Source: Anaerolineae bacterium (GTDB taxonomy: Bacteria > Chloroflexota > Anaerolineae > Anaerolineales > Anaerolineaceae). Taken from it: 64,000 nucleotides of DNA. Within the stretch, counting starts at the first letter, position 1. Every line of letters begins with the position of its first letter. A program made the position numbers and the translations under genes. The notes beneath the pieces were generated by a model that was given only the letters and a program-made list of their open reading frames with translations, had not been told where the DNA came from and made no database searches. This document shows positions 1-64,000 of this stretch, piece by piece. Where the stretch lies: positions 2,475-66,474 of the forward strand of contig JABLXK010000017.1 of the NCBI GenBank assembly GCA_013178095.1, in the 5' to 3' direction.

Positions 1-495
1 GACGTCGATCTGGGTCTGCGCATTTATGAATGGCGGCGCAAGTGGCTCAACGAGCATTATGCCAAAGAAGGCGTTCCGCTCAAACCGGGCGTGCGCGAGA
101 TTTTCGCTTACCTGAAAGAAGCCGGCATTCCCGGCGCCCTGGCCACCTCGAGCACCCGCGCCATCGTCGATAATTACTTTCGCTGGTCGCATCTGGAATG
201 CCCGTTCGAGGCCATCCTCACCGGTGAAACCCTATCCAACGGGAAGCCGCACCCGGAGATTTTTTTGAAAGCCGCTCAAGCCCTGAAGAAAGATATCCAT
301 GCATGTCTGGTCATCGAGGATTCCATCAAGGGTATGCAGGGCGGTATCGCCTCGGTCGCCATGACCGTGATGGTGCCGGACCTGGTGCAGCCGACAGCGG
401 AAATCAGGGAGAAAGCTTTTTCCATCCAGGGATCGCTGCTGGACGTGATCGCCCTGATCGAAAAGCTGAACCACGCCGAAGAAAAAAGCGGGTGA
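1..495 (+). CDS. HAD-superfamily hydrolase (phosphatase / beta-phosphoglucomutase-like), 5' end outside the window
   Basis: Frame 1 is open from nt 1 (DVDLGLRIYEWRRKW...) into the listed 91..495 ORF. HAD-like blocks GKPHPEIFLKAA and CLVIEDSIKGMQGG. Stop at 493-495. Confidence 0.75.
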   Translation, partial: DVDLGLRIYEWRRKWLNEHYAKEGVPLKPGVREIFAYLKEAGIPGALATSSTRAIVDNYFRWSHLECPFEAILTGETLSNGKPHPEIFLKAAQALKKDIHACLVIEDSIKGMQGGIASVAMTVMVPDLVQPTAEIREKAFSIQGSLLDVIALIEKLNHAEEKSG

Positions 496-551
496 AAATG
501 CGTCCCAGACGCGATACATTTAGAAGTCTGAAAAAAAATCGGAGGTTTTAC

Positions 552-1484
552 ATGCCCAAGAAAATCATCATCGATACCGATCCCGGGGTGGACGACACCA
601 TTGCCATCTGCGTGGCGCTGCGTTCGCCCGAAGTGCAGGTGATCGGCCTAACCAGCGTGTTCGGCAACGCGCCCGGCGAAGTGACTGCCCAAAACGCGCT
701 GCGCCTGGTGGAGCTGGAAGGCCACGGTGACATCCCGGTGGCGCGCGGCAGCGATGTGCCGCTGGTTTTTCCGCTTGAGCGCCTGGGCACCTGGGTGCAC
801 GGCGAAGACGGCATGGGCAACACCCATCCCCCCGCGCCGCGCGGCAAACTGGTCGATCAAACCGCGGCCGAGTTCATCATCGACACGGTGCGCGCCAACC
901 CGGGTGAAGTGATCCTGGTGCCGGTCGGCCCGCTGACCAATCTGGGCCTGGCGCTGCGCCTCGACCCCGGCATTGCCGGCCTGGTCAAGGAAGTGGTGAT
1001 CATGGGCGGGGCGGTGGCCTGCCCGGGCAACATGACCCCTGTCTCGGAAGCCAATATTTACCACGATCCGCATGCCGCCGACATGGTCATGGCAGCCGGC
1101 TGGCCGCTGACCATTGTGGGGCTGGACGTGACCCATAAAACCATGATGACCACCCAATTCCAGCAGGAGCTCTTCAAGGCGGATAATCCGGCGGTCAGGT
1201 TGATCGAAAAAATTCTGCCCTGCTATAAAAATTATTTTAACGGCGCTTTCGGATTGAACGGCGCGATTTATACGCACGATCCTTCCGCGCTGGCTTACGT
1301 GATTCGGCCAGAGTTGTTCGAAACCCAATCAGTGCCGGTGTTCGTGGAGACCGCTGGGCGCTGCGTGGGGCAGACGGTGGCGGACTGGCACCATCAATGG
1401 GAAGAGCGCCCGGAGGTCAAGGTTTGCCTGGGCGTGGATTCGCCCGGTGTGCTGGCCCTGATCAAGGAACGCTTGACCAAATAA
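552..1484 (+). CDS. Nucleoside hydrolase (inosine/uridine-preferring, IUNH family), copy 1
   Basis: N-terminal IUNH signature IIIDTDPGVDDTIAI. GGAGG at 541-545 lies 6 nt before ATG 552. The listed 303..1484 ORF is an N-terminal over-extension that overlaps the HAD gene. Confidence 0.9.
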   Translation: MPKKIIIDTDPGVDDTIAICVALRSPEVQVIGLTSVFGNAPGEVTAQNALRLVELEGHGDIPVARGSDVPLVFPLERLGTWVHGEDGMGNTHPPAPRGKLVDQTAAEFIIDTVRANPGEVILVPVGPLTNLGLALRLDPGIAGLVKEVVIMGGAVACPGNMTPVSEANIYHDPHAADMVMAAGWPLTIVGLDVTHKTMMTTQFQQELFKADNPAVRLIEKILPCYKNYFNGAFGLNGAIYTHDPSALAYVIRPELFETQSVPVFVETAGRCVGQTVADWHHQWEERPEVKVCLGVDSPGVLALIKERLTK

Positions 1485-1504
1485 AATCTTTAATCGGAAA
1501 TTTC

Positions 1505-1539
1505 GAAGACCTGAATTGCAGCACAGTTCAGGTCTTTTT
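1505..1539 (+). terminator. Rho-independent terminator after nucleoside hydrolase copy 1
   Basis: AAGACCTGAA / TTCAGGTCTT 10-bp stem followed by a T-run. Confidence 0.6.
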
Positions 1540-1631
1540 CATCCCGGCCATATTTTGAGTTGGCATTCAAAGGATAGGCGGATAGAATGCTAAGTTTCGC
1601 TAAATAAATAATCATTAATAAGAGGAGAGAA

Positions 1632-2564
1632 ATGGCTACCAAAATCATCATCGACACCGACCCGGGAGTAGACGACACCATCGCGATCTGCATGGCGCTG
1701 CGCTCGCCGGAGGTGCAGGTTCTGGGGCTCACCAGTGTTTTCGGCAACGTCAAGGGCGAGGTGACCGCCCAAAACGCGCTGCGCCTGGTGGAGCTGGAAG
1801 GGCATGGCGACATTCCGGTTGCACGTGGCAGCGACCTGCCGCTCTTCTCCCGCTTCGAAATGGACGGCGCGGTGGTGCATGGCGAAGATGGCATGGGCAA
1901 TACCCATCCGCCCACGCCCCGGGGCAAAGTCATCGAGCGCACTGCGGCGCAGTTTATCGTGGATACCGTACGGGCCAACCCCGGCGAAATGACTTTGCTG
2001 GCCATAGGACCGCTGACCAACCTGGCGCTGGCGCTGCGCCTCGACCCCGGCATTGCCGGCCTGGTCAAGGAGGTGGTGGTCATGGGCGGGGCGGCGGCCT
2101 GCCCGGGCAATATGACCCCCGTGGCGGAAGCCAATATCTGGCATGATGCGCACGCGGCGGATACCGTCATGGCGGCCGGGTGGCCGCTGGTGCTGGTGGG
2201 ACTGGACGTAACCCAGAAAACCGTGATGAGCGCGCAATTTCGGCAGGAATTGTTCCGCGCGGATAATGCCGCCGTGCGGTTCATCGAGAAGATCATCCCC
2301 TGTTATGTTCAGTTCGCGGACACGGTATACCGCATGGACGGCGGCATCTATACCCACGATCCCTCCGCCATGGCTTACATCATACGGCCTGATTTGTTCA
2401 GCACTCGCAGCGCACCGGTATTTGTGGAAACCGAAGGGCGCTGCATTGGCCAGACGGTGGCCGATTGGCAGCATCAATGGGAAGCGCGGCCGGAGGTCAA
2501 GGTTTGCTTGGATGTTGATTCGGCCGGCGTGCTGGCCTTGATCAGGGAACGCTTAACCCGGTAA
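1632..2564 (+). CDS. Nucleoside hydrolase (IUNH family), copy 2 (tandem paralogue)
   Basis: IIIDTDPGVDDTIAI signature, co-linear with copy 1 over its whole length. GAGGAGAG RBS at 1622-1629. Confidence 0.9.
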   Translation: MATKIIIDTDPGVDDTIAICMALRSPEVQVLGLTSVFGNVKGEVTAQNALRLVELEGHGDIPVARGSDLPLFSRFEMDGAVVHGEDGMGNTHPPTPRGKVIERTAAQFIVDTVRANPGEMTLLAIGPLTNLALALRLDPGIAGLVKEVVVMGGAAACPGNMTPVAEANIWHDAHAADTVMAAGWPLVLVGLDVTQKTVMSAQFRQELFRADNAAVRFIEKIIPCYVQFADTVYRMDGGIYTHDPSAMAYIIRPDLFSTRSAPVFVETEGRCIGQTVADWQHQWEARPEVKVCLDVDSAGVLALIRERLTR

Positions 2565-2631
2565 CCGTCAGACGTTGGCCTTTTAAAAAATTATTGTGTA
2601 GCGAAAGTACCCTCCAACCCGGATTGTACGG

Positions 2632-2659
2632 TTGAAAATTATACAATTCACCCTATAAT
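2632..2659 (+). promoter_or_regulatory. Sigma-70-like promoter candidate
   Basis: TTGAAA (2632-2637), 16-nt spacer, TATAAT (2654-2659), about 40 nt upstream of ATG 2697. Confidence 0.4.
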
Positions 2660-2696
2660 CAAATCAAAGAAAAAAACTCAGGAGAGGAGGGTATTC

Positions 2697-4208
2697 ATGA
2701 AAAGCAGGAATACTGTAATTTTGGCATGCGCGTGCATGGCCGCGCTGCTCCTCACCGCGGCTTCACCCAACCCGCAGGAATTAAACCCGCAAGCCCCGCA
2801 AGAACCGGTCAAATTGATCTTTATCCACCATTCCACTGGCGAGAATTGGCTGGCGGATGGTTACGGCAACCTGGGCGAAGAATTGGGTGAGAACAATTAT
2901 TTCGTCAGCGATACCAACTACGGCTGGGGCCCCGATTCCATCGGCGACCGCACGGATATCCCGGACTGGCTGGAATGGTTCGACAGCGATCAAACTACCG
3001 CATATATGCAGGCTTTATTCAATGAAAGCGATCAGCACGCCGCGTACACGCGCCGCCTCGCGGATCCCGGTGGAGAAAACCGAATCATCCTGTTCAAGTC
3101 CTGTTTCCCAAATTCCGAGCTGGGCGGCAGCCCGGATGACCCGCCTGCAACCTACGGCGATTTAACCGTTGGCGGGGCAAAATTTGTGTATAACCGCATC
3201 CTGGAATATTTCGCCAGCCGCCCGGACAAGCTGTTTGTGGTGATCACCGCGCCGCCGGTCAGCTCGCGCGAATATGCCGCGAATGCGCGCGCTTTCAATA
3301 ATTGGCTGGTGAACGATTGGCTGAAAGAAGCGGAGTACACCCGGAAGAACGTAGTCGTTTTTGATTTTTACAACATCCTGACGGACGCGAACGCCCATCA
3401 CCGTTATGCAGATGGCAAGATCGAGTATATTGCCGGCAAACGCGACACGCTGGCATATCCCTCCGGCGACGACCATCCCTCGGAAAAAGGCAGCCAAAAA
3501 GCCACCGAAGAATTCATCCCCTTCCTGAACAGTTATTATCACCAATGGGTCGTTGACGCGCCTGCGGCAGTCGTTGCGGAAGCCGGCAATACGTCCGCGC
3601 TGCCGCAGCCAACGAAAGAAGTTCCCCGCGCGGAAAGCCAGACTCCAGGCGGCGCGTTGATCGACGATTTTGAGGGAAGCGTTCCATCCGGCACTGATGG
3701 CTGGGAAGTGTTTTGGGATGAATCTGTCCCGACCAGGCTGCGCTGCGAGGCGGATGCAACTGTGGCGCACGCCGGCTCCCAGGCCCTTGTGATCGATTTC
3801 GCCATCCGGCCCAATTCCTGGGCAACCTGCAATCTTCTTTATGGCAGCCTTCAGGATTGGAGCGGATACGACGGGTTAGCGTTCTATTTATCGGCTGCGC
3901 AAGCCGGTTTGGTATTCAATGTGGACCTTTACGCCGGCAGCCCCGACGCGCAGGAAACCTACCAGTACACCATTGAAACGCCGCCGGATAGTGTGAGCGG
4001 GTGGATTTCCATCTCCCTCTATTGGAGCGATTTTCATCGCGTGGCCTGGGAAGAGGATGCCGGCGCGGTCTTTGACCACCCCGAACAAATCAGCGGTCTG
4101 GCATTTGGATTGAACACCTTCCCGGATACTCCTAATGAAGGCATGATCCGGGTGGATGACCTGGGTTTGATCGAAGCACAGCCCGAATCACCAGTTACTT
4201 CCCAATAG
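2697..4208 (+). CDS. Secreted two-domain protein of unknown function (N-terminal hydrolase-like domain, C-terminal carbohydrate-binding-like beta-sandwich)
   Basis: Signal peptide MKSRNTVILACACMAALLLTAAS. RBS GGAGAGGAGGG at 2681-2691. The C-terminal LIDDFEGS...GWEVFWDES segment resembles CBM11/CIA30-type modules (recollection). The N-terminal IFIHHSTGENW ... DDHPSEKG blocks are faintly SGNH-like. Confidence 0.6.
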   Translation: MKSRNTVILACACMAALLLTAASPNPQELNPQAPQEPVKLIFIHHSTGENWLADGYGNLGEELGENNYFVSDTNYGWGPDSIGDRTDIPDWLEWFDSDQTTAYMQALFNESDQHAAYTRRLADPGGENRIILFKSCFPNSELGGSPDDPPATYGDLTVGGAKFVYNRILEYFASRPDKLFVVITAPPVSSREYAANARAFNNWLVNDWLKEAEYTRKNVVVFDFYNILTDANAHHRYADGKIEYIAGKRDTLAYPSGDDHPSEKGSQKATEEFIPFLNSYYHQWVVDAPAAVVAEAGNTSALPQPTKEVPRAESQTPGGALIDDFEGSVPSGTDGWEVFWDESVPTRLRCEADATVAHAGSQALVIDFAIRPNSWATCNLLYGSLQDWSGYDGLAFYLSAAQAGLVFNVDLYAGSPDAQETYQYTIETPPDSVSGWISISLYWSDFHRVAWEEDAGAVFDHPEQISGLAFGLNTFPDTPNEGMIRVDDLGLIEAQPESPVTSQ

Positions 4209-4255
4209 AATCTCGAGGAAGATCCCTTGTGCAGTGGATTGTCTGAAAAATTATT

Positions 4256-4289
4256 AAAAAAGAAACGCCGCGCGCGCGGCGTTTCTTTT
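4256..4289. terminator. Bidirectional hairpin terminator between convergent genes
   Basis: AGAAACGCCGCG / CGCGGCGTTTCT 12-bp inverted repeat, flanked by an A-run on the left and a T-run on the right. Confidence 0.6.
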
Positions 4290-4306
4290 AGGGCCAACAA
4301 TAAGGA

Positions 4307-4549
4307 CTATTTCCTGCGCTTGAAGAAGTTGATGACCAGCAGCAGCAAAACCGCGCCGACAAAGGCCACGATGATCTCGCCGATCAATCCGCCCAGGTCC
4401 AGGCCGAAGAGTGAAAACACCCACGTACCCAGGAAAGAACCGGCGATGCCGATCAGGATGTCGGCCAGCGTGCCGAAGGTATTTTTGACCACTTTATCGG
4501 CCAAAAAACCGGCGACGGCGCCTACAATAACGAGCATTAAAATATTCAT
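4307..4549 (-). CDS. GlsB/YeaQ/YmgE-family small stress-response membrane protein
   Basis: 80 aa, glycine-rich hydrophobic segments (VGAVAGFLADKVV ... GIAGSFLGTWVF ... IVAFVGAVLLLLV) typical of the transglycosylase-associated family. Confidence 0.85.
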   Translation of the reverse strand: MNILMLVIVGAVAGFLADKVVKNTFGTLADILIGIAGSFLGTWVFSLFGLDLGGLIGEIIVAFVGAVLLLLVINFFKRRK

Positions 4550-4739
4550 GATAACAACTCCTTTTTGGTTATATCTTCAGTATAACGAGCACTTGAAAAA
4601 TATACAATTGCACAGTGAGCTTTATTATATAACTCTAATACGATGCTGATTCGGTTGATCTTCTAAAAAGGTCAATTTTTTGACTTTTATCTTCATTTGT
4701 GCTATTTTTAACCATCGAAATTTACTCAGGATTATTGCA

Positions 4740-5576
4740 ATGATCAGAGAACGGATAGCTGATAACGTATATTGGTTTCAAAGTGAAATTTACGCCCAGG
4801 TGACCGCCGGTGCGATCGTGGGTTCCAATTGGGCGGTTCTGGTGGATACCCTGGCGCTGCCCCAGGAAACGCTGGAGATGCGGGCTTACCTGGAAGAGAC
4901 CCTGGGTGTGCAGGTACGCTATATTGTCAACACTATCTACCATGCCGATCACACTTTCGGCAATTGCTTTTTCCCCGGCGCAGTAGTGATCGGGCACAGC
5001 CTGTGCCGGAAATTGATGGAACAACATAATTATCAAGCGCTGGAAAGAATCCGCGAGCAAAACCCCGAATTCAAGAAAGTAAAGGTCCAGCTGCCCGGCC
5101 TGACTTTCGATTCGGGCACCTTGTCACTGCAGATCGGCAAACGCCACATTAAAATATTCCCCACGCCGGGCAACAGCCCGGATGGTATTTCCGTGCTGGT
5201 ACGCGAAGACCGCGTGCTGTTCAGCGGTGACGCATTCCTGCCGCTGCCGATCATCGTCGAGGGTGACGTGGATCAATCCAGCGAAACTATCAAGGCGATT
5301 GCCAAGATGAGCCTGGAAAATATCGTGCAGGGGCATGGCGACGTGATCCTGCGCGGCGAGATCGACCAGGCAGTCAAAAGCAACCTGAATTACCTGGCAG
5401 CCATCAAGAAAGTGGCGCGCACGGCAGCCAAACGCAAAGACCCGCTGACGGTTTTGGAAGAAGCCACGGTGGAGGAGTGCGGAAAGAGCCGCGTGCTGCT
5501 GGGCGGCCTGGTGGAAGACTTGCACAAACGGAATTTGGCAGCCCTCTACAAACAGGAAATGGCTGCGAATCAATAA
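4740..5576 (+). CDS. MBL-fold metallo-hydrolase
   Basis: HADHTFGN (HxHxDH-type) motif and a later QGHGD. ATG 4740 chosen inside the listed 4680..5576 ORF (MIRERIADNVYWFQ). Confidence 0.8.
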   Translation: MIRERIADNVYWFQSEIYAQVTAGAIVGSNWAVLVDTLALPQETLEMRAYLEETLGVQVRYIVNTIYHADHTFGNCFFPGAVVIGHSLCRKLMEQHNYQALERIREQNPEFKKVKVQLPGLTFDSGTLSLQIGKRHIKIFPTPGNSPDGISVLVREDRVLFSGDAFLPLPIIVEGDVDQSSETIKAIAKMSLENIVQGHGDVILRGEIDQAVKSNLNYLAAIKKVARTAAKRKDPLTVLEEATVEECGKSRVLLGGLVEDLHKRNLAALYKQEMAANQ

Positions 5577-5592
5577 ATACCGATTCTAAATA

Positions 5593-6261
5593 CTATTTTT
5601 TGATGAATTGGTCTTTCTTGAAGATGCGCGCCAGCAGTTGCACGCGCCGCTCGGTGCCTTCCTTGAGCCGTTTCAGGTTGGGGATCAGCGCCAGGATTAC
5701 CAATGCCAGCGACAGGATGCCGAACAGGACGTAAGCCCACGGGCTCATGCCCTCCAATGCCCGCACGACAAAAACACCCAGTGCTGAAAACGCGATGCTG
5801 ATGGTGGTCAGTGAGGCATACCCCACCAACACATAGAAAATCGCGGCAAACGGCAGGATAATCATCCAGGAATTGAGCCATAAACCAATGGCCGCGCCCA
5901 GGGTGGTGGCGCCGCCTGCGCCGCCGCGGAAGTGGAGTTTCCCGTTTTCGTCTTTTTCGACCAGGAAAGCGGAGTAATTATGCCCGACAATGGCAAGCAC
6001 GCCGCTCAGGGCGGCTGTCCATTCGACGCCCATGGAAAGTGTCTTGCTGATCCAGACGGCGGCCGCGCCTTTCGCCACATCTAATAATGCGGTCAACAAT
6101 CCGGCAATGGCGCCGCCGGCGCGCATGGCGTTGGTTCCACCGGTGCGGCCGCTTTCGATCGTGCGGACGTCTTTGCCGGTGAAGATTTTTACCACCAGTA
6201 AACCGGAAGGGATCGATCCGATCAAGTAAGCAATTGGTAAGGATAATAAAGCTGTCATCAT
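5593..6261 (-). CDS. plsY: Glycerol-3-phosphate acyltransferase PlsY
   Basis: AYLIGSIPSGLLV ... GSGRTGGTNAMR, PlsY-type polytopic membrane protein of about 220 aa. Confidence 0.9.
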   Translation of the reverse strand: MMTALLSLPIAYLIGSIPSGLLVVKIFTGKDVRTIESGRTGGTNAMRAGGAIAGLLTALLDVAKGAAAVWISKTLSMGVEWTAALSGVLAIVGHNYSAFLVEKDENGKLHFRGGAGGATTLGAAIGLWLNSWMIILPFAAIFYVLVGYASLTTISIAFSALGVFVVRALEGMSPWAYVLFGILSLALVILALIPNLKRLKEGTERRVQLLARIFKKDQFIKK

Positions 6262-6297
6262 GCCATTAAACCCGAATCCTAAAAATAAGTTGCGTCT

Positions 6298-7110
6298 TTA
6301 TTTTATTAATATCGCCAATACCCAAATTACGGCCAGGACAACCAGCGGATCATAAAACACTTTGCGGATATCCGGGTTTTCCTCCAATGAAGCCGCAATT
6401 CCGATCAACGCATAGGCCGGTCCTGTCAGGATTAAACCAAAGCGGACAGGGGTCAGCGGCCAATAATATGCAGCAATTATACATTGGGTTACGATCAACG
6501 TGATCACTGCGGTCCATTCAAAACGCCAGCGGCCGCTCAACCGAAAGTGCAGGATCCGCAGGCAGAGGAATATAAAAAAGGAAGGCAGTATCAGCAGAAT
6601 GAGGTAGAGCCGCGCGTTGGACGCCCGCAGCACGATGCACAGTAAAAAGAAAATGCCATAACTCACCGCGGAAAGCACCATCAAAGCTAACGGATAACGG
6701 GAGTCATCCGAATCCATGGAGATATATTCCGCCACCAGGATCAAAATGATGAGCATGCTGCCGAACGCCAGAATGATCCACCATTCGATGCCCGTCTCCA
6801 GCAGCCCCAGCGGAAAACCCAGCGCGCCGCTGGATATGGCGGGCAGGATCAGGTGCGGCAGGGTGGAGTGGGTGGCGATCTGCGGGTGGTCGCGCAGCAT
6901 CCAGTCAGCGCCGGCTGCGGCGATGGCGGCCGCGATCAACGACATGAGGTTGAAGAAATTGACGCGCAATGGCAGCAGGATGCCAGCAATGGTGATGGGG
7001 ATTTCCCGCGCCGGCAATTGGATAAAGGGCAGCGTTGCATAGCAGATCAGGATGCAGGCCGAGACAATGCTGAGTTTATCGGGTTGTGGCAGTTGAAAGC
7101 GTTTTTCCAC
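6298..7110 (-). CDS. Polytopic membrane protein, function unknown
   Basis: 270-aa ORF with about 8 hydrophobic segments. No motif recognised. Confidence 0.6.
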   Translation of the reverse strand: MEKRFQLPQPDKLSIVSACILICYATLPFIQLPAREIPITIAGILLPLRVNFFNLMSLIAAAIAAAGADWMLRDHPQIATHSTLPHLILPAISSGALGFPLGLLETGIEWWIILAFGSMLIILILVAEYISMDSDDSRYPLALMVLSAVSYGIFFLLCIVLRASNARLYLILLILPSFFIFLCLRILHFRLSGRWRFEWTAVITLIVTQCIIAAYYWPLTPVRFGLILTGPAYALIGIAASLEENPDIRKVFYDPLVVLAVIWVLAILIK

Positions 7111-7187
7111 ACGCTGATTTTACCTTATCCGTTTGGAATGGGTGAATTGCGGGGAAAAATGACCGGTATGGTAGAATAATAGATTGT

Positions 7188-8192
7188 ATGTTTGAACCCG
7201 TCTCAGAAATCAAGAATGAACCGCCCAGGCTGATCCCTTCAATGGTGGAGGGTTTTAACGCCATAGCCAGTCACATCTACATCATCCTTTTCCCGGTATT
7301 GTTGGATTTGCTGCTCTGGTTTGGGCCGCTCGTGCGTATCAAGGATTTACTGCTGCCGACTGTTCTAAAAGCTTCTGAAATTTCCGCTCCGGCTTACGGC
7401 GCAGACAGTCAGGCTTTTCTGGAAACCGCAAAGGAGATGTGGACGACTATCTTGAGCCAGTTCAACATTCTCTCCAGCTTGCGCACATTTCCAATCGGCA
7501 TCCCAAGTCTGCTGATCAGCAAGGGTATTGTGAAAAATCCGCTCGGTTCGGTGCAGGTGATTGAGCTGCAATCCGCCGATAGCGCCCTGGCGCTCATGCT
7601 GGGTTTGCTCTTGCTTGGTTTGGTGCTCGGCAGCCTCTATTTCGCGCTGATTGCGGAAGTGACCAATCCAGACAGCGGACCGTTGAAGTTTTCCGAACTG
7701 CTGCACCAGATCATGCAGTGCCTGCTGCTTTCGTTTATTCTTGCCTGCGGCGTGCTCGTGCTCTCGATCCCGGCGGTTTGCCTGGTTTCAACCCTCGCTT
7801 TATTTCTGCCGTCTTTGGGATCCTTGCCGCTTTTGATGCTCAGCTTGATCATGGTCTGGTTTTTGCTGCCGATCGCTTTTTCGCCGCATGGTATTTTCGC
7901 CCATCATTTCAACGCAACCACGGCGATCGCGAATTCCTTCCGGCTGGTGCGCTCATCGATGAACGCAACCGGGTTGTTCTTCATAATGTTGATCCTCTTG
8001 AGTTACGGGCTGGATGCGCTTTGGTCCACGCCCCCGATTGACAGTTGGATGCTGCTGGTGGGCATCCTGGGTCATGGCTTCATTTCCAGCGGTCTAATCG
8101 CATCCTCATTCGCATTTTACAACCGCGGGATGAAATGGGTGCAGGCGGTCATTCACGAGATGAATGCTCGAAAACCAAAAATTCTTTCATAA
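7188..8192 (+). CDS. Polytopic membrane protein, function unknown
   Basis: 334-aa ORF with multiple hydrophobic segments. No motif recognised. Confidence 0.6.
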   Translation: MFEPVSEIKNEPPRLIPSMVEGFNAIASHIYIILFPVLLDLLLWFGPLVRIKDLLLPTVLKASEISAPAYGADSQAFLETAKEMWTTILSQFNILSSLRTFPIGIPSLLISKGIVKNPLGSVQVIELQSADSALALMLGLLLLGLVLGSLYFALIAEVTNPDSGPLKFSELLHQIMQCLLLSFILACGVLVLSIPAVCLVSTLALFLPSLGSLPLLMLSLIMVWFLLPIAFSPHGIFAHHFNATTAIANSFRLVRSSMNATGLFFIMLILLSYGLDALWSTPPIDSWMLLVGILGHGFISSGLIASSFAFYNRGMKWVQAVIHEMNARKPKILS

Positions 8193-10160
<1,968 letters not shown>

Positions 10161-10180
10161 TTCTTCTCCCGTTAGTGTAA

Positions 10181-10206
10181 AAGACGCTATTTACGGCGTC
10201 TTTTTT
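10181..10206 (+). terminator. Rho-independent terminator after gyrB
   Basis: AAGACGC / GCGTCTT stem followed by T6. Confidence 0.55.
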
Positions 10207-10274
10207 ATATCAGGTTTTTCAAAATTAATCCAAAACTTGACTTTATTTTATGAAAACAGCCCACCTGGTCACAA

Positions 10275-10309
10275 ATAAAAGAAACCGCTGCCCGATCTCG
10301 GGCAGCGGT
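10275..10309 (-). terminator. Rho-independent terminator after htrA
   Basis: ACCGCTGCCCGA / TCGGGCAGCGGT perfect inverted repeat. On the minus strand it is followed by TTTCTTTTATTT. Confidence 0.65.
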
Positions 10310-10329
10310 CCAGGGAAAGAAGGAGGAGA

Positions 10330-11997
10330 CTACTTCTGGGGTCTTTCTGCCAAAGTTACGGTTAATTTGGTCTGCTTACCGTCACGAATGATGCTGAGTT
10401 CGACTTTATCTCCTGCTTTATAAGCGGATAACGCGCTGGCCAGTTCATTCATCGAAGCCACGCTGGTCCCGTCCAGGGCGGTGATGATATCGCCGCCAAT
10501 CAGCACCTGCTCGCCGTTCAACTCATAAGGTTTGTAGCTGCCGCGCAGGCCGGCTTTATCCGCGGGGCTGCCGCTCTGGATTTGCTGCACCAGCACGCCC
10601 GCGGGCGTGTTCTTCAATCCCATAGCCTGGGCGATTTCATCGTTCATGCTCATGCCGCTGAGGCCCAGCCAGGGGCTGCTGGCGCTCTTATTGGTTGAGG
10701 CGCTGCCAGGGCGGGCTGCCAGTGTTAAGGAAACCTGGTTTTCCTTACCATTGCGCAGATAGGTGAGATTCAACGTCTGCCCAACGTTGGCGTAGCGCGC
10801 CAGGTAAGCCGTCAGGTCTTCAAAGTCGTTAATCGCGTTCCCGTCCACCGCGATGATCACGTCGCCGCCCAGGCGTCGATCCTGCCCGTCGATTTTCACG
10901 GTTTTATCGCTGCCCTGCAACCCGGCTTTTTCAGCCGGAGTGGCGGGATTCACGTCGATGATCAGCGCCCCGCGCGTGGCTGCGTCCAGATTCATGGCTT
11001 GCGCGATCTCGGCGGTCAGGTCCGTGCCGGTGATGCCGATGTAAGGCTGCTGGTACGACCCGTCCTTGATCAGGAAAGGTACGATCTTCGAGACGATAAT
11101 GGAGGGAATCACATATCCCACACCGGAATTGGCTCTTACCGGCGATTCGATGGCGGACGTCACGCCGATCAGGCGTCCCTCGATATCCACCAGCACACCG
11201 CCGGAGTTGCCGGGGTTGATGGCCGCGTCTGTCTGGATCACGTCCGGGATGGTGTAGGTGGATGTGGCTTGGGAATCGCTCTCCAATGCCAGCGAACGAC
11301 CCAATCCGCTGACAATGCCGGTCGACATGGAGCTGTTCAGGCGGAAAGGATTGCCGATGGCGACCACCAGTTGGCCGACTTTTACCTGAGTGGAATCAGC
11401 TACCTGGATGGGGGTCAGTTGCGAGGCGGGTAAATCGACTTTTAACACAGCCAGGTCGCTGGCGGCATCCTGTCCGATGACCTCGGCGTCAGCGCTGGTG
11501 CCGTCGGCGAAACGCACGCGGATGGAATCCATGCCATCCACGACATGATTATTGGTCACGATGTGGCCTTCCGTATCCCACACGAACCCGGAACCCGCGC
11601 CGGTTTCCTGGTATTGCTGCTGGTTGCCGTTTTGATCTTCACCCTGGTTGTTTTCCTCGGGCAGGTTGAACCCAAAAGGAAATTCCGGCAGGGAGGGGGC
11701 AGATTCGGTTACCGTGGCGGAAACTTCGATGCTCACAACCGAGGGCAGCACTTGCTCATAGATGTTTTCGTAAGCAGCCTGTAAAGTCTCAAGACTGGGT
11801 GCCGCCAGTTCGGACGCTCCCGTCGCGGGTTTTTCAGAGGCTTCGGGGGTGGCTGGTGCCGCCGGGGCGGCGGAGCTTTCCGTTGCGGTGGCGTTGGGCG
11901 CGGTGCTATCGGGTAAATTTACCGTGGTGGCTGTGTTGCACGCAGCCAGGCTGAAGATCAGGACAAAACTGGTTATTATTAATGCTTTTCTTTTCAT
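10330..11997 (-). CDS. htrA: HtrA/DegP-family serine protease with two PDZ domains (lipoprotein signal)
   Basis: Catalytic blocks TNNHVV, DLAVLKV, GNSGGVL. Two PDZ-like segments. N-terminal FSLAAC lipobox. Confidence 0.9.
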   Translation of the reverse strand: MKRKALIITSFVLIFSLAACNTATTVNLPDSTAPNATATESSAAPAAPATPEASEKPATGASELAAPSLETLQAAYENIYEQVLPSVVSIEVSATVTESAPSLPEFPFGFNLPEENNQGEDQNGNQQQYQETGAGSGFVWDTEGHIVTNNHVVDGMDSIRVRFADGTSADAEVIGQDAASDLAVLKVDLPASQLTPIQVADSTQVKVGQLVVAIGNPFRLNSSMSTGIVSGLGRSLALESDSQATSTYTIPDVIQTDAAINPGNSGGVLVDIEGRLIGVTSAIESPVRANSGVGYVIPSIIVSKIVPFLIKDGSYQQPYIGITGTDLTAEIAQAMNLDAATRGALIIDVNPATPAEKAGLQGSDKTVKIDGQDRRLGGDVIIAVDGNAINDFEDLTAYLARYANVGQTLNLTYLRNGKENQVSLTLAARPGSASTNKSASSPWLGLSGMSMNDEIAQAMGLKNTPAGVLVQQIQSGSPADKAGLRGSYKPYELNGEQVLIGGDIITALDGTSVASMNELASALSAYKAGDKVELSIIRDGKQTKLTVTLAERPQK

Positions 11998-12208
11998 TCA
12001 TACCTCCAAATATACATGCGTACGTAATCTGTACACATTAAAATCATTTGTTAATTTACACCAGAGCTGTCAGTGGGCGGTAAGAGTTTTGTAAAAATTT
12101 CGTAAAGGTTTATGAACAACAAAGAGATAGATAACCGGGTTTTGCAAGCCGATCATATATAATTACCCGGAAGCAATAAATAGAAACCGTTTGTAAAGGA
12201 AATGATCT

Positions 12209-13099
12209 ATGGCGCCAATCAGCAGAAATCCACTTTTTGGACTGGCTTTGGGGGGCGGCGGGGCCAGAGGTTTCGCTCATATCGGGGTTTTAAAGATCCT
12301 CGAAGCGGACGGCATCAAACCGCAGCTGCTTGCGGGCACCAGCATGGGGGCGGTGATCGCCGCCATGTATGCCAGCGGGATGAGCGCGAATGAGATTGAA
12401 GCGGAAGCCATGCGCATGGGCAGCATGAGCAATTTGGGCAATATGGTCAAGCTGCTGGATAGCGATCTGGCGAAATTGAGTCACGTGGTCAGCAATTCTG
12501 CGGTACAGGAATATTTATCCGGCCTGTTCAACGGGAAAAAGGATTTCAGCGAATTGCAGATCCCCCTGGCGGTGGCCGCGGTGGACGTGATGCACGCGCG
12601 CGACGTTGTGCTGCAGGAAGGCAACCTGCCGGAAGCGGTCAGCGCGTCCATGGCTCTGCCGGGCATCATCGAGCCGCTGCAGAAGGACGGCATGTTCCTG
12701 GTGGACGGCGGATCGCTGAACAACGTCCCGGCCGATCTTGTGGATAGCATGGGCGCCGAAGTGGTGGCGGCTATCGACGTCAGCCCGGACGTGACCAACA
12801 TGGAATTCTGGAAAGAGCAGCACATGCCAGGTATCGCTGTGGCCAACTGGCGCACCAATGCCATCATGGTCTCCAACTTCACGGCTGCCAAGCTGCGCAA
12901 GGCGCGCACGGACGTGATCATCCGGCCGAATATCAGCTCGCAGATCACCACGCTCTCCGGGTTCAAATACGTAAAAGAACTGGTGGATGCCGGCGCCAAA
13001 GCGGCGCTGGATGCCCTGCCGGAATTGCGCAAGCTGCTGAAAGCGCGCATCTATCTGGTGGCTCCCAAAATCAAGCGGGCAGAACCGGCGGAATTGTGA
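12209..13099 (+). CDS. Patatin-like phospholipase
   Basis: GLALGGGGARG oxyanion loop, GTSMGA nucleophile elbow, DGG near the C-terminal part of the domain. Confidence 0.85.
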   Translation: MAPISRNPLFGLALGGGGARGFAHIGVLKILEADGIKPQLLAGTSMGAVIAAMYASGMSANEIEAEAMRMGSMSNLGNMVKLLDSDLAKLSHVVSNSAVQEYLSGLFNGKKDFSELQIPLAVAAVDVMHARDVVLQEGNLPEAVSASMALPGIIEPLQKDGMFLVDGGSLNNVPADLVDSMGAEVVAAIDVSPDVTNMEFWKEQHMPGIAVANWRTNAIMVSNFTAAKLRKARTDVIIRPNISSQITTLSGFKYVKELVDAGAKAALDALPELRKLLKARIYLVAPKIKRAEPAEL

Positions 13100-13100
13100 G

Positions 13101-13134
13101 AAAAAAAACCTCGGGATTAATCTCCCGAGGTTTT
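13101..13134. terminator. Bidirectional hairpin terminator
   Basis: A8-ACCTCGGGA ... TCCCGAGGT-T4 between convergent genes. Confidence 0.6.
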
Positions 13135-13138
13135 GATA

Positions 13139-14683
13139 TTAATCGCTGAACCCTTCGCGTTGATAAGCCCGGTTGATCAACGCGGCGGCGATCTGCGAGC
13201 CTTCGTGCAAATACTGGCGGGTGGCCTGGATAGGCTTCTCTTTTTCCAGTTTGATCGGGTGAATCAGACCGTCCAGGCTTTGATAGCGGATTCTCTTGCG
13301 CTGTTCCTTGTAGGATAAATTCAGCAGGGTTTCAATCCCAAAACCGGTGTTGCGTATCTCTTCAACCAGCGGCAGAAAATCCCTGCGCCATAGTGCGCGC
13401 TGCCCGGAAAGTTTGCGGAATGGATCGAACAGTTTGGCGACTTCGGAAGCGTATTGCGGATCGCCGATGACCATGTCGGCTTTATCCTTCAGCAGCGGTT
13501 CCGTTAATTTTTGGACATGATCTCCTTTCAACCCTTTCAGGTCGGCATCCAGGAATACCAGCAGATCACCCTGCGCGCGCAGCGCAGCCGCCACCATGGC
13601 GTTGCTCTTGCCGCGGTTTTTTGCGAAATGGATAATTTTCAGCTTGCTGTTGCCGGCGAAGGCATCGATGATGGCCGCGGTGCCGTCACTCGATCCATCA
13701 TTGACCACGATCACCTCGTCCGCTTCCCGGCAGTCGGCCAGAACGCTGAGGATATCTTTCAACGATTTTTCCTCGTTGTAGGCGCACACGATGGCGCTGA
13801 CGACCGGTTTTTGGGCGCGGCGGCTGATGAGCTCTTTTTCATTCTCTGTGGGTTCATATTGAAAAAGGATGCGGGCATAACGCATCTTCTCCTGGAAAAG
13901 GACCGGGTTGAAATGTTCCTCGTAGTAGCGGCGCACCGCTTCGAAATTGCGGAATTCGGTCGCGAAGAGGGTTTTCAACAGTTTTAATTTAATCTCACCG
14001 GTTTTCCCGATGAAATGCAGCAGGGTTTGATTCAGCGGTTCCAGGTAATGGTTGTAGCAATCGAATGCGTATTGCAGTGTCGGGAGCGTGTTGCCGGTGA
14101 TATCGCGGTAGTCCTTCTTCACCAAACCATAGGTTTGCGCGCAAGCAATGTATTCGTCCTCGATATGCGATCCGCGGAACCCGCTGCGATCATCCTGTTT
14201 AAAAATGCCCGATACCAGCAAATACCCTCCGGGGCGCAAGCAGCGCATGCTTTGCGAAAAGCCCATGTCCATGGCGAAATAGCCCTGCGATTCGCTCATC
14301 AGCACCAGATCGAATTGCCGGTTGGGGATGAAATCCTCGATGGCGGTGTTGAAGAACTGGATGCGGGCGGGATTGGTATCTTTAAAATATGCTGCGTGGA
14401 CTTTGTCGGGGGAGATGGCGGTCACCCGATATCCCCGTTCAGCTAATGCCCTGGCGTTGTCGCCGATGCCGCAGCCAATATCGAGGATCTCGTGCACGTC
14501 CGCGGGGATCATTTCCAGCAGCGTTTCCGTGTAGCGTTTCTGCGCGCGGCGGATGCTTTCCAGGTTGAGCTTTTCTTTTTCTTCCCAATATCCGTAATGC
14601 AGTGAATTCAACTTCAGCACCTCGGTGCAGAAGAAAAGCTCCAGGTTCAATTCGGGCTTATCCCATGATGCAATTTGTGTCAT
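13139..14683 (-). CDS. Fusion protein: class-I SAM-dependent methyltransferase (N-terminal) plus family-2 glycosyltransferase (C-terminal)
   Basis: ILDIGCGIGDNARAL (SAM motif I) in the N-terminal half. VSAIVCAYNEEKSL ... VVNDGSSDGT ... FLDADL (GT2 DxD) in the C-terminal half. ATG 14683 with AGAGG RBS preferred over the listed 14740. Confidence 0.8.
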   Translation of the reverse strand: MTQIASWDKPELNLELFFCTEVLKLNSLHYGYWEEKEKLNLESIRRAQKRYTETLLEMIPADVHEILDIGCGIGDNARALAERGYRVTAISPDKVHAAYFKDTNPARIQFFNTAIEDFIPNRQFDLVLMSESQGYFAMDMGFSQSMRCLRPGGYLLVSGIFKQDDRSGFRGSHIEDEYIACAQTYGLVKKDYRDITGNTLPTLQYAFDCYNHYLEPLNQTLLHFIGKTGEIKLKLLKTLFATEFRNFEAVRRYYEEHFNPVLFQEKMRYARILFQYEPTENEKELISRRAQKPVVSAIVCAYNEEKSLKDILSVLADCREADEVIVVNDGSSDGTAAIIDAFAGNSKLKIIHFAKNRGKSNAMVAAALRAQGDLLVFLDADLKGLKGDHVQKLTEPLLKDKADMVIGDPQYASEVAKLFDPFRKLSGQRALWRRDFLPLVEEIRNTGFGIETLLNLSYKEQRKRIRYQSLDGLIHPIKLEKEKPIQATRQYLHEGSQIAAALINRAYQREGFSD

Positions 14684-14808
14684 TTCGACCTCTGTGTGTA
14701 AATTTGTCCGTATTATGGTCGAAAGGACATGCGCGGGCATCCTCCAAATGGGTGGGGGATTGCATGATTTAAATGGGGGATAGGAATGAGAAAAATGGGG
14801 GATGGGGA

Positions 14809-17448
14809 TTAAACCAGCTCCAACAGCCGGGCTTTTTCGATCAATTCGTGGCGGGTATGCACATCCAGCTTACGGTGAATGCTTTTGATATGGGTTCTAA
14901 CGGTGCTATAGGCAATGAATAAATCCGCCGAGATTTGCGGTCCTTTCCTGCCTTGCACGAGCATCTTAAGGATTTCGATTTCACGCTCGCTGAGCGGTTC
15001 GGGCAGGATACTGGTTGGAATTTTCTTGCGCTCCCCGCTAACCGCGCTGGCGCTGCGCAGCAGCCGCATAATAAAAGCGGGCGATTCGGCGGAAAGTTCC
15101 GGCAGCAATTTCAACACCTGCGGATTCTCGTCCAGGAATGCGCGCTGGTATTCCTCCGGCGCGGCGATGTGGATGGCGCGCTTGAGGCATTCCAACGCTT
15201 GCTGTTTCTTGCCGTTGTGATCCCAGATGACTGCCTGCAACAGTTTGATGGTGAGCAGCCAGCGGTAATACCCGCGCCGCGCGGCCTGTTTTTCCATTTC
15301 GCGCAGCCGGCGGGCAGCCTCATTGAAATCTTCCGTGCGGATCAGGTAGCGGGTATAGACCAGCATCATCTCCATGTTCAGGTAATCCGGTTTTTGAGTG
15401 AGCGCCGGTCCTTCGCGCCGCGCCCAGTGTTCCACCTGAAGCAAATTGCCCTGCAGCAGGTTCAGGTTGGCTTCCCAGGCGTTCAGCCAGCTCTCGTCGC
15501 TGAGCGTGGCGCTGCCTGCCAGCGATTGGGCGCGCTTGATCGATTCCAGCGCCCGGCCGGGTTCGCCGCCGGCCTGGTAGATTTGCGAGGCGTAATAATG
15601 GCAGAAAATCTGGTTCAGACCCACCCCGGCTTGATCGTTCAACGCCAGGGCTTTTTCGATGGATTCATAAGCCGCGTCCAGGCGGTTGGCTTCAAAGTTC
15701 AGGCGGGCGATCCAGGCATGGATGCCGCCCAGCGCGGGATCTGCCGCGTCGCTGCTGCGCGCAACCGCTTTTTGGCAAAGGTCCAGCGCTTCCCCCCGGC
15801 GTCCATTGAAAAACAGTGCGGCTGCCAGCGAGTTGATAATGGCGTAGGTGAAGGTTTTTCCGCCTACCGATCTGCCGATGCGCAAGGCCTCATAGAGCGT
15901 CTCGATCGACTTGCCGATGTGATCGATGCGTTTCTGGGTTTCTGCCTGCGCCCATAAAGCCATCAGATTCCAGGCGCTGCGGTTCTTGGGCAGCAGTTTC
16001 TGCGCGATTTTTGCTTCCTTCAGGGCGCTATCGTAGTGGTGCGCATACATCACCTGAATAAACGCACGCAGCGCGCCCAGCTTGCCCAAGGTGACTTGCA
16101 GGGGGCCGGCCTCGTCGCGCTTTTTCGCGCGTGAAACAGTCCTGATTAAATCTTCAGCGCGCTCGGTCAACACCTGCGCTTGGACAAAATCCCCTTTCAA
16201 AGCGTCAATCCAACCCTGGTAAACCAGCAATTCCGGCCTGGACTGGAATCCGTTTCCGCTCCATTTACCCAGCCAATCTGCAAGGCTTGTTAAATCGCCC
16301 TCCAGAATGGCATGCTCGCAGGCGGGTTCGATGATCTCCAGAGCGCTGGATTCGTCGCCGGACCGCAACCCGTAAGCCACCGCCTCGCGCAAAAGACCTT
16401 GCTGCTGGAACCAGCGGGATGTCCTCCAAAAGGTCATTTGTTTTTCCTGCGGATCGCATTTGGCGTCCAGGAATTCCCGGAACAGCGGATGATATCCGCA
16501 CCAGCCGGGTTGTTCCTGATTGGGGAAACAGAAGAGGTGATTCCCAATCAGAGTGTCGATATGATTTTGCGCATTGCGGCTATGAATGACGGCTGCGCAC
16601 AAAGGCGCGCAAAAAGAATCCAGTGCGGCGGTTTTTACCATGAATTCCTGCAATGCCGCATTTTCTTTGGAAAATACTTCCTCTTCAAAGTACGCGCTCA
16701 TAAAGCGCAGCGCCCCGTTGAGGCGGGCGGACAAACTTCCGGCGTCGTTGGGTAGCGGGCTGCCGAGTTGATCGATTGCCAGCCGCAGCCCTGCGACCCA
16801 ACCTTGCGTTTTCTGCTGGAGGATCTCCAGATTTTCCGGCGGGATTGGTTGGTTGTTATTCTTGCGCTCGATGAATGAACGGGTTTCATTCAGATTGAAA
16901 CGCAGATCGCCTTCGTCTAATTCGACCAGTTGATTGGATGCGCGCAGGCGCGAAACCGCCAGAGCGGGATTTTTGCGGGAGATCAACACGATCCCGTACT
17001 GGGGTGGCAATTGTTCCAGAAGATTTTCCAGCAGGTTCAATACGGCGCGGCTGCGAATACTTTCAAATCGGTCGAAAATTAAAAGCGTGGTTTTTCCCGA
17101 ATGATGAACACTTTGCAGGATACGATCGACTGCGCCCTTTGGTTCGGATGCATGCGCGGATTCCGGGATGGCGCCGTCCGCCCTTTGAGAAACGAGATAT
17201 GCAAAATTGTCCGGGTCGTCGTCGCCGCTGTCCAGGTTGAACCAGTGATGATCGATGCCGATTTGCTGCAGCCAGGCATGCACCAGGCTGGTTTTACCGT
17301 AACCCGCCGCGGCGGTCAGCAGGTACAGGCGCGCTTTCCGTTCCAGCCCGTTTGTCAGAGCCACCAACAACCGCGGACGCGCCACCAGATCATCGGGCAG
17401 ATGCGCGGGATGATATTTATTGTAAGGAATCGGCGTGTTCGATTTCAT
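14809..17448 (-). CDS. MalT-like LuxR-family transcriptional regulator (STAND NTPase, TPR-like repeats, C-terminal HTH)
   Basis: Walker A LLTAAAGYGKTSL. Long helical-repeat middle region. C-terminal LSEREIEILKMLVQGRKGPQISADLFIAYSTVRTHIKSIHRKL LuxR HTH. Confidence 0.85.
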   Translation of the reverse strand: MKSNTPIPYNKYHPAHLPDDLVARPRLLVALTNGLERKARLYLLTAAAGYGKTSLVHAWLQQIGIDHHWFNLDSGDDDPDNFAYLVSQRADGAIPESAHASEPKGAVDRILQSVHHSGKTTLLIFDRFESIRSRAVLNLLENLLEQLPPQYGIVLISRKNPALAVSRLRASNQLVELDEGDLRFNLNETRSFIERKNNNQPIPPENLEILQQKTQGWVAGLRLAIDQLGSPLPNDAGSLSARLNGALRFMSAYFEEEVFSKENAALQEFMVKTAALDSFCAPLCAAVIHSRNAQNHIDTLIGNHLFCFPNQEQPGWCGYHPLFREFLDAKCDPQEKQMTFWRTSRWFQQQGLLREAVAYGLRSGDESSALEIIEPACEHAILEGDLTSLADWLGKWSGNGFQSRPELLVYQGWIDALKGDFVQAQVLTERAEDLIRTVSRAKKRDEAGPLQVTLGKLGALRAFIQVMYAHHYDSALKEAKIAQKLLPKNRSAWNLMALWAQAETQKRIDHIGKSIETLYEALRIGRSVGGKTFTYAIINSLAAALFFNGRRGEALDLCQKAVARSSDAADPALGGIHAWIARLNFEANRLDAAYESIEKALALNDQAGVGLNQIFCHYYASQIYQAGGEPGRALESIKRAQSLAGSATLSDESWLNAWEANLNLLQGNLLQVEHWARREGPALTQKPDYLNMEMMLVYTRYLIRTEDFNEAARRLREMEKQAARRGYYRWLLTIKLLQAVIWDHNGKKQQALECLKRAIHIAAPEEYQRAFLDENPQVLKLLPELSAESPAFIMRLLRSASAVSGERKKIPTSILPEPLSEREIEILKMLVQGRKGPQISADLFIAYSTVRTHIKSIHRKLDVHTRHELIEKARLLELV

Positions 17449-17686
17449 CCTGCCCTTCCGGAAAATGACCGTTTCGCGTTGTAGCTTCCTTTGGCTGCGT
17501 GTTCATATCGTATTGCTTGTATCATATCATTGCTGGACGAATTTCCGAAGAACCAACCGATTACCCTTTCTCTCGCAAGATTCGTCAAAAGCCGCTGAAT
17601 TCGCCTCCGGATTATCTTCAAATTCCACAATAATCGTCAAGAGGTTATCGGATTACGAATTTATCATATTGAAAAAAGGAGCTGAA

Positions 17687-18169
17687 ATGGAAGGACGTTA
17701 TTTTATCGAACCGATCGGCAAAATCAAAGCAAACGAGGAGGGATTCCTGATTGAAATCGATGCGGCATATCGGGCAGCCTTGACCAACCTCGATCAATTC
17801 AGCCACGCGCTGATCTTCTGGTGGGGGCATCAAAATGACCGCGCGGATTTGCGCCAAACGACCATGGTCGACCTGCCCTATGCGCGTGGAACACGCGCCG
17901 GCGTTTTCGCCTGCCGCTCGCAGATCCGGCCGAATCCGATCGCCGTGACCACCTGCGCGCTGCTTCACGTGGATGTGGCGAACGGCATTGTGGTTGTGCC
18001 CTGGATCGATGCTTTCGACGGGACGCCGCTGATTGACATCAAACCCTTCATGCCGACTTCGGACCGCGTGCGCGATTTTCATGTCGCGCCCTGGGCGAAA
18101 GATTGGCCGGAATGGATGGAAGACGCGGGTTTGTATTTTCAGGAACATGCTGTCGATTTTGGCGATTGA
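17687..18169 (+). CDS. TrmO/TsaA-like (YaeB family) SAM-dependent methyltransferase
   Basis: FIEPIGKIK ... GVFACRSQIRPNPIAVT ... VPWIDAFDGTPLIDIKPFMP typical of the TrmO N-terminal domain. AAGGAG RBS before ATG 17687. Confidence 0.75.
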   Translation: MEGRYFIEPIGKIKANEEGFLIEIDAAYRAALTNLDQFSHALIFWWGHQNDRADLRQTTMVDLPYARGTRAGVFACRSQIRPNPIAVTTCALLHVDVANGIVVVPWIDAFDGTPLIDIKPFMPTSDRVRDFHVAPWAKDWPEWMEDAGLYFQEHAVDFGD

Positions 18170-18178
18170 ACCCATTCA

Positions 18179-18206
18179 CTGCCGCTTCCCATGCGGGAAG
18201 CGGCAG
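18179..18206 (+). terminator. Hairpin (possible terminator) after the TrmO-like gene
   Basis: CTGCCGCTTCCC / GGGAAGCGGCAG 12-bp stem with a 4-nt loop. Only a weak T tail. Confidence 0.4.
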
Positions 18207-18224
18207 TTATAATGCAATCAGCAA

Positions 18225-18752
18225 ATGGGAGTTATACAAATGAAAATAGAGTTTATTTCCAGGCAGGCTACATACCTGATGGGCATGAGTTTTTATGGAG
18301 ATCCGTTCAAGGACGCGGGGGATTGGAGCGAGAGCAATGAGATCGGACGGTTGTGCCGACGGTACATGGATTACGCGGGTAAAAACCGGGATGCGCTGCT
18401 TCCGCTGACACTTAAAGATGATTTTTACGAGGTGCACATCTATGGCGAAGAAAGTCCTGCCAGGGGGTTATTCGAGGTTTTTGTGGGCCAGGAAACCGGG
18501 GAATGGAACAGCCTGCCGCTGGAATTGTCGATTAAAGTTTTACCCGCCGGTCAATTTGCCAAAGTTGATTTGGTTGGGCAGGCGATTATTTCGGATTGGT
18601 ACAAGGATCTGGATGAGCGGCTCGCCCGGGAGGGTTGGCAGCGCGGTCTGCCCTTTTTCTTTCAGGTCTATGACCAGCGTTATAAAGGGTTGGAGCGCAT
18701 CGCTGAATCCGAACTGACCGCATACATTCCCGTGAAGCCCATCCTGAAGTAA
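18225..18752 (+). CDS. GyrI-like small-molecule-binding domain protein
   Basis: About 170 aa, stand-alone effector-binding (GyrI/SbmC-like) pattern: YLMGMSFYG ... YEVHIYGEE ... FEVFVGQE ... YIPVKP. The start could instead be ATG 18240. Confidence 0.65.
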   Translation: MGVIQMKIEFISRQATYLMGMSFYGDPFKDAGDWSESNEIGRLCRRYMDYAGKNRDALLPLTLKDDFYEVHIYGEESPARGLFEVFVGQETGEWNSLPLELSIKVLPAGQFAKVDLVGQAIISDWYKDLDERLAREGWQRGLPFFFQVYDQRYKGLERIAESELTAYIPVKPILK

Positions 18753-19595
18753 ATGGAAGAACGAATCGCCGCCATCAATGCGGCCTTGGATTTCATCGAG
18801 CAGCACTTGCGTGAGGATATTCGCGTGGAAGATATGGCTGTCTCCTGCGGCTATTCGCTTTTTCATTTCATCCGCCTGTTCAACCAGTGTGTTCATCACA
18901 CCCCCTATGATTACCTGATCCGCAGGCGCCTGGCGGGAACGGTCGATGAACTGCTGCGCACCCGCCGGCGCTTGATCGATATTGCTTTGGATTACCGCTT
19001 TCAAAATGCCGAGACTTTTTCCCGTGTTTTTTCGCGCGTATTCGGGCTTCAACCCAGCCGGGTGCGCAAGCAGGGCTGGCTGGACCGCCGCCTGATCTTG
19101 CAGCGCTGTGATCTGGAATTGATGCGCCATTACCTGAAGTTTGGAATTCCGCATGCCAGCCGAATTGCCGGGGCGGAGCGCTGGCTGGCAGGCTGCCCGC
19201 TGGAGGGCGATATTTCATTGGTCAAGATGAGAGAAATCCGTGAACGATTGAAATTGCTGCTTCGCGCAGCCTCCCGTTGGTATTGGGTGCGCACCTATCC
19301 ACTGGACGGCAGCCAGGCTGAACCTGCCGATTTCGCCGGAGTGGAAATTGTAGATCCCTCCAGTCTGCCGGCGCATTTGTTTGCCCGCCGCCTTCCGGCC
19401 GGAGATTGGGCGGTTTTTTCAGGGCAGAGACTTTTGGAAAATGTCCAATTTGCCCGCGCGTACATCTACCAGACCTGGACCGCCAACACCGGTGAAAAAA
19501 TCGCCTCGCCATTGGAGGTAGGCTGCTTTTCACAGGGTGAAAAATCCGATTCATTTACAATTTCTTTACCTGTTTCCAATAGCACAGTGCGATAA
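18753..19595 (+). CDS. AraC-family transcriptional regulator with C-terminal GyrI-like effector domain
   Basis: N-terminal double HTH (VEDMAVSCGYSLFHFIRLFNQ ... IDIALDYRFQNAETFSRVFSRVFG). The ATG directly abuts the upstream stop (TAAATG). Confidence 0.85.
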   Translation: MEERIAAINAALDFIEQHLREDIRVEDMAVSCGYSLFHFIRLFNQCVHHTPYDYLIRRRLAGTVDELLRTRRRLIDIALDYRFQNAETFSRVFSRVFGLQPSRVRKQGWLDRRLILQRCDLELMRHYLKFGIPHASRIAGAERWLAGCPLEGDISLVKMREIRERLKLLLRAASRWYWVRTYPLDGSQAEPADFAGVEIVDPSSLPAHLFARRLPAGDWAVFSGQRLLENVQFARAYIYQTWTANTGEKIASPLEVGCFSQGEKSDSFTISLPVSNSTVR

Positions 19596-19616
19596 TTATC
19601 GTTACAATATATAGTT

Positions 19617-20546
19617 ATGGCGTTCGAAATCGGGAAGCGCTTTGACGTTCTGCTGGATGGGGGCTACTTCAGCGACCTGGTTTTTACCGGTCTGCCGGAA
19701 TTCCCGCGCCTGGGACACGAAATTTACAGCCGCGAGTTCGACCTGGTGCCCGGTGGGGCATACAACACCGCCGTTGCCATGCACCGCCTGCGCCTGAAAG
19801 TCGCCTGGCCTTGTTGTTTCGGCTCCGATCCTTTCAGCCAGTTCGTACGCGATAGTGCAGTAGGTGAGGGTTTGGACGCCTCATTTTTCGAGAAAAGCAT
19901 GCAGCCCTCGCTGCGCATCACCGTGGCTTTCTCATTCGACCATGAACGCGCCTTCCTGAGCTACAGTGATCCGGTTCAACCGCTGCCCCTGCTGAAATTG
20001 CTGAAAAGATTGCGGCCGGTCTGGTTATGCGTGACACACCTGGCGTTTGGAGCGGATTACGAGCAGCTCTTCCGAACCGCCCGCGAACTGAACACGCGCG
20101 TCTTTATGGATTGCCAGGCCCACCGGCAGAGCCTTTCCAATCCGGATATCCGGAATGCATTGCAATTGGTAGATGTATTTGCGCCTAACGAAGAGGAAGC
20201 CGTCCTTTTAACGGGTAAACAAAACGCGGAGCAGGCCCTGGAGGCGTTGACTGAATATGTCCCGCTTGTGATCATCAAGCAGGGTGGATCGGGCTGCCTG
20301 TGCCGTCAGCAGGGCGGCGAAACCCTGCGCGTTCCCGGCATCCATGTAAAGGTGGTGGATACCACCGGCGCGGGCGATAACTTCAATTGCGGATTTGTGT
20401 GCGGTCAGGCCAACGGTTTTTCGCTGCTCGACAGCCTGCGCATGGCGAATATCTGCGGCGGTTTGTCCACACAAAGCAGAGGCGGGACGACCACCTCTCC
20501 GACCTTCAACCAGGTAAAACATTTTTTGGAAGCCTCAAAACCATAA
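19617..20546 (+). CDS. PfkB-family carbohydrate/nucleoside kinase
   Basis: C-terminal DTTGAGDNFNCGF signature and N-terminal GGAYNTA motif. Confidence 0.85.
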   Translation: MAFEIGKRFDVLLDGGYFSDLVFTGLPEFPRLGHEIYSREFDLVPGGAYNTAVAMHRLRLKVAWPCCFGSDPFSQFVRDSAVGEGLDASFFEKSMQPSLRITVAFSFDHERAFLSYSDPVQPLPLLKLLKRLRPVWLCVTHLAFGADYEQLFRTARELNTRVFMDCQAHRQSLSNPDIRNALQLVDVFAPNEEEAVLLTGKQNAEQALEALTEYVPLVIIKQGGSGCLCRQQGGETLRVPGIHVKVVDTTGAGDNFNCGFVCGQANGFSLLDSLRMANICGGLSTQSRGGTTTSPTFNQVKHFLEASKP

Positions 20547-20551
20547 CAATA

Positions 20552-21157
20552 ATGAAACTGTCCAGCCATCAATCCTTCGAAGAGCAGGTTTTTAATCATG
20601 CGGAAGATTCCGATTCCTTAATTGAACAGAGTGATTTCCTTTCCTGCCGCTTTCAACGCTGTGATCTCGGCCAAGCCCAGCTCAAATCCTGCACCTTCCG
20701 TGATTGCCTGTTTGAAGATTGCGGATTGGAGATGATGCGCGTGGAAAAATGCGTTTTTAAAAATACGCAATTCGAACGCTCAAAAATGCTGGGCATCGAT
20801 TGGACGCTGGCTTCCTGGGGCAGGCGCGAGATCGCCCAGTTGATCAAGACCATTAATTTCAAGGATTGCGTGCTGAATTATTCCAGCTTCATGGGGCTGA
20901 ATTTGAACGGTATTCAATTCCTGAATTGCAGCCTGCTCGAGGTGGATTTTTCCGAAGCTTCGCTGCGGAAGGCGGATTTCAGCGGCAGCGACCTGCAGCG
21001 CGCCATCTTTCGCAATAGCAACCTGCGCGAGGCGGATTTTCGCAAGGCCAGGAACTATTCCATTTCCCCGCAATTGAACAATATCTCCCAGGCGCGGTTC
21101 AGTCTGCCGGAGGCGATGGCGCTGCTATACGCTATGGATATTCGCTTGGAAGAATAA
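20552..21157 (+). CDS. Pentapeptide-repeat protein (Qnr/MfpA-like architecture)
   Basis: 201 aa, almost entirely A(D/N)LxX-type pentapeptides (CRFQRCDLGQAQLKSCTFRDCLFEDCGL ... ADFSGSDLQRAIFRNSNLREADFRKA). ATG 20552 lies inside the listed 20387 ORF. Confidence 0.85.
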   Translation: MKLSSHQSFEEQVFNHAEDSDSLIEQSDFLSCRFQRCDLGQAQLKSCTFRDCLFEDCGLEMMRVEKCVFKNTQFERSKMLGIDWTLASWGRREIAQLIKTINFKDCVLNYSSFMGLNLNGIQFLNCSLLEVDFSEASLRKADFSGSDLQRAIFRNSNLREADFRKARNYSISPQLNNISQARFSLPEAMALLYAMDIRLEE

Positions 21158-21219
21158 AAAAATCCGCCCTTATATACTTTTTAATTTCTCTCCCACATAA
21201 TTGGCATTGAGCTTAAATA

Positions 21220-21245
21220 GGCATCCAGGCCGCAGCCTGGATGCC
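21220..21245 (-). terminator. GC-rich hairpin (possible terminator of an unannotated minus-strand transcript)
   Basis: GGCATCCAGG / CCTGGATGCC 10-bp stem with a 6-nt loop. The minus-strand tail is TATTTAAG. Confidence 0.35.
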
Positions 21246-21496
21246 AGAGAGAAAAATGAAATTCGGTGTTTTCGATTGAATCAGCCGCCGGCTTTCCAAC
21301 TCGGCTGCTGGAAACGCGAAACTGCGCTTCTCTGTTTATTATCTTACAATTTCGGTTGAATAACAACCTGAACCTTTGGCAATAATGAAATTGTGATGGT
21401 CATTTTCCTGATCGTGTTCACCTCCGTCAAGCGTTATTGATGATCAGAGCTCTCCTCCTCCCGAGAGGGTGCTCAACGGTATTGATTAAGGTTATA

Positions 21497-21529
21497 AAAA
21501 AGCCACCCGCTTGTTTCGGGTGGCTTTTC
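21497..21529. terminator. Strong bidirectional rho-independent terminator
   Basis: A5-AGCCACCCG (21501-21509), 7-nt loop, CGGGTGGCT (21517-21525), then T4. Confidence 0.75.
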
Positions 21530-21551
21530 ATGTACTGCGGTTGTTCGGTTC

Positions 21552-21650
21552 TTATTCCCGGACTGCGCCGACCCTTAATTTCGAATTGCCCTCAATAACC
21601 TGCATGAGGGCGATGGTAAGAGCCAAAGCTAGAGCCAGGAATGGATTCAT
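21552..21650 (-). CDS. Candidate 32-aa hydrophobic small protein (MNPFLALALALTIALMQVIEGNSKLRVGAVRE)
   Basis: ATG...TAA ORF inside a promoter/terminator-bounded unit. Weak SD (AAGG, 14 nt upstream). Too short for the ORF track. Coding status unproven. Confidence 0.3.
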   Translation of the reverse strand: MNPFLALALALTIALMQVIEGNSKLRVGAVRE

Positions 21651-21683
21651 CGGAATACTTGTTGCCTTAAAATTAATGGTGCT

Positions 21684-21711
21684 ATTATACGAGCATTCAG
21701 GAGAGTGTCAA
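21684..21711 (-). promoter_or_regulatory. Consensus sigma-70 promoter (minus strand)
   Basis: The minus strand reads TTGACA (21711-21706), 16-nt spacer, TATAAT (21689-21684). Confidence 0.55.
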
Positions 21712-21733
21712 TATTTTCAACCCGGGAGTTTTC

Positions 21734-22522
21734 TTACCCGCCGGATTCATCGCGGAAGTAACCCACCACAGTCTGATTGGGTAGATAGATAAATCCCTCC
21801 TCTTCGTGGCCGATTGCGGCTATTTTATCGGGTTGGCTGCCTGCCAGCCAGGCGGTGTAGGCAGCCGCCAGCGTGTTCAATTCCGCGCTGGAATACAGGT
21901 TGTCCGTGGGCAGCTTGTTATTCAACAACCGGTAGCGGGTGATTTCCTCAAAAAACAGCATGGCATCCGGCACCGGCAGGTTGCACATGCCCAACACCAG
22001 TTGACGCTGCAGCGAGCCCTCCAACGTATCCTTTCTCAGGGGGGAATGGCCTAACAGACTCCAGAATACGGCTTCTCCCTGGCATTCGAAAAACTGCTTT
22101 TCGGCGGAAGCATGCGGGTATTGCTCGTAACCCAGCTTGTGGATTTCATCGAATAATTGAAAACCCAGGCGCATCCAGCGCGGGCTGCGTTTTTTACTGG
22201 CCGGCGTGCGTGGAACCTGGATGCCGCGCTGCAGCAGCTCGTATTCCACCAGGCGGATATTGGCCCAATGGCTGAGCGGCGAACTGGGGGATAGGCGCTG
22301 GCGGATTTCCTCGCGCTTCAACAAGCCCTGGCTGGTGGTCATGGGCGAGTTGATAGCCGCGATCGCATTTTCCTGCCCGGCCAAAAAGGCGAAGGCATCC
22401 TTAAGGCTGCCGCTGCCGAGCGAACGGATCACCAGATCGCGGTCGATCACCGTGAAAGTGAACGGATGCGCGCGATCCGGGCAAACCTCAACGCCGATGA
22501 ATGTGGAGAATTTGACACTCAT
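21734..22522 (-). CDS. DUF429-like (predicted RNase-H-fold) protein
   Basis: 262 aa. FIGVEV...FTVIDRDL N-terminus and overall layout recall DUF429. No search done. Confidence 0.5.
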   Translation of the reverse strand: MSVKFSTFIGVEVCPDRAHPFTFTVIDRDLVIRSLGSGSLKDAFAFLAGQENAIAAINSPMTTSQGLLKREEIRQRLSPSSPLSHWANIRLVEYELLQRGIQVPRTPASKKRSPRWMRLGFQLFDEIHKLGYEQYPHASAEKQFFECQGEAVFWSLLGHSPLRKDTLEGSLQRQLVLGMCNLPVPDAMLFFEEITRYRLLNNKLPTDNLYSSAELNTLAAAYTAWLAGSQPDKIAAIGHEEEGFIYLPNQTVVGYFRDESGG

Positions 22523-22622
22523 GATGGGTTAAGTTTAGGCTGTTTCCAGCCAGATTGCAACACTTTCTTCGCGCTCGCAAGCTGCGTTATAATCGAAGCC
22601 GGGTTATTACAGGTTATTAATC

Positions 22623-23234
22623 ATGGACGAATTGGCATTGATTGCTGCGGCGCAGCATGGCGACCTGGATGCGTTCAACCGCCTGGTGCTGGCTTACCAG
22701 GAACAGGTCTACAACCTCGCTCTGCGTTTCCTTTCCGATGAGGATGCCGCCGAGGACGCCGCTCAAACTGCTTTTATCAACGCATTTCAAAACCTGCGGT
22801 CATTTCGCGGCGGCTCGTTCCGCGCCTGGCTGCTGCGCATTGCTTCCAATTACTGCCTGGATGAGTTGCGCCGCATGAAACGCAAACCTGCTCAACCGCT
22901 GGAAGCGACTGACCCGGAAACTGACGAAGAGATCGAAGATCCGATCTGGATGAAGGACGGCGGCCCGTTGCCGGAGGATCAGGTGGCGCAGAAAGAACTG
23001 GAATTTGTGATCCAGCGCTGCATTGAAAACCTGCCGCTGGATTTCCGCGCCGTGGTGCTGCTGGTGGATGTGAATGGTCTGGATTACCAGGCTACTTCGC
23101 AAGCCGCGCGCATCCCGGTGGGAACCGTGCGCAGCCGGCTGGCACGTGCCCGGCAAAGGTTGCAGGATTGCCTGCGATCGGCCTGGGAACTTCTGCCTGA
23201 AAAATATCGTCTATCTGATGAGGGTAGCGCATGA
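22623..23234 (+). CDS. ECF-type RNA polymerase sigma factor
   Basis: Region 2 (FNRLVLAYQEQVYNLALRFL ... AEDAAQTAFINAF) and region 4 HTH (DYQATSQAARIPVGTVRSRLARARQRL). Confidence 0.9.
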   Translation: MDELALIAAAQHGDLDAFNRLVLAYQEQVYNLALRFLSDEDAAEDAAQTAFINAFQNLRSFRGGSFRAWLLRIASNYCLDELRRMKRKPAQPLEATDPETDEEIEDPIWMKDGGPLPEDQVAQKELEFVIQRCIENLPLDFRAVVLLVDVNGLDYQATSQAARIPVGTVRSRLARARQRLQDCLRSAWELLPEKYRLSDEGSA

Positions 23235-24154
23235 TCCGAGAAACGCAAATCACCGATCGTGAATGGCTGCTGCTCTCTGCATATCTGGATGATCAGCTTT
23301 CCGAAAAGGAAAAGCGCCAGGTTGAGGACCTGCTGCAGGCCAAACCCGACAGCCGTATTGCGCTGGAGGGATTGAAGCGCACCCGCCGGGTATTGAAATT
23401 CCTGCCGGTGCGCAGGGTGCCGCGCAATTTCACGCTGAGCGCGGAGCAGGTGCGCAAACCCTTCCTGCCCTCGTTCTCCCGTGTTTTAAGCTATTCCTCC
23501 GCCCTGGCAGCCTTGCTGCTGGTGGTTGTTCTGGGTCTCGACCTGTTCTCCGGGGCGGGCAGCCCGGGTGCCAACCGGATCGCGGCGGCCAACGTGAGGG
23601 AACAAACTTCCCTGACAGCCGCGGATGAGAGCGCCAAACTGGCTGCCGGAAAATCACCGGCGATCATCTACTGGAACGGGGTGAACGCGCCGGTCATGGG
23701 CGCTTACGGCAAGGGCGGTGGTGGAGGTGGCATTGGCGGCGGCGGTTACGCATACGGCATGGGGGGAGGTGGCGGCGCTGAAGGAACGGAACCGGCTGCC
23801 GCGCCGCTGGCTGAATCCGCGCCGGCTGCCAGGGTAGCGGAACCGAATGCCGCGGCAGAAATGGCGGCTCCGGCCGAGGAATCCGCCCCGGCTTTGGAAA
23901 TGGCGCCGGAAGCCGGGCAGATGGAAAGCCAGCCGCAGCCTCAGGAAGAGAGCGGTGCCTATGGACAGAACATCGGCGGCAGTTTTATGCTGGGCGTTCG
24001 GCCGGCTGAAGAACGGGGATTGATTTTCAACAGGTCAGGCGATTATGCGGTTGCATACACCGGAAAAGGTTTTTCGTGGCTTCTGGTGGAAATTGGCCTG
24101 GGTCTGGCGGCGCTGGCAACCGGTTTAACTGCCTTCCTGCTGCGTAAACGGTAA
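23231..24154 (+). CDS. Anti-sigma factor (membrane-spanning, Gly/Ala/Pro-rich extracytoplasmic part)
   Basis: ATGA overlap with the sigma gene. N-terminal LLSAYLDDQLSEKEKRQVEDLL anti-sigma helix motif. One central and one C-terminal TM segment. GKGGGGGGIGGGGYAYGMGGGGG run. Confidence 0.7.
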   Translation: MIRETQITDREWLLLSAYLDDQLSEKEKRQVEDLLQAKPDSRIALEGLKRTRRVLKFLPVRRVPRNFTLSAEQVRKPFLPSFSRVLSYSSALAALLLVVVLGLDLFSGAGSPGANRIAAANVREQTSLTAADESAKLAAGKSPAIIYWNGVNAPVMGAYGKGGGGGGIGGGGYAYGMGGGGGAEGTEPAAAPLAESAPAARVAEPNAAAEMAAPAEESAPALEMAPEAGQMESQPQPQEESGAYGQNIGGSFMLGVRPAEERGLIFNRSGDYAVAYTGKGFSWLLVEIGLGLAALATGLTAFLLRKR

Positions 24155-24228
24155 TCTTAACGCTTTGCCGTTTAAATCCAAAATCCCGCGTGCTATAATT
24201 AGAACAATCTTTCGGTTTAAAGAGGACC

Positions 24229-26559
24229 ATGGCACGCAAGACGACTAAACGATCTTCCACCAGAAAAAGCTCCCCTGGCAGCTCCCATCGCAGGCGCTCA
24301 ACTTCCAGCACGGCCCGCGTCAGCCGGCAACTGCGCAGCCTTTCCCCTGAAAGAAAATTGGATATCCTGGGCGTGCTGCTTTTGCTGCTGGGTGTGATCA
24401 CCCTGTTCGGTTTCTTCAACGGCAGCACTTCCGGATTGATCGGCGGCATCAATCAGGTGTTAGGCTGGATAGCCGGCCTGGGTGCGGTGCTTTTCCCCCT
24501 GATCTTGATTTTCCTGGGCATCTGGTTCCTGGTGCGGAATGAACAGCGTTTTCCCATGCTTTCAACGGAACGCATGTTGGGCGTGGTGTTCCTTTATTTG
24601 GATATATTGGCCTGGATGCATTGGTTCAGCGGCGGCGGTTGGGATCTGGCTGAAGCCGGGCAGGGCGGCGGTTACCTGGGCGGTTTCTTCGAACGCATCC
24701 TGGTGGTTACTCTGGGCGACTGGGGCGCGGCAGTGGTATTGATTGCCTGGCTGCTGCTTGGCCTGGCGTTCACCTTCGATCTTTCCATCCCTGATCTCTT
24801 CCGCAACATGACCAAGCCTGCGGTTAAAACCGGGGAATTTATCAGCGAGAAAACCGCCAGGATTGTTGAACCGCGAAAGGATGCCGGCGATTCGGAGAAG
24901 GTTTCCAAAAAACCGGTCTTTGTCAACGGGAACGGACATCCGGAAGGTTTTACACCCATTGCCAACAAACCGCTGAAAACACGGATTCTCGGCAAGGGTG
25001 ACAAGCCGGTCAATGATGCAAAGGAAGCAGAAGCCGCTCCGAACAGCGCACAAATGGCGCGGATTTTCCAGGCTTCCCAATCCGGTTTGAACTGGCGGCT
25101 GCCAAAAGTGGAGGAGATCCTCAACCCATCCATCAAGGCAGTCACTCGACAGAATGTCGATCAGGAAAGAGCGAAATTAATCGAAGAGACACTCACGTCG
25201 CTGAGCGCTCCCGGCCATGTGGTTGAGATCCATCGCGGCCCGACTTTCACCCAATTTGGGGTGGAACCGGATCTGATCCAAACCCGCAACGGCCAGATGC
25301 GCGTGCGCGTCAACAAGATCAATTCCCTGGCGGATGACCTGGCATTGGCACTGGCTGCCCCGCGCATCCGCATCCAGGCGCCGGTGCCCGGCCGCCACTA
25401 TATCGGCATCGAAGTGCCTAACGAAGAAACTGAGCTGGTTTCACTGCGCGAGGGCGTGGAGAGCAAATCCTTCCAGCATACTAATGCTTTCCTGCGTTTT
25501 GTGCTGGGCAAAGACGTGGCCGGCAAACCGATCGCCGTGGACCTCTCCGCCATGCCTCACTTGTTGATTGCCGGCACCACCGGTTCCGGCAAATCGGTAT
25601 GTATCAATGCCATCCTGTGCTGCCTGCTGCTGGATCGCACGCCCAACGAGCTGCGCCTGGTAATGGTAGACCCCAAGCGCGTGGAGTTGACCGGTTACAA
25701 TGGCATCCCGCACCTGCTTACGCCGGTGGTGGTCGACCCTGAAAAGGTGGTTGGCACACTGCAGTGGATGTCGCGCGAGATGGATAACCGTTACAAGAAA
25801 TTTGCCGAGGTCGGCGCGCGCAACCTGAGCGATTACAACAAAACCCAGCCGCAGAAGCTGCCCTACATTGTGGTGGTGATCGACGAGTTGGCGGATCTGA
25901 TGATGATGGCGCCGGAGGAAACCGAGCGCAACCTGAACCGATTGGCGCAATTGGCGCGCGCCACCGGGATTCACGTGATCATCGCCACCCAACGACCTTC
26001 GGTGGATGTGATCACCGGCAAGATTAAAGCCAATTTCCCTGCGCGCATTTCTTTTACAGTGGTCTCCGGCGTTGACAGCCGCGTGGTGCTCGACCAGCCC
26101 GGCGCGGAACGCCTGATGGGGCGCGGCGACATGCTTTTCCAGGCGCCGGACGCGCCCGCCCCCAAGCGCTTGCAAGGTGTTTACGTTTCGAATGAAGAAA
26201 TCCAGCGCCTGGTGCGGTTCTGGGTGGACCAGAAGAAAATGCTGGCGGCGGAAAATCCGCAGGCCGCGGAGCAAATGCCGCAGCAAGTTTTCCCCGGCGC
26301 CACCCTCACCCAGACACCCTTGTTCGATCAACCAGTTGAATCCAGCGAGGATCCGCTTCTAACCAAAGCCATTGCTATCGTACGCCAGGAGGAACGCGCT
26401 TCGATCTCCTTGCTGCAGCGCAAAATGAGCATCGGTTACATGCGCGCTTCACGCCTGGTGGAACGCATGGTGGAAATGGGTATTGTGGGAGAATCCGAAA
26501 CCGGCAGCGGGGTGCGCCCGGTGCTGGATTTTGGGGACGAGGAAGCTGAAGAAGGATAA
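24229..26559 (+). CDS. ftsK: DNA translocase FtsK/SpoIIIE
   Basis: N-terminal TM segments. Motor domain with Walker A GTTGSGKS, VVVIDELADLMM, IIATQRPSVDVITG. C-terminal winged-helix gamma domain (ASISLLQRKMSIGYMRASRLVERM). Confidence 0.95.
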   Translation: MARKTTKRSSTRKSSPGSSHRRRSTSSTARVSRQLRSLSPERKLDILGVLLLLLGVITLFGFFNGSTSGLIGGINQVLGWIAGLGAVLFPLILIFLGIWFLVRNEQRFPMLSTERMLGVVFLYLDILAWMHWFSGGGWDLAEAGQGGGYLGGFFERILVVTLGDWGAAVVLIAWLLLGLAFTFDLSIPDLFRNMTKPAVKTGEFISEKTARIVEPRKDAGDSEKVSKKPVFVNGNGHPEGFTPIANKPLKTRILGKGDKPVNDAKEAEAAPNSAQMARIFQASQSGLNWRLPKVEEILNPSIKAVTRQNVDQERAKLIEETLTSLSAPGHVVEIHRGPTFTQFGVEPDLIQTRNGQMRVRVNKINSLADDLALALAAPRIRIQAPVPGRHYIGIEVPNEETELVSLREGVESKSFQHTNAFLRFVLGKDVAGKPIAVDLSAMPHLLIAGTTGSGKSVCINAILCCLLLDRTPNELRLVMVDPKRVELTGYNGIPHLLTPVVVDPEKVVGTLQWMSREMDNRYKKFAEVGARNLSDYNKTQPQKLPYIVVVIDELADLMMMAPEETERNLNRLAQLARATGIHVIIATQRPSVDVITGKIKANFPARISFTVVSGVDSRVVLDQPGAERLMGRGDMLFQAPDAPAPKRLQGVYVSNEEIQRLVRFWVDQKKMLAAENPQAAEQMPQQVFPGATLTQTPLFDQPVESSEDPLLTKAIAIVRQEERASISLLQRKMSIGYMRASRLVERMVEMGIVGESETGSGVRPVLDFGDEEAEEG

Positions 26560-26583
26560 TTAAAAACCGACAAATTAATCAAT

Positions 26584-26649
26584 AGGTTGGGTTGAGCTGC
26601 GTGTAACCCAACACTTTGTTTAATATTGCGTTGCGCACCAACCCAACCT
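26584..26649. repeat. REP-like element of the GGTTGGGTT family
   Basis: AGGTTGGGTT (26584-26593) and AACCCAACCT (26640-26649) are inverted repeats with a nested GGGTTGAGCTGCGTGTAACCC. Related copies lie at 46328-46355 and 46521-46552. Confidence 0.5.
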
Positions 26650-26699
26650 GCATGATTTACTGGGTTTTGGGAAAGAAGTTGTTGATACGGAATAAGAAC

Positions 26700-26730
26700 A
26701 AGAGGCCGGGTTTTCAATACCCGGCCTCTT
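26700..26730. terminator. Hairpin between convergent ftsK and metK
   Basis: AAGAGGCCGGG / CCCGGCCTCTT 11-bp stem with a 9-nt loop. No clear U tract on either strand. Confidence 0.45.
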
Positions 26731-26757
26731 GTCTATCAGCCCTCCGAACCAAAACTT

Positions 26758-27972
26758 TTATTTGAGCGCGGCGGCAGCTTTGCGCAGCGCGTCGGCTTTG
26801 TCAGTGCGCTCCCAGGTCAGATCCAGGTCATCGCGGCCGAAATGGCCGTACGCGGCGACCTTGCGGAAGATTGGTTTGCGTAAATCGAGATCGCGGATGA
26901 TCGCGCCGGGGCGCAGATCGAAGTGTTCCTGCACCAGTTTGGCGATCTGATCGTCGGGTATCTGCCCGGTGCCGAATGTTTCCACGTTCACGCTCACCGG
27001 ATGCGCCACGCCGATTGCGTAAGCTACCTGGATCTCGCAGCGTTCCGCCAGGCCGGCAGCTACCACGTTCTTGGCCGCCCACCGCGCGGCGTAAGCTGCC
27101 GAACGGTCGACCTTGGTCGGGTCTTTACCGGAGAAAGCGCCGCCGCCGTGGCGGCCCATGCCGCCGTAAGTGTCCACGATGATCTTGCGTCCGGTAACGC
27201 CGGAATCGCCCATCGGGCCGCCGGTGACGAAACGGCCGGTCGGATTGACGTGGAAGATGGTCTGGTCGTCCAGCATCTCCGCCGGGATGACCGGTTTGAT
27301 GACGTGTTCGATGACGGCTTTACGGATTTCTTCCTGTGAAACCTCCGGAGCATGCTGGGTGCTGATGACCACGGTGTCCACGCGTACGGGTTTCCCAAAG
27401 CGGTATTCCACGGTTACCTGGCTTTTTCCATCCGGGCGCAGCCAGGCCAGCGTGCCGTCTTTGCGCACTTCTGCCAGGCGGCGGGTGAGCTTCTGCGCCA
27501 GGTAGATGGGCATGGGCATCAGGGCGGGGGTCTCGTTGCAGGCAAAACCGAACATCATGCCCTGGTCGCCGGCGCCGATGGCTTCCACTTCCGCGTCTGT
27601 CATCTGGCCGGATTTGGCTTCCAGGGCCTTGTCGACGCCCATGGCGATATCGCCGGATTGTTTTGCCAGAGCCACCAGCACGGCGCAGGTGTTGTAATCG
27701 AAACCTTTATCGGTATTGTCGTAGCCGATTTCTTTGATTGTGTTGCGCACGATTTCATCGTAGTTTAAATTGGCCTGGGTGGTGATCTCACCCAGCAGCA
27801 TGACAAAACCGGTTTTGGTGGCCGATTCACACGCCACGCGCGAACGGGGATCCTGCGCCAGGCAGGCATCCAGCACGGCATCGCTGACCTGATCGCATAA
27901 TTTGTCCGGGTGGCCTTCGGTCACCGATTCGGATGTGAACAGGTACTTGGCTGATTTCATCATTGTTTCCAT
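26758..27972 (-). CDS. metK: S-adenosylmethionine synthetase
   Basis: [65 protein letters not shown] 10 nt upstream of the start. Confidence 0.97.
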
Positions 27973-27994
27973 TGATTAGATAACCTCCAATGTT

Positions 27995-28027
27995 AAAAAA
28001 AACTGCCCCTTCTGGACGGAGGGGCAG
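27995..28027 (-). terminator. SAM-I riboswitch expression-platform terminator
   Basis: The minus strand reads CTGCCCC-TCCGTCCAGAA-GGGGCAG followed by T8, immediately downstream of the aptamer and upstream of the metK RBS. Confidence 0.8.
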
Positions 28028-28051
28028 GCGCAGTGCAAGAATTTGCGGTCC

Positions 28052-28175
28052 CTCTCATCTTCCAGAATTACCTTCTGCCGGAATTGGCACCAACGTGCAG
28101 CCGCATCGAATGCGAATGCCGCCAGGTTGCCGAGGTTTCACAGGGCCGATCCCTCCACCTCTCTGGATAAGAGAG
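28052..28175 (-). promoter_or_regulatory. SAM-I (S-box) riboswitch aptamer controlling metK
   Basis: The minus strand reads CTCTTATCCAGAGAGGTGGAGGGATCGGCCCTGTGAAACCTCGGCAACC...GGTGCCAATTCCGGCAGAAGG...GGAAGATGAGAG. This matches the conserved S-box core (CUCUUAUC.AGAG.GG..GAGGGA..GGCCC..UGAA.CC..GCAACC ... GGUGCCAAUUCC ... AGAUGAGAG). Confidence 0.93.
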
Positions 28176-28319
28176 CCATCTAGGGCTTTAAATTGTTAAT
28201 GGTCAATCTTATATCACAGGTTGAAATTGATGTCAAATTTCTATATAATGAAAATATATACAACTCGATTGATATAGTAAATATAAAGGGGATTAGTGCG
28301 ATGGTAAAAGGAAGGAATA

Positions 28320-29246
28320 ATGAACATAAGATGGAAACGATTCCTTTTTATAATCTTTGCGCTATTCGTTACAACCTTTAGTATTTCCGTTTCTAGCAGC
28401 CAAAGCCAGTTGACATCCTTTGGATTCTCATATCTCGATATAGATGCATATCCGGATGATCCTGTCTATCAACAGGTTGCTTTTCCTTTTGACAGTAATA
28501 ATATCTTGGCACTTTGTACACTGACTCATTATTGGCCATCTGGAGATAATGATATGGGGGCGATTTGCTCTTTTGAGAATTGGGATTGGACGAATCGTCG
28601 GCTGACTTTTATTGCCCGTTCATACGATTCCAACAGCGGTTTTTCAAGATTTCGGGCGGTATTAATCGACATGGATCTTTTCCCGATGATCGATGGTTTG
28701 TTTTTTGTAATAAAGGAAGGTTCAACATATATTCTCTACCAGAATCAAGAATATGACATCGACAATCCGGCGGTGTTCCATTTGGATAATTATGACGCCG
28801 ATTTTGTTCCAGTTATTTCCGTAATTGAATATTCTCCTAATGGCGATGATGATTTCAATTATTCCATCCAATTCGAAGGATACAATCAACTGACCTTTAC
28901 TGGTTTTAACGGAAATGACGGCAGTTATGCTTCAGGCTATGTCTATTTATTCAAGCCGAATTATGCCAACACCAGAGGTTATGATATGTTTGTGAGTTGG
29001 GGACAAATTACAGGAACAAATGGCCAGAATAATTCGCAGATCATCCCTCTGGCTTACCATGACCATGAAAGCCGTATGGGTATTCCAACCTTAACACAGT
29101 ACCTCCCGGGAAGTGCTGATGATTTCGAGGTTTATGGCCTAGTGAATCTATGGACGACCCCGGAGAGAGCTTTTTTGGTGGCTGATGCAGGAGATGCGAT
29201 CAGCTCAGCGGGTTTCTTGTATTCCGTTTTTACGATCTGGCCATAA
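28320..29246 (+). CDS. Orphan secreted protein with three internal repeats, in an AT-rich islet
   Basis: Signal peptide MNIRWKRFLFIIFALFVTTFSISVSSS. Recurring Y-x-P-x-G-(x)-D-D-F/M-x-x-x-x-x-F/L block at Y71, Y171 and Y261. No known domain recognised. Confidence 0.6.
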   Translation: MNIRWKRFLFIIFALFVTTFSISVSSSQSQLTSFGFSYLDIDAYPDDPVYQQVAFPFDSNNILALCTLTHYWPSGDNDMGAICSFENWDWTNRRLTFIARSYDSNSGFSRFRAVLIDMDLFPMIDGLFFVIKEGSTYILYQNQEYDIDNPAVFHLDNYDADFVPVISVIEYSPNGDDDFNYSIQFEGYNQLTFTGFNGNDGSYASGYVYLFKPNYANTRGYDMFVSWGQITGTNGQNNSQIIPLAYHDHESRMGIPTLTQYLPGSADDFEVYGLVNLWTTPERAFLVADAGDAISSAGFLYSVFTIWP

Positions 29247-29495
29247 AGCAAGATTTATCATTTCTGGAATAATGATCATGCTGATCACTCGCCAATTCGA
29301 CCTGAGTACGTGATTCGGTCTATGTTAATTAATCCACTAATTTATATACGAGAGCGTTGTGATTCCTGATTAGTTGCGCAGTCTATTTATTCCCTGCAAA
29401 TCCCTTGAATAAGATTTGGAATTTTCGCTATCCTTGCACGCTTCAATTTTTAGTGAAAAAGATTTCATAAAGAAATGGAAAGGGGTAAATAAGCG

Positions 29496-30413
29496 CTATG
29501 CGTGCTTGATTAAAAAATTATCAAAATCGTGCACGACGACGCTGTTGGGGAACACCGATTGCGCTTCTTTCTCGACGTCTTTGTCGCGGTAACGGCGCGA
29601 AATGTGGGTGATGAACAATTGCCGCACGTTGGCCTTGACTGCCAATTCAGCCGCGTCCTTTGCGGTTAAATGTGAAAACTCGCGCGCCATTTCTTCCTCC
29701 GGCTGCAGGTAGGTGCCTTCGATCACCAATCCATCGGCTTCCCTACAGTATTCAAGGATAGATTCTGTTTCGCCGGTATCGCCGACAATCACGAATTTCG
29801 TTCCGCGCTCAAAATCACCCAGCACCTGGTCCGGCTGGACTACCCGTCCATCCGGCAGGGTGGTGGGTTGGCCGTTGGCCAAATCCCGCCGCCAGGGCCC
29901 TTGAGGGATTTGCAGGTTTTCAGCAGCATCTGCTAAAAAGGGGCGTTTGCCCTGTTCCTCGAAGATAAAACCGAAACAGTCCGGACCGCGGTGGTTGACC
30001 GGGAAAGCGCTGACGGTCAGCCCCTTTTCTTCAATGATTACGCCTGTTTCGATCGGGATCAGCTTGATAGGGAAAGGCGGCCGTGCGCCGCGAATGACCA
30101 CGCGGAAAAGCAGGTCTTCGATACGTTCCAGCGCGCTCTTGCCGGCGTAGATCTCCAGCTCTTCCATGGCTTCCCAGCGCAGGTAGGTAGATACCAGCCC
30201 GCCGATGCCCAGGATATGATCCAGGTGGCTGTGAGTGACCAGCAGGCGGTTCAACTTGCGGAAACCCAGCCCGGAGCGCAGAATTTGGCGCTGCGTCCCT
30301 TCGCCGCAATCCACCAGGAAGCGGTGTTCATTGTGAATGACGACTTGAGCGGGCAGCCCGCGTTGAACGGAGGGAGCGGAAGCGGAGGTGCCCAGGAAAA
30401 AAAGTTCGAACAA
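29496..30413 (-). CDS. rnz: Ribonuclease Z (tRNA 3' endonuclease)
   Basis: FLGTSASAPSVQRGLPA ... LVDCGEGTQRQ ... LLVTHSHLDHILGIGGL (HxHxDH) ... FITHISRRY. Confidence 0.92.
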   Translation of the reverse strand: MFELFFLGTSASAPSVQRGLPAQVVIHNEHRFLVDCGEGTQRQILRSGLGFRKLNRLLVTHSHLDHILGIGGLVSTYLRWEAMEELEIYAGKSALERIEDLLFRVVIRGARPPFPIKLIPIETGVIIEEKGLTVSAFPVNHRGPDCFGFIFEEQGKRPFLADAAENLQIPQGPWRRDLANGQPTTLPDGRVVQPDQVLGDFERGTKFVIVGDTGETESILEYCREADGLVIEGTYLQPEEEMAREFSHLTAKDAAELAVKANVRQLFITHISRRYRDKDVEKEAQSVFPNSVVVHDFDNFLIKHA

Positions 30414-30618
30414 CGAAGATGAATCCTTTCAATAAAAGTGATTTATTGTACCTTATGGTTGCCTGATTTGGTTTGCCTGAAAATTCAATAAGAAAGCGCA
30501 AAATGCTTAAAAATATGTGATTTAATTATCAAAATAAAGAATATTGGCATAACGAGAACGGCTCAAGACCGTTAAATATGATATTTTTTGAAAAATGCCG
30601 GCATTTTCCTGTTCTCGT

Positions 30619-30637
30619 TATACAATTGAATTGTATA
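30619..30637. promoter_or_regulatory. Perfect 9-1-9 palindrome overlapping a -10 box (candidate operator)
   Basis: TATACAATT-G-AATTGTATA. TATAAT at 30634-30639. 16 nt upstream of ATG 30654. Confidence 0.35.
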
Positions 30638-30653
30638 ATTTTAGGAGCAGGCC

Positions 30654-31139
30654 ATGGATATTAAAACAGTCGTCATCGAAAAACCTGAATCCATCAATTT
30701 CATCTTCGGCCAGTCGCATTTTATTAAAACAGTCGAGGATGTCCATGAAGCGCTGGTCAATACCGTCCCGGGCATCAAATTCGGGGTGGCATTTTGCGAA
30801 GCTTCCGGTAAGTGCCTGGTGCGCTGGTCCGGAACGGACGAGGCTATGATTGAGCTGGCGAAGAAGAACGCCTATGCAGTAGGCGCCGGGCATAGCTTTT
30901 TTGTCTTTCTGGGGGAAGGTTTTTTCCCATTGAACGTGCTTAATACTCTCAAGAATGTTCCCGAAATTTGCCACATATTCTGCGCCACGGCCAACCCTGT
31001 CCAGGTGATCGTTGCCGACCTGGGCGGAAGCCGCGCCGTGCTGGGGGTGGCAGATGGGGAGCAGCCTAAAGGTATTGAAGGCGACGAGGATATTGCCTGG
31101 CGCAAGAACTTCCTACGCCAGATTGGATATAAAGCTTAA
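30654..31139 (+). CDS. Adenosine-specific-kinase family (Pfam Adenosine_kin/DUF355-like) protein
   Basis: About 160 aa. FGQSHFIKTVEDVHEALV...PGIKFGVAF ... AGHSFFVFL ... NVPEICHIFCATANP pattern, as I recall it for this family. Confidence 0.7.
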   Translation: MDIKTVVIEKPESINFIFGQSHFIKTVEDVHEALVNTVPGIKFGVAFCEASGKCLVRWSGTDEAMIELAKKNAYAVGAGHSFFVFLGEGFFPLNVLNTLKNVPEICHIFCATANPVQVIVADLGGSRAVLGVADGEQPKGIEGDEDIAWRKNFLRQIGYKA

Positions 31140-31167
31140 CAGGTTTTAGGAGAGAGGAGATCAAAAA

Positions 31168-32103
31168 ATGAACAAGAAAATTGCCCTGATATCATTGCTT
31201 TTGATCGGAGTTTTGGCAAGCTGCAGCGTGATCCCGCAATTCCAGCAGGCGCGCGAACAGTATGTAGAGACGCGCACGGCGGAGTTATTGGCGGAAATGC
31301 CCACCACTGAACCGCTGCCAACCGAGGTGGTGGAAGCCACTCCCAAGGTAGAACCGACCGTTGAACCAACCGCGGAGGTTACCGAAGAAGCGACAGAAGA
31401 ACCTACCGAGGAGGCGACTGTGGAAGCCACTGAAGAAGTGACTGCGACAGCCACCGAGGAAGGCGGCGAAGTTGATGCTGAATCGAAAGCCATGACCCAA
31501 TCCTACGATCCCAAGGTCTACCTGGGCGACGCTTCCTGGTCGGATAACATGACCGCCGTGGGCAACTGGCCGCTGGGCACCGATTTAAGCGCCGCCACTT
31601 ATGACAGCGAAACCCTGATGATCACCTCTCTTTCCGACAAGTTTGCCTGGCGCATTGCCACCACGGAAGCTCTTGGCGATGCTTATATTGAAGCCACTTT
31701 CAAAGTCGGCGAGTGCGCCGGCGCTGACAGCTACGGCATCATCTTCCGCGTCCCGGAGAACACCGGTTATAACCGCGGTTACCTCTACGGCATCACTTGC
31801 GATGGCAAGTATTCATTACGCAGTTGGGACGGCATGACCGGCGCCAGCGGTGTGATGACCTGGCTGCAGCAAGCCACCGAGAGCAGCCTGATCAAGTCCG
31901 GCAAGAACCAGACCAACCGCCTGGGAATCATGGCTGTCGGCGACCGTTTGATCATGTACATCAACGGCGAAAAGGTCGGCGAGGTCAGCGATAATATGTA
32001 TTCCTCAGGTTTCTTCGGCATCTTCATCAAACGCGACAAAACCCAGGACCTGACCATCAAGGTGGACGATGTCGGCTACTGGAAGAATCCGACCGTGAAA
32101 TAA
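31168..32103 (+). CDS. Lipoprotein with Thr/Glu/Pro-rich linker and C-terminal concanavalin-like (DUF1080/LamG-like) domain
   Basis: Lipobox LIGVLASC. Low-complexity EPTVEPTAEVTEEATEEPTEEATVEATEEVTATATEE. C-terminal YGIIFRV ... RLGIMAVGDRLIMYINGEKVG ... GFFGIFI. Confidence 0.65.
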   Translation: MNKKIALISLLLIGVLASCSVIPQFQQAREQYVETRTAELLAEMPTTEPLPTEVVEATPKVEPTVEPTAEVTEEATEEPTEEATVEATEEVTATATEEGGEVDAESKAMTQSYDPKVYLGDASWSDNMTAVGNWPLGTDLSAATYDSETLMITSLSDKFAWRIATTEALGDAYIEATFKVGECAGADSYGIIFRVPENTGYNRGYLYGITCDGKYSLRSWDGMTGASGVMTWLQQATESSLIKSGKNQTNRLGIMAVGDRLIMYINGEKVGEVSDNMYSSGFFGIFIKRDKTQDLTIKVDDVGYWKNPTVK

Positions 32104-32117
32104 GAATTGGATGCAAA

Positions 32118-32145
32118 ATCCCGCTCAACCGAGCGGGATTTTTTG
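32118..32145 (+). terminator. Rho-independent terminator
   Basis: ATCCCGCTC-AACC-GAGCGGGAT followed by T6. Confidence 0.8.
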
Positions 32146-32149
32146 TAAT

Positions 32150-32627
32150 CTAAATTAAAGGGCGGAATTCCAACCCCGCCGTTTATTGAGCATAGTAGTA
32201 AAGCGGGATTCCACCTGTACTCAGTATTATTGAGTAATCCCGCCACTTTTTTAAGCATAGAGCAGGTATTCACCTGCATCCCGCAGGGGTGTGCCTGTGA
32301 ATTGCGTATATGGATTAACTCAAAGTGGCGCATAAGAATATGAGCCCTATATTTTTTCGAGTGGGTGGATTCCACGCTACTCAGTATTATTAAGTATTCC
32401 CGCAGTTTTGTCTTCGCGAACTCTGCTATGCAGGGTGTGGCGATCTCGTTTTTTAAAGTATCGTTCTAATGAACCCTGTGCCTTCCCTTAGGAGATATTA
32501 TGAGAGATATTACGCAATCAATAAGGTCAGAAAGCACAGCATATATGGAATGACTCAAAGTGGCGCATAAGAAAATGCGCCCTACTTCTCTTATGTTTCT
32601 CTTTATTTACCTGGTGCTTTAGTCTAT
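32150..32627. repeat. Repeat-rich non-coding spacer (two module types, each present twice)
   Basis: GGATTCCAC..TACTCAGTATTATT(G/A)AGTA(A/T)TCCCGC at 32202-32244 and 32361-32403. ATATGGA(T/A)T(A/G)ACTCAAAGTGGCGCATAAGAA(T/A)ATG(A/C)GCCCTA at 32307-32350 and 32541-32585. Confidence 0.7.
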
Positions 32628-33116
32628 TTACTTAAACGCTTCGTCCGGATAAACCTTCCAGCCCATCTCTTCCAGGCTGCTCATATCCATGCGATCCTGC
32701 GGAACATTGACGAGCAGGGTGCTGCCCTCCGCCAGCAGTTCGCCGCTTTGCGCGTCGTAGATGCCCGCCCAGGCCTCCGCGCTGTGCCCGCGGTCTTTCA
32801 AGGCTTTTCCCACAATGCGCAGCGGCCGGCCGATCGGCACGTTCTTGCGGTATTTGACTTCGATCCTGGCGGTGAACATAAAACGGGTCTGTTCGGCTGT
32901 GCCCATCAGGCTGCGCCCGCTGACCTCGTCGATGATGGTGGCAATGATCCCGCCATGCAGCACACCGGGATAGCCCTGAAAATGTTCAGGGGCGGTATAA
33001 GCGGTTTCCACCACGCCGGGTTCGGTTTCGTAAATGCGCAGCTTCAACCCCACTGGGTTTTCCAGCCCGCAGATGAAGCACATTTTTGAATTCGGTTGCG
33101 GTTTTTTCTCTGCCAT
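32628..33116 (-). CDS. PaaI/hotdog-fold acyl-CoA thioesterase
   Basis: PGVLHGGIIATIIDEVSG motif, about 160 aa. Confidence 0.8.
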   Translation of the reverse strand: MAEKKPQPNSKMCFICGLENPVGLKLRIYETEPGVVETAYTAPEHFQGYPGVLHGGIIATIIDEVSGRSLMGTAEQTRFMFTARIEVKYRKNVPIGRPLRIVGKALKDRGHSAEAWAGIYDAQSGELLAEGSTLLVNVPQDRMDMSSLEEMGWKVYPDEAFK

Positions 33117-33224
33117 GTTTTAAATCTCCGTGGATTTTAAGATGATATTTCCTATCATAAAGCCGAAATGGTAAACCCAAATAGTTTAACCTTGGTTCCA
33201 ATAATCTAGGTTGTGACGCCGAAT

Positions 33225-33264
33225 TGTCATTGCGAAGCCCGCGCCAGCGGGCTGTGGCAATCTC
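33225..33264. repeat. REP-like element of the GYGGCRATCTC family
   Basis: TGTCATTGCGAAGCCCGCGCCAGCGGGCTGTGGCAATCTC. Related ends at 32435-32447, 46395-46411, 46481-46498, 49871-49890 and 63940-63957. Confidence 0.55.
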
Positions 33265-33287
33265 AATCCTTGAGTAAGCCTATTTTG

Positions 33288-33346
33288 TTAACCACAGATG
33301 CATGCAGATTGAATAAATAGAAGTATCTGCGTTTATCTGTGGTTAA
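33288..33346. repeat. Inverted repeat of the CCACAGAT family
   Basis: TTAACCACAGAT (33288-33299) and ATCTGTGGTTAA (33335-33346), 12 bp perfect. Overlaps the stop of the 33343.. gene. Confidence 0.55.
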
Positions 33347-34038
33347 TGTATTTCTTTCACTACCTCAATCCCATTTAAGGCCATATGATACAAAAACACC
33401 TGATGTAGCAAATCCCCCGGATGCGGCATGGCGCCGATCTTTCTGGCGGTATCCAACGGCAAATCATAGGTACCCACGCAGTTCTCCGGCACGATCACGC
33501 GCCAGGGCAGGTGATAAGCGTTGGCTTTACCGCGCAGGTGCATGGCCAGTAAATAAGCGCAGATATCGGTACAGTCGCCCACTATGATGAAGGTATCCAC
33601 TTGCGGGCGCTCCGCCAGCCAGGCGTCCAGGCCGGAGTTCTCGCCGGGCACGACTGCATTCTTGGTCAGGATGGTCATTTGGTCGTAAAACGGCAGCGCC
33701 TTGATCTCATCCACCGCTTCGGCTTCCGGGGTGCCGCAAACGGCGTGCGGGGCAAAGGCGCCGAACTCCAGCGCGTCCGGCCGGTGGCAATCCTGCAGCA
33801 GCGCGAAGTGGCGCACGCCGGCTTCCCAGGCGCTGCGCATCAATGCGGTGGCGGGCGCGATCAAAGCCGCCGCGCACGGGCTGGCCAGGTTGCCCTCTTT
33901 GCAGAAGGCGTTGGTCAGATCGACCGAAAGCAGCGCGGTTTTTTCCGGTTGGGCGAACAAATCCCCGGCAGCCAGCGAAGGGAGGTCCGCCAGCCACGTA
34001 TCCAGGTAATTGAGAAATTCATTTTCTGAAACAGTCAT
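33343..34038 (-). CDS. Isochorismatase-family cysteine hydrolase
   Basis: ALLSVDLTNAFC ... TFIIVGDCTDICAYLLAMHL (catalytic Cys context). ATG 34038 with AGGAAG RBS preferred over the listed 34095. Confidence 0.8.
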   Translation of the reverse strand: MTVSENEFLNYLDTWLADLPSLAAGDLFAQPEKTALLSVDLTNAFCKEGNLASPCAAALIAPATALMRSAWEAGVRHFALLQDCHRPDALEFGAFAPHAVCGTPEAEAVDEIKALPFYDQMTILTKNAVVPGENSGLDAWLAERPQVDTFIIVGDCTDICAYLLAMHLRGKANAYHLPWRVIVPENCVGTYDLPLDTARKIGAMPHPGDLLHQVFLYHMALNGIEVVKEIH

Positions 34039-34170
34039 AGATCTTCCTGAAAAGTTTTCCCCTATCATACCCCAAAGGAGCAAAATCATCGGCAAATCGG
34101 CGCGCTGGTTTTGCCTATGTTAAAATGGACAAGGATTGAAAATGCGCAATCCAGGGAAGAGCGGCAATCA

Positions 34171-35016
34171 ATGGATCATCAGATCATCTTCGGCGATAAC
34201 CTCACCATCCTCGGGAAGCTCCCGGATGCTTCCGTTTCCCTGGTTTACATCGACCCGCCCTTCAACACGGGCCGCACCCAATCGCGCAAGCGCATCCGCA
34301 CCGTGTCTTCGGAAAACGGCGACCGGGTGGGTTTTCAGGGCAAACGCTACGAAACCCAGGTGGTGGGGGTGAAGGGCTATCGCGATATTTACGACGATTA
34401 CCTGGCTTTCCTGGAACCGCGCCTGCGCGAAGCCCGGCGACTGCTGACCCCCACCGGCAGCCTGTACTTCCACATTGACTTCCGCGAAGTGCACTACTGC
34501 AAGATTCTTTTGGACGAAATATTCGGGCGCGAGAGCTTTATCAACGAGATCATCTGGGCTTACGATTACGGCGCGCGCACGCGCAAACGCTGGCCGCCCA
34601 AACACGATAATATCCTGTGGTATGCCAAAGATCCGCAGAATTACGTCTTTAATTACGAAGAGATCGAGCGCATCCCTTACATGGCGCCCGGCCTGGTGGG
34701 CAAGGAGAAAGCCGCGCGCGGCAAGCTGCCCACCGACACCTGGTGGCACACCATCGTGGCTACGAATAGCAAAGAAAAGACTGGCTACCCAACCCAGAAA
34801 CCGCTGGCCATCCTGCGGCGCATCGTGCAGGCTTCTTCCAATCCGGGCGATACCGTGCTGGATTTTTTCGCCGGCTCCGGCACCACCGGTGCGGCCTGCC
34901 TCGAAATGAACCGCCGCTTCATTCTGGTGGACAATAATCCCCAGGCCATGGAAGTCATGGCGGAGCGTTTTAAAAACGTACCCGACATCCAATGGGTTGG
35001 CTTTTCCCCCGCATAA
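34171..35016 (+). CDS. Site-specific DNA methyltransferase (N6-adenine/N4-cytosine, beta class), apparently solitary
   Basis: Motif IV LVYIDPPFNTG precedes motif I DTVLDFFAGSGTTGAA (beta-class order). HPTQKP-like YPTQKPLAIL. No endonuclease-like neighbour. The start could instead be the listed TTG 34111. Confidence 0.85.
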   Translation: MDHQIIFGDNLTILGKLPDASVSLVYIDPPFNTGRTQSRKRIRTVSSENGDRVGFQGKRYETQVVGVKGYRDIYDDYLAFLEPRLREARRLLTPTGSLYFHIDFREVHYCKILLDEIFGRESFINEIIWAYDYGARTRKRWPPKHDNILWYAKDPQNYVFNYEEIERIPYMAPGLVGKEKAARGKLPTDTWWHTIVATNSKEKTGYPTQKPLAILRRIVQASSNPGDTVLDFFAGSGTTGAACLEMNRRFILVDNNPQAMEVMAERFKNVPDIQWVGFSPA

Positions 35017-35021
35017 AATAA

Positions 35022-35498
35022 TTACGAAGGGCTTGCGATGGGGGCGAAGCGCACGTTGACCAGTTTGGCCAGGTCTTTGGGGCTGAGGCGGATTTGCAAA
35101 CCCCACTGCCCGGCAGAGACCAGCACCGCGTCCAAATCCTGGGCGGAAGCGTCGATCACCACCTGAAAACCCTTGTTGATCAACGCCAGCGGCGAGATGC
35201 CGCCGGCCTGCAAGCCGGTCAGCGCTTCGGCTTCGGCCTGCGTGGTGACGTGCACCTTTTTTTCATTCAGGCAGGCTGCCAGCGCTTTATTGTCTACCTC
35301 GCCGGTGGCGGGCACCAGCGCCAGGATGGGCTTGCCGGCTTTCTCGCGTTTGGCCACGATAGTCTTGAACACCGTGGCGGGCGGTACCTTCAGGATTTCC
35401 GCCACCTCCAGCGCGCTCAATTTTTGCACGGGCACGTCCAGGGCGGTGAAAGCCACCTTGCGGGCTTCCAGCATGCGGGTGACGTTATTGGTTGTCAT
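35022..35498 (-). CDS. ybaK: Cys-tRNA(Pro)/Cys-tRNA(Cys) deacylase YbaK
   Basis: Co-linear with E. coli YbaK as I recall it (VFKTIV ... TGLQAGGISPL ... VIDASAQ ... VSAGQWGLQIRLSPKDLAKL). Confidence 0.88.
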   Translation of the reverse strand: MTTNNVTRMLEARKVAFTALDVPVQKLSALEVAEILKVPPATVFKTIVAKREKAGKPILALVPATGEVDNKALAACLNEKKVHVTTQAEAEALTGLQAGGISPLALINKGFQVVIDASAQDLDAVLVSAGQWGLQIRLSPKDLAKLVNVRFAPIASPS

Positions 35499-35507
35499 TT
35501 TGGAACC

Positions 35508-36056
35508 TCAATTGCTTAAAGCATTTCCGGCCGCGGCCGCGTCGGCCTGGTAGAGCGCCATCAGGTAAAAGCCCAGAGATGCCATCAGGGAAAATTCCTG
35601 GTTGGTGATGCGGCTGCTCTCGATCTTCACGCGGCTTTCCAGTTTGGCGAACTCGCTCATGCGGCGTTCCTCGCTGCCCTGGTCAAAACGCATAATGGGT
35701 GAACCGTTTTTATCAGTGAAGCGCCATTGCGTGCGCCAGAAGTTGACCGGTTCCCAGGCGAACGGGCGGCCGTCCAGCAGCTGCAGCGTGCCGCCGCCGA
35801 AGACCTTGGGAAAATACAGCGCGTAATCGCTCTCCGCTCCCGGATGGCGGATGGTGACGTGCGGGTTCATGAATCCCATGCGTTTGAAGGACCAATCCTG
35901 GATGGGATTTTTGGCAGCCGCCAGGGTGCCCCACAGGCTGCGGAATTCCAGCGACCCAAAGGCCTGCTCCCCGCGGAACAGTTCGAAATAGCGTGCGCCG
36001 GTTTTGGGTTGTCGCCAATAGAGTTCATCCCCGGCTTGGGTGGCAAATTCCTGCAT
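35508..36056 (-). CDS. Hypothetical protein
   Basis: 183-aa ORF from MQEFATQ. No motif recognised. The listed 36101 start would overlap the lipA 3' end. Confidence 0.5.
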   Translation of the reverse strand: MQEFATQAGDELYWRQPKTGARYFELFRGEQAFGSLEFRSLWGTLAAAKNPIQDWSFKRMGFMNPHVTIRHPGAESDYALYFPKVFGGGTLQLLDGRPFAWEPVNFWRTQWRFTDKNGSPIMRFDQGSEERRMSEFAKLESRVKIESSRITNQEFSLMASLGFYLMALYQADAAAAGNALSN

Positions 36057-36087
36057 ATTTCCCTCGTTGCGTACGAAATTAATTAAG

Positions 36088-37020
36088 TTAGTTTTCGGCA
36101 TTGCGGTGCATGCTGCTCAGGGCGCGCACCTGAGCAGCCGCGTGGTAGGAGGAGCGCACCAGCGGCAGGCTCTCCACCCAGCGGAAACCGATCTCCAGCC
36201 CAAAGCGTTTCAGTTCGGCGAATTCCTCCAGTGTGTAATAGCGTTCGATCGGCAGGTGCTTGCGGCTGGGCTGCAAATATTGCCCGATGGTGAGGATATC
36301 CACATTCCATTCGCGCAGCAGGCGCATGACCTCGCGCAGCTCGTCCATTGTTTCACCCAGCCCGACCATCAGGCCGGACTTGGTGAGCACTTCATTATCC
36401 AGTTCTTTCGCGCCGGTCAGCACGGCTCGCGACCATTCCAGCCGGTCGGAGGGTTGCACGCGCGCGAACAGGCGCGGCACGGTTTCCAGGTTGTGGTTGA
36501 GGATCTCGGGGTGCGCGTCCATGACGATCTTCAGCGCTTCAGGATCGCCGCGGAGATCCGGGATAAGCACCTCCACCGAACAGCCCGGCTGCAGCGCGCG
36601 GATGCGCCGAATGACGGCCGCGAAAATGCGCGCGCCGCCCAGGTTGTCGTCATCGCGGTCCACGCTGGTGATGACGGCGTGCCGGAGCCCCATGGCTTTG
36701 ACCGCCTGAGCCACGCGCTCGGGTTCTTCCGCGTCGATGGCGCCCGGCCGGCCGTGCTTGATGTCGCAAAAGCCGCAGCGGCGCGTGCACACGTCGCCCA
36801 GGATCAGGAAGGTAGCCGTGCCGCTGCCCCAGCATTCGCCCATGTTCGGGCAGCCGGCTTCTTCGCACACGGTGTGCAGTTCCTTGCTGCGCATCATGCC
36901 CTTCAACTGGTCGTAGGTTTCACCGGAGGGCGCGCGCACCTTGATCCAGTCCGGCCTGCGCCGGGGTGTGGTGTCAATTTCGGCGGGATTGACCCGCTCG
37001 CGGGTGGGTGCTTTGCTCAT
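36088..37020 (-). CDS. lipA: Lipoyl synthase
   Basis: [12 protein letters not shown] and radical-SAM CTRRCGFC clusters. C-terminal RSSYHA. Confidence 0.95.
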
Positions 37021-37069
37021 GGTTAGTTTGCTCCGGAGGGAATTATACATGCAGGCAAGGTGGAAAAGA

Positions 37070-37101
37070 ATCTGTGTTCATCCGTGTTTATCTGTGGTTA
37101 A
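37070..37101. repeat. REP-like element of the CCACAGAT family
   Basis: ATCTGTGTTCATCCGTGTTTATCTGTGGTTAA in the lipA/rsmI divergent spacer. The same family occurs at 33288-33346, 46421-46447 and 46499-46510. Confidence 0.5.
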
Positions 37102-37109
37102 ATTGGTTT

Positions 37110-37781
37110 ATGCTTTATATCGTAGCCACCCCCATCGGCAATTTGGGCGACATCAGCCTGCGCGCGCTGGAAACCCTGCGCGCGGTGGACGTGGTCGCCA
37201 GCGAAGACACGCGCAAGACCGGCATCATGCTCAAACATTTCGAGATCAGCAAACCGCAGGTCTCTTTTTACGAACAGAACGAGCACAAGCACCTGCCCAG
37301 GCTGATCGGTATGCTGAAAGAGGGCAGAGACGTGGCGCTGGTCAGCAACGCCGGCACACCCGGTGTATCCGACCCCGGCTTCACGCTGGTGCGCGCCGCG
37401 CTGGCGGAGGGCATCGCGGTCACGGCTGTGCCCGGGCCCAGCGCGCTGATCATGGCGCTGGTGCTTTCCGGCTTGCCGGTGCACGCTTTCACCTTCCGCG
37501 GTTTCCCACCGCGCAAGTCCGGCGCGCGCCGCAACTTCCTGGCAATCGACCAGGCCTCGCCGCATACACTGATCTTTTACGAAAGCCCCTACCGGCTGGT
37601 GGATTTCCTCAAGGATGCCCTGGCTGTGTATGGCGACCGGCCGGCCGCGGTGGCCAACGACCTGACCAAGAAATTCGAGGCCATCACGCGCGGCCCGCTT
37701 TCCGAGCTGATCGAGCGTTTTGGCAAGGAGGAGAAGCTGTTGGGGGAGTACACAGTGGTAATTGGGGGACGGGACGACTGA
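37110..37781 (+). CDS. rsmI: 16S rRNA (cytidine1402-2'-O)-methyltransferase RsmI
   Basis: [34 protein letters not shown], tetrapyrrole-methylase-fold signature of RsmI. Confidence 0.9.
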
Positions 37782-37818
37782 ATTCGTCTCTACTATTGGA
37801 AAAAAAAAAGGCCGCTGC

Positions 37819-37872
37819 CTGAGCTTGTCGAAGGCGAGGCCTTTTCCAAAGCGTTGGCTTCGACAAGCTCAG
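37819..37872. repeat. 15-bp perfect inverted repeat (REP-like hairpin / terminator) after an A10 run
   Basis: CTGAGCTTGTCGAAG (37819-37833) and CTTCGACAAGCTCAG (37858-37872), between convergent rsmI and yhhQ. Confidence 0.55.
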
Positions 37873-37899
37873 CCAACGAAAATATGAATAATGCCAAAT

Positions 37900-38634
37900 C
37901 TACACCGGCGAGAATTTCGTGCCGATGTCGTAATAATCCTCGTTCTCGGCCTTCTTCAGCCGATTTACTACCCAGTATGTCGCAGGCGTGAACAGCACCT
38001 CGACGCTTACCTTGAAAATGTAATTGGTCAGCACCAGGCTGGCGAAAGACACCCAGGGGAACACGCCCGCCAGCGTGGCGATCAGGATGAACACCAGTGA
38101 GTCCACGCCTTCGCCTACCAGCGTGCTGCCGATGGTGCGTGTCCACAGCCATTTGCCTTTGGTGAGGATTTTCATCACCGCCAGGATGACCGAGTTGCTG
38201 AACTCGCCCATCAGGTAGGCCAGCAGGCTGGCGGCCACCAGTCCGAAGGAAGTCATTCCGCCCAGGATGGCGTCGTAAGCGGTGTCGCCGGCGTAACCCT
38301 GCCAGGCAGCCTCGCCCGGCAGCGCGCGCACCAGCGCCAGCACCAGGGCGCTCAAGGCCAGCGCGCCGAAACCGCTCCAGATCACGCGCCGCGAGCGCTT
38401 GAAGCCGTAAACTTCGGTGAGCACGTCGCCGAAGATGTAACTGATGGGGAAGAGCAGTGTGCCGCCGTCGAAGGCCAGGCGCACCCCGAAGAGCGAGAAC
38501 CCCCAATCGATGATCTTGGCGGAGGAGGCGATGTTGCTGGTGATCAACACGGTCACGAACAGCGCCATCACCAGGTCCAGGTAACGGTAGCTGCGTTCTT
38601 TTTCCGGTTTAAGTTCCTGTATCTTTTCAGCCAT
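37900..38634 (-). CDS. yhhQ: Queuosine-precursor transporter (YhhQ/DUF165, VUT family)
   Basis: YRYLDLVMALFVTVLITSNIASSK-type start, LFPISYIFGDVLTEVYGF, polytopic. ATG 38634 preferred over the listed TTG 38655. Confidence 0.85.
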   Translation of the reverse strand: MAEKIQELKPEKERSYRYLDLVMALFVTVLITSNIASSAKIIDWGFSLFGVRLAFDGGTLLFPISYIFGDVLTEVYGFKRSRRVIWSGFGALALSALVLALVRALPGEAAWQGYAGDTAYDAILGGMTSFGLVAASLLAYLMGEFSNSVILAVMKILTKGKWLWTRTIGSTLVGEGVDSLVFILIATLAGVFPWVSFASLVLTNYIFKVSVEVLFTPATYWVVNRLKKAENEDYYDIGTKFSPV

Positions 38635-38674
38635 AGGTATAATTTCAGGTAGCAAGGATTATAAACGATACGAG

Positions 38675-39430
38675 ATGAGCACCCAGCGCTTTTTCCTCCC
38701 CGATGATTGTTTTCAGCCGAATCTCGTGACTTTTCCAGAGACGGTGCAGAACCAGATCAACCGCGTGCTGCGCCTGCGCGAGGGCGAGGAGGTGATCGCG
38801 CTGGACGGGCACGGCCTGCAATACCGCCTGCGCCTGGAGCAGAATGCCGCAGGGCTTTTCCAGGGAATAATCCTTTCAAAAGAAGAAAATCCGGCCGAGC
38901 CGGCCGTCCACTTGACCCTTTACATATCCCTGACCCAGCGCGAGAAGTTTGAACTCATCCTGCAAAAAGGCAGCGAAGTTGGGGTGGCGGCCTTTCAGCC
39001 CTTCATCTCCTCACGCTCGTTGATCCAGTGCGGCGATTCCTTTAACAAAAAACGCGAGCGCTGGGAAAGCATCCTGCGCGAAGCGGCCGAGCAGTGTGGG
39101 CGCGGGCGCATCCCGCAATTGCTGCCACCCTTGAGCCTGACTGAGGCGGTGAAAGTCGCTGCTGCCCGGCATGCCTTGAATCTGGCGGCTTGGGAGGACG
39201 AGCGGCAGGTCGGCTTGGGCAGTGCGCTGGTGGGATTCGATGGCAAAGGAACTTTGGGGTTGTTCGTCGGACCGGAAGGCGGCTTCGACGCTTCTGAAAC
39301 CGGGCGCATGCGCGCGGCGGGCATGCGCGTTTTTTCGCTGGGGCGGCGCATCCTGCGCATGGAAACGGCCGCCATGCTGGCGCCTGCGCTGGTGCTGTAT
39401 CAACTGGGGGAAATGAATCCGCGGGATTGA
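38675..39430 (+). CDS. rsmE: 16S rRNA (uracil1498-N3)-methyltransferase RsmE
   Basis: QRFFLP ... NRVLRLREGEEV N-terminal PUA-like part. C-terminal SPOUT knot LFVGPEGGF ... SLGRRILRMETAA. Confidence 0.9.
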   Translation: MSTQRFFLPDDCFQPNLVTFPETVQNQINRVLRLREGEEVIALDGHGLQYRLRLEQNAAGLFQGIILSKEENPAEPAVHLTLYISLTQREKFELILQKGSEVGVAAFQPFISSRSLIQCGDSFNKKRERWESILREAAEQCGRGRIPQLLPPLSLTEAVKVAAARHALNLAAWEDERQVGLGSALVGFDGKGTLGLFVGPEGGFDASETGRMRAAGMRVFSLGRRILRMETAAMLAPALVLYQLGEMNPRD

Positions 39431-39454
39431 CTGTGGCTTTGGCAGACTGCCGGA

Positions 39455-40519
39455 TTAAAGACTATCTGCGTTGACTTCCTGCAGGAAAATCTCCACCTGC
39501 TGCAGATACCATGCCGGTTCGCCGATGTGGATGCCATGGCTGGAATCGATGAAGGCATAGCGCAGGTTCTTGACCAAAGATTTGATCTGATCCACGTCCT
39601 GTGAATCCATGGCGCCCAGCAATCCCCAGTAGGCGTGGCGTGACCAATGCGCCTGCATCAGCAGCATGGGACACTTGACCTTTTTGAGCGCGGCCAGCGG
39701 ATCAAAATCCCGGCTGAGGCGGCCGTCGATGGTGGCTTTGGAAAAGTCCACATCGTATTCCATGAAGAATTTCACTCCCACGCGCATCTCAAACGGCAAA
39801 AAGGGCACGTCATAGGGCTGATTGGGTTTCAGGCGGCGGTTGACCGCGTAAAGCGCCATCAGGATTTTTAATACCGCGGGCGGGACCATCAGCAGCTCTT
39901 CCTGCCCTTCTTTGGGCGCGCCGGAATTGGCTAAGTAAGCCTCCAGGTTGGGCCCGGTTGGAGAGCCTAGGTTGTCGATAGCCACCTGGAACATGCGCCG
40001 CATGTACCTCTCTTCAGTGATGCGCGGATAAATGGAGGAGAACATGGGCGGATCCTCGGAAATAACCGCTCTGACCCACTCGGGGGCGTAAGCCCCCAGC
40101 CAGACCGCCAGCACGCCGCCGGAGGAAAGTCCGGAGACGATGGCCGGTTCGCCGATCACCTGTGCGATGAATTGCTTCAGGTCATCACCGCAGATATTGT
40201 AAGAATACTGTCCCGGCGTGCGCGTGGATCGGCCATGCCCGCGCAGGTCGACCGAGAAGACGTGGTATTTCCTGGCCAGTTCGGGCATGACCGACTTATA
40301 GCCCTGCCAGGATTCCATCTGCCCCGGAATTAACAGAAAAGGCAGCCCATTTTTCGGCCCCTCCACGTAATTCAGGGTAATGTTGTTGATGACGCATTGC
40401 TTTTCGCTGAATCCCTGCGGGGTGCCGGCCACGCTGATCTTGTGAGGCACGAAAAAGACCACCAGCCAGAACAGGATGAAGATGATCAGGTTGATTCCCA
40501 GGGTTGTCCAGATATTCAT
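39455..40519 (-). CDS. Alpha/beta-fold hydrolase with N-terminal membrane anchor
   Basis: N-terminal TM helix. GLSSGG nucleophile elbow (GxSxG). Late SSHGIH. Confidence 0.8.
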   Translation of the reverse strand: MNIWTTLGINLIIFILFWLVVFFVPHKISVAGTPQGFSEKQCVINNITLNYVEGPKNGLPFLLIPGQMESWQGYKSVMPELARKYHVFSVDLRGHGRSTRTPGQYSYNICGDDLKQFIAQVIGEPAIVSGLSSGGVLAVWLGAYAPEWVRAVISEDPPMFSSIYPRITEERYMRRMFQVAIDNLGSPTGPNLEAYLANSGAPKEGQEELLMVPPAVLKILMALYAVNRRLKPNQPYDVPFLPFEMRVGVKFFMEYDVDFSKATIDGRLSRDFDPLAALKKVKCPMLLMQAHWSRHAYWGLLGAMDSQDVDQIKSLVKNLRYAFIDSSHGIHIGEPAWYLQQVEIFLQEVNADSL

Positions 40520-40580
40520 TTCTATACCCTCTTGTTGACTTCATTATAAAGCCCTTTGGATAGCACCCAAGCGGGGGAAT

Positions 40581-42038
40581 TTAAAACAACCGCGTCGGCA
40601 GCAGGTTCCTCAGGCGATTTTCCAGCACCTTGGCGCGCCCCAGGTTGCGGCCGAGCGCGTCGCGCACCGCCACCACCTCACCCCGCAAATCCGGGCCGGC
40701 GGCGTAGCCGCGCAGGTCCTCGCCGCGCATCCAGGCGGCCAGGTGTTCGTCCTCCAAAATCAGGATATGACGTGTGAAGCGGTCGCCGAAGCGGCTGACG
40801 AATTCGTGCGAGGGCTGCCAGCCATCCGGCAGGGCTTTGCCCAGCGGCATGCCGCTGCTCAGCCAGGGTAATGCAGGAAAGCGCGCGTTGAGCGCCTTGC
40901 CAATCAGATAAAATTCCCCCCCGATCTCGGCGATCTGCAGGTCGTTTTCCGCCATCAATCGCTCCATTTCCAGGCCATACTGCCCGCTGATGTAATCGAC
41001 CATGCCGCGCGTTTCCACCGGCAGGGGAATCTTCATCTGCCGCGGGCGGGCGGCGTGTGGGTTGAAAGCGGAAGTTGCTGCGGGCAGGCCGGCGGTCTTG
41101 GTCAGGCGCGCGGCGAAGAAACCGGCGGTGTTGAACAGGTGCGGCCACAGGCGCGCGGCTTTGCGTACGTCCTTGGGGAAGGTTTTGCTTTCAAACACTT
41201 CCAATCCCGGCGCGGGCTGGGGCAGCCGGCTGCTGATGTCCTCGACGGCAAAACAGCCGGGGAATTGCTCCAGCAAAGCGGCCAGCACGCCCTCGTCTTC
41301 CTGCGGGGTGAGCGTGCAGGTGCTGTAAACCACCTGCCCGCCAACCTTGACTGCCCGCAAGGCGCTTTCCAGCAGGCGCGCCTGGCGCTCGGCCAGCGCT
41401 TCCACCTCGGTGAGGGTGATGCTGCGCGCCTTGTGTGATTCGCTGGCACGCATGCCCTGCATGGAGCAGGGCGCATCTAATAAAACCGCATCGAATGTCT
41501 CGGGATAGTGCGCCCCGAACCATTCGCCCGGCAGGCAGGTAACCGCCTGGTTGATGGCGCCCCAGGTGCCCAGCACAATGCGCAGCGCGGAGATGCGCCC
41601 GCGCGAAGCGTCGTTGGCCACGATAAAGCCGCGGTCTTGTATACGGTCGGCCAGATGGATGGTCTTGCCGCCGGGGGAGGCGGCCATATCCAGGACGAGA
41701 GGGTGATTGGTATGGCTGAAATCAAAAAGCTCGGCCGGCAGCATGGAAGCAGCCTCCTGGATGTAGTAATACCCCAGGCGGTGTTCGATGGTGCTGCTGG
41801 GCGCGATGCGCGCTTCCTTGATCCAGTAACCGCTGGTGCTGTAAGGTACGGGATCATAGCGCCAGCCATACAGATCAGCCCATTTGCGCATGGCAACATC
41901 CGGGTCGGACTTGAGCGCGTTGACGCGCAGCGAAAGATCCAGCGGCTGCCCGCGCAGCTCCTGCAGGCGCGCGTACAGCGCCGGGTCGGCTTGCGCCAGC
42001 CAGTCGAAGGTGTAAGCGGGCGGGATCGTTTTAGCCAT
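40581..42038 (-). CDS. rsmF: 16S rRNA m5C methyltransferase, RsmF (YebU)-like NOL1/NOP2/Sun family
   Basis: 485 aa, co-linear with E. coli RsmF as I recall it: YIQEAASMLPAELF, LDMAASPGGKT, FDAVLLDAPCS, VYSTCTL, GFFAARLTKT, plus the RsmF-type C-terminal extension ending ...LRNLLPTRLF. Confidence 0.8.
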   Translation of the reverse strand: MAKTIPPAYTFDWLAQADPALYARLQELRGQPLDLSLRVNALKSDPDVAMRKWADLYGWRYDPVPYSTSGYWIKEARIAPSSTIEHRLGYYYIQEAASMLPAELFDFSHTNHPLVLDMAASPGGKTIHLADRIQDRGFIVANDASRGRISALRIVLGTWGAINQAVTCLPGEWFGAHYPETFDAVLLDAPCSMQGMRASESHKARSITLTEVEALAERQARLLESALRAVKVGGQVVYSTCTLTPQEDEGVLAALLEQFPGCFAVEDISSRLPQPAPGLEVFESKTFPKDVRKAARLWPHLFNTAGFFAARLTKTAGLPAATSAFNPHAARPRQMKIPLPVETRGMVDYISGQYGLEMERLMAENDLQIAEIGGEFYLIGKALNARFPALPWLSSGMPLGKALPDGWQPSHEFVSRFGDRFTRHILILEDEHLAAWMRGEDLRGYAAGPDLRGEVVAVRDALGRNLGRAKVLENRLRNLLPTRLF

Positions 42039-42852
42039 GCCGTTTCATCCAGAACACCGTCTCGCCGGGGAAATCCAGTTCGCCGCGCGCTTCCCATTCC
42101 GCGGGGTTGAGGTTATCCGCCACCAACCCGCGCATGCGTTCGCGCAGGTCGCGCTTGCCGTCCAGGCTGCGCCGTGGCAGCGAAACGAACAGGTATTTCA
42201 CTTTCAGTGCGGACCACAAGGCGCGGTTGCAGCCCTTGCGGCGCTTTTCCAGGCGGTGGGCTTCTTTGAACAAGAACGCAGCGTCGGCTTCCACTTGCGG
42301 TGGCCGCACCAGAATATCGCGCACCTCGGCCAGCGCTTCTTTTCCGCTCAAACGCAAGAAATCGGTGATCAGTGCCACGCGCGGCGGATGGATATCGTAG
42401 GCGTAATAACGCGCGCCGGACGGCAAGCCAATCCAGGGCAGGGCGAAAGGGTTCAACCCGCAGGCCAAATCCAGCACGGATGCTGGCTGCCCGCAGATTG
42501 CGAAAATCTCTTTATAGAAGTCTTCCAGATAAACCAGGCGTTCGCGCGTGGAATCGTGCTGCTGCAAGAAAGCGCGGCAGGTGTCTTTTACCGCATCGGG
42601 TCCGCTGCTGAAGGCCGCTTGCAGTTCCTGCGCGGCCTGCGCGTAATCCAGGTCGCCCAGGTAGGGCGCCATCACGTTGTGCAGCTTGGCGCGCGCGCTT
42701 TTCAGCGCCTCGGCCGGTTTCTTGTAACGCGATAATTCCAGAGCCAGCAGGTCGCGCAGGGTTTCCTCGGGCAGCTCCAGGCCTTTATAGGTCTTGCCCG
42801 CGCGCAGCTGCGCCATCAACCCTTCCAGATCGCTGCTCTTTTGCGGGCTCAT
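42031..42852 (-). CDS. FmrO-family (ArmA/Rmt/Sgm-type, 16S rRNA G1405-N7 class) methyltransferase homologue, copy B
   Basis: HDSTRERLVYLEDFYKEIF, LDLACGLNPFALPW, ARYYAYDIH, FLFKEAHRLEKRRKG, LFVSLPRRSLDGKRD. ATG 42852 forms an ATGA overlap with copy A. Its stop overlaps the rsmF start by 8 nt. Confidence 0.78.
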   Translation of the reverse strand: MSPQKSSDLEGLMAQLRAGKTYKGLELPEETLRDLLALELSRYKKPAEALKSARAKLHNVMAPYLGDLDYAQAAQELQAAFSSGPDAVKDTCRAFLQQHDSTRERLVYLEDFYKEIFAICGQPASVLDLACGLNPFALPWIGLPSGARYYAYDIHPPRVALITDFLRLSGKEALAEVRDILVRPPQVEADAAFLFKEAHRLEKRRKGCNRALWSALKVKYLFVSLPRRSLDGKRDLRERMRGLVADNLNPAEWEARGELDFPGETVFWMKRHG

Positions 42853-43661
42853 TTTTCCACCAGGTAAGCCAGTTCGCTGGGAAAGTCGAAGCGCGTGACC
42901 TTCCACTTTTTATCGGCGGTCAGGGCTTCGAACTGGGCGGAGTAGGTTTGGCGCATGCCCTTGGATTTGCCGCCCAGGCTGCGGATGGGGTAGCTGGCTA
43001 AAATGTACATAGCGGGAATGTTTTCCAGCATTTCCTGCGCGCACCCTTTTTCCAATTGTTCCAGGCAGGGCAGGCTTTTCAGCAGCAGGGCCAATTGCAC
43101 AGGCTTGCCTATGGTATAGGAAAATACATCGGCGCTGGTCAGCCCGGCATGCAGGCCGCAGTGCGTCAGGAAGGCGTTGTCGAAATCGATCAGGTCGCTG
43201 AAGATGTCGCAGCCGCCGTAACGCGCGCCGCTCGCCAACGGCATCCAGGGCAGCGCCAGCGGATTCAGTCCGCAGGCCAGGTCGGCCAGCGATTCCAGCG
43301 GCGCGAGCGAAGCCAGCGTCTCCCTGAAAAAATCTTCCAGAATGGGCAGGCGTTCGGCCGTGGAGCTGTGCGCCTGCATGACTTTCAGGCAGAAAGCGCG
43401 CACGCCCTCGTCGGCGGGGTCGCCGGGCAGGTTTTCCAGCTCGGTTTTCCATTGTTTGTAACGCGGAGCCAGTTTAAAGTAAGCCGCGCCCACCTGGTGC
43501 AGCTTGGCGCTGACTTCCTTGATTGCTTCCCTGGGCTTGCGCCCCTTGGCCAGCTCGCGTTCGGCAATCTGCATGGCAAGGCCGGGCAGGATGGCGTTGT
43601 ACTTGGGCTTGGACAGCACGGCGGAAACAACTTCCTCGATCAGCGGGTTGTGTTCGTTCAT
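42849..43661 (-). CDS. FmrO-family (ArmA/Rmt/Sgm-type, 16S rRNA G1405-N7 class) methyltransferase homologue, copy A
   Basis: HSSTAERLPILEDFFRETL, ADLACGLNPLALPW, ARYGGCDIF, LLLKSLPCLEQLEKG, ILASYPIRSLGGKSKGM. ATGA overlap with the upstream TGT-like gene. Confidence 0.78.
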   Translation of the reverse strand: MNEHNPLIEEVVSAVLSKPKYNAILPGLAMQIAERELAKGRKPREAIKEVSAKLHQVGAAYFKLAPRYKQWKTELENLPGDPADEGVRAFCLKVMQAHSSTAERLPILEDFFRETLASLAPLESLADLACGLNPLALPWMPLASGARYGGCDIFSDLIDFDNAFLTHCGLHAGLTSADVFSYTIGKPVQLALLLKSLPCLEQLEKGCAQEMLENIPAMYILASYPIRSLGGKSKGMRQTYSAQFEALTADKKWKVTRFDFPSELAYLVEK

Positions 43662-44779
43662 GGCAGGTAAGGGCGCAGCCGCTCCATCAGGCGCGCCATG
43701 AAGTGCAGGTTGTGCTGCGTGGAGAGCTGCTGGTAGAGGCTGTCGTTGAGTTTGTGCAGGTGGCGCAGGTAGCCGATGGAGTAACGGCGGCAGACGGGGC
43801 AGTCACAGCCTTCTTCGATGGGTTGGCTGGATTTAATATAGCGTTCGTCATGCGCATAGACGTAGCCGAACCAGTCATCCTTCTCAAGCAGTGCGGCTTT
43901 GTCCGGCAGGTAGTTGAAGCGGTACAGGCGCCCGTGGCGGGCGTCGCGCGTTGGCATGGCGCTGTCGAACAACCCATAACCCTGCGCAGCGCAGCGCGCC
44001 ACGTAGGGCGGGTGGCCGATGCCGAGTGCGTGCAGCGGGAACTCCGCCGGGATCAATTCTCGCAGGAGGAAGACCATATCCTCCACCAGGTTGCCCTGGT
44101 TGTCCAGCGGCCAGCCGCCATAGCCATAGCCGTCGAAACCGATCTCCAGCAACTGCTCGGCGCAGTGCCGGCGCAATTCGTAGGAATTACCGCCCTGCAC
44201 CACGGCGAACAGTTTGGGCCTGCGCTCCTGCGCTAGGCGTTTTTCGTCCAGCAGGCGATCGAATTCCATGCGGCAGCGCTTGGCCCAGCGCACGGTGCGT
44301 TCCACGGAGGCTTCCTGCTGCGCCATGTCGTCGTCGACGTGCGTGCAGTCGTCCAGGCAGAACAGCAGGTCTGAGCCGAAACCGAGCTGCAGTTGCATGC
44401 ACTTTTCGGGGGTGAGCTGGTACTTGCGCTGGCCGTCCTCGGGCTTGAAAACCAGCCCGTTATCGGTGAACTGGCCGAAGCGCGGACCCTGGCGGATGAG
44501 CGAATAGGCCTGGAATCCGCCCGAATCGGTGAAGATGATGCCCTCCCAGCCGGTCATGGCGTGTAAGCCGCCCAGCGACTTGACTGTAGTGGCGCCGGGT
44601 TTTTGCATCAGGTGGAAGGTGTTCATCATCATGGCGCGGATGCCGCACTGCGCCGTTTCCTCGGCAGCCAGCCCGCGCACCTGCCCGAAAGTGGCATCCG
44701 GCAGGAATTGCGGGAATTCCAGCATTCCATGATTAAAAGCCAAGCGTAATGGATAGGTCATACGCTTGAATTGTATCAT
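43658..44779 (-). CDS. tRNA-guanine transglycosylase (TGT) family protein, divergent
   Basis: TDSGGFQ, LDDCT, FAVVQGG, GYGYGGW, ALGIGHP, LFDSAMPTRDARHG and the Zn site CDCPVCRRYSIGYLRHL. Confidence 0.8.
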   Translation of the reverse strand: MIQFKRMTYPLRLAFNHGMLEFPQFLPDATFGQVRGLAAEETAQCGIRAMMMNTFHLMQKPGATTVKSLGGLHAMTGWEGIIFTDSGGFQAYSLIRQGPRFGQFTDNGLVFKPEDGQRKYQLTPEKCMQLQLGFGSDLLFCLDDCTHVDDDMAQQEASVERTVRWAKRCRMEFDRLLDEKRLAQERRPKLFAVVQGGNSYELRRHCAEQLLEIGFDGYGYGGWPLDNQGNLVEDMVFLLRELIPAEFPLHALGIGHPPYVARCAAQGYGLFDSAMPTRDARHGRLYRFNYLPDKAALLEKDDWFGYVYAHDERYIKSSQPIEEGCDCPVCRRYSIGYLRHLHKLNDSLYQQLSTQHNLHFMARLMERLRPYLP

Positions 44780-44794
44780 CCCGCTTAAACGGGT

Positions 44795-45730
44795 TCAGGA
44801 AAGTACGCTTAGAGCTTGCAGGGTGATCCAGCGCTGGCTGCTGTCGCCCTGCGCCAGCAGCGGCCAGGTGCGCTGTTGGAAGGGGCTGCCGCCGCTCCAG
44901 GTGCCGTTGTGATTGCGCTGCTCGCGCAGCCAGCCCAGCGCGCGCCGCGCCTGTGGGGATTCCAGCGCGTTCAGTTCTTTGGCGATGCGCAGTACAAATA
45001 AAGTATCTGCGTGATAAAAGAGCGGGAAACTGGTTTTGGACCACAGTTCGTGGATCTTTTCCACGTGGGGATAATCGGCCTCCAGCAGGTCGTGATCCTC
45101 CAGCAGGAATTTCAACCCCGCGTGGATGGCTTGCCGGATGGATGAGTTTCTTTTTTCTTCGGGGAGGAGCGCCAGCCCGAACAGGTCGCGCGCTATGCCC
45201 CAGGCGCAGGGCAGGCCGTTGTTGTATTGGCAGCGGCTGAGATTTTGCAGGTCGCGCGTCACGTAGTCCAGGATGAATTCAACGCTCTCCACTTGGGCCT
45301 GGCAATAAAGCTGATAACGCAGCACGTTGCCCCACAAACAACCCCAAAAGGACTCTTTTCTCCCCTGTAAGCGGATGTCTTTTTCCATGCATTCGCGCAT
45401 GAAAGCTGCGCCCTTTTGCATAGCGGGGTGCTGCGGATCGATGCCCAGTTCGCTCAACAGCAGCATGCTCCAGTGGCTGCTGCGGTATTTGGGGGAATAA
45501 TAATGGCGGGGATTTTGCCAGTAGCCTTCCGGCTGCTGCTTTTCAAGAATGTGTAATACGGGATTAGTGCTGGCAATCAAACGCCTGGCTGCTTGCGTTT
45601 CCGCGTCCTCTTCCGGCTTTCCCAAAATGCGGGTCAGGGTCAGGTAGCGGATGGAGGGCGTGGGGCTCTCCAGCAGCCAGGCGATGGTTTTTGAATTGTC
45701 GCTGGTGTTTACTTGTTTATTTTCACCCAT
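44795..45730 (-). CDS. Hypothetical protein, possibly alpha/alpha-toroid (prenyltransferase/terpene-cyclase-like repeat) fold
   Basis: 311 aa. Repeated aromatic-rich helical hairpin pattern (EGYWQN ... SHWSMLLLSELG ... NGTWSGG). Stop lies 15 nt upstream of the TGT-like start. Confidence 0.45.
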   Translation of the reverse strand: MGENKQVNTSDNSKTIAWLLESPTPSIRYLTLTRILGKPEEDAETQAARRLIASTNPVLHILEKQQPEGYWQNPRHYYSPKYRSSHWSMLLLSELGIDPQHPAMQKGAAFMRECMEKDIRLQGRKESFWGCLWGNVLRYQLYCQAQVESVEFILDYVTRDLQNLSRCQYNNGLPCAWGIARDLFGLALLPEEKRNSSIRQAIHAGLKFLLEDHDLLEADYPHVEKIHELWSKTSFPLFYHADTLFVLRIAKELNALESPQARRALGWLREQRNHNGTWSGGSPFQQRTWPLLAQGDSSQRWITLQALSVLS

Positions 45731-45742
45731 GCAAGCATTATA

Positions 45743-46240
45743 TTATGAGCGCTTGCGGAACAGGGCGGAAAAAAGGGTGATTACGCCGATGCCGATCAGG
45801 AACAGCGGCCAGAGCGTGCCGACGCCCAAGTTGAGTCCGAAGGTACCGCCGAAGATGATGAAGCCCATTGCGCTGATAGCCATCAGCACCAGGCCGCCGC
45901 TGTCGAAGCGCGGATGTTCGCGCGAAAGCAGGCCGGCGATGATCACGCCCAGGCCGACAAAACCGGGGATGAGTGTCCAGATGTAAGCCCAGCTGGCCCA
46001 GTCGCCCGAGATGGCCTGGTAATAGAGAATGCCGCCGATGCCGCCCACGATGCAGCCGGGGATGGCCAGCCCGCCGGTGCGGGTCAGGATGGCAGCCAGC
46101 AAAAAGGCTGCGCCCACGCCGATCACGATAAAAGGCCAGTAAACGTAACCGAAGATATCCGGGTACATCTGCGTGACGAAGAAGAACCCGCCCAACAGGA
46201 TCAGCAGGATCCCCCATACAATGCCGTGTCGATTTTCCAT
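45743..46240 (-). CDS. Small polytopic membrane protein, function unknown
   Basis: Five or six Gly-rich hydrophobic segments. ATG 46240 (MENRHG) preferred. Stop lies 12 nt upstream of the next gene start. Confidence 0.6.
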   Translation of the reverse strand: MENRHGIVWGILLILLGGFFFVTQMYPDIFGYVYWPFIVIGVGAAFLLAAILTRTGGLAIPGCIVGGIGGILYYQAISGDWASWAYIWTLIPGFVGLGVIIAGLLSREHPRFDSGGLVLMAISAMGFIIFGGTFGLNLGVGTLWPLFLIGIGVITLFSALFRKRS

Positions 46241-46327
46241 GTTTCCTCCAGAAAAATGATTTCGAAATTTCATATCTACTTACGCAGGATTGGCATTTAG
46301 GTTGCTTCGAAGTTTTATTTGCCGTAG

Positions 46328-46555
46328 GTCGGGTTGGTGATCTTCCAACCCGACTAGAAGCTTTTCTGCAATTGTTTTTGCGCATCTGCCAAAGACGGCG
46401 CGGCAATCTCAAATTAATAGAACCACAGATACACTCGGATGAACACTAATAAAAAACCCTTCTGTATTTGCGAGCCGCGGAGCGGCGCGGCAATCTCAAC
46501 CACAGATAAATGAGTTATCGTAGGATGGCTTGGTGATCTTCCAACCCATCACCCT
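46328..46555. repeat. Cluster of three REP-like families in one spacer
   Basis: GTCGGGTTGG-TGATCTTC-CAACCCGAC (46328-46355), GACGGCGCGGCAATCTC (46395-46411), GAACCACAGATACACTCGGATGAACAC (46421-46447), GAGCGGCGCGGCAATCTCAACCACAGATAA (46481-46510), GGCTTGGTGATCTTCCAACCC (46528-46548). Confidence 0.6.
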
Positions 46556-46604
46556 AATCCAGGTTCTTGAGCGTATTTAACTATGGATTTCTTTGTGATT
46601 CCCG

Positions 46605-46645
46605 TAAAAAACTCCGCAGGTTGCGCCTTGTCGAAACCTGCGGAG
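46605..46645 (-). terminator. Rho-independent terminator after the flavodiiron gene
   Basis: The minus strand reads CTCCGCAGGTT ... AACCTGCGGAG followed by T6. Confidence 0.7.
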
Positions 46646-46668
46646 CCAATCAAATTGTTGTCAGGAAA

Positions 46669-47868
46669 TTATCCTTCCAGAATCAGCTTCCCAAAGCGCT
46701 TTCCCATTTCGTAGGCTTCTTTCAGGTTCTCCTCGCGGGCTTGCCCGGCGAACTCGAGCGTTTCGCCCAGCTCCCAATTCATCTTTTCAAACTGATTCTT
46801 CAGGAAACGCACCGCTCCGCCGCCCCAGCCATAGCTGCCGAAATAGATCGCCTGTTTGTTGAACGCGCGCTTGATCTCGGCCATGTACAACACCAGTTGC
46901 ATGGTGGGGAACAGCGTGCCTTCGTAGGTCGGCGCGCCGATCACCACGCCCTGGTTTTTCCAGATGGAGGGCAGGATGTAGCTGACGGGCGTGGTGGTCA
47001 CGTCATGCGCGTCCACCGGCACGCCCGCGGCCTCCAGCCCGTTTTTCACAGATGCCACCATTTTTTCGGTGTTGCCGTACATCGAGCCGTGCAGCAGGGT
47101 CACGCCTTTCTCCGCCGGGCCTTTGCCGTAGCTCGACCAGCGCATGTACAGGTCCACGATGCGCCCCGGGTCTTTGCGCCATACCAACCCGTGCGAGGGC
47201 GCGACCATGCGCAGCGGAACGCCCGCCAGCTTTTCGCCGGCGTTCAACACCGGTTTGCTGAAGGCGGCCACGATGTTTGCGTAATAGCGCAGGGATTCCC
47301 CTTCGAAGTAGGCCAGGTCGGGGTACTCCTCGTCGAAAATGCCTTTTTCAGGGATGCCGTAACCGCCGAAAGCGTCGCACGAAAAGAGCGTCTGCGAAAC
47401 GGTTTCATAGGTTACCATCGTTTCCGGCCAGTGCACCATGGGCGCGCTGACGAAACGCAGCTTATGCCTGCCCAATTCCAGTTCCTCGCCGTCGCTCACC
47501 GCGCGGATGTTTTCCTTCAAACCGAAAAAATCATCCATCATCTTGACCGCTTTGGGTGTGCCCAGGATGACCGCCTGGGGCGCCAGTTCGCGGAAAGCAC
47601 GCAGCGCGCCGGAATGGTCCGGTTCCATGTGATTGACCACCAGATAATCGATACTGGCCGGGTCTACCAGCGCCTTGAGTTCGCCCAGGTATTCCTGCTG
47701 GAAGAGCTCTTTGCACAGGTCGATCAGCACGGTTTTCTCGTCGCGGATCAGGTAGGAGTTATATGTGATGCCTTCTTTTTCAATCGGCCAGAGTCCCTCA
47801 AACAGGCGGGTCCGGCGGTCGTGAATGCTGAGGCAGTAGATGTTCTCGCTGATTGGAGTCGGTTTCAT
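46669..47868 (-). CDS. Flavodiiron protein (FprA-type; MBL-like di-iron domain plus flavodoxin domain)
   Basis: NSYLIRDEKTVLIDL, VVNHMEPDHSGAL di-iron ligands. C-terminal flavodoxin-like VTLLHGSMYGNTEKM. Confidence 0.9.
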   Translation of the reverse strand: MKPTPISENIYCLSIHDRRTRLFEGLWPIEKEGITYNSYLIRDEKTVLIDLCKELFQQEYLGELKALVDPASIDYLVVNHMEPDHSGALRAFRELAPQAVILGTPKAVKMMDDFFGLKENIRAVSDGEELELGRHKLRFVSAPMVHWPETMVTYETVSQTLFSCDAFGGYGIPEKGIFDEEYPDLAYFEGESLRYYANIVAAFSKPVLNAGEKLAGVPLRMVAPSHGLVWRKDPGRIVDLYMRWSSYGKGPAEKGVTLLHGSMYGNTEKMVASVKNGLEAAGVPVDAHDVTTTPVSYILPSIWKNQGVVIGAPTYEGTLFPTMQLVLYMAEIKRAFNKQAIYFGSYGWGGGAVRFLKNQFEKMNWELGETLEFAGQAREENLKEAYEMGKRFGKLILEG

Positions 47869-47896
47869 TTTGCTTCCTGAAATTGATTTGCGTTAA

Positions 47897-47936
47897 TTAT
47901 ATAAGCATGCATCTAAAATCGCGCGTGCTTATATAA
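47897..47936. promoter_or_regulatory. 11-bp perfect inverted repeat overlapping a putative -10 of the flavodiiron gene
   Basis: TTATATAAGCA (47897-47907) and TGCTTATATAA (47926-47936), 18-nt spacer. The minus strand reads GCTTATATAAT about 30 nt before the AGGAAG RBS. Confidence 0.3.
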
Positions 47937-48155
47937 GATTAATGCTGCAACGGTCAGGGTCTCGATGCCAGGGACGTTCAGTCTCTCTACCGGATTCTTG
48001 CCGGGAGCAAACCCGGCGCGTGGACCTATTCTCAGGCTTCCGCAGAAGCAGTGGCGCAAGGAAAAGAACGGGTTGGTCAGCCCTGTCCGCCTCACCCCAA
48101 AATCATCCTCCAGGCTGCTGATCCTGGCTATAATTCAGGCAGGCAGGAGGAAACC

Positions 48156-48986
48156 ATGATCGAGATACCCGAGGCTATTCATCTGGCTGAACAGTTGAAC
48201 CAAACCGTGCGCGGCAAAGGGATTGCGCGAGCCGTGGCGGCGCAAAACCCGCATAAGTTCGCCTGGTACCAGGGCGATCCGCAGGCTTATCCGGCCCTGC
48301 TGACCGGCCGGATGGTGGGCGAGGCGCGCGGCTTTGGTACGACCGTGGAATTCCGCGCCGGCGATGCGCTGGTGGCCGTTTCGGAAGGCGCCACCTGGCA
48401 TTATCACGCCGACCGCTCGGATATCCCCGCCAAACACCAACTCCTGCTGGAGTTCGGCGACGGCAGCGCGCTCAGCCTGACCGTGCGCATGTACGGCGGG
48501 ATTTTGTGCTTCCGCGAAGGCGAGGCGGAGAATCCCTATTACCTGGCGGCGCGCGACGCGCTTTCGCCTTTATCGGATGACTTCAACTGGGATACCTTCC
48601 AAAAATTGCTTGTATCCCCCGAAATTGGGAAATTGAGCGCCAAGGCCTTTCTGGCCACCGAACAGCGCATCCCCGGGCTGGGTAACGGCTGTCTGCAAGA
48701 CATCCTCTACAATGCCAAAATCCACCCCAAACGCAAGATGGGCACGCTGGATGAAAAGCAGCGCGAGGTTCTTTATCAATCTATGAAGTCTACTTTGGCG
48801 GAGATGACCGCCCGGGGCGGGCGCGACACCGAACCGGACCTGTTCGGCAATCCGGGCGGCTACCACTCGCTGTGCTCCAAGAACACAGTCGGGCAGCCTT
48901 GCGGCCGGTGCGGCAGCCTTATCTCCAAGGAAGCCTACATGGGCGGCAGTGTGTATTTCTGCCCGGTCTGTCAGCCCCTTTTATAA
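48156..48986 (+). CDS. Fpg/Nei-family DNA glycosylase homologue with non-canonical N-terminus
   Basis: H2TH (EQRIPGLGNGCLQDILYNAKIHP) and C-terminal zinc finger (CGRCGS...FCPVCQ). AGGAGG RBS at 48145-48150. N-terminus MIEIPEA instead of MPELPEV. Confidence 0.8.
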   Translation: MIEIPEAIHLAEQLNQTVRGKGIARAVAAQNPHKFAWYQGDPQAYPALLTGRMVGEARGFGTTVEFRAGDALVAVSEGATWHYHADRSDIPAKHQLLLEFGDGSALSLTVRMYGGILCFREGEAENPYYLAARDALSPLSDDFNWDTFQKLLVSPEIGKLSAKAFLATEQRIPGLGNGCLQDILYNAKIHPKRKMGTLDEKQREVLYQSMKSTLAEMTARGGRDTEPDLFGNPGGYHSLCSKNTVGQPCGRCGSLISKEAYMGGSVYFCPVCQPLL

Positions 48987-49139
48987 AAACGTGGGGCGGC
49001 TTTTAAAGCTGCCGCCTGAAGCGTGATGGCTTTATAAAAACAGCTTTTTGCCTTGTACTCTTGGTTTTGAGTGACACCGCTTATTGAACTTGAGATGAAT
49101 ACGCGAGGAGCGCCTGCCCTCAACGTATTGTAGGGGAGC

Positions 49140-49870
49140 GACGAAGCGATCTCATAGCCGGAAGTGCAGATGAGTGAAAAATTCCGTAAATAGGATTTCC
49201 TGTGGTGAGATTGCTTCGCCTCACTGATGCAGGGTTCGCGAGGACAATTTGGCGTTTAGGGCGAAGACACCCCGAATGTGTTCGCGAGGAACGTATGTGA
49301 CGAAGCGATCTCATGGCCGGAAGTGCAGATGAGTGAAAAATTCCGTAAATAGGATTTCCTGGCGTGAGATTGCTTCGCCTCACTGACGCAGGATTCGCGA
49401 GGACAATTTGGCGTTTAGGGCGAAGACACCCCGAATGTGTTCGCGAGGAACGTATGTGACGAAGCGATCTCATGGCCTGATGTGCAGATGAGTGAAAAAT
49501 TCCGTAAATAGGATTTCCTGGCGTGAGATTGCTTCGCCTCACTGACGCAGGATTCGCGAGGACAATTTGGCGTTTAGGGCGAAGACCCCCGAATGTGTTC
49601 GCGAGGAACGTATGTGACGAAGCGATCTCATGGCCGGAAGTGCATATGAGTGAAAAATTCCGTAAATAGGATTTCCTGGCGTGAGATTGCTTCGCCGCTT
49701 TGCGGCTCGCAAAGACTTCATTTTTATCAACGCGAGGAACGTAGTGACGATGCAATCTCATGGTCGGATGCGCAGATGAGTGAAAAATTCCGTAAATAGG
49801 ATTTCCTGGCGTGAGATTGCTTCGCCGCTTTGCGGCTCGCAAAGACATCCTTCTATTGTCATCGCGAGGA
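49140..49870. repeat. Tandem repeat array: five copies of a roughly 80-bp hairpin-forming core, with periods 159, 159, 158 and 130 bp
   Basis: Core GACGAAGCGATCTCATGGCCGGAAGTGCAGATGAGTGAAAAATTCCGTAAATAGGATTTCCTGGCGTGAGATTGCTTCGCC starts at 49140, 49299, 49458, 49616 and 49746. Linker type A occurs three times and linker type B twice. Confidence 0.9.
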
Positions 49871-49956
49871 GCGGAGCGACGTGGCGATCTCGGCTGGTAG
49901 AACGAGATATATGCCAGTGTTTGGGATGACACGTCATGAGGGAGTTAAATAAAGAA

Positions 49957-50030
49957 TGGGCGCGGAGGGACTCGAACCCACGACCTTACGGATGTGAACC
50001 GTACGCTCTAACCAGCTGAGCCACGCGCCC
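49957..50030 (-). tRNA. tRNA-Val (anticodon CAC)
   Basis: 74-nt cloverleaf folded by hand: acceptor GGGCGCG/CGCGCCC, D-arm GCTC-AGCTGGTTA-GAGC, anticodon arm TACGG-TTCACAT-CCGTA, T-arm GTGGG-TTCGAGT-CCCTC (one U50-U64 mismatch), discriminator A. CCA is not encoded. Confidence 0.88.
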
Positions 50031-50087
50031 AAATGCAAAAGAATTATAACAAAAAAAAGTCAATGCGATTGGTGAAATTCCAAAATA

Positions 50088-51551
50088 CTACTTCAAAAAC
50101 AACTTCACCAGCTTCCTCTTGACCTCGTTGTACGGTTGGTAACGCATGTTCAGGTCGATCCAGTTGGCTTTTTCCACCATGCTCTTGTAATGTGTAAACG
50201 TGTCGAAACCGGCTTGGCCGTGATAGGCGCCCATGCCGCTCTCGCCCACGCCGCCGAAGCCCATCTCCGATGTCGCCAGGTGGATGATGGTGTCGTTGAT
50301 GCAGCCGCCCCCGAACGAGATGCGGCTGGTGATCTCGCGCCGCACGGCCTTGTCGTTGCTGAACAGGTACAGCGCCAGCGGGGTGGGGTGCGCGTCCACG
50401 ACGCGGTAAATGTCTTCGTAGGTTCGGAAGGTCAGCACGGGCAGGATCGGCCCGAAGATCTCTTCCTGCATCACCGGGCTGGCGAGCGTCACGCCGGTCA
50501 GGATGGTGGGGGCGATGCGCAGGCGCTCATCATATTCGCCGCCCGCGTAAACCCGCTCGCCGTCGAGCAATCCCAGCAGGCGCCTGAAATGCTTTTCGTT
50601 GATGATGCGCCCATAGTCGGGGTTTTCCAACGGATGCTCGCCGAACTGTTTGCGGATCTCCGCCTTCAACAGCGGCAGCAACTTTTCCACCGCGCTCTCG
50701 TGCACCAGCAAGTAATCCGGCGCCACGCAGGTTTGCCCCAGGTTGAGATACTTGCCGAAAACGATGCGCGCCGCGGCGGTTTTCAGGTCGGCGGTGTCGT
50801 CCACGATGCAGGGGCTTTTGCCGCCCAATTCCAGCGAGATGGGGGTCAGGTAGCGCGCGGCTTTTTCCATCACCAGCCGCCCGACAGCCTTGCTGCCGGT
50901 GAAAAAAATGAAATCGAAATGCTGGTCCAGCAGCGCCTGGTTGACCTCGCGCCCGCCCGTGACCACGCTGACGTATTGCGGCGGGAAGCAGGCGGCGATC
51001 AACTTTTGGATCACCGCGCTGGTGGCGGGGGAATAAGCGCTCGGTTTGATCAGCGCTACATTGCCGGCGGCCAGCGCGTCCACCAGCGGGCTGATGGCCA
51101 GGTAGAAGGGATAATTCCAGGGGCTCATGATCAGCACGCAGCCGTAGGGCGAGGGCGCCACCCAGCTTTTGGCGCTGAACTGCGCCAGGGGCGTTTTTAC
51201 CCGCCGCGCTTTGGCGAATCGCTGCAGGTGCTTTTTCATGAATGCAAGCTCGTCCAGCGTCATGCCGACTTCGGTCATGTAGCCTTCGAAGCTGCTCTTG
51301 CCCAGGTCGGCTTGCAGCGCCGCTAGGATCTCATCCTGCATGGCGCGGATGGCGCTTTGCAGCTTGTCCAGAGCGATCAGGCGCACCGTGAGCGGCAGCG
51401 TCTGCCCGCTTTGGAAAAATGTCTTCTGTTTGTGGATGATCTCATATGACCGGACAACCGGCTGGGCCGGCGCGGTATCCAGGATGATTGCGTCGTTTTC
51501 TTTGAGCATAACGGTTTCCCCGGTTTCTTGAGGTGAGGTTGCGTTTATCAT
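50088..51551 (-). CDS. NAD(P)-dependent aldehyde dehydrogenase (ALDH3-like)
   Basis: ELGGKSPCIV and GQTCVAPDY catalytic blocks. EEIFGPILPV. The start may instead be ATG 51509 (MLKEND). Confidence 0.9.
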   Translation of the reverse strand: MINATSPQETGETVMLKENDAIILDTAPAQPVVRSYEIIHKQKTFFQSGQTLPLTVRLIALDKLQSAIRAMQDEILAALQADLGKSSFEGYMTEVGMTLDELAFMKKHLQRFAKARRVKTPLAQFSAKSWVAPSPYGCVLIMSPWNYPFYLAISPLVDALAAGNVALIKPSAYSPATSAVIQKLIAACFPPQYVSVVTGGREVNQALLDQHFDFIFFTGSKAVGRLVMEKAARYLTPISLELGGKSPCIVDDTADLKTAAARIVFGKYLNLGQTCVAPDYLLVHESAVEKLLPLLKAEIRKQFGEHPLENPDYGRIINEKHFRRLLGLLDGERVYAGGEYDERLRIAPTILTGVTLASPVMQEEIFGPILPVLTFRTYEDIYRVVDAHPTPLALYLFSNDKAVRREITSRISFGGGCINDTIIHLATSEMGFGGVGESGMGAYHGQAGFDTFTHYKSMVEKANWIDLNMRYQPYNEVKRKLVKLFLK

Positions 51552-51742
51552 ACCATCGTATCGATTAACGGGTGTACCCTTTCATGTAGAGAATACTCAC
51601 GCTGGTATTAACCCCCTGCCTTGCTTTTGGTTTTCGAGGGTAGATTATTTGCGTTTTGTTAGATATATATACAAACGTGATTGAATTTATATAATATTAA
51701 TAAAGATTCGCTACAATTTCCGCGGTGAGGTTAAGAGAGGAT

Positions 51743-52342
51743 ATGAAAAAACGTCATTTATTGAACTTCAACGACCCCGCGCCGGACGTGCAAGTCCTGA
51801 ATGTCAAGGGAAAACCGGTCAGCTTGTCCAGTTTATGGGTCAAGCGCCCGCTGGTGCTGGCGTTCACGCGCCATTTCGGCTGTACGCAATGCAAAGAAAT
51901 GCTGGATGAACTGGTGGCGGGGCGGGACAAGATCAAAAAAGCCGGCCTGGATATTGCCGTCATCACCCAGGGTGTCCCGGCGGAAACCGCCCTCTTTATG
52001 GATGAGCATGCGCCCGGGCTGCTGGCGCTCTCCGATCCGCAGCGCGCGGCTTACCGCGCCTACGGGCTGGAGCGCGGCACGCTCTTCCAGACCTTCCTGA
52101 ACCTGAAAGTATGGCGGGCGGTCTCGCGCTCCCGCCGCAAGGGTTACCTGGTAGAGACGCCCCCGGAAGGGCAGGACGCCATGCAGATGTCGGGCACCTT
52201 CATTATCAGCCCGCAAGGGCGCGTTCTGCTGCCTTTTTATTACGACAACATCGCCGATCATCCCGCGCTGGATTTGCTGCTGGAAGGCGTGCTTTCCACC
52301 GGCTGGGAGCAGCCTTTTGAGGGGCGCATCGGCGCGAAATAG
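51743..52342 (+). CDS. Peroxiredoxin-like / AhpC-TSA-family thioredoxin-fold protein
   Basis: VLAFTRHFGCTQCKEM (CxxC in Prx-like context). AGAGAGG RBS before ATG 51743. Confidence 0.7.
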   Translation: MKKRHLLNFNDPAPDVQVLNVKGKPVSLSSLWVKRPLVLAFTRHFGCTQCKEMLDELVAGRDKIKKAGLDIAVITQGVPAETALFMDEHAPGLLALSDPQRAAYRAYGLERGTLFQTFLNLKVWRAVSRSRRKGYLVETPPEGQDAMQMSGTFIISPQGRVLLPFYYDNIADHPALDLLLEGVLSTGWEQPFEGRIGAK

Positions 52343-52372
52343 AAGAAATCATGCTGATTATGGAGAACTGAA

Positions 52373-53311
52373 ATGAAGAAAATCATCCTTATTTCAATAG
52401 CCGTGGTGGTCTCGGCGTTTGCATTAACCGCCTGCGGCGGGAAATCGGCCGCGGATGAGGCGGTTGCCGAACCCAGCCGGCTGATCGCGGAAGGGCGGCT
52501 GCTGCCGGTGAAGGCGCTGGACATGTCCTTCACGGTAGCGGGGCAGGTTGCCAGCGTTTTCGTCAAGGAAGGCGATGCTGTCAAGAAAGACCAGAAACTG
52601 GCTGCATTGGTGGACGTGCCCGAGGTGCAGGCGCGCCTGGCCGCTGCCCAGTTGGAACTGGTGGACGCGCAGATCGCGCTGGATGATTACAAAGCTTCCG
52701 CTGGGGTGAACATTCCCCAGAGCGAATTGAACGTGATCCTCACGCGCAGCAAATTCAAGACTGCCCGTGATAATTACCTCAACGGCCGTTCGACCGAACG
52801 CAAGGCGCGCATGGATGAGGCCGAAGCCAAGCTGATCCTGGCGGAAGCCGACCACGTCGAACTGGTGGATAACGGGGGGCTGGATCCCGACCAGGTGGCT
52901 CAACTGGAAGCGCGCCTGGCGGCTGCCAAAGCAGCGGTTAACAGCGCCCAGGCTGATGTGGATGCCCTGACGCTTAAAGCCACCATCCCCGGAACTGTGG
53001 TGGATGTCAATCTCACTCAAGGCCAGCAGGTCGCCGCCGGCGAACTGGTGATGGCGGTGGCGGACTATTCCAAGTGGATAGTCGAAACCGACAGCTTGAC
53101 CGAAACAGAAGTGGTGCAGGTCAGCGAGGGCCATGAAGTGGAAGTCGTCCTGGATGCCCTGCCGGATACCACACTCAAGGGAGTGGTTACCCACATCAAC
53201 AAGCGCTTTGAGGAAAAGCGCGGCGATATCACCTACACCGTTACGGTGGCGCTTTCGCAAACCGATCCCTTGATGCGCTGGGGTATGACGGCTGCCGTGT
53301 ATTTCAATTAA
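52373..53311 (+). CDS. Periplasmic adaptor (HlyD/MacA-type membrane-fusion lipoprotein) of an ABC exporter
   Basis: Lipobox FALTAC. Lipoyl/beta-barrel segments flanking a coiled-coil (AQLELVDAQIALDDYK ... LEARLAAAKAAVNSAQADV). Confidence 0.85.
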   Translation: MKKIILISIAVVVSAFALTACGGKSAADEAVAEPSRLIAEGRLLPVKALDMSFTVAGQVASVFVKEGDAVKKDQKLAALVDVPEVQARLAAAQLELVDAQIALDDYKASAGVNIPQSELNVILTRSKFKTARDNYLNGRSTERKARMDEAEAKLILAEADHVELVDNGGLDPDQVAQLEARLAAAKAAVNSAQADVDALTLKATIPGTVVDVNLTQGQQVAAGELVMAVADYSKWIVETDSLTETEVVQVSEGHEVEVVLDALPDTTLKGVVTHINKRFEEKRGDITYTVTVALSQTDPLMRWGMTAAVYFN

Positions 53312-53327
53312 CCGTCCGGGAGAGGAT

Positions 53328-54503
53328 ATGAAACGGGTTTTGGGAATTTCTGCCTATCTGGCAGTGAAGGAAATTTGGCGGAATCGGGCGCGTTTCCTGC
53401 TGGTGAGCCTGGTGATTGCCCTGATCACGCTGCTGGTGCTGTTCATCGCAGCGCTGGGCGAAGGCCTGGGCAACGGCAACCGCGAGTATATCTCCAAGCT
53501 GGACGCTCAATTAATCGCCTATCAGGCCAAATCGGATTTCCTGATCTCCGCCAGCCGCCTGGACCGCGACCGCCTGGCGTCCATCCGGCGCGTGGCGGGG
53601 GTGCAGGACGTGGGCATGCTGGGTACGGCCAACGCCAATATCATCCTGCCGGGCGGCGGGGAACCGCTCAAGGCGGCTTTGCTGGGTATTGAACCCGGCC
53701 ATGTCGGCGAACCGCCAATCGTTCAGGGCCGGCCGTTGAGCACCAAGTTGGCGGATGAGGTCATCATCGACCGCAGCACCGCCTTGCGCAGCGGCCTGCA
53801 AGTGGGCGATCCATTGAGGATCCGGGTAACCCAGGGTACCCGGGATGAATTCTACGAGCTGCGCGTGGTTGGCATCAGCGACGGGCAGCAATATGCGCTG
53901 CAGCCCTCGATTTTCGTTCCCTTTTTCACCTGGGAACAGGTGCGCCCCAAATCGGAAGCCGAGGTCAACAGCGGCAACGATCCGGTGGGCAACGTGATCT
54001 TGATCAAGGTGAAAGATCCCGCGCAGGCGGAAAGCGTGAGCCAGCGCATCAGCGCGCAGGTGAATAACATCGAAATTGCCACCGTCGCCGCCGCGATCCA
54101 GGCGCTGCCGGGGTATTCCGCGCAGCAGAGCACGCTCAACACCCAGGGCGGGTTTACTCTTTTCATCGGTTTGCTGGTGATCGGCGGGTTTTTCCAGATC
54201 CAGATTCTGCAAAAAGTGGCCCAGATCGGCGTGTTGAAGGCCATCGGCACCACCAACACCATTGTGGCGGCCACTTTTGTCATCCAGATTTCGCTGGTGA
54301 CCTTGATCGGCGTCGCGATTGGCGGATTGCTATCTTTCCTGTTCTCGCTCACTTTCCCGCCTACCGTCCCGATTGTTTTCAACGGCACCACTTCGGCCAT
54401 TGCCATCGCTGCCCTGCTATTGATCGGCCCTCTGGGGGGTCTGGTTTCGATTCGCTATGCGGTGCGCATTGAACCGCTCAAGGCTTTGGGACTTTCGATA
54501 TGA
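53328..54503 (+). CDS. ABC transporter permease, FtsX/MacB-like
   Basis: N-terminal TM, large extracytoplasmic domain, C-terminal FtsX-type TM bundle (GVLKAIGTTN ...). Confidence 0.85.
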   Translation: MKRVLGISAYLAVKEIWRNRARFLLVSLVIALITLLVLFIAALGEGLGNGNREYISKLDAQLIAYQAKSDFLISASRLDRDRLASIRRVAGVQDVGMLGTANANIILPGGGEPLKAALLGIEPGHVGEPPIVQGRPLSTKLADEVIIDRSTALRSGLQVGDPLRIRVTQGTRDEFYELRVVGISDGQQYALQPSIFVPFFTWEQVRPKSEAEVNSGNDPVGNVILIKVKDPAQAESVSQRISAQVNNIEIATVAAAIQALPGYSAQQSTLNTQGGFTLFIGLLVIGGFFQIQILQKVAQIGVLKAIGTTNTIVAATFVIQISLVTLIGVAIGGLLSFLFSLTFPPTVPIVFNGTTSAIAIAALLLIGPLGGLVSIRYAVRIEPLKALGLSI

Positions 54504-55237
54504 AAAACACATCCTACTCCATCGAAACCAGGTCCATCATTAAGACCTATCAAAGCGATTTCGGCGTCATTCAGGCGGTGGATGATGTTTCCCTGCAGGT
54601 CAGCCCGGGTGAGTTTGTGGCGCTGGTGGGACCGAGCGGTTCCGGCAAGACCACCATGCTCTCGATCCTGGCGGCTTTGTTGAAACCAACTTCGGGCAGC
54701 ATTTTACTGGACGGGCAGGACATCAGCGCCATGAGCGAAACGGAGCGCGTCGCCTTGCGCCGCGAAAAGATCGGTTTTACCTTTCAGGCCAATAACCTGC
54801 TGCCTTATCTGACGGCGGTTGAGAATGTGGAATTGATGCTGCGCCTGAATAACAAGCTGGATAAAGCTGGTTCCCTGCGCGCGCAGGAATTGCTGGCGCG
54901 TCTGGGTCTCGGGCAGCGCCTGAACAACCTGACCGGGCAGCTATCCGGCGGACAGCAGCAACGCGTGGCTATCGCGCGCGCTCTGATCCATAATCCCAGT
55001 TTGGTGCTGGCTGACGAACCCACCGCCAGCCTGGACACGGAACGTGCTTACCAGGTGGTCGAAACTTTCGCCGGGTTGATTCACGAACAGAACCGCGCCG
55101 GCATTATGGTCACGCATGACCTGCGCATGTGCGAGTTCGTCGACCGCGTTCTGCAAATGCGCGATGGCAAACTGGTGGCCACGTATAACGACAGGAAGTC
55201 GATCATGAAACTGGTGAATTCCCGCGCGGGGGATTGA
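54500..55237 (+). CDS. ABC transporter ATP-binding protein (MacB/LolD-like)
   Basis: Walker [10 protein letters not shown], signature [15 protein letters not shown], Walker [13 protein letters not shown] overlap with the permease gene. Confidence 0.93.
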
Positions 55238-55238
55238 G

Positions 55239-55976
55239 CTAACGGTTGATATTAATCAGGGCCGTTTGGAATTGCTCGCGGATATAGGCCAGCAGCGCGG
55301 ATAGGAACACGATCGTGCCGCTCAGCTCCAGCAGTTCTTCGATGGTAGCCAGGATACTGAAGCCGAAATTCTTCATCCCGGCTGCGCTGGCGAGCTCACC
55401 CCCCAGCATCTCGAACCCTACCGCGCCGCCCAGGTAGAGCGCGGCGCCCAGCAGGAAGGCGCGCCTGGTTTTGGCAGGCAGATCGACGATAAAGCGCACG
55501 AAAAACAACCCGAGCAGGGCGATGCCGGCCAGGGCGGGAACGATCCAGGTGAAATAGAAAATACCCGGCTGGCTGTCCCCTAACAACTTGCCCATGGGCG
55601 CCATCAGCAGCTCGTGGATGGACGCGCCTTCGTCGAAAGCCATGAAGGTGAATCCGGCTGCCAGAACGTACCATTGGGTTGCATACCGTGCTTGCGCCTG
55701 CTTCTTGTACGCGGCGATCAAGACCAGCAAGGCGGCCGCGATGAACAACAAAATGAAAGCATAAATGCTGGGAATGCTTAGTTCGGTATCCATGTCCACC
55801 AGCGGGATCAAGCCTGCCAGGCTGTCCGTTGAAACAATATATTTCAGGTATTGGACGCTGAGGCTGACCAGGGCTAATATCAAAGAAATAGCCTCGAGTT
55901 TCCAGGCAAGCTTTTTCGGGTTTATGGTTACCCTGAATTTTGATTGATTGTTGTCGGCTGGCGGATTTTGTGGCAT
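55239..55976 (-). CDS. Polytopic membrane protein, function unknown
   Basis: 245-aa ORF with about 7 hydrophobic segments. No motif recognised. Confidence 0.55.
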   Translation of the reverse strand: MPQNPPADNNQSKFRVTINPKKLAWKLEAISLILALVSLSVQYLKYIVSTDSLAGLIPLVDMDTELSIPSIYAFILLFIAAALLVLIAAYKKQAQARYATQWYVLAAGFTFMAFDEGASIHELLMAPMGKLLGDSQPGIFYFTWIVPALAGIALLGLFFVRFIVDLPAKTRRAFLLGAALYLGGAVGFEMLGGELASAAGMKNFGFSILATIEELLELSGTIVFLSALLAYIREQFQTALININR

Positions 55977-56005
55977 TCTGGCGAACCTGTCTGCGGGGTG
56001 TTCTC

Positions 56006-56773
56006 TTAACCGAAGCGCCCTTGCACGTAATCCTGGCTGCGCTTGTCTTTGGGATTCATGAACATGTCACTGCCACCTGCGTATTCTACCAGTTCACCCT
56101 GCAGGAAAAAAGCGGCGTAGTCGGACATACGCGCGGCTTGCTGCTGGTTATGCGGCGCCAGCAGGATGGTGTAATCTTTTTTGGCTTCCTGCAGGAATTC
56201 TTCGATCTTGGCGGTGGAAACCGGATCCAGGGCGGAGGTGGGTTCGTCCAGCATGATCACCTCCGGCTCCAGCGCCAGCACGCGCGCCAGGCACAGGCGC
56301 TGCTGCTGACCGCCGGATAAGGAAGCCGCCGGATCGTCCAACCGGTCGTAGATCTCTTCCCACAACACGGCCTGTTTCAAGGCCTTTTCCACGCGCGCGC
56401 GCAATTCGTCTTTATCGCGCATACCGGCCACTTCCAGCCCGAAACTGATGTTTTGGAAAATGGTCAGCGGCAGGGGGATGGGCCGCGAAAAAACCACGCC
56501 GATGCGCCGGCGCAAACCCACTACGTCCAGCCCGCGTTCCAGGATGTCCAACTTGCCCATGCGCACTTCCCCGCTCATCTCTTCCACGTCAGAGAGGTCG
56601 ATCAGACGGTTGAGTACTTTTAATAGCGAAGATTTTCCGCCCCCGGCTGGTCCGAAGACCACCGTGATGGCGTTGGGCTGGATATCCAGGCTGATGTGCT
56701 TCAGGGCTTCCTTGCCGTCGGAATAGCGCAGGTACAGGTCGCGGATGGTGATTTTGGCTTCCGGCATTACCAT
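56006..56773 (-). CDS. pstB: Phosphate ABC transporter ATP-binding protein PstB
   Basis: [38 protein letters not shown]. The start is at MVMPEAKI, and the listed 57091 start is an extension into pstA. Confidence 0.95.
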   Translation of the reverse strand: MVMPEAKITIRDLYLRYSDGKEALKHISLDIQPNAITVVFGPAGGGKSSLLKVLNRLIDLSDVEEMSGEVRMGKLDILERGLDVVGLRRRIGVVFSRPIPLPLTIFQNISFGLEVAGMRDKDELRARVEKALKQAVLWEEIYDRLDDPAASLSGGQQQRLCLARVLALEPEVIMLDEPTSALDPVSTAKIEEFLQEAKKDYTILLAPHNQQQAARMSDYAAFFLQGELVEYAGGSDMFMNPKDKRSQDYVQGRFG

Positions 56774-57651
56774 TGCCTCCTGGCGCGTGCGCGCGAGCGG
56801 ATGAGCGAGGCGATCAGGTTCATGCCCAGTACGAAAGCCAGCAGCACCAGCACGGTGCCGTACTGAATACCGGAGGGCATGCCGGGCACCTGGGTGGAGA
56901 TCACGTAGATGTGATAAGGCAGCGCCATGGTCGCGTCCATGGGCGAGCCGGGCAGGTGCGGCAGGAAGAAGGTGGCGCCGGTGAAGAGGATTGGCGCCGT
57001 CTCGCCCACCGCGCGCTCCAGCCCCAGGATGATGCCGGTCACGATGCCGGGCAGCGCCTGCGGCAGGATCACGCGCCGGATGGTTTGCCACTGCGTGCCG
57101 CCCAGCGAGACGCCCACCACACGGAAACGGTAAGGCACGCTGCGCAGAGATTCCTCGGTGGTGCTGATGATCACCGGCAGGGTCATGATGGAAAGCGTCA
57201 GCGATGCAGAGAGAATGCTGATGCCGAACTTGAAAAACAACACGAACAGCCCCAGACCGAACAAGCCGTATACCACCGATGGCACGCCGGCCAGACTTAC
57301 AATGGCGATGCGGATCAGGCGCGTCCAGCGGTTATCCGCGGCGTACTCCGAGAGGTAGATGCCGGCGGCAATTCCCAGCGGGATTGAGAAAATCGCCGTA
57401 CCGATCATCAGGTAGAAAGTACCCACAATAGCCGGCAGGATGCCCCCGGCACGCATGCCGTCGCTGGGCATGGCGGTCAGAAATTCCCAGGTGATACTAC
57501 CGGCGCCTTTGAAGACAATATAAGCGATGATTCCCAGGATGGGCAGGATAGTGACCAGCGTGATCAGGCGGATGAAGCTGAAACCGACTTTTTGCGAATT
57601 TTGCTTGCTGAGCGCATAGAAAGGCTTTTTGTACTGCGGATACTCGATCAT
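56767..57651 (-). CDS. pstA: Phosphate ABC transporter permease PstA
   Basis: Six TM segments with EAA-type loop (ESLRSVPYRFRVVGVSLGGTQWQTIRRVILPQALPG). Confidence 0.93.
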   Translation of the reverse strand: MIEYPQYKKPFYALSKQNSQKVGFSFIRLITLVTILPILGIIAYIVFKGAGSITWEFLTAMPSDGMRAGGILPAIVGTFYLMIGTAIFSIPLGIAAGIYLSEYAADNRWTRLIRIAIVSLAGVPSVVYGLFGLGLFVLFFKFGISILSASLTLSIMTLPVIISTTEESLRSVPYRFRVVGVSLGGTQWQTIRRVILPQALPGIVTGIILGLERAVGETAPILFTGATFFLPHLPGSPMDATMALPYHIYVISTQVPGMPSGIQYGTVLVLLAFVLGMNLIASLIRSRARARRQW

Positions 57652-58532
57652 GAAACCACCTGACCTTTCTCCTGTTTGGTTTTTCCCTGCAGCGAACTGG
57701 AGGAAATATTGATTATCAACGAAAAGATGAATAAGATAATACCGATGAAGAACAGCACATGGTAGTGTACGCTGCTGCTGGCAACCTCACCCATCTCCGA
57801 GGCGATGGTGGCGGTCATGGTGCGCACGGGCATGATGATCGATTTCAATCCCGCGAATGATGTGGCGGCATTGCCGGTGACCATCATCACAGCCATGGTT
57901 TCCCCCAACGAGCGACCGATGCCCAGCATCACGGCGGTCATTAAACCGCTGCGCGCCGAGGGCATCACTACGCCCCAGATCGTCTGCCATTGCGTAGCTC
58001 CTAGTGCGTAGGAGGCGTCGCGGTAGGAATTCGGCACCGCGTACAGCGCGTCCTCCGCGATCGAGACGATCGAAGGAATGGCGATCAACGCCAGCAGGAT
58101 AGCGCCGCTCAAGGCGGTCAATCCGGTGGGCAAATTCAGGAAAGTACGCAGGAAAGGCGATAATGCCTGGATGCCGATGAAACCCAGCACTACCGAGGGG
58201 ATGCCTGCCATGATCTCAACCGTAGGCTTAAGGATCTCTTTGATCTTTTTAGGCGCGATCTCACCGATGTAAATGGCGGTGCCCACGCCCAGCGGGAGGG
58301 CAATCAGGATGGAGGTGAGCGTGACCACCAGCGAACCGGAAATCAGCGGCAGGATGCCGAATAATTCCTCGATTGGGTACCAGCGCAGACTGAACAAGTT
58401 TTTAAAGGAAACTTCGCCAAGCGCCGGCAGACCTTCTTTGACCAGAAAAAAGAAAATCAGCAGGATGAACAGGATGCTGGATGAACCGGCGATCTTGATC
58501 GAATTGGCGATGAATCTCTCTGATCGTTTCAT
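57648..58532 (-). CDS. pstC: Phosphate ABC transporter permease PstC
   Basis: EDALYAVPNSYRDASYALGATQWQTIWGVVMPSARSG loop. ATG 58532 lies 7 nt after the pstS stop. 4-nt overlap with pstA. Confidence 0.93.
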   Translation of the reverse strand: MKRSERFIANSIKIAGSSSILFILLIFFFLVKEGLPALGEVSFKNLFSLRWYPIEELFGILPLISGSLVVTLTSILIALPLGVGTAIYIGEIAPKKIKEILKPTVEIMAGIPSVVLGFIGIQALSPFLRTFLNLPTGLTALSGAILLALIAIPSIVSIAEDALYAVPNSYRDASYALGATQWQTIWGVVMPSARSGLMTAVMLGIGRSLGETMAVMMVTGNAATSFAGLKSIIMPVRTMTATIASEMGEVASSSVHYHVLFFIGIILFIFSLIINISSSSLQGKTKQEKGQVVS

Positions 58533-58539
58533 GCCTGTT

Positions 58540-59418
58540 TTACTCCATGATCGGCACAAAGCCCAGATCGGTTACGATTGCCTGCGCTTCCGCTGAGAGG
58601 ATCCAGTCAATGTAATCTTTGATGGCTCCCTGCGGTTCACCGCGCGTATACATGTATAAACCGCGGGAAATGGGGTATTGGCCGTTGCTGACGGTTTCCG
58701 CCGAGGGCAGGATGTATTCGCCGTTTTCAAAACTTGCCAGCGCGATCATCTTGACCTCCTCGGTGACGTAGCCCAACCCGTCGTAACCGATGGCGTTGGA
58801 GTTATCGCGTACTTCGGCGATGATCCCTTCCGATGAGGGCAGCAGCAGCGTATCGGCGGAGAAGATGGACGTGTCTTCGTCGTCGCCCAGGCGGATGACT
58901 TCCTCCAGAAAATAAACATGCGTGCCGGAATTGCTCTCGCGCGACAGGCGCACGATCGGGCGGTCTTCGCCGCCTAATTCGCTCCAGTTGTTAATCTCGC
59001 CTTTGTAAATGCGCGCGACCTGTTCCAATGTCAGCTCGGAAACGGGATTTTCGGGATTAACGATCACCGCGATGGCGTCGTTGGCGACCGTGAATTCCAC
59101 CGGCTCAAATCCGGCGGATTCGGCTTGTTCGATTTCGAGGTCTTTGATCTCGCGTGAAGCGTTGGCGATGTCGATGGTGCCGTTGATCAATGCGGTAAAC
59201 CCGGTGCCGCTACCGCCTCCGGTAACGGAAATCTGGATTTCGGGGTGTTCAACCTGGTAGCGTTCAGCCCAGGCCAGCGCCAGGTTGACCAATGTATCGG
59301 AGCCCTTGTTTTCGATATAATCGCTGCTGCCTTGCGCGGAAGCCGCCTCCGTTCCGGAGGAACAGGCTGCGGTCAGGAAAACGCCGATGGTTATGAAAAG
59401 CAGAGCCCAACGTTTCAT
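58540..59418 (-). CDS. pstS: Phosphate-binding lipoprotein PstS
   Basis: Lipobox LTAACSS. GSDTLVNLA ... VTGGGSGTGF ... IANASREI. The start at MKRWALLF (59418) lies inside the listed longer ORF. Confidence 0.93.
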   Translation of the reverse strand: MKRWALLFITIGVFLTAACSSGTEAASAQGSSDYIENKGSDTLVNLALAWAERYQVEHPEIQISVTGGGSGTGFTALINGTIDIANASREIKDLEIEQAESAGFEPVEFTVANDAIAVIVNPENPVSELTLEQVARIYKGEINNWSELGGEDRPIVRLSRESNSGTHVYFLEEVIRLGDDEDTSIFSADTLLLPSSEGIIAEVRDNSNAIGYDGLGYVTEEVKMIALASFENGEYILPSAETVSNGQYPISRGLYMYTRGEPQGAIKDYIDWILSAEAQAIVTDLGFVPIME

Positions 59419-59635
59419 CGCTGAAATTATAACTTCAAAGTGTGATATAAATACCCGTGCCTGTAATGAAAATTTAATAAAATTATGAAAGTGGGACGTT
59501 AATTCATACACAATAGTTCTTAAAAATGTGATTTTTGTAAATAATATGGTTTTTCCCATTTCACGGGAATTTGAGTTCTTGGTTTGGTAAGCCAAGTTCT
59601 TTTTATAAATTCAAGGACTTAAAAGACAATCTGAA

Positions 59636-61180
59636 ATGACAACCAATCATCCGCAGCAGGAATCCGCATTCGCGAAAAAGAATACATATTTAATCAATTG
59701 CATATTTCTTCTCATTTTCATCGCCAGTTACTCCCTGACGCCCCTCTTTACCTCCAACCAGAATCAGTATTTTTTGCACGGCATGGCTCAGGCCGGGTTG
59801 GGATCACTGGATCAGGATTGGCTGGCGAACACAGCCGATCCGGCGCCGGTTTTCACGGCCATCGTCAAGTGGACCTACCTTTTGCTTAAATCGAATATTT
59901 GGTTCCACATTTATTACATCGCCATCCTGGCGCTCTACTTTTTCAGTTTGCTGAAAATCAACCTCAAATTGTTTAGGGAGCAGACCGAACGCAAAAATAT
60001 TTTGGTGACTGCCATCGTCATCATCCTTGGCAATTCTTATCTGCTGCGGTATGCGTTGATGCACTTTATCAATCCAAGCTGGGGTTTTCTGCTGGATGGC
60101 GGCGTGGCGGACCAAAAAATCCTTGGCACGGTTTTACAGCCGAGCATTTTCGGGGTTCTTTTCATCACGTCCCTGTTTTTCTTTCTTTCGCATAAACCCT
60201 ATCTTGCGGTGCTCATGGCCTCGCTCGCGGCTGTTTTTCACCCCACCTATTTATTGAGCGCCGCCATACTGGTTTTGAGCTACCTGCTGGAAACAGTATA
60301 TGAAAGCCGGGACCTGAAAAAGGCGTTTTTATTGGGAATCGCGGCCCTGGTGTTTGTGGCTCCCATCGTCTTGTACGTGTTCTCCAATTTTTCCGATCTG
60401 ACCCGGCCTAATGACGCCGCCTCCATCCTGGTTAACGTCCGCATTCCGCACCACGCATTGATAAGAGAATGGTTTGATTTTTCCGCCATCATCAGGGTCG
60501 CCCTGATCGTGCTTGGGATTCTTGCGATATGGAAGGAAAAGAAAATTTCGATCCCGCTGCTAGTCATGTTCATCTTTTCCTTGTCCCTGACCCTTCTTCA
60601 GGTAATTATTAACAACGATCAGCTGGCATTAATGTTCCCCTGGAGGATCAGCGCCTTGCTGGTGCCGGTCTGTTCCACTATTGCCTTGAGCAAACTTGCC
60701 TTTGTCATGCTCGACCGTATAAAAACGGGAAGTGCGAAAAAAATTCTCCTGGGCGGGGCCATCGCGCTGCTGGCGTTAGCGGCCTGTTTCGGGATCTATC
60801 GGTCAGTTGCTCTTTTTAATGAAAAAGCCGCCAATACAGAAAGTGGTTTGATCGCGTGGGTTACGGAGACGAGCACGGATAAGGATAATTTCCTGATCCC
60901 CATCGGGTTGGAGACTTTCCGCACCGCAACTTTGCGGCCGGCTTACGTGGATTTTTTCTCCATACCATACGCCTCGCAGGATGTGGTCGACTGGTATCAC
61001 CGCGTGCTTTCGGCTAACAAATACTATGAAGATGGCGATTGCGATGAATTGTACAATATCCGCCACGATTACAAGATAACCCACATTGTCACCGAGAGCC
61101 GCGACCCCCAAACCGTCTGTAAAAATATGCACCTGGTTTATGCGGACAAGGCCTACACCGTTTACCGCTACGGAAAGTAA
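59636..61180 (+). CDS. Large polytopic membrane protein, function unknown (glycosyltransferase-C-like topology possible)
   Basis: 514 aa with about 12 hydrophobic segments followed by a soluble C-terminal part. Composition is less GC-rich than its neighbours. Confidence 0.55.
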   Translation: MTTNHPQQESAFAKKNTYLINCIFLLIFIASYSLTPLFTSNQNQYFLHGMAQAGLGSLDQDWLANTADPAPVFTAIVKWTYLLLKSNIWFHIYYIAILALYFFSLLKINLKLFREQTERKNILVTAIVIILGNSYLLRYALMHFINPSWGFLLDGGVADQKILGTVLQPSIFGVLFITSLFFFLSHKPYLAVLMASLAAVFHPTYLLSAAILVLSYLLETVYESRDLKKAFLLGIAALVFVAPIVLYVFSNFSDLTRPNDAASILVNVRIPHHALIREWFDFSAIIRVALIVLGILAIWKEKKISIPLLVMFIFSLSLTLLQVIINNDQLALMFPWRISALLVPVCSTIALSKLAFVMLDRIKTGSAKKILLGGAIALLALAACFGIYRSVALFNEKAANTESGLIAWVTETSTDKDNFLIPIGLETFRTATLRPAYVDFFSIPYASQDVVDWYHRVLSANKYYEDGDCDELYNIRHDYKITHIVTESRDPQTVCKNMHLVYADKAYTVYRYGK

Positions 61181-61357
61181 AAACCGGACCTGGAAAACCT
61201 TTAATAAGAACCTTCGCAGCTTTTTCTTAAAAGACATTAGCTGCGCGCGTCAAGATGCTTTATAATCAATCGGTTTGTCGCGAAAAAATCCCTTCATTGG
61301 CTTAAAAACGCATCAGTTATAATCACTAATGGAAAATATTTTTAAGGAAAATTGTGC

Positions 61358-63802
61358 ATGGAAGTTAGCAAAGTAAAGCAAATCGATATCGACCATGAGA
61401 TGCGCACGTCCTACATCGATTACGCCATGAGCGTGATCGTGGCGCGCGCGCTGCCGGATGCTCGCGACGGATTGAAACCGGTGCACCGGCGCGTGCTCTA
61501 CGCCATGATGGATATGGGCATCCGCGCCAACAGCGCTTACAAAAAATCTGCCCGTATCGTCGGCGAGGTGCTGGGCAAGTACCATCCGCACGGTGATGCG
61601 GCGGTTTACGATACCATGGCGCGCATGGCGCAGGATTTCTCGATGCGCTACCTGATGGTGGACGGCCAGGGTAATTTCGGCTCGATCGACGGCGACCCCC
61701 CGGCTGCCATGCGTTACACCGAAGCCCGCCTGGGCGTCATGGCCGAGGAAATGTTGATCGATATCGACAAGGATACGGTTGACTTTACTGATAACTTCGA
61801 TGGTTCATTACAGGAACCGCTGGTGCTGCCCGCGCGCCTGCCGAATCTGCTGTTGAATGGCGCTTCCGGCATCGCGGTGGGCATGGCTACCAACATCCCC
61901 ACCCACAACCTGCGCGAAGTGTGCCGCGCGTTGGAATACATGATCGATAATCAGGATTCCGTGGATGACATCACGGTAGAAGACCTGATCAAATTCATCC
62001 CCGGCCCGGATTTCCCCACCGGTGGCATTGTGGTGGGTGCGGAGGGCATTCGCCAGGCGTATTCAACCGGCAAGGGCAAGATCACCATGCAGGGACGCGC
62101 CATCATCGACGAGCTCAAGGGCGGGCGCTACCAAATCCGCATCACCGAGATCCCTTACCAGGTCAATAAGACCAGCCTGATCGAACGCATTGCCGACCTG
62201 GTACGCGAGGAAAAATTGCCGGAAGTTTCCGACCTGCGCGATGAATCCGACCGCAACGGCATGCGCATCATCATCGAACTCAAACGCAACGCGCAGCCCA
62301 AGCGCGTGCTCAATCGCTTATATAAATACACCCAGCTTCAGTCCACCTTCGGTATCAACATGCTGGCGTTGGTGGAAGGCGAACCGCGTCTACTCTCCTT
62401 AAAGCGTGTGTTGCAAATCTTCATCGAACACCGCGTGGATGTCATCACCCGCCGCACCCAGTTCGAGTTGGAAAAAGCCAAACACCGCGCGCACATCCTG
62501 GAAGGGCTGCTGATCGCGCAGGCGAATTTGGACGAGGTCATCAAGACCATCCGAAATTCGCCCGATTCGGACGTGGCCAAGGAACGCCTGATGGCGCGCT
62601 TCAAACTCTCGGATATCCAGGCGCTGGCTATTTTAGATATGCAGCTCCGCCGCCTTTCGCAGTTGGAGCGCGAGAAGATCGAGCAGGAGCACAAGGAACT
62701 GATGGAGCGCATCGCGTATCTGGAAGATTTGCTAGCGCACCCCAAAAAGATCCTGGCGCTCATCCGCGAAGACCTGGAAGACGTGAGCCGCAAGTACGGC
62801 GACAACCGCCGCACGCTCATTTCCGACAGCAACATCGAAGATCTCTCCGAAGAAGACCTGGTATCTGATGTAGCCGCACTGGTGACTATCACCCGCAACG
62901 GCTATATCAAACGCACCCAGCCGGGTATTTACAAAACGCAAGCCAGGGGCGGCAAGGGCGTGATTGGGCAATCGGTAAAAGATGAGGATGAAATCAATAT
63001 CATGATTCCATGCCGCGCTCTGCATACCCTGCTGTTCTTCACCGATCGCGGCAAGGTTTATTCCGAAAGGGTTTACGAATTGGCCGAATCTGGCCGCACC
63101 GAAAAAGGTACGCCCATCGTCAACCTGTTGACCTTGGAACCTGACGAGCGCATCACCGCCGCCGTGGCGGTTCCCGATTTCAAAGCGGCCGAGTACATCA
63201 TGGTGGCTACCGCCAGCGGGCGCGTCAAGCGTATGCAGCTTTCGGATTTTGAAAGCGTGCGCGTTTCCGGCCTGATCGCCATCACCCTTGAAGAAGGTGA
63301 CGAATTGGGCTGGGCGGGCTTGACCAGCGGCAAGGATGACCTGATCATGGTCACCGCCAACGGCAACGCCCTGCGCGTTAACGAAAATGACTTCCGCCCG
63401 ATGGGGCGTTCCGCCCGGGGCGTGACCGGCATCAAACTGGCCGCAGGCGACAAGCTGACCAGCATGGAAGTGGTCACTGCCGACGGATTCCTGCTGGTCG
63501 TGACTGAAAAGGGGTACGGCAAGCGCACCGAGCTCAAACAATACCGCACCCAGGGGCGCGCCACCAAGGGCGTTGCTACCATCGACCAAAAATCCATCAA
63601 AACTATCGGCCGCATTGCATCCGCCCGCGTGGTTGAAAAAGACGATTCCGTCAGCTTTATGACCACCAACGGATTGATGCTGCGCGTGAATGTGAGTGAC
63701 ATCACCAAATCGGGCCGGGCCACCCGCGGCGTGCGCCTGATAAATCTGGACAAGAACGATAGCCTGGCTTCCATCGCGCGTATTTCCGACGCCAAGAAAT
63801 AA
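61358..63802 (+). CDS. gyrA: DNA gyrase subunit A
   Basis: [53 protein letters not shown] (QRDR), AMRYTE active-site Tyr. C-terminal beta-pinwheel repeats (GRSARGV, GRATKGV, GRATRGV). ATG 61358 lies 7 nt after AAGGAAA. Confidence 0.97.
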
Positions 63803-63829
63803 CCGGATTTATACAAATCGATCACCATC

Positions 63830-63858
63830 AACGAGGCAGCTCCCCCTGCCTCGTTTTC
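63830..63858 (+). terminator. Rho-independent terminator after gyrA
   Basis: ACGAGGCAG-CTCCCCC-TGCCTCGT followed by TTTTC. Confidence 0.7.
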
Positions 63859-63860
63859 AT

Positions 63861-64000
63861 TCCCCTTCTCCCTTTAGGGAGAAGGCAGGGATGAGGGTAA
63901 AAACGCACCATTTTGGAAGACCCTCGCTTTTTTTCATGAGATCGCCACGTCGCTCGCCCTGCGTGCAGGAAAAAAAGGGTTTTTACCCCTCGGGTCTCAG
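63861..64000. repeat. REP-like elements at the window end
   Basis: CTTCTCCCT-TT-AGGGAGAAG palindrome (63866-63886). GAGATCGCCACGTCGCTC (63940-63957) is the exact reverse complement of GAGCGACGTGGCGATCTC at 49873-49890. Confidence 0.5.

Follow-up and report, generated by a model that had tools for sequence, protein, structure and literature searches.

Bacterial tRNA-guanine transglycosylases (Tgt) such as those of E. coli, Z. mobilis and T. maritima bind N7 of guanine through the backbone NH of Ala232, and the same fold has been redirected to other nucleic acids, often together with partner proteins, in DpdA (DNA) and archaeal ArcTGT (G15 of tRNA). The 16S rRNA methyltransferases Sgm, RmtB, RmtC and ArmA are encoded in antibiotic gene clusters or on mobile elements; the action of RmtC includes flipping of G1405 and distortion of helix 44 (h44) (PMC10054953). 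RsmE, RsmF, RsmH and RsmI, the h44 methyltransferases whose genes are scattered in E. coli, depend on one another's earlier action on late 30S particles (10.64898/2026.07.05.736617), and both order-of-operations and interference effects have been described for h44 enzymes (PMC3923132; 10.64898/2026.07.05.736617). A link between Tgt and aminoglycosides has been reported in Vibrio cholerae (PMC11703503).

In the window, the 64,000-nucleotide stretch of Anaerolineae DNA analyzed here, such genes are clustered: homologs of RsmE, RsmF and RsmI lie within about 9 kb, joined by two FmrO proteins and a TGT. The latter has the fold of bacterial Tgt at 30-38% identity, but is not located beside queA, yajC or secDF and is instead linked to FmrO by coupling or fusion. 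Like Sgm, RmtB, RmtC and ArmA, FmrO-A has the FmrO fold, the SAM motifs, the Lys/His of the N1 domain and Lys204, Lys/Arg236, Arg/Lys241 and Met245, but unlike these it is chromosomal, inherited phylum-wide among housekeeping rRNA methyltransferases and outside antibiotic gene clusters and mobile elements, always with a TGT partner, and has a second paralog, FmrO-B, with a rebuilt target loop. The window TGT is much nearer to bacterial Tgt than to ArcTGT (100.9 bits, cut-off 350) or to DpdA (model score 16.6 bits, cut-off 200), so that DNA, entertained as a target in the original prediction, is unsupported as its substrate.

The operon and its surroundings

As evidenced by the list of open reading frames and by direct reading of the junctions, positions 40581-46240 hold six co-directional genes on the minus strand, in the 5' to 3' order membrane protein, toroid-like protein, TGT, FmrO-A, FmrO-B and RsmF-like protein. 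The first two are separated by 12 nt and the toroid-like gene from the TGT gene by 15 nt; TGT and FmrO-A overlap by an ATGA (43658-43661), as do FmrO-A and FmrO-B (42849-42852), and FmrO-B and the RsmF-like gene share the 8 nt ATGGCTAA (42031-42038), all of this exactly as originally predicted. A consensus scan of the cluster detected no convincing internal terminator or promoter, with counts not exceeding the shuffle expectation, in agreement with the earlier remark that no internal terminator is visible. The cluster is a genuine operon. Tight gene packing by itself is frequent in bacteria, and the linkage goes beyond chance because the same arrangement is kept in other genomes, not because of the packing. 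The proposed stoichiometric co-production does not follow, as translational coupling does not prove stoichiometry.

The upstream spacer on the minus strand (46241-46668) is the only promoter-sized gap; a consensus scan identified no consensus sigma-70 promoter in it. Its hairpin at 46612-46645 with a T run is the terminator of the upstream flavodiiron gene, and it further contains two 29-nt hairpin-forming repeats (46323-46351 and 46519-46547) and two exact 17-nt repeats (46396-46412 and 46483-46499). The first gene of the operon (45743-46240, minus strand) encodes a small membrane protein of the LiaF-TM type (PF22570, 3.1e-6). Its start is the ATG at 46240, with a GGAGG 5 nt upstream, and the product of 165 amino acids is in line with the 164 amino acids of the Pelolinea ortholog; a longer open reading frame begins at 46273. 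The second gene (44795-45730, minus strand) encodes a toroid-like protein of unknown function with weak similarity to alpha/alpha-toroids, where Pfam matches to the squalene-hopene-cyclase repeat were below cut-off (E 9e-4 and 6e-3) and searches of NCBIfam and of PDB sequences gave no match. Among 87 related loci, the membrane gene lies upstream of TGT in 13 and the toroid-like gene is present in 11, exclusively in Pelolinea-like genomes. Both are lineage-specific additions outside the conserved core, and of the operon envisaged as a unit it is therefore the TGT/FmrO core, not the six-gene block, that is conserved.

The operon ends with the RsmF-like 16S rRNA m5C methyltransferase of the C1407 type (40581-42038, minus strand; PF01189 4.8e-33, PF17125 4.4e-11), which scores 261.5 bits against NF008898 (cut-off 588) and has both catalytic cysteines (DAPCS at 188, TCT at 240). 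An alpha/beta hydrolase gene 61 nt downstream (39455-40519, minus strand) is kept in the closest relatives only and is probably outside the module. The gene content given in the original prediction was correct for the six genes but overlooked three more downstream. These encode RsmE, a 16S rRNA m3U1498 methyltransferase (38675-39430, plus strand; PF04452 4.3e-41; TIGR00046 144.8 bits, cut-off 41), which is located after RsmF in 20 of the 87 loci, a Vut_1/YhhQ-type transporter for the queuosine precursors preQ0/preQ1 (37900-38655, minus strand; PF02592 2.4e-46; TIGR00697 106.1 bits, cut-off 50.95), found in 13 loci, exclusively in Anaerolineae, at 62-82% identity, and RsmI, a 16S rRNA C1402 2'-O-methyltransferase (37008-37781, plus strand; TIGR00096 221.9 bits, cut-off 167.9), whose HMM match begins at about 37110 and which lies at most 10 kb from TGT in 27 loci. 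Together with the TGT, FmrO and RsmF genes they form an island for modification of h44 and the decoding center, and the interference and order effects among h44 enzymes provide a rationale for clustering their genes.

The TGT and FmrO proteins

The assignment of four genes to the TGT, FmrO (twice) and RsmF-like families holds in Pfam and NCBIfam. For the TGT (43658-44779, minus strand; PF01702 1.5e-88) the best family model is that of bacterial Tgt, TIGR00430, at 297.6 bits versus an equivalog cut-off of 306.75. Alignment to the E. coli and T. maritima enzymes shows that the catalytic Asp85 and Asp272, the substrate residues Asp143 and Gln195, the zinc ligands Cys325/327/330 and His356 and the RNA-binding TRxAR motif are retained, and an AF2 model (pLDDT 89.7) superimposes on Z. 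mobilis TGT with a TM score of 0.84. The differences are FLPDAT for FMPVGT, LGIG for MGVG, two insertions (~172-185 and ~288-303) and, above all, the base pocket, which reads GYGGWPLDN versus the canonical AxGGL(A/S)VGE. The preQ1-recognition residues Leu231, Ala232, Gly234 and Glu235 are thus all substituted; Glu235 is absent, and with Pro232 the backbone NH used by canonical enzymes is lost. This substitution is near-invariant within the FmrO-linked TGT group, whereas FmrO-less TGTs with the same PDAT motif and a readable pocket have GGRH or GGWT, not GGWPLD. Judged by these motifs, the protein is a member of a distinct TGT subfamily (PDAT/GGWP), within a wider PDAT clade to which solitary TGTs from housekeeping contexts of small CPR-like genomes also belong.

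FmrO-A (42849-43661, minus strand; PF07091 1.8e-46) is an Sgm/Rmt-like, m7G1405-type 16S rRNA methyltransferase, with Sgm as its top PDB match (5.9e-46) and a score of 195 bits against NF000466 (cut-off 250). In a motif survey it was found to retain the SAM motifs, the KLH motif of the N1 domain and the h44-distorting loop YPIRSLGGKSKGM, and it keeps equivalents of RmtC K20/R50/H54, K204, K236, R241 and M245, residues for which roles in docking to 30S, in distorting h44 and in positioning G1405 have been described (10.1101/712810, PMC10054953). The paralog FmrO-B (42031-42852, minus strand; PF07091 3e-42) is 31% identical to FmrO-A and scores 156 bits against the NCBI Rmt-family model (cut-off 250). 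The SAM motifs and KLH are retained, but the target loop is altered to LPRRSLDGKRDLRERM, the KGM with the equivalent of Met245 is lost, and FLFKEAHRLEK stands in place of LLLKxLPCLEQ.

Conservation of the TGT-FmrO pair

The gene-neighborhood comparison that had been suggested for TGT and PF07091 revealed that the linkage of a TGT with a G1405-class methyltransferase is conserved well beyond this genome: an FmrO gene follows TGT in 74-75 of the 87 loci, and the gap is 60 nt or less in 61. The paired loci cover several classes of Chloroflexota (Anaerolineae, Caldilineae, Chloroflexia, Ktedonobacteria and Ardenticatenia) and include single MAGs labeled Acidobacteria and Chthonomonas; in one locus (L091) the pairing is present even though its TGT is only 43% identical to that of the window. 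About 12 loci lack the adjacency yet encode the same GGWPLD TGT. The phylum-wide core consists of TGT and one FmrO of type A, extended in Anaerolineae by FmrO-B and RsmF. SmpB is found directly upstream in 16 loci and QueF near the pair in one, while queA, queG or queH-like genes are no recurrent neighbors among the 87 loci and a search for a preQ1 riboswitch found none.

At least eight protein clusters (at 90% identity) encode TGT and FmrO as a single chain; they split into three sequence groups, with both sets of catalytic motifs intact. RsmI is fused to TGT in one protein, and in loci L088 and L089 it lies directly upstream of, or overlaps, a TGT-FmrO fusion. Targeted full-text searching yielded no description of the pairing, in keeping with the original statement that no such system was described. 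The pairing thus recurs across Chloroflexota, is apparently undescribed and points to a joint task at the decoding site of the ribosome.

Possible roles of the conserved pair

The explanation that we tentatively favor is that coupled TGT and FmrO-A form the conserved core, that the island methylates h44 and that the TGT is a tRNA-G34 enzyme. We infer the RNA targets, the inserted base and the reason for the coupling as follows. FmrO-A, FmrO-B, RsmF, RsmE and RsmI would methylate h44 of late 30S particles; m7G1405 would then be an intrinsic modification of the housekeeping kind, and carriers would be inherently insensitive to 4,6-disubstituted deoxystreptamine aminoglycosides. The TGT would serve this lineage as its tRNA-guanine(34) transglycosylase and would place an imported 7-deazaguanine precursor into the wobble position of the anticodon; the proline replacing Ala232 may fix the pocket in the state that accepts preQ1 and do away with the need for Glu235. 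A dedicated pathway on one substrate, perhaps with base exchange beside methylation, as hypothesized originally, is conceivable, but the TGT may be no more than the tRNA-G34 enzyme of the lineage. The two enzymes would be kept together, and sometimes fused, because modifications of the wobble base and of h44 jointly set decoding accuracy. Retention of the functional residues of RmtC argues for FmrO-A as an rRNA enzyme. The tRNA reading of the TGT is favored because bacterial Tgt is its best family model, because catalytic and zinc residues, TRxAR and fold are all kept, because solitary TGTs in housekeeping contexts belong to its clade, and because the YhhQ-type importer, QueF and SmpB occur nearby. 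It is weakened by the replaced preQ1 pocket, by the score just under the equivalog cut-off and by the lack of recurrent queuosine genes and of a riboswitch; moreover, the fused or overlapping partners FmrO and RsmI need assembled 30S, so that a shared 30S substrate fits at least equally well.

We regard it as rather unlikely, but worth serious attention, that the TGT itself acts on 30S together with FmrO and exchanges a 16S rRNA guanine in or near h44 for the imported 7-deazaguanine precursor. It might then exploit the distortion and base flipping at G1405, as known from RmtC (PMC10054953), or m7G might serve it as an activated leaving group. In favor of this stand the fusions and overlaps with enzymes that are not known to act on anything but assembled 30S (FmrO in eight clusters of three groups, RsmI in one fusion and in the overlapping genes of L089) and the maintenance of the pair across the phylum. 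The pocket is consistent with it as well, since Trp231, Pro232, Asp234 and the loss of Glu235 are tied to the FmrO-linked group, other readable PDAT pockets differ and Pro232 abolishes the contact to guanine N7, and the genes finishing the Q pathway are missing from the neighborhoods. However, we know of no organism with base-exchange modification of rRNA, and h44 has no U-G-U context like that of the anticodon loop. A 7-deaza base at position 1405 would bar N7 methylation by FmrO, and a fused writer and remover of m7G would be futile; nor does AF2 give a confident inter-domain interface for the fusion (pTM 0.60). Stable linkage of tRNA and ribosome enzymes without a shared substrate is, in addition, known from fmt-rsmB and tsaB-rimI, the latter also fused, although these involve other enzyme families and no base-exchange enzyme. 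Improbable in our view is the converse, that the FmrO partners have moved off rRNA and methylate tRNA or the inserted base, for instance the aminomethyl group of preQ1, in a two-step tRNA hypermodification pathway. Fusions and operons usually link consecutive steps of a pathway, methylated preQ1 derivatives occur in phage DNA, both FmrO types stay below the NCBI Rmt cut-off and type B is without the KGM loop; but FmrO-A keeps essentially all residues by which RmtC, RmtB and Sgm dock to 30S, distort h44 and position G1405, and the remaining recurrent neighbors RsmF, RsmE and RsmI are 16S h44 enzymes.

A neutral juxtaposition, with mutually unrelated housekeeping genes that came together in an ancestor and have since been passed on by vertical descent without interacting functionally, would account for the housekeeping type of every gene, for the loci that lost adjacency but not the GGWPLD TGT and for the otherwise variable neighborhoods. 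This explanation, close to the chance fusion of housekeeping genes raised originally, is very unlikely in view of the conserved linkage and the natural TGT-FmrO fusions: adjacency persists across classes at TGT identities of 56-62% and FmrO identities of about 40% while the other neighbors all change, and several fusion lineages keep both domains intact. We give equally little credence to a cassette for aminoglycoside self-resistance or acquired resistance with the TGT as a passenger. The producer enzyme Sgm is indeed closest to FmrO-A, but the window operon is flanked neither by a biosynthetic cluster nor by a transposase or integrase gene, the GC content is uniform across the region and the arrangement tracks vertical descent through the whole phylum; contrary to what such a cassette predicts, the loci surveyed do not place the pair chiefly in aminoglycoside-type biosynthetic clusters or on plasmids and transposons. 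Genes of the sugar-aminotransferase, oxidoreductase, radical-SAM, carbamoyltransferase and sulfotransferase types adjoin the pair in loci L005 and L007, a neighborhood that would suit such a cassette but is also consistent with ordinary surface-glycan synthesis.

Recurrence and fusion of the TGT-FmrO pair

The original prediction had described six tightly packed minus-strand genes at 40581-46240, and the ORF listing and a direct reading of the junctions bear out all six frames with 12-nt and 15-nt gaps, ATGA stop/start overlaps at 43658-43661 and 42849-42852, and an overlap of 8 nt, ATGGCTAA, at 42031-42038. The first of them, encoding a membrane protein of the LiaF-TM type (Pfam), most likely starts at 46240, a start preferred for the GGAGG located 5 nt upstream and for its 165-aa product, which matches the 164-aa Pelolinea orthologue. 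It is followed by a toroid-like protein with sub-threshold similarity only to squalene-hopene-cyclase repeats, for which a PDB sequence search and NCBIfam gave no match. The remaining genes encode TGT*, the tRNA-guanine-transglycosylase-family protein (43658-44779), FmrO-A (42849-43661), FmrO-B (42031-42852) and an RsmF-like protein (40581-42038), and their family assignments are upheld by both Pfam and NCBIfam. Consensus scans found no internal terminator, as had been expected, and no internal promoter beyond what shuffled sequence yields. The 428-nt spacer upstream contains the terminator of the flavodiiron gene before it, along with two short repeats present twice each, a 29-nt hairpin-forming element (GGGTTGG...CCAACCC) at 46323-46351 and 46519-46547 and a 17-nt element in two exact copies at 46396-46412 and 46483-46499. 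Zero such repeats are expected by chance and no further copies occur in the window; they could represent a regulatory or REP-like element.

The combination of a TGT-family enzyme with G1405-class methyltransferases, for which the original prediction knew of no precedent, was indeed absent from the literature searched, and nothing relevant came up on a TGT sequence-similarity network or on the origin of Rmt/ArmA in connection with Chloroflexota. When one genome was scanned for each species, carriers numbered at least several hundred, and nearly all of the best 80 belong to Chloroflexota (Anaerolineae, Caldilineae, Roseiflexus, Chloroflexaceae, Kouleothrix, Ktedonobacteria including Dictyobacter aurantiacus, and Ardenticatenaceae), plus one Chthonomonas MAG. 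With seven further loci added by protein look-ups, 87 loci were compared by tblastn and ORF clustering. In 74-75 of the 87, TGT is directly followed by a same-strand FmrO gene, with a gap of no more than 60 nt in 61 loci, and apart from FmrO all neighbours of TGT differ from class to class. In one locus (L091) the TGT is only 43% identical to TGT*, yet the FmrO gene overlaps it. In about a dozen loci TGT and FmrO are no longer adjacent but the GGWPLD pocket discussed below is kept, and no FmrO gene was found beside the more distant TGTs of the PDAT clade in CPR-like housekeeping contexts. The membrane and toroid genes are confined to Pelolinea-like genomes, with 13 and 11 loci, respectively.

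The two activities are also found in a single chain. Pfam identifies TGT and FmrO domains in the 628-aa database protein P0245 and a partial TGT with FmrO in P0301, while the 710-aa P0256 joins RsmI to TGT. A profile search with the fusions in NCBI, JGI, ENA and Logan assemblies yielded eight distinct clusters of TGT+FmrO proteins of 628-709 aa, one of them on a 131-kb contig, with catalytic motifs intact in both domains. They form three sequence groups, and the five members of group I share only 56-61% identity, so that the fusion either is ancient and has been kept or arose on more than one occasion. RsmI precedes the fused gene in two loci (L088 and L089) and overlaps it in the latter. In an AF2 model of P0245 the domains are well folded (pLDDT 90) and their orientation is unfixed (pTM 0.60), giving no evidence of a fixed TGT-FmrO interface. 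Two other long TGT-family proteins, P0363 and P0390, are candidate fusions or gene-calling artefacts, one with a C-terminal ribosomal protein S11 and one with an RVT_3 (RNase-H-like) domain.

The original prediction had left room for a chance fusion of housekeeping genes into one operon; phylum-wide adjacency and the existence of fusion proteins speak against it, and a chance juxtaposition of TGT* and FmrO-A is very unlikely. The two are functionally coupled, and probably physically coupled as well. While the family of each protein was already known, the literature searched has no description of a TGT subfamily obligatorily paired, or fused, with G1405-type methyltransferases, nor of the latter as phylum-wide housekeeping enzymes.

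FmrO types and the helix-44 gene island

Both methyltransferases match the FmrO family PF07091 (1.8e-46 for FmrO-A, 3e-42 for FmrO-B) and carry the Class I SAM-binding motifs HxSTxERL, DLACGLNP and xDI; on NF000466 they reach 195.2 and 155.8 bits, respectively, both below the family cut-off of 250 bits. Structural and functional work on RmtC has assigned residues to 30S docking, distortion of helix 44 (h44) of 16S rRNA and positioning of the flipped G1405 (10.1101/712810, PMC10054953). Equivalents of RmtC K20, R50, H54, K204, K236, R241 and M245 are present in FmrO-A, which carries SKPKY, KLH, LLLK and YPIRSLGGKSKGM, and with these docking, h44 and G1405 residues retained it is predicted to be an m7G1405-type enzyme. 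FmrO-B fails the same comparison, as its loop reads LPRRSLDGKRDLRERM and lacks the KGM that contains the Met245 equivalent.

Two types were distinguished in the loci compared. Type A, whose closest solved relative is Sgm, stands first after TGT and occurs throughout the phylum. It has retained LLLKxLPCLEQ and FPxxSLGG(R/K)xKGMxxxY, which match RmtC Lys204, Lys/Arg236, Arg/Lys241 and Met245, and also the KLH of the N1 domain. In type B, including FmrO-B, the SAM motifs and KLH are conserved, FFFKEAHRFEQ is present and the loop has no KGM; an RsmF gene comes after it in 40 loci, most of them from Anaerolineae. The rebuilt target loop of FmrO-B amounts to a natural experiment on nucleotide choice by FmrO enzymes. 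Type B comes first after TGT in L007 and in L005, a locus labelled Acidobacteria. The stretches upstream in these two loci (1-7000 in L005, 1-7800 in L007) encode DegT-type aminotransferases, GFO/IDH/MocA oxidoreductases, a radical-SAM/SPASM protein, a carbamoyltransferase, a sulfotransferase and glycosyltransferases, and could belong to surface-glycan synthesis or to an aminoglycoside-like pathway. In an uncultured Pelolinea MAG (L015, 10730-12373) FmrO-A and FmrO-B share one 547-aa reading frame, either a real A-B fusion or the product of a lost stop codon or assembly error; its sister locus L016 has two abutting FmrO genes.

The series of 16S rRNA enzymes continues beyond position 40581, where the original prediction had ended. 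RsmE (m3U1498, 38675-39430) and a YhhQ/Vut_1 queuosine-precursor transporter (37900-38655) were identified by Pfam and NCBIfam, and RsmI (Cm1402, 37008-37781) scores above the cut-off of TIGR00096. Approximately 9 kb thus hold five helix-44 methyltransferase genes, TGT* and a 7-deazaguanine importer. The RsmF-like protein matches PF01189 (4.8e-33) and the RsmF N-terminal domain PF17125 (4.4e-11) and keeps both catalytic cysteines (DAPCS at 188, TCT at 240). We call it RsmF-like for its 261.5 bits on NF008898, below the equivalog cut-off of 588, and its target is presumably C1407. Among the 87 loci the recurring neighbours are RsmI (27), RsmE (20), a Ctp peptidase (16) and YhhQ (13, all Anaerolineae). 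SmpB, the tmRNA-binding protein, is encoded directly upstream of TGT in 16 loci, for example at 9484-9999 in L023, and in the Caldilineae-labelled loci L043, L071 and L083 it is usually preceded by two genes for Ctp-type S41 peptidases. In Anaerolineae, the TGT*/FmrO-A pair is part of a modification island for helix 44 and the decoding centre. Resistance methyltransferases acting on G1405 or A1408 are known to interfere with endogenous methylation of C1402 and C1407 (PMC3923132), and such interplay provides a reason for co-expressing h44 enzymes.

TGT* as a distinct subfamily and its possible target

TGT* has the TIM-barrel fold of the family with a C-terminal Zn subdomain (PF01702, 1.5e-88), and its AF2 model (pLDDT 89.7) aligns by Foldseek with Z. 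mobilis TGT (1q2r and 4leq) at a TM-score of 0.84. By tblastn, its identity to E. coli Tgt is 36-38%. The catalytic aspartates serving as nucleophile and general base, the substrate-binding Asp and Gln, the Zn ligands (CxCxxC...H) and the TRxAR motif are kept; Asp85, Asp272, Cys325/327/330 and His356 are invariant in the subfamily and line up with their counterparts in E. coli and T. maritima Tgt. With 297.6 bits on TIGR00430 TGT* narrowly misses the equivalog cut-off of 306.75, and NCBI names for its orthologues are mixed, some being called Tgt and others just 'family protein'.

The best 120 database relatives, all at least 58% identical, share a near-invariant signature that departs from canonical Tgt, the bacterial tRNA guanosine(34) transglycosylase. 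The N-terminal motif FMPVGT is replaced by (F/Y)LPDAT, FDECxP after the Asp156 equivalent by LDDCTH, the base pocket A(V/I)GGL(A/S)(V/I)GE by GYGGWPLD, MGVG in the Met260 region by LGIGHP, and FDCVxPTRNARNG around the nucleophile by FDSAMPTRDARHG. An exhaustive search among 1.84 billion representatives placed this signature in a larger PDAT clade reaching down to about 35% identity, in which many members have GGWP pockets and those from CPR bacteria have GGRH; among the locus TGTs scanned, 85 of 86 have GGWP[LI][DN].

In the canonical enzyme, the backbone NH of a 'peptide switch' at Ala232 binds guanine N7 or the nitrile of preQ0, and the switch is held by Glu235. Where the canonical preQ1 pocket has the Leu231-Ala232 switch and Glu235, TGT* reads GYGGWPLDN; in Z. 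mobilis numbering, positions 231-234 are occupied by Trp, Pro, Leu and Asp and position 235 is variable, the changes being L231W, A232P, V233L, G234D and loss of E235. As A232P takes away the NH of the switch, the loss of E235 is to be expected. On the basis of these residues the pocket could be a hard-wired preQ1-type site or could signal a different substrate. A DNA target or DpdA-like system was rejected on model scores, TGT* reaching 16.6 bits against the DpdA equivalog cut-off of 200; the archaeal TGT model (ArcTGT) gave 100.9 bits against a cut-off of 350.

What TGT* modifies is a question for which we give a near-even chance to tRNA G34. Its near-equivalog similarity to Tgt and its intact catalytic and RNA-binding motifs point this way, as do the PDAT relatives that stand alone in minimal genomes, the YhhQ and QueF neighbours, the latter adjoining the TGT-FmrO pair only in L007, and known cases in which genes for a tRNA-acting and a ribosome-acting enzyme stay linked, such as fmt-rsmB and tsaB-rimI. 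No second TGT was found within 10 kb in any locus or in the 64-kb window, and the ten closest representatives of canonical type carry names that indicate Binatia, Rokubacteria and Uhrbacteria, not Chloroflexota. A bolder and less likely reading is that TGT* would be an rRNA-guanine transglycosylase acting on the late 30S subunit, docked with or fused to the G1405 methyltransferase, and would replace a guanine in the h44 region of the decoding centre by an imported 7-deazaguanine-type base. In its favour, all fused or overlapping partners are 30S-specific enzymes, the FmrO-linked group has a remodelled pocket, and genes for finishing Q are missing from the neighbourhoods. No recurrent queA- or queG-like cluster was found around TGT, and a search of the window and eight loci revealed no preQ1 riboswitch.

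That tRNA or the inserted base is instead the substrate of the FmrO proteins seems improbable to us in view of the 30S-docking residues of FmrO-A, and a neutral linkage is scarcely credible given the recurrence described. Tgt and aminoglycosides have been connected in Vibrio cholerae, where tgt influences growth under sub-lethal aminoglycoside (PMC11703503). For an aminoglycoside resistance cassette the odds are very low; a resistance island or biosynthetic cluster was rejected for the window, as the surrounding genes serve ordinary metabolism, transport and translation and the composition is even.

Enzymes of the FmrO/Rmt/Arm type are the self-protection genes of aminoglycoside producers and also dangerous acquired resistance genes. 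Here, the family appears to be passed on vertically as part of the housekeeping set of an entire phylum, a pattern of inheritance that would imply intrinsic m7G1405, a very large environmental reservoir and a possible evolutionary source of Rmt/Arm-type genes. Its coupling to TGT suggests that wobble and helix-44 modification are co-managed as one decoding module, or that the TGT fold was recruited to rRNA. Were base exchange in rRNA true, it would be the first such modification of ribosomal RNA and would add, across Chloroflexota, a new layer of decoding control and of intrinsic insensitivity to aminoglycosides. Both readings for TGT* are directly testable, as several carriers are in culture: Pelolinea submarina, Flexilinea flocculi, Ornatilinea apprima, Thermosporothrix hazakensis and Dictyobacter aurantiacus.

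Genomic surroundings of the operon

The best homologues come from Anaerolineae (Chloroflexota), with FmrO-A 69% identical to that of P. submarina and TGT* 97% identical to the protein of an uncultured Pelolinea MAG. The P. submarina locus is similar in layout, an H2TH protein, a tRNA gene and a flavodiiron gene preceding the operon; in the window, an Fpg/Nei-like protein with the H2TH domain as its sole match is encoded at 48051-48986 (+), and a tRNA-Val(CAC) gene lies at 49956-50031 (-). On the other side of the operon are the lipoyl synthase gene (36088-37050) and further genes related to RNA and translation, with a YbaK-type aminoacyl-tRNA editing domain protein encoded at 35022-35498, an 'adenosine-specific kinase' protein of PF04008 at 30654-31139 and a tRNase-Z-like metallo-beta-lactamase at 29496-30413. 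Further along, a SAM (S-box) riboswitch (87 bits, 28052-28173, minus strand) is located upstream of a 404-aa minus-strand ORF at 26758-27972.

Follow-up and report, generated by a model that had tools for sequence, protein, structure and literature searches.

Among the characterised systems close to the locus described here is Sgm of Micromonospora zionensis (3LCU/3LCV), one of the Sgm/Kgm-family producer methyltransferases, which is the top sequence match of one of its two FmrO-family products, copy A, and the top fold match of the other, copy B. The proteins have in common the N1/N2 and Rossmann architecture and the SAM residues, and copy A also carries the KxLPCLE motif and GxxSKGM loop of Sgm. 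However, Sgm is the self-resistance gene of an antibiotic producer (PMC2896518), whereas the present locus lies in no biosynthetic cluster, is class-wide and vertically inherited, and has Tgt-like and RsmF-like genes coupled to it as well as a second paralogue. ArmA, RmtB, RmtC, RmtD, RmtE, RmtF and RmtG belong to the same Pfam family and share its critical residues, although the proteins of the window (the whole stretch of 64,000 nucleotides analysed) are just 22–34% identical to these acquired enzymes. The acquired genes reside on IS91/ISCR-bounded plasmid segments, while those of the window are chromosomal and include a B-type partner that is found beside no acquired Arm/Rmt gene.

The rsmH-tgt-rmtG-rsmL operon (PMC9311965; PMC3904158) resembles the locus in gene order, in that an FmrO-family gene directly follows and overlaps a tgt-like gene and is flanked by genes for 16S helix-44 methyltransferases; the tgt–rmtG synteny has already been published for rmtG (PMC9311965). 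The published operon was found in Klebsiella as a mobilised fragment of unknown provenance, whereas in the window the arrangement is native to the chromosome and has RsmF and RsmE in place of RsmH, together with the extra copy B. In our literature search, FmrO homologues of Chloroflexi appeared only in a tree legend, as ‘uncharacterized homologs’ (Nosrati 2019, bioRxiv 10.1101/712810).

Organisation of the locus

The genes of the cluster and its surroundings are as follows.

37900..38655, minus strand: Vut_1/YhhQ-family transporter (Pfam Vut_1, 2.4e-46)
38675..39430, plus strand: RsmE-like RNA methyltransferase, PF04452 (Pfam Methyltrans_RNA, 4.3e-41)
40581..42038, minus strand: RsmF-like 16S rRNA m5C methyltransferase, 485 aa (Pfam Methyltr_RsmF_N and Methyltr_RsmB-F)
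42031..42852, minus strand: FmrO-family copy B, 273 aa (Pfam FmrO; AlphaFold2 fold matches)
42849..43661, minus strand: FmrO-family copy A, 270 aa (Pfam FmrO; Sgm 3lcu alignment)
43658..44779, minus strand: Tgt-like transglycosylase, ‘GGWPLD’ clade (Pfam TGT, 1.5e-88)

The order on the minus strand is Tgt-like, A, B, RsmF-like. The start codon of A overlaps the stop codon of the Tgt-like gene as ATGA, that of B overlaps the stop codon of A in the same manner, and 8 nt are shared between the B stop and the RsmF-like start (ATGGCTAA). The original prediction of two ORFs of 270 and 273 aa at 42031–43661, joined by an ATGA overlap, was confirmed in its coordinates, on the minus strand. The ORF list gives B in a 291-aa GTG form; we prefer the 273-aa ATG form because it agrees both with the median length of the orthologs and with the NCBI protein from this MAG. 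At the protein level B is 100% identical to an entry from an NCBI ‘Anaerolineae bacterium’ MAG. Promoter and terminator scans of 38500–47000 returned counts at or below shuffled expectation, and operon boundaries were therefore drawn solely from overlaps and gaps.

Pfam scans of most large ORFs from 303 to 58559 of the window identified gyrB, ftsK, metK, an HtrA-like trypsin/PDZ protease, ABC transporters and similar genes, and no transposase, integrase or aminoglycoside pathway, in agreement with the suggestion that the pair lies outside any producer or mobile context. GC content is even over the whole window, which belongs to the core chromosome of an Anaerolineae MAG resembling Pelolinea. 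Rfam and tRNA scans of the window found just a SAM riboswitch and a tRNA-Val, both elsewhere in it, and a search of the available sequence from these lineages for a 16S rRNA in which helix 44 could be inspected found none.

Two members of the FmrO family

Both copies match Pfam PF07091 (FmrO) far above its cut-off of 27 bits (A, 159.1 bits, E 1.8e-46; B, 145.3 bits, E 3e-42), with the match of B limited to profile positions 11–219 of 255, and the family proposed for them on motif grounds holds. Every motif block then quoted is present in A/B, and the ArmA strings given for comparison (HSSTNERV, LNDFY, DFGCGFNPLAL and FPIKSLSGKEKGM) proved correct against armA of plasmid pYDC676. Against NCBIfam NF000466 (‘Rmt family’) A scores 195.2 and B 155.8 bits, under the equivalog cut-off of 250, which we presume may be tuned to the clinically acquired enzymes; a Tgt-fused homologue, P0245, also reaches just 220 bits. 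The two copies are 34% identical to one another over 240 residues (E 7e-36).

The closest solved relative of A is Sgm (3lcu; E 5.9e-46, 160 bits, residues 7–270), with which it aligns end to end, and its ortholog in Pelolinea submarina is 69% identical. By sequence, B is closest to RmtB among solved structures (E 3.5e-27). Its AlphaFold2 model (pLDDT 92.7) comprises a two-subdomain helical N-terminal domain and a class I Rossmann C-terminal domain; the top fold matches are Sgm (TM 0.84), RmtC, RmtB and RmtF, and superposition of the model on Sgm, RmtB, RmtC and RmtF gives TM values of 0.74–0.88.

The set of RmtC-critical residues described in PMC10288597 and bioRxiv 10.1101/712810 was mapped, in RmtC numbering, onto 78 orthologs of A and 61 of B, with the roles of K204, Y60 and H54 in RmtC taken from PMC10288597. 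S107 and R111 are invariant in both families (78/78 and 61/61), K204 and H54 are present in 100% of each, and position 60 is Y or F throughout. In A, H54, Y60 (or F), the HxSTxER motif, D134, K204, G240, G244, M245 and Y249 vary little or not at all; as regards the helix-44-distorting loop 237–246, G240, G244, M245 and Y249 are invariant. Of the 78 sequences, 74 have D at position 160 and the other 4 have E; the motif-I Cys is kept in 75/78, and position 241 is R or K in 70/78. The A of the window has Ser at the position of RmtC R50, which counts against the assignment; since nearly every RmtC-critical residue is retained, A is probably an m7G1405 methyltransferase.

Copy B likewise retains K204, H54, Y60 (Y or F), HxSTxER, D134 and D160. 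Its catalytic lysine and every SAM-binding residue are intact in 61/61 orthologs (motif-I Cys, 60/61), and on this conservation we reject, as unsupported, the proposal that one of the copies is the degenerate subunit of a heteromer. Set against this are changes that are themselves invariant in all 61 sequences, namely P207H, C208R and an R at position 212. Loop 237–246 is one residue shorter, with G244 deleted, Y249 is lost, and M245 is replaced by L in 52/61, a substitution that also occurs in active homologues (PMC10288597). Judged by its sequence, B is a divergent, Anaerolineae-specific paralogue in which the SAM site is intact and the target-engaging surface appears altered. As the SAM site, docking residues and lysine are kept while the invariant changes fall exactly in the elements that engage and distort helix 44, we think it more likely that B has acquired a new target than that it is a degenerate subunit, and neofunctionalisation of one copy becomes the best supported of the options originally put forward. 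The same changes could do no more than adjust how G1405 itself is recognised, and the B of the window has Thr at the position of RmtC K20, which counts against our explanation.

In phylogenetic trees, A and B form separate monophyletic clades, each with 100% bootstrap support, and the branching within one broadly mirrors that within the other; 64% of neighbour-joining bootstraps place A with Sgm. Both copies are under purifying selection, dN/dS being about 0.12–0.15 for A, B and RsmF alike: the closest ortholog pairs give 0.13–0.15 for A (0.07–0.19 over all four pairs) and 0.12–0.14 for B (0.07–0.16 over all four).

Conservation across the Anaerolineae

The order Tgt, A, (B), RsmF is repeated in 80 GTDB species loci that span Pelolinea, Anaerolinea, Bellilinea, Thermanaerothrix, Longilinea, Leptolinea, Brevefilum, Thermoflexus and Aggregatilineales, with start/stop overlaps of 4 or 8 nt as a rule. 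Where enough sequence is available, A and B are no more than about 4.5 kb apart in 49/64 loci, which, together with the two fully supported clades, upholds the view of an old duplication kept as a coupled pair. The other 15 have A without an adjacent B, which is therefore dispensable in some lineages. Loci of the Bellilinea type (L022, L037, L051, L063, L066 and L081) separate A from B by about 2.5–2.7 kb, occupied in L081, whose ORFs were read, by a two-component system. In the Pelolinea MAG L006 a stop-to-Leu change joins A and B in frame into a protein of 547 aa; this is the sequence of a single MAG and possibly an error. Horizontal acquisition of the pair is rejected on the even composition, the congruent A and B trees and the class-wide synteny.

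In most loci the RsmF-like gene follows B, or A where there is no B. Its product scores 261.5 bits against NCBIfam RsmF, under the cut-off, and matches E. coli YebU/RsmF (2frx) over its full length (3.6e-52). Many loci of the class have an RsmE-like gene close to it, encoded on the opposite strand in the Anaerolineae set compared for synteny. A Vut_1/YhhQ-like gene also recurs beside the cluster, with 54–82% identity (mostly about 70%) across the other loci; this family imports queuosine precursors.

A Tgt-like partner of the FmrO family

The Tgt-like gene, absent from the original prediction, is the most conserved partner of the FmrO family. Its product retains the catalytic Asp residues and the CxCxxC zinc motif, scores 297.6 against TIGR00430, under the cut-off of 306.75, and has a conserved GGWPLD in place of the bacterial GGLAVGE. 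In virtually every Anaerolineae locus its gene stands upstream of A, and among diverse metagenomic loci a GGWP-type Tgt gene precedes an FmrO gene in 41/47, with RsmI a frequent companion; proteins in which Tgt is naturally fused to FmrO, or RsmI to Tgt, were also found. The window has the arrangement of a tgt–rmt operon, with a GGWP-type tgt just upstream on the same strand, RsmF downstream and RsmE nearby. On plasmids the corresponding segments read rsmH-tgt-rmtG, tgt-rmtD2 and tgt-x-rmtB2, all with a GGWP-type tgt, and the persistence of this gene before rmtG, rmtD2 and rmtB2 indicates an operon architecture shared by these acquired genes and the window. No FmrO gene adjoins four distant Tgt genes of the GGWP type, which lie on short contigs; the Tgt clade thus exists without FmrO, which weakens any obligate two-enzyme model. 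The closest named clusters of Tgt with the canonical motif come from Binatia, Rokubacteria and Uhrbacteria, not Chloroflexi, and are uninformative on a second tgt in Anaerolineae; a literature search on Tgt paralogues in Chloroflexi returned nothing relevant.

The near-obligate gene order and the Tgt-FmrO and RsmI-Tgt fusions, with the conserved Trp-Pro that replaces the Leu-Ala peptide and the nearby YhhQ-type transporter gene, have led us to entertain a very improbable reading in which the GGWP-type Tgt is not an ordinary tRNA queuosine enzyme but acts with FmrO on helix 44, with B as the third component of an unknown rRNA base-exchange pathway. In Zymomonas mobilis Tgt the backbone NH of the Leu-Ala peptide binds guanine N7. 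The GGWP-type enzyme might, for example, swap a guanine, possibly an N7-methylated and thereby activated G1405, for an imported base of the 7-deazaguanine type.

Discussion

We consider it likely that the locus is a vertically inherited operon for modification of the decoding centre, in which A makes m7G1405 and B probably has another target, and not a resistance determinant of the acquired or producer kind. The four genes for the GGWP-type Tgt-like protein, FmrO-A, FmrO-B and the RsmF-like protein would be co-transcribed and translationally coupled. Copy A would be a canonical SAM-dependent 16S rRNA G1405-N7 methyltransferase that works as RmtC does: its N-terminal domain would dock on the h24/h27/h44/h45 surface of the 30S subunit, its loop would distort helix 44 so that G1405 is flipped out, and the conserved lysine and aromatic residue would position N7 for methyl transfer. 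Copy B, which would stem from a duplication older than the diversification of the Anaerolineae, may still be active in methyl transfer and dock where A does on the 30S subunit, with its helix-44-engaging elements rebuilt, most likely for a different decoding-centre nucleotide or substrate state; since the catalytic lysine is retained, the target is perhaps the N7 of another guanine. High-level resistance to 4,6-disubstituted deoxystreptamine aminoglycosides would then be an incidental outcome of A.

It is rather unlikely that A and B are redundant m7G1405 isoenzymes that differ only in expression, temperature optimum or stage of ribosome assembly. They do have the same fold and keep K204, Y60, H54 and the SAM site, and the family tolerates Leu at position 245, but the class-wide upkeep of simple redundancy is rare, purifying selection is equal on both copies, and the differences specific to B are invariant (61/61) and clustered in the RNA-distorting elements rather than scattered. 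An obligate heteromer, of a catalytic subunit and one that binds RNA or activates its partner, seems improbable. The common ATGA coupling and the L006 fusion would fit such an arrangement, yet that fusion may be an error in its one MAG, the SAM site is degenerate in neither copy, the two genes stand apart in the Bellilinea-type loci, and A occurs without an adjacent B in 15/64 lineages. Moreover, in the sole solved complex, RmtC-30S (8GHU), a single enzyme molecule sits at helix 44 with no partner (PMC10288597).

We give an equally small probability to the pair being chiefly an intrinsic resistance determinant that is kept by environmental aminoglycosides, with A and B covering different drug classes. 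All characterised members of the family confer resistance (PMC10288597; bioRxiv 10.1101/712810), and A is nearest to the producer enzyme Sgm. Against this stand the vertical, class-wide inheritance within a housekeeping RNA-modification operon and the absence of biosynthetic or mobile genes nearby in the Pfam scans. The cultured relatives are, besides, strict anaerobes, and anaerobes are poor at aminoglycoside uptake. Of the originally proposed intrinsic resistance, the phenotype is retained as a likely by-product of A, while resistance as the reason for its upkeep is disfavoured by the vertical, class-wide housekeeping context.

The co-occurrence with an RsmF-like gene had been linked to reports that m7G1405 made by ArmA and RmtC hinders RsmF at C1407. 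This stands for RmtC, a block of C1407 methylation being reported for Sgm and RmtC in the studies of Cubrilo 2009 and Gutierrez 2012, as cited in PMC3923132; it does not stand for ArmA, which interferes with RsmI at C1402 and not with RsmF (PMC3923132).

The locus and its relatives show a native setting of the FmrO family, that is, a vertical housekeeping operon in which a special Tgt-like gene and further methyltransferases of helix 44 are encoded. To our knowledge, there is no known source organism for the clinically acquired G1405 methyltransferases. Fragments of the same operon setting travel on plasmids with rmtG, rmtD2 and rmtB2, and so provide a search image for progenitors. From the distribution of A, an entire bacterial class would seem to carry m7G1405 as a normal modification of its ribosomes, which recasts the supposed fitness cost of this mark and the way it interacts with RsmF, RsmI and RsmH. 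Copy B represents a natural experiment in re-targeting the FmrO fold; if it does mark a different nucleotide, its rRNA-modification specificity would be a new one, and a resistance phenotype that goes with it might be new as well.

A tandem FmrO-family pair within a chromosomal gene string

Reading of the open reading frames in the window places the two tandem FmrO-family 16S rRNA methyltransferase genes, copies A and B, on the minus strand at the positions originally predicted. They form part of a minus-strand series that runs terpene-cyclase-like, Tgt-like, A, B, RsmF-like and alpha/beta hydrolase:

44795-45730, minus: terpene-cyclase-like gene, 311 aa, with weak squalene-hopene-cyclase-like repeats only
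43658-44779, minus: Tgt-like gene, directly upstream of A
42849-43661, minus: FmrO-family copy A, 270 aa
42031-42852, minus: FmrO-family copy B, 273 aa
40581-42038, minus: RsmF-like gene, directly downstream of B
minus: alpha/beta hydrolase gene, after the RsmF-like gene
convergent to the string, beyond the alpha/beta hydrolase gene: RsmE-like gene
past the end of the string, near the RsmE-like gene: Vut_1/YhhQ-family transporter gene

ATGA overlaps join the Tgt-like stop to the A start and the A stop to the B start, and an 8-nt overlap joins the B stop to the start of the RsmF-like gene. A gap of 15 nt separates the terpene-cyclase-like gene from the Tgt-like gene downstream of it, an arrangement kept in Pelolinea-type loci only. 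Elsewhere the window carries ordinary chromosomal genes (gyrB, ftsK, metK, an HtrA-like trypsin/PDZ protease, ABC transporters and a TrmO-like gene), its GC content is uniform throughout, and no transposase, integrase or aminoglycoside pathway was found among the window genes scanned; this is non-mobile, ordinary chromosome. Upstream of metK (S-adenosylmethionine synthetase; 26758-27972, minus) is a SAM riboswitch (28052-28173, minus, 87 bits), and the gene with a TrmO-like tRNA methyltransferase domain (17435-18169, plus) is an RNA-modification gene situated away from the operon. Two tandem inosine-uridine nucleoside hydrolase genes (303-2564, plus), together with a distant adenosine-specific kinase gene (30654-31139, plus), suggest nucleoside salvage.

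Both proteins belong to the FmrO family (Pfam FmrO, E = 1.8e-46 for A and 3e-42 for B), as their motif blocks had led the original prediction to propose; all of these blocks are present, and the ArmA strings quoted for comparison proved right on alignment with armA of a Klebsiella plasmid. On the NCBIfam Rmt-family model A scores 195 bits and B 156 bits, both below the 250-bit equivalog cut-off, and database auto-annotation names both as G1405 methyltransferases. By sequence match, the closest relative of solved structure is the producer enzyme Sgm for A (5.9e-46) and RmtB for B (3.5e-27), while the two copies share 34% identity with each other. An NCBI MAG labelled Anaerolineae bacterium encodes a protein identical to B, and A shares 69% identity with its Pelolinea submarina ortholog. 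One published tree (bioRxiv 10.1101/712810) includes Chloroflexi homologues of the m7G1405 enzymes and marks them ‘uncharacterized’.

Conservation and age of the pair

When GTDB was scanned with one genome for each species, more than 555 related loci came up, and gene order was examined in the best 80. These show the arrangement Tgt, A, (B), RsmF repeatedly, in Pelolinea, Anaerolinea, Bellilinea, Thermanaerothrix, Longilinea, Leptolinea, Brevefilum, Thermoflexus and Aggregatilineales, with junction overlaps of typically 4 or 8 nt. B lies at most about 4.5 kb from A in 49 of the 64 loci with enough sequence, and A joins RsmF directly in some of the 15 that have no nearby B. The Bellilinea-type loci (L022, L037, L051, L063, L066 and L081) show an A-B gap of about 2.5-2.7 kb. 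In L081 (Bellilinea caldifistulae), the only one of these whose open reading frames were read, the interval (9659-11417) holds the genes of a two-component system, histidine kinase plus LuxR-type response regulator, so that translational coupling of A and B is broken. One Pelolinea MAG (locus L006, about 8001-9640) carries an in-frame A-B fusion of 547 aa, in which the TAA stop of A, found in relatives directly before the in-frame ATG of B, reads TTA (Leu); this could be a genuine fusion or an assembly error.

In a neighbour-joining tree the A orthologs and the B orthologs are each monophyletic (100/100 bootstraps) and the two subtrees show broadly congruent branching. A, B and Sgm stand apart from RmtB, RmtC and RmtF (96/100), with A grouping with Sgm at 64/100. 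The ratio dN/dS is similar for A, B and RsmF, at about 0.12-0.15. Monophyly, congruent branching and low dN/dS together indicate that the duplication is old, as had been suggested, and that both copies are functional and have been inherited together; judged from these comparisons, A and B are a real, ancient and functional pair.

Predicted activities of A and B

The residues critical in RmtC were located in 78 orthologs of A and 61 of B (RmtC numbering throughout). Previous work on RmtC has assigned K20 and R50 to 30S docking, H54 to distortion of helix 44, Y60 and K204 to base positioning, S107, R111 and D160 to SAM binding, and T207, R211, the loop 237-246, R241 and M245 to helix-44 contacts (PMC10288597; bioRxiv 10.1101/712810). 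Nearly all of these are present in A orthologs, which also have the KxLPCLE segment and GGxxKGMxxxY loop in common with Sgm. B orthologs keep K20 in 58 of 61 cases and, without exception, Y21, H54, Y60, Arg or Lys at position 50, HxSTxER, the motif I Asp, D160 and K204, so the cofactor site and the docking surface of B are intact, as is its catalytic lysine. The AlphaFold2 model of B is confident (pLDDT 92.7) and superimposes on Sgm, RmtC, RmtB and RmtF with TM scores of 0.74-0.88. The changes peculiar to B are local: His for P207, Arg for C208 and Arg at 212 (each in 61/61), a loop 237-246 that is one residue shorter and lacks G244, Leu at M245 in 52/61, and loss of Y249.

The original prediction had left open whether the pair is a heteromer with one degenerate subunit or whether one copy has acquired a new target. 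The former does not fit the intact SAM site and the K204 present in every B ortholog, nor do the local and invariant changes of B suit a degenerate partner. An obligate heteromer of A and B is less likely, as is plain redundancy of the two. Neofunctionalisation fits best, since the invariant changes of B fall in the elements that engage helix 44, and B would fit an active methyltransferase that binds the same 30S surface with an altered grip on this helix. We favour a scheme in which A would form m7G1405, methylating N7 of G1405 on the 30S subunit, and B, on the same surface, would methylate a different decoding-centre nucleotide or else a substrate in another state of modification or assembly. 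The retained K204 makes guanine N7 the probable target of B.

We infer that A and B are co-transcribed with the RsmF-like gene in their native setting. The original prediction held that G1405 methylation by ArmA or RmtC is reported to hinder RsmF at C1407, which is partly right. PMC3923132 cites such a block for Sgm and RmtC; for ArmA the same paper finds that RsmI is affected, at C1402, and states that RsmF is not. Co-transcription may reflect compatibility, ordering or compensation.

The GGWP-type Tgt and its link to FmrO enzymes

The Tgt-like gene retains the catalytic aspartates and zinc motif. In the substrate pocket, GGWPLD replaces the bacterial GGLAVGE segment, with conservation of 95% or more across 74 linked orthologs; the clade also has PDAT for PVGT and HALGIGHP for YLMGVGKP. 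Among the 150 representatives listed in a whole-library search, GGWP or a close variant occurs in most of the top ~50, and canonical GGL(A/S)VGE proteins enter only at about 250 bits. On these motif patterns, the GGWP-type Tgt is a discrete, diverse clade.

A metagenome scan seeded with diverse FmrO proteins (loci L088-L167) gave 47 loci with enough sequence, spanning GC contents of 0.41-0.73. In 41 of the 47, FmrO has a Tgt gene directly upstream in the same orientation; 40 of these 41 Tgt genes carry the GGWP motif, and 26 of the 47 loci also contain RsmI. Fusion proteins also occur. P0245 (L082, 8001-9887; 628 aa), present on two NCBI contigs and preceded by an RsmI-like gene, joins Tgt(GGWP) to FmrO; the partial P0301 is a second Tgt-FmrO fusion. 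P0256 (L083, 633-2765; 710 aa) joins RsmI (212.9 bits on TIGR00096, cut-off 167.9) to Tgt(GGWP) and is followed by an overlapping FmrO gene.

FmrO proteins with a linked Tgt are scattered over the entire family tree, two of them grouping with the acquired Rmt clade. One of these, the L083 FmrO (2758-3549), shares 45.5% identity with RmtE along its entire length and may offer a lead to the RmtE lineage. The gene is chromosomal-looking and lies downstream of the RsmI-Tgt fusion on a contig of low GC (42%).

Four distant GGWP-type Tgt genes, on short contigs, have no FmrO neighbour, so the Tgt clade does not require FmrO. One reading is that the GGWP-type Tgt would be the usual cellular tRNA enzyme whose base pocket has changed, which would be in keeping with the YhhQ-type transporter close by; another is that it would be a paralogue working on the ribosome.

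Plasmid-borne relatives and origin of the family

On clinical plasmids (L168, pKP13f; L169, p12100-NDM; L170, 2964TF; L171, pEc09), a GGWP-type tgt precedes rmtG, itself preceded there by rsmH, and likewise precedes rmtD2; it also precedes rmtB2, from which a single intervening gene separates it. IS91-family elements are adjacent. Judging from this gene order, a progenitor operon was evidently mobilised as one block. The tgt-rmt synteny of the rmtG plasmids resembles that of the window and has already been published for rmtG, as an rsmH-tgt-rmtG-rsmL operon (PMC9311965) and as rmtG preceded by a ‘putative tRNA ribosyltransferase’ gene (PMC3904158). In the searchable literature we found neither the class-wide Tgt-A-B-RsmF operon, a B subfamily with fixed changes in its RNA-engaging elements, the Tgt-FmrO and RsmI-Tgt fusion proteins, nor the breadth of the Tgt-FmrO link. 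The interest of the A/B pair lies more in its native role and in the origin of the resistance family than in its being a resistance gene itself.

Follow-up and report, generated by a model that had tools for sequence, protein, structure and literature searches.

A variant member of the tRNA-guanine transglycosylase (TGT) family, here called TGTv, forms together with FmrO/Rmt 16S rRNA methyltransferases a conserved genetic module in which RsmI, RsmH, RsmF, and RsmE recur. We describe this module from a 64,000-nucleotide stretch of Anaerolineae DNA (the window), in which the TGTv gene lies on the minus strand at positions 43,658 to 44,779, and from related loci on other chromosomes and on clinical plasmids. 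At a probability of roughly 0.45, the reading that we favor is that TGTv, together with Rmt, would act on the 16S decoding center by exchanging guanine. TGT paralogues have twice marked new nucleic-acid chemistry, namely, archaeosine in tRNA and 7-deazaguanines in DNA, and TGTv represents a third large TGT clade, linked by neighborhood, fusion, and co-mobilization to an enzyme of pan-aminoglycoside resistance.

TGTv encodes a variant-clade TGT-family guanine transglycosylase of 373 amino acids (an alternative start, the ATG at 44,761, is possible), assigned by the Pfam TGT profile, a residue alignment, and an AlphaFold2 model searched with Foldseek. In a Pfam profile search, the protein matched PF01702 (TGT) with 297.7 bits (E = 1.5e-88), and in NCBIfam it fell within the TGT superfamily (TIGR00449, 295.6 bits against a cut-off of 47.6), whereas its score against the Tgt equivalog TIGR00430 was borderline, 297.6 bits against a cut-off of 306.75. 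Some members of the clade are named Tgt by PGAP. A preliminary description of the region had reported a TGT scaffold with an altered substrate pocket, and all the motifs it quoted are found in the translation: FLPDAT (residues 25-30), TDSGGFQ (84-90), LDDCT (142-146), FAVVQGG (191-197), GYGYGGWPLD (217-226), ALGIGHP (251-257), LFDSAMPTRDARHG (270-283), and CDCPVC (325-330), with His356. The canonical forms given there were also right, since E. coli Tgt reads FMPVGT, FDECT, GYAVGGLAVGE, LMGVGKP, and MFDCVMPTRNARNG. Structure prediction confirmed the fold: the model was confident (pLDDT 89.8, pTM 0.89), its top Foldseek match was 1q2r, the Z. mobilis TGT-RNA complex (TM 0.84), and TGTv is accordingly predicted to adopt the full TGT fold, a (beta/alpha)8 barrel with a C-terminal zinc subdomain.

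Residues were compared one by one using Z. mobilis TGT as the reference (Zm numbering, window residue after the equals sign). Those of catalysis and base reading are kept (D102=D85, S103=S86, Q107=Q90, D156=D143, C158=C145, Q203=Q195), as are G229/G230=G221/G222, D280=D272, R286/R289=R278/R281, the zinc ligands (C318/C320/C323/H349=C325/C327/C330/H356), and the residues of the dimer interface. D280 serves as the nucleophile and D102 as the general acid/base (PMC4425180). In the alignment, the catalytic and guanine-face residues are invariant among 22 family members and common to TGTv and canonical TGT (35 clade and 57 canonical representatives), the general acid/base D85 being present in 35/35 clade representatives and the nucleophile D272 in 32/35. 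D156, Q203, and G230 are the residues that read the guanine face in TGT. Judged by the residues it keeps, TGTv appears to be a catalytically intact member of the family.

The pocket around the position-7 substituent is different. The window protein carries V45D, G46A, Y106F, L231W, A232P, V233L, Y258H, L259A, M260L, K264H, and S287D, with D226/N227 in place of G234/E235, and the wall facing the 7-substituent is rebuilt from GGLAVGE to GGWPLD (GGWPLDN in the window). Asp occupies position 45 in all 35 clade representatives but in none of the 57 canonical ones, which have Val or Ile in 55/57. Gly234 and Glu235, found in 57/57 canonical representatives, are lost in the clade, where 234 is Asp or Asn and 235 varies, together with Pro232 in 26 and Trp231 in 23 of its 35 representatives. 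In canonical Tgt, Glu235 controls the Leu231-Ala232 peptide switch, and in Z. mobilis TGT structures the backbone NH at position 232 hydrogen-bonds N7 of guanine. Window residues L225 and C145, aligned to Zm V233 and C158, are both invariant in the 22-member family.

The TGTv clade was defined by the PDAT motif with a GG[W]P[LIV] loop, by monophyly, and by an FmrO neighbor; the window protein has FLPDAT and GGWPLD, is placed in the single PDAT clade, and has FmrO_A coupled downstream. The GGWP loop and the PDAT motif vary together, with no exception. In a neighbor-joining tree computed without the diagnostic motif columns (V45D and the loop), all 35 PDAT sequences formed one clade, also in nearly all of 100 bootstraps, and three insertions are specific to this clade. 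On these sequence comparisons, TGTv appears as an ancient clade of the bacterial TGT family, monophyletic and distinct, that is defined by its pocket changes; these changes are clade-wide and functionally correlated and do not reflect drift. TGTv is found in at least 563 GTDB species, mainly of Chloroflexota, with others in Clostridia and further phyla, including MAGs labelled Bacteroidota and Acidobacteriota. Among its carriers are Dictyobacter aurantiacus (NZ_BIFQ01), Ornatilinea apprima (NZ_LGCL01), Flexilinea flocculi, ERZ21869572 contig_1, GCA_040772085.1, and the Clostridia MAGs that gave P0513. The idea that its pocket residues might be normal variants of one phylum thus holds in part: they are the common form across much of Chloroflexota, but they also occur in other phyla.

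Outside the clade, the proteins closest to TGTv are ordinary tRNA Tgt enzymes of Patescibacteria (best-scoring canonical representative, P0152), a group often placed beside Chloroflexota. This placement bears on the main rival to the favored reading, a serious if tentative alternative in which TGTv is a tRNA wobble (G34) transglycosylase, whether the sole tgt or a second, specialized one, that differs in which incoming 7-deazaguanine it prefers. Patescibacteria Tgt as the nearest outgroup would fit vertical descent of an ancestral tgt and, like the TIGR00430 score just under the cut-off, speaks for tRNA and against rRNA as the substrate. The same is true of R286 and R289, which are conserved, and of position 52, which is basic throughout the clade (K52 as Arg); all three contact the anticodon-loop backbone in canonical TGT. 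The 35-38% identity to E. coli Tgt and the spread over so many species (at least 563) likewise suit a tRNA enzyme. Such an enzyme would, however, have lost the fully conserved G234-E235 and the hydrophobic Val45 of canonical Tgt, and the clade extends to Clostridia and to the MAGs labelled Bacteroidota and Acidobacteriota, groups in which a canonical tgt is the rule.

In the window, the TGTv stop codon overlaps the start codon of FmrO_A (ATGA), an Rmt/Sgm-type 16S rRNA (guanine1405-N7) methyltransferase homologue (42,849 to 43,661, minus strand; Pfam FmrO, 159 bits). The minus strand continues with FmrO_B, a second and more divergent FmrO-family methyltransferase (42,031 to 42,906; Pfam FmrO, 145 bits), an RsmF-like 16S rRNA m5C methyltransferase of the C1407 class (40,581 to 42,038; Pfam Methyltr_RsmB-F and RsmF_N), whose top NCBIfam match was RsmF PRK11933 at 261.5 bits, under the cut-off of 588, and an alpha/beta hydrolase (39,455 to 40,519; Pfam Abhydrolase_1/6). 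Apart from the window, the hydrolase occupies this place in just two loci, those of the closest relatives (L006 and L007), and is a lineage-specific passenger rather than a core part. Beyond it lie an RsmE-family 16S rRNA m3U1498 methyltransferase (38,675 to 39,430, plus strand; TIGR00046, 144.8 bits against a cut-off of 41) and a YhhQ/Vut_1 queuosine-precursor (preQ0/preQ1) transporter (37,900 to 38,655, minus strand; TIGR00697, 106.1 against 50.95; Vut_1, 158 bits). Profile searches thus bore out the operon partners first proposed, namely, the two FmrO-family genes and the RsmF-like, RsmE, and YhhQ genes. An RsmI equivalog, 16S rRNA (cytidine1402-2'-O) methyltransferase (37,008 to 37,781, plus strand; TIGR00096, 221.9 bits against 167.9), was absent from that earlier list.

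Directly upstream of TGTv, after a gap of 15 nt, is a gene for a conserved protein without an assigned function (44,795 to 45,730, minus strand), which has only weak SQHop_cyclase repeat matches and is probably co-transcribed with TGTv. It is conserved in this place in L001 and L006-L014 and is restricted to the Pelolinea group, where a gene for a LiaF-TM-type membrane protein (45,743 to 46,273, minus strand; Pfam LiaF-TM, 28.4 bits) heads the co-directional string (synteny in L001, L006-L014, L026, and L062). A promoter and terminator scan of 39,000-47,000 returned sites no more numerous than in shuffled sequence and did not define the transcription unit.

The coupled partner has the full-length Rmt/FmrO architecture. 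FmrO_A matches Pfam FmrO over positions 4-254 of 255, aligns over its full length to Sgm 3lcu (160 bits over residues 7-270), and keeps HSSTxERLP, DLACGLNPLA, and RSLGGKSKGM, which comprise the SAM motifs and the target-recognition loop. Its score against the Rmt equivalog NF000466 was 195.2 bits, short of the cut-off of 250, while FmrO_B, 34% identical to FmrO_A, scored 155.5 bits and covered only profile positions 3-218 of 254. As a full-length relative of Sgm with a conserved target-recognition loop, FmrO_A very likely has the 30S subunit as its substrate.

We next turned to 92 non-redundant TGTv loci from Anaerolineae, Caldilineae, Chloroflexia, Ktedonobacteria, Clostridia, and others, 90 of which were informative and two cut by a contig end. 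An FmrO gene lies within 300 nt of TGTv in 77 of the 90 informative loci and at ≤6 kb in three more, for a total of 80/90 (89%), with none in the other 10; about 40 loci have a second FmrO gene. This adjacency holds at 35-45% protein identity, in several phyla, and between otherwise unrelated flanks. Recurrent neighbors in the 92 loci are RsmF (41), RsmI-type (31), and RsmE (20) genes, whereas no tRNA-modification gene recurs among them; RsmH is present in two loci and on the plasmid pKP13f, and RlmH was seen once. Of the eleven 16S methyltransferases of E. coli, exactly four act at the top of helix 44 (h44), on nucleotides 1402, 1407, and 1498, and these are the housekeeping enzymes RsmF, RsmI, RsmE, and RsmH; RlmH modifies H69 where H69 contacts h44. 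Some of these neighbors are even joined in one polypeptide: P0125 is a TGTv::FmrO fusion with a linker of only ~20 residues, P0181 a TGT::FmrO fusion, and P0136 (locus L104) an RsmI::TGTv fusion directly followed by FmrO.

Two things count against a tRNA enzyme: fusions join TGTv to 30S-acting enzymes, and FmrO accompanies the clade from phylum to phylum, in 89% of the informative loci. Proponents of a tRNA enzyme could answer that wobble decoding depends jointly on tRNA position 34 and on nucleotides 1400-1407/1498, hence co-transcription with the methyltransferases; as the wobble base sits in the very site that carries these rRNA modifications, co-regulation could be enough to account for the neighborhood. 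The link between a divergent TGT and rRNA methyltransferases made in the preliminary description is upheld by the monophyletic clade, the tracking of FmrO/Rmt, the fusions, and the plasmids described below, while its non-canonical substrate is something that we infer.

The module has also left the chromosome. On clinical plasmids, we found the arrangements rsmH-tgt-rmtG (pKP13f), tgt-rmtD2, and tgt-MPE-rmtB2, and all three plasmid TGTs belong to the TGTv clade, with FFPDAT, GFGGWPL, PTREARH, the same insertions, and 43-46% identity to the window protein. The TGTv-rmt pair has been co-mobilized onto clinical plasmids at least three times. Gut Clostridia have a chromosomal rsmH-TGTv-rmt-rsmI operon with which the rmtG block is collinear, and this offers a lead on the origin of acquired Rmt genes. 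The ORF upstream of rmtG was mentioned in passing in the Kp13 genome paper (PMC3904158). New here is that this plasmid ORF is part of an ancient conserved pair and of a distinct TGT clade.

It could be objected that TGTv shares no function with its partner and is a mere neighbor supplying a promoter or coupling for rmt, or an idle scaffold hitch-hiking on plasmids. We consider this very improbable. IS91/ISCR elements do capture adjacent DNA indiscriminately, and rmtB1 needs no TGTv to confer resistance or to spread, as we found it without the tgt in 222 genomes of E. coli; that Rmt works alone also weighs against the rRNA reading, in which Rmt methylation itself would not require TGTv. However, a bystander would hardly stay adjacent at 35-45% identity in several phyla with unrelated flanks, fuse independently with two different partners, or conserve its catalytic residues (D85 in 35/35 and D272 in 32/35).

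The queuosine context was searched by tblastn. With E. coli queries, no homologue of QueA, QueC, QueD, QueE, QueF, or QueG was found in the window or in ~100 TGTv loci (1.7 Mb), whereas E. coli tgt adjoins queA. An Rfam search of the window and of 15 TGTv loci likewise gave neither a preQ1 riboswitch nor any other family of relevance. E. coli Tgt as query detected no second TGT elsewhere in the window and a single site per ~20 kb locus. For the tRNA alternative, these searches cut both ways: queuosine genes are never adjacent, but no second TGT accompanies TGTv in any locus, and YhhQ is linked in 13/92 loci, all of Anaerolineales type. If native TGTv genomes were without a canonical tgt and yet made queuosine, TGTv would have to serve tRNA.

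In the favored rRNA reading, TGTv would swap guanine for another base in small-subunit rRNA at the top of h44, in the neighborhood of G1405 and C1402; it would share with its methyltransferase partners both the substrate particle and the stage of maturation at which they act. A precursor of the 7-deazaguanine type, for example preQ0 or preQ1, would probably be the base taken in, and in Anaerolineales the linked YhhQ would import it. Pointing to such a role are the intact catalytic and guanine-face residues, the fold, the definition of the clade, the FmrO neighborhood and fusions, the neighboring Rsm genes for the top of h44, the kinship of FmrO_A with Sgm, the lack of que genes in the searched loci, and the co-mobilization on plasmids. 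On the other side, the G on which a TGT enzyme acts has to lie in a loop and be flipped out, whereas h44 is helical in the mature 30S subunit, and we know of no report of 7-deazaguanine in rRNA. Earlier work, in which the rRNA offered was solely eukaryotic, saw no labelling of rRNA by E. coli TGT (reviewed in PMC4425180). Our literature search found no functional study joining Rmt/FmrO, rRNA, or Chloroflexi with a transglycosylase or 7-deazaguanine. The fullest form of the proposal, namely, that TGTv is the first RNA transglycosylase on rRNA and, docked or fused with Rmt on the 30S subunit, puts a 7-deazaguanine into the top of h44, perhaps at G1405 after its N7-methylation, is doubtful.

A specific sub-case of the rRNA reading, which we rate as improbable, has TGTv act on its partner's own nucleotide: m7G1405 would leave and be replaced either by a 7-deazaguanine, in a two-step hypermodification, or by plain guanine, TGTv then being an eraser. 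m7G has a positive charge and a labile glycosidic bond, and TGT pockets can accommodate 7-methylguanine, since it is a classical inhibitor of these enzymes. In TGTv, Pro232 removes the N7-binding backbone NH, the wall that faces position 7 acquires an invariant Trp along with an Asp/Asn, and the two genes are translationally coupled or fused through the ~20-residue linker. The argument is purely structural, however; a co-expressed writer and eraser would form a futile cycle, and the known phenotype of clinical strains with tgt-rmtG or tgt-rmtD is resistance of the m7G1405 type, which a 7-deaza base at 1405 would probably produce as well.

Should TGTv modify 16S rRNA, it would bring a new class of rRNA modification to a site of aminoglycoside binding and decoding fidelity, a hitherto unknown hypermodification whose gene clinical plasmids already carry alongside rmtG, rmtD, and rmtB2 and which could alter the fitness cost or resistance spectrum of these cassettes. 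Should it prove to be a tRNA enzyme, it would still reveal an unrecognized link between wobble-base modification and methylation of the decoding center. The question lends itself to direct experiment, since the plasmid-borne genes already function in both E. coli and Klebsiella.

Among known systems, the closest likeness is to bacterial Tgt (EC 2.4.2.29; Z. mobilis and E. coli), with which TGTv shares the fold, the zinc subdomain, the dimer interface, the Asp102/Asp280 pair, and guanine-face reading by D156/Q203/G230. It differs in having Asp for Val45, GGWPL(D/N)x for GGL(A/S)VGE, L259A, and three insertions, and it sits by FmrO/RsmI/RsmF/RsmH, whereas bacterial tgt sits by queA-yajC-secDF. 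The partner FmrO_A resembles Sgm, RmtB, and RmtC in its full-length alignment, SAM-binding motifs, and RSLGxxSKGM loop; unlike Sgm, Rmt, and ArmA, it scores under the Rmt equivalog cut-off and is chromosomal and apparently housekeeping in Chloroflexota. The 16S m7G1405 methyltransferases are the cause of high-level, pan-aminoglycoside resistance. Chloroflexi homologues of Rmt have been listed as "uncharacterized" (10.1101/712810). On plasmids, the "putative tRNA ribosyltransferase" upstream of rmtG, rmtD, and rmtB2, so far described as a neighboring ORF only and with no function proposed, belongs to the same clade as the window TGTv.

Eukaryotic QTRT1/QTRT2 and queuine-salvaging bacterial TGTs have changed their substrate range through positions 158 and 233 (PMC4425180). 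Queuine-type TGTs enlarge the pocket (V233G, C158V), whereas TGTv keeps Cys158 and has the larger Leu233 and Trp231, a sequence pattern that makes a fit of queuine unlikely. A QTRT1-like, queuine-inserting TGTv was rejected, as L225 and C145 stand where Gly233 and Val158 would be expected. Assignment to ArcTGT was also rejected (TIGR00432, 100.9 bits against a cut-off of 350; 373 amino acids with no PUA/C-terminal domains), as was DpdA (NF041059, 16.6 bits against 200; no dpd-type neighbors in any locus). The parallels initially drawn with these two enzymes hold by analogy, while the scores place TGTv in neither. ArcTGT acts on G15 of tRNA with preQ0, and DpdA inserts 7-deazaguanine into DNA; both set a precedent for a TGT paralogue taking up a new position or even a new nucleic acid.

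The open reading frame at 43658-44779 (minus strand) of the window encodes a protein of 373 residues that matches PF01702 in Pfam at 297.7 bits (E = 1.5e-88), making its membership in the TGT family unambiguous. All motifs listed in the preliminary description, which had read the protein as a TGT with an altered substrate pocket, were found in the translation, and the canonical motifs given there are exactly those of E. coli Tgt as read from NC_000913. Upon HMMER alignment to Z. mobilis TGT (crystallographic numbering), Asp102, Ser103, Gln107, Asp156, Cys158, Gln203, Gly229-Gly230, Asp280, Arg286, Arg289, and the four zinc ligands were found to be kept. The substitutions are V45D, G46A, Y106F, L231W, A232P, V233L, Y258H, L259A, M260L, K264H, and S287D, along with Asp226/Asn227 in place of G234/E235. 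An AlphaFold2 model, a check proposed in the preliminary description, was built on 22 family members and returned a confident TGT fold (pLDDT 89.8, pTM 0.89) whose top match in the PDB was 1q2r, the Z. mobilis TGT-RNA covalent complex (TM 0.84).

Identity to the window protein ranges over 58-97% among the best 120 homologues, and in all 15 of their commonest variants (108 sequences) the loop reads GGWPL followed by D or N. P27-D28-A29-T30 and G221-G222-W223-P224-L225-D226 do not vary across a diverse set of 22 members. An exhaustive HMMER search over 1.84 billion cluster representatives, reaching 35-45% identity, was then summarized in a motif table, in which the N-terminal PDAT and the GG[W]P[LIV] loop co-occur, with 0 combinations with the canonical PV(G/A)T or GGLxVGE. 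When 35 clade representatives were compared with 57 from ordinary bacterial Tgt (Z. mobilis numbering), the catalytic and guanine-face residues were common to both sets, whereas Val45 (Val/Ile in 55 of 57 canonical sequences) is Asp in 35 of 35 clade members, Gly234 (57 of 57) is Asp/Asn in 25 of 35, and Glu235 (57 of 57) is variable. Likewise, canonical Leu231 is replaced by Trp (23/35), Ala/Ser232 by Pro (26/35), and Leu259 by Ala/Gly (33/35). In a neighbour-joining tree computed without the diagnostic columns, a single clade holds all 35 PDAT sequences, together with two variant sequences damaged at the N terminus; it reappeared, lacking no more than one member, in the great majority of 100 bootstraps, and its nearest outside relatives are ordinary Tgt proteins of Patescibacteria. 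Judged from these alignments, the altered pocket is the mark of a distinct TGT clade with intact catalytic residues, termed TGTv, and not drift. Its base pocket is predicted to still read the 2-amino-6-oxo face of guanine or 7-deazaguanine, with the position-7 wall and the residue-45 floor rebuilt.

Other representatives from the homologue search (P0180, P0214, P0236, P0245, and P0267) form a third TGT-like loop class (GG--SLGK, HLLGIG, FIPVAT) that is neither canonical nor TGTv. Two unusual architectures may each be gene-model artefacts: P0243 joins a TGT from yet another non-canonical class (GGLSIGM, HLLGxG) to ribosomal protein S11, and P0270 joins a TGTv to an RNase-H-like RVT_3 domain.

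Each GTDB species was scanned through one genome, and at least 563 species proved to have a relative. The best 80 of these are nearly all Chloroflexota, with Anaerolineae (including Pelolinea, Ornatilinea apprima, Levilinea, Leptolinea, and Bellilinea), Caldilineales, Ardenticatenaceae, Roseiflexaceae, Chloroflexaceae, and Ktedonobacteria (including Dictyobacter aurantiacus); a Pelolinea MAG (L006) encodes a protein 97% identical to the window TGTv. Remoter members are labelled Flexilinea flocculi, Oscillospiraceae, Christensenellales, Eubacteriales, Niabella MAG, and Acidobacteria MAG, the MAG taxon labels needing caution.

On the same strand and 3' of TGTv, the window carries an FmrO/Rmt-type methyltransferase (FmrO_A, 42849-43661, minus strand) with a start that overlaps the stop codon of TGTv (ATGA), another FmrO paralogue (FmrO_B, 42031-42906, minus strand), an RsmF-like m5C methyltransferase, and an alpha/beta hydrolase (39455-40519, minus strand), past which lie RsmE, the preQ0/preQ1 transporter YhhQ, and an RsmI equivalog. 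Five predicted decoding-centre methyltransferases are thus held in 7.8 kb. Only L006 and L007, the nearest relatives of the window, likewise have the hydrolase between RsmF and RsmE; in other Anaerolineales, RsmE comes straight after RsmF. The same-strand genes 5' of TGTv, namely, 44795-45730 (minus strand; 311 aa, only faint terpene-cyclase-repeat similarity) and 45743-46273 (minus strand; LiaF-TM membrane protein), are conserved only in Pelolinea-group genomes (L001, L006-L014). Elsewhere in the window, a tandem array at 49140-49881 comprises about 3.5 copies of a 159-bp unit (97% identity) and two more diverged 130-bp copies, and abuts a tRNA-Val(CAC) at 49956-50031 (minus strand); the long ORF at 49120-49932 was rejected as an artefact of this repeat. 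A SAM-I riboswitch (28052-28173, minus strand; Rfam RF00162, 87.2 bits) lies in a local AT-rich stretch (GC 0.445 at 28-30 kb).

Alignment of FmrO_A with Sgm (160 bits), RmtB, and RmtC is full-length and takes in the N-terminal 30S-docking domain, the SAM-binding motifs, and the RSLGGKSKGM loop; by this homology, FmrO_A is a genuine Rmt relative. Residues of the matching loop are critical for G1405 modification according to a study of RmtC, which lists Chloroflexi homologues of Rmt as uncharacterised (10.1101/712810). FmrO_B is more divergent, its target-recognition loop reading RSLDGKRDLRERM instead of RSLGGKSKGM, and its target may differ from G1405.

Neighbours were counted at 92 non-redundant TGTv loci using HMMs made from the window and related loci. 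FmrO lies within 300 nt of TGTv at 77 loci, farther away but within 6 kb at 3, and is absent from 10, while a contig end truncates the remaining 2. About 40 loci have a second FmrO in addition to the first, with RsmI separating the two in L004 and L091. RsmF-like (41 loci), RsmI-like (31), RsmE (20), YhhQ (13), RsmH (2), and RlmH (1) neighbours were also found, those assigned to RsmI and RsmH passing NCBI equivalog cut-offs. TGTv-FmrO alone is the minimal unit, for example in Dictyobacter, where the flanks are unrelated (PmbA/TldD, GH2 glycosidase). The pair is convergent in a diderm bacterium (L088), preceded by RlmH on an Oscillospiraceae-type contig (L093), joined by RsmI and another FmrO in L091, from a 6.3-Mb genome, and located between transposases in an Acidobacteria-labelled MAG (L004). 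In that MAG (GCA_018269055.1, L004/L005), DDE transposases flank TGTv-FmrO-RsmI-FmrO, and an aminosugar-type set lies upstream (DegT/DnrJ/EryC1 and class-III aminotransferases, GFO/IDH/MocA oxidoreductases, a radical SAM/SPASM enzyme, and a glycosyltransferase), an arrangement that could reflect either horizontal acquisition of an island or a connection with aminoglycoside-like biosynthesis.

Natural fusions join the same partners: TGTv::FmrO in P0125 (linker of about 20 residues, RsmI directly upstream), TGT::FmrO in P0181, and RsmI::TGTv in P0136, whose stop codon is overlapped by FmrO. Of the 11 E. coli 16S methyltransferases, exactly 4, namely, RsmE, RsmF, RsmH, and RsmI, act at the top of helix 44 (h44) beside G1405, their targets being nucleotides 1402, 1407, and 1498. 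No other 16S methyltransferase, and no tRNA-modification enzyme, was recurrent in the TGTv loci. While E. coli tgt adjoins queA, no homologue of E. coli QueA, QueC, QueD, QueE, QueF, or QueG was detected within 1.7 Mb of TGTv loci, and searches of the window and 15 loci found no preQ1 riboswitch. Taken together, gene order and fusions indicate a conserved, cross-phylum association of TGTv with the predicted m7G1405 methyltransferase and other top-of-h44 enzymes.

Since long-kept adjacency and fusion to two different 30S-acting partners usually reflect a common substrate, base exchange on 16S rRNA is favoured. We give a probability of roughly 0.45 to a reaction in which TGTv would exchange guanine in the G1405/C1402 neighbourhood; the YhhQ linkage in Anaerolineales suggests that a 7-deazaguanine precursor would enter as the replacement base. 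More speculatively, m7G1405 itself could be the leaving base: the backbone NH of residue 232 bonds guanine N7 in Z. mobilis TGT structures, and Pro232 would remove it, with Trp and Asp gained on that wall. However, we know of no report of 7-deazaguanine in rRNA, h44 is helical whereas TGT requires a flipped-out G in a loop, and the RNA-backbone-binding residues are conserved in TGTv. The main rival, given somewhat less weight, is a wobble-G34 tRNA enzyme, expression of which would be coupled to methylation of the decoding centre, since this is where tRNA position 34 is placed. In that case TGTv could represent the sole tgt in these lineages; its affinity to Patescibacteria Tgt and its breadth in Chloroflexota hint at this.

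The TGTv-Rmt pair also occurs on clinical plasmids. Using tblastn against PLSDB, 12 Enterobacterales plasmids were found to carry a TGT 44-46% identical to the window protein, compared with about 36% for the chromosomal-type Tgt of the same Enterobacterales. The arrangements are rsmH-tgt-rmtG-(methyltransferase fragment)-IS91 on pKP13f, tgt-rmtD2-IS91 on a K. pneumoniae IncC/IncP plasmid, and tgt-metallophosphoesterase-rmtB2 on a Providencia NDM plasmid, and all three TGTs contain FFPDAT, GFGGWPL, and the clade-specific insertions. These three contexts imply at least three mobilisation events for the TGTv-Rmt pair. Clostridia MAGs are rich in the nearest relatives of the pKP13f TGT (70-86% identity), and there the chromosomal operon reads RsmH-TGTv-FmrO-RsmI amid aminoacyl-tRNA synthetase, FolC, SecG, and ribosomal protein genes. 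The rmtG segment (L094; NZ_CP004000.1, 193316-197387), when compared with L099/L100 and L097/L098, was collinear with this operon at 73-78% nucleotide identity, running from the 3' end of a tRNA-synthetase gene through rsmH, tgt, and rmtG to the 5' part of rsmI, and the rmtG cassette is thus a captured piece of it. Between pKP13f and a Clostridia contig, Rmt is far more diverged (49% amino-acid identity) than its flanking genes (RsmH 80%, TGTv 84%, RsmI fragment 87%). This comparison suggests that rmtG and rmtD originated in uncultured gut Clostridia (Christensenellales/Eubacteriales-like). By contrast, rmtB1 was found in 222 of the 5426 complete E. coli genomes (217 plasmid and 11 chromosomal places). 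In Providencia, rmtB2 is preceded by tgt and metallophosphoesterase genes; these are missing from every rmtB1 occurrence, which makes the rmtB1 cassette a shorter capture from the same ancestral setting. No TGTv sequence was found in these 222 genomes, which indicates that Rmt-mediated resistance is independent of TGTv.

In the Kp13 genome paper, a "putative tRNA ribosyltransferase CDS" is placed right upstream of rmtG without comment (PMC3904158). The plasmid TGTv ORF has hitherto been known only as annotation, and no study linking a TGT to FmrO/Rmt or rRNA was found in the literature searched. Among known NCBIfam families, the window TGTv falls just under the bacterial Tgt equivalog (297.6 bits, cut-off 306.75) and far from both ArcTGT (100.9, cut-off 350) and DpdA (16.6, cut-off 200). 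Confirmation of an rRNA substrate would make TGTv categorically new.
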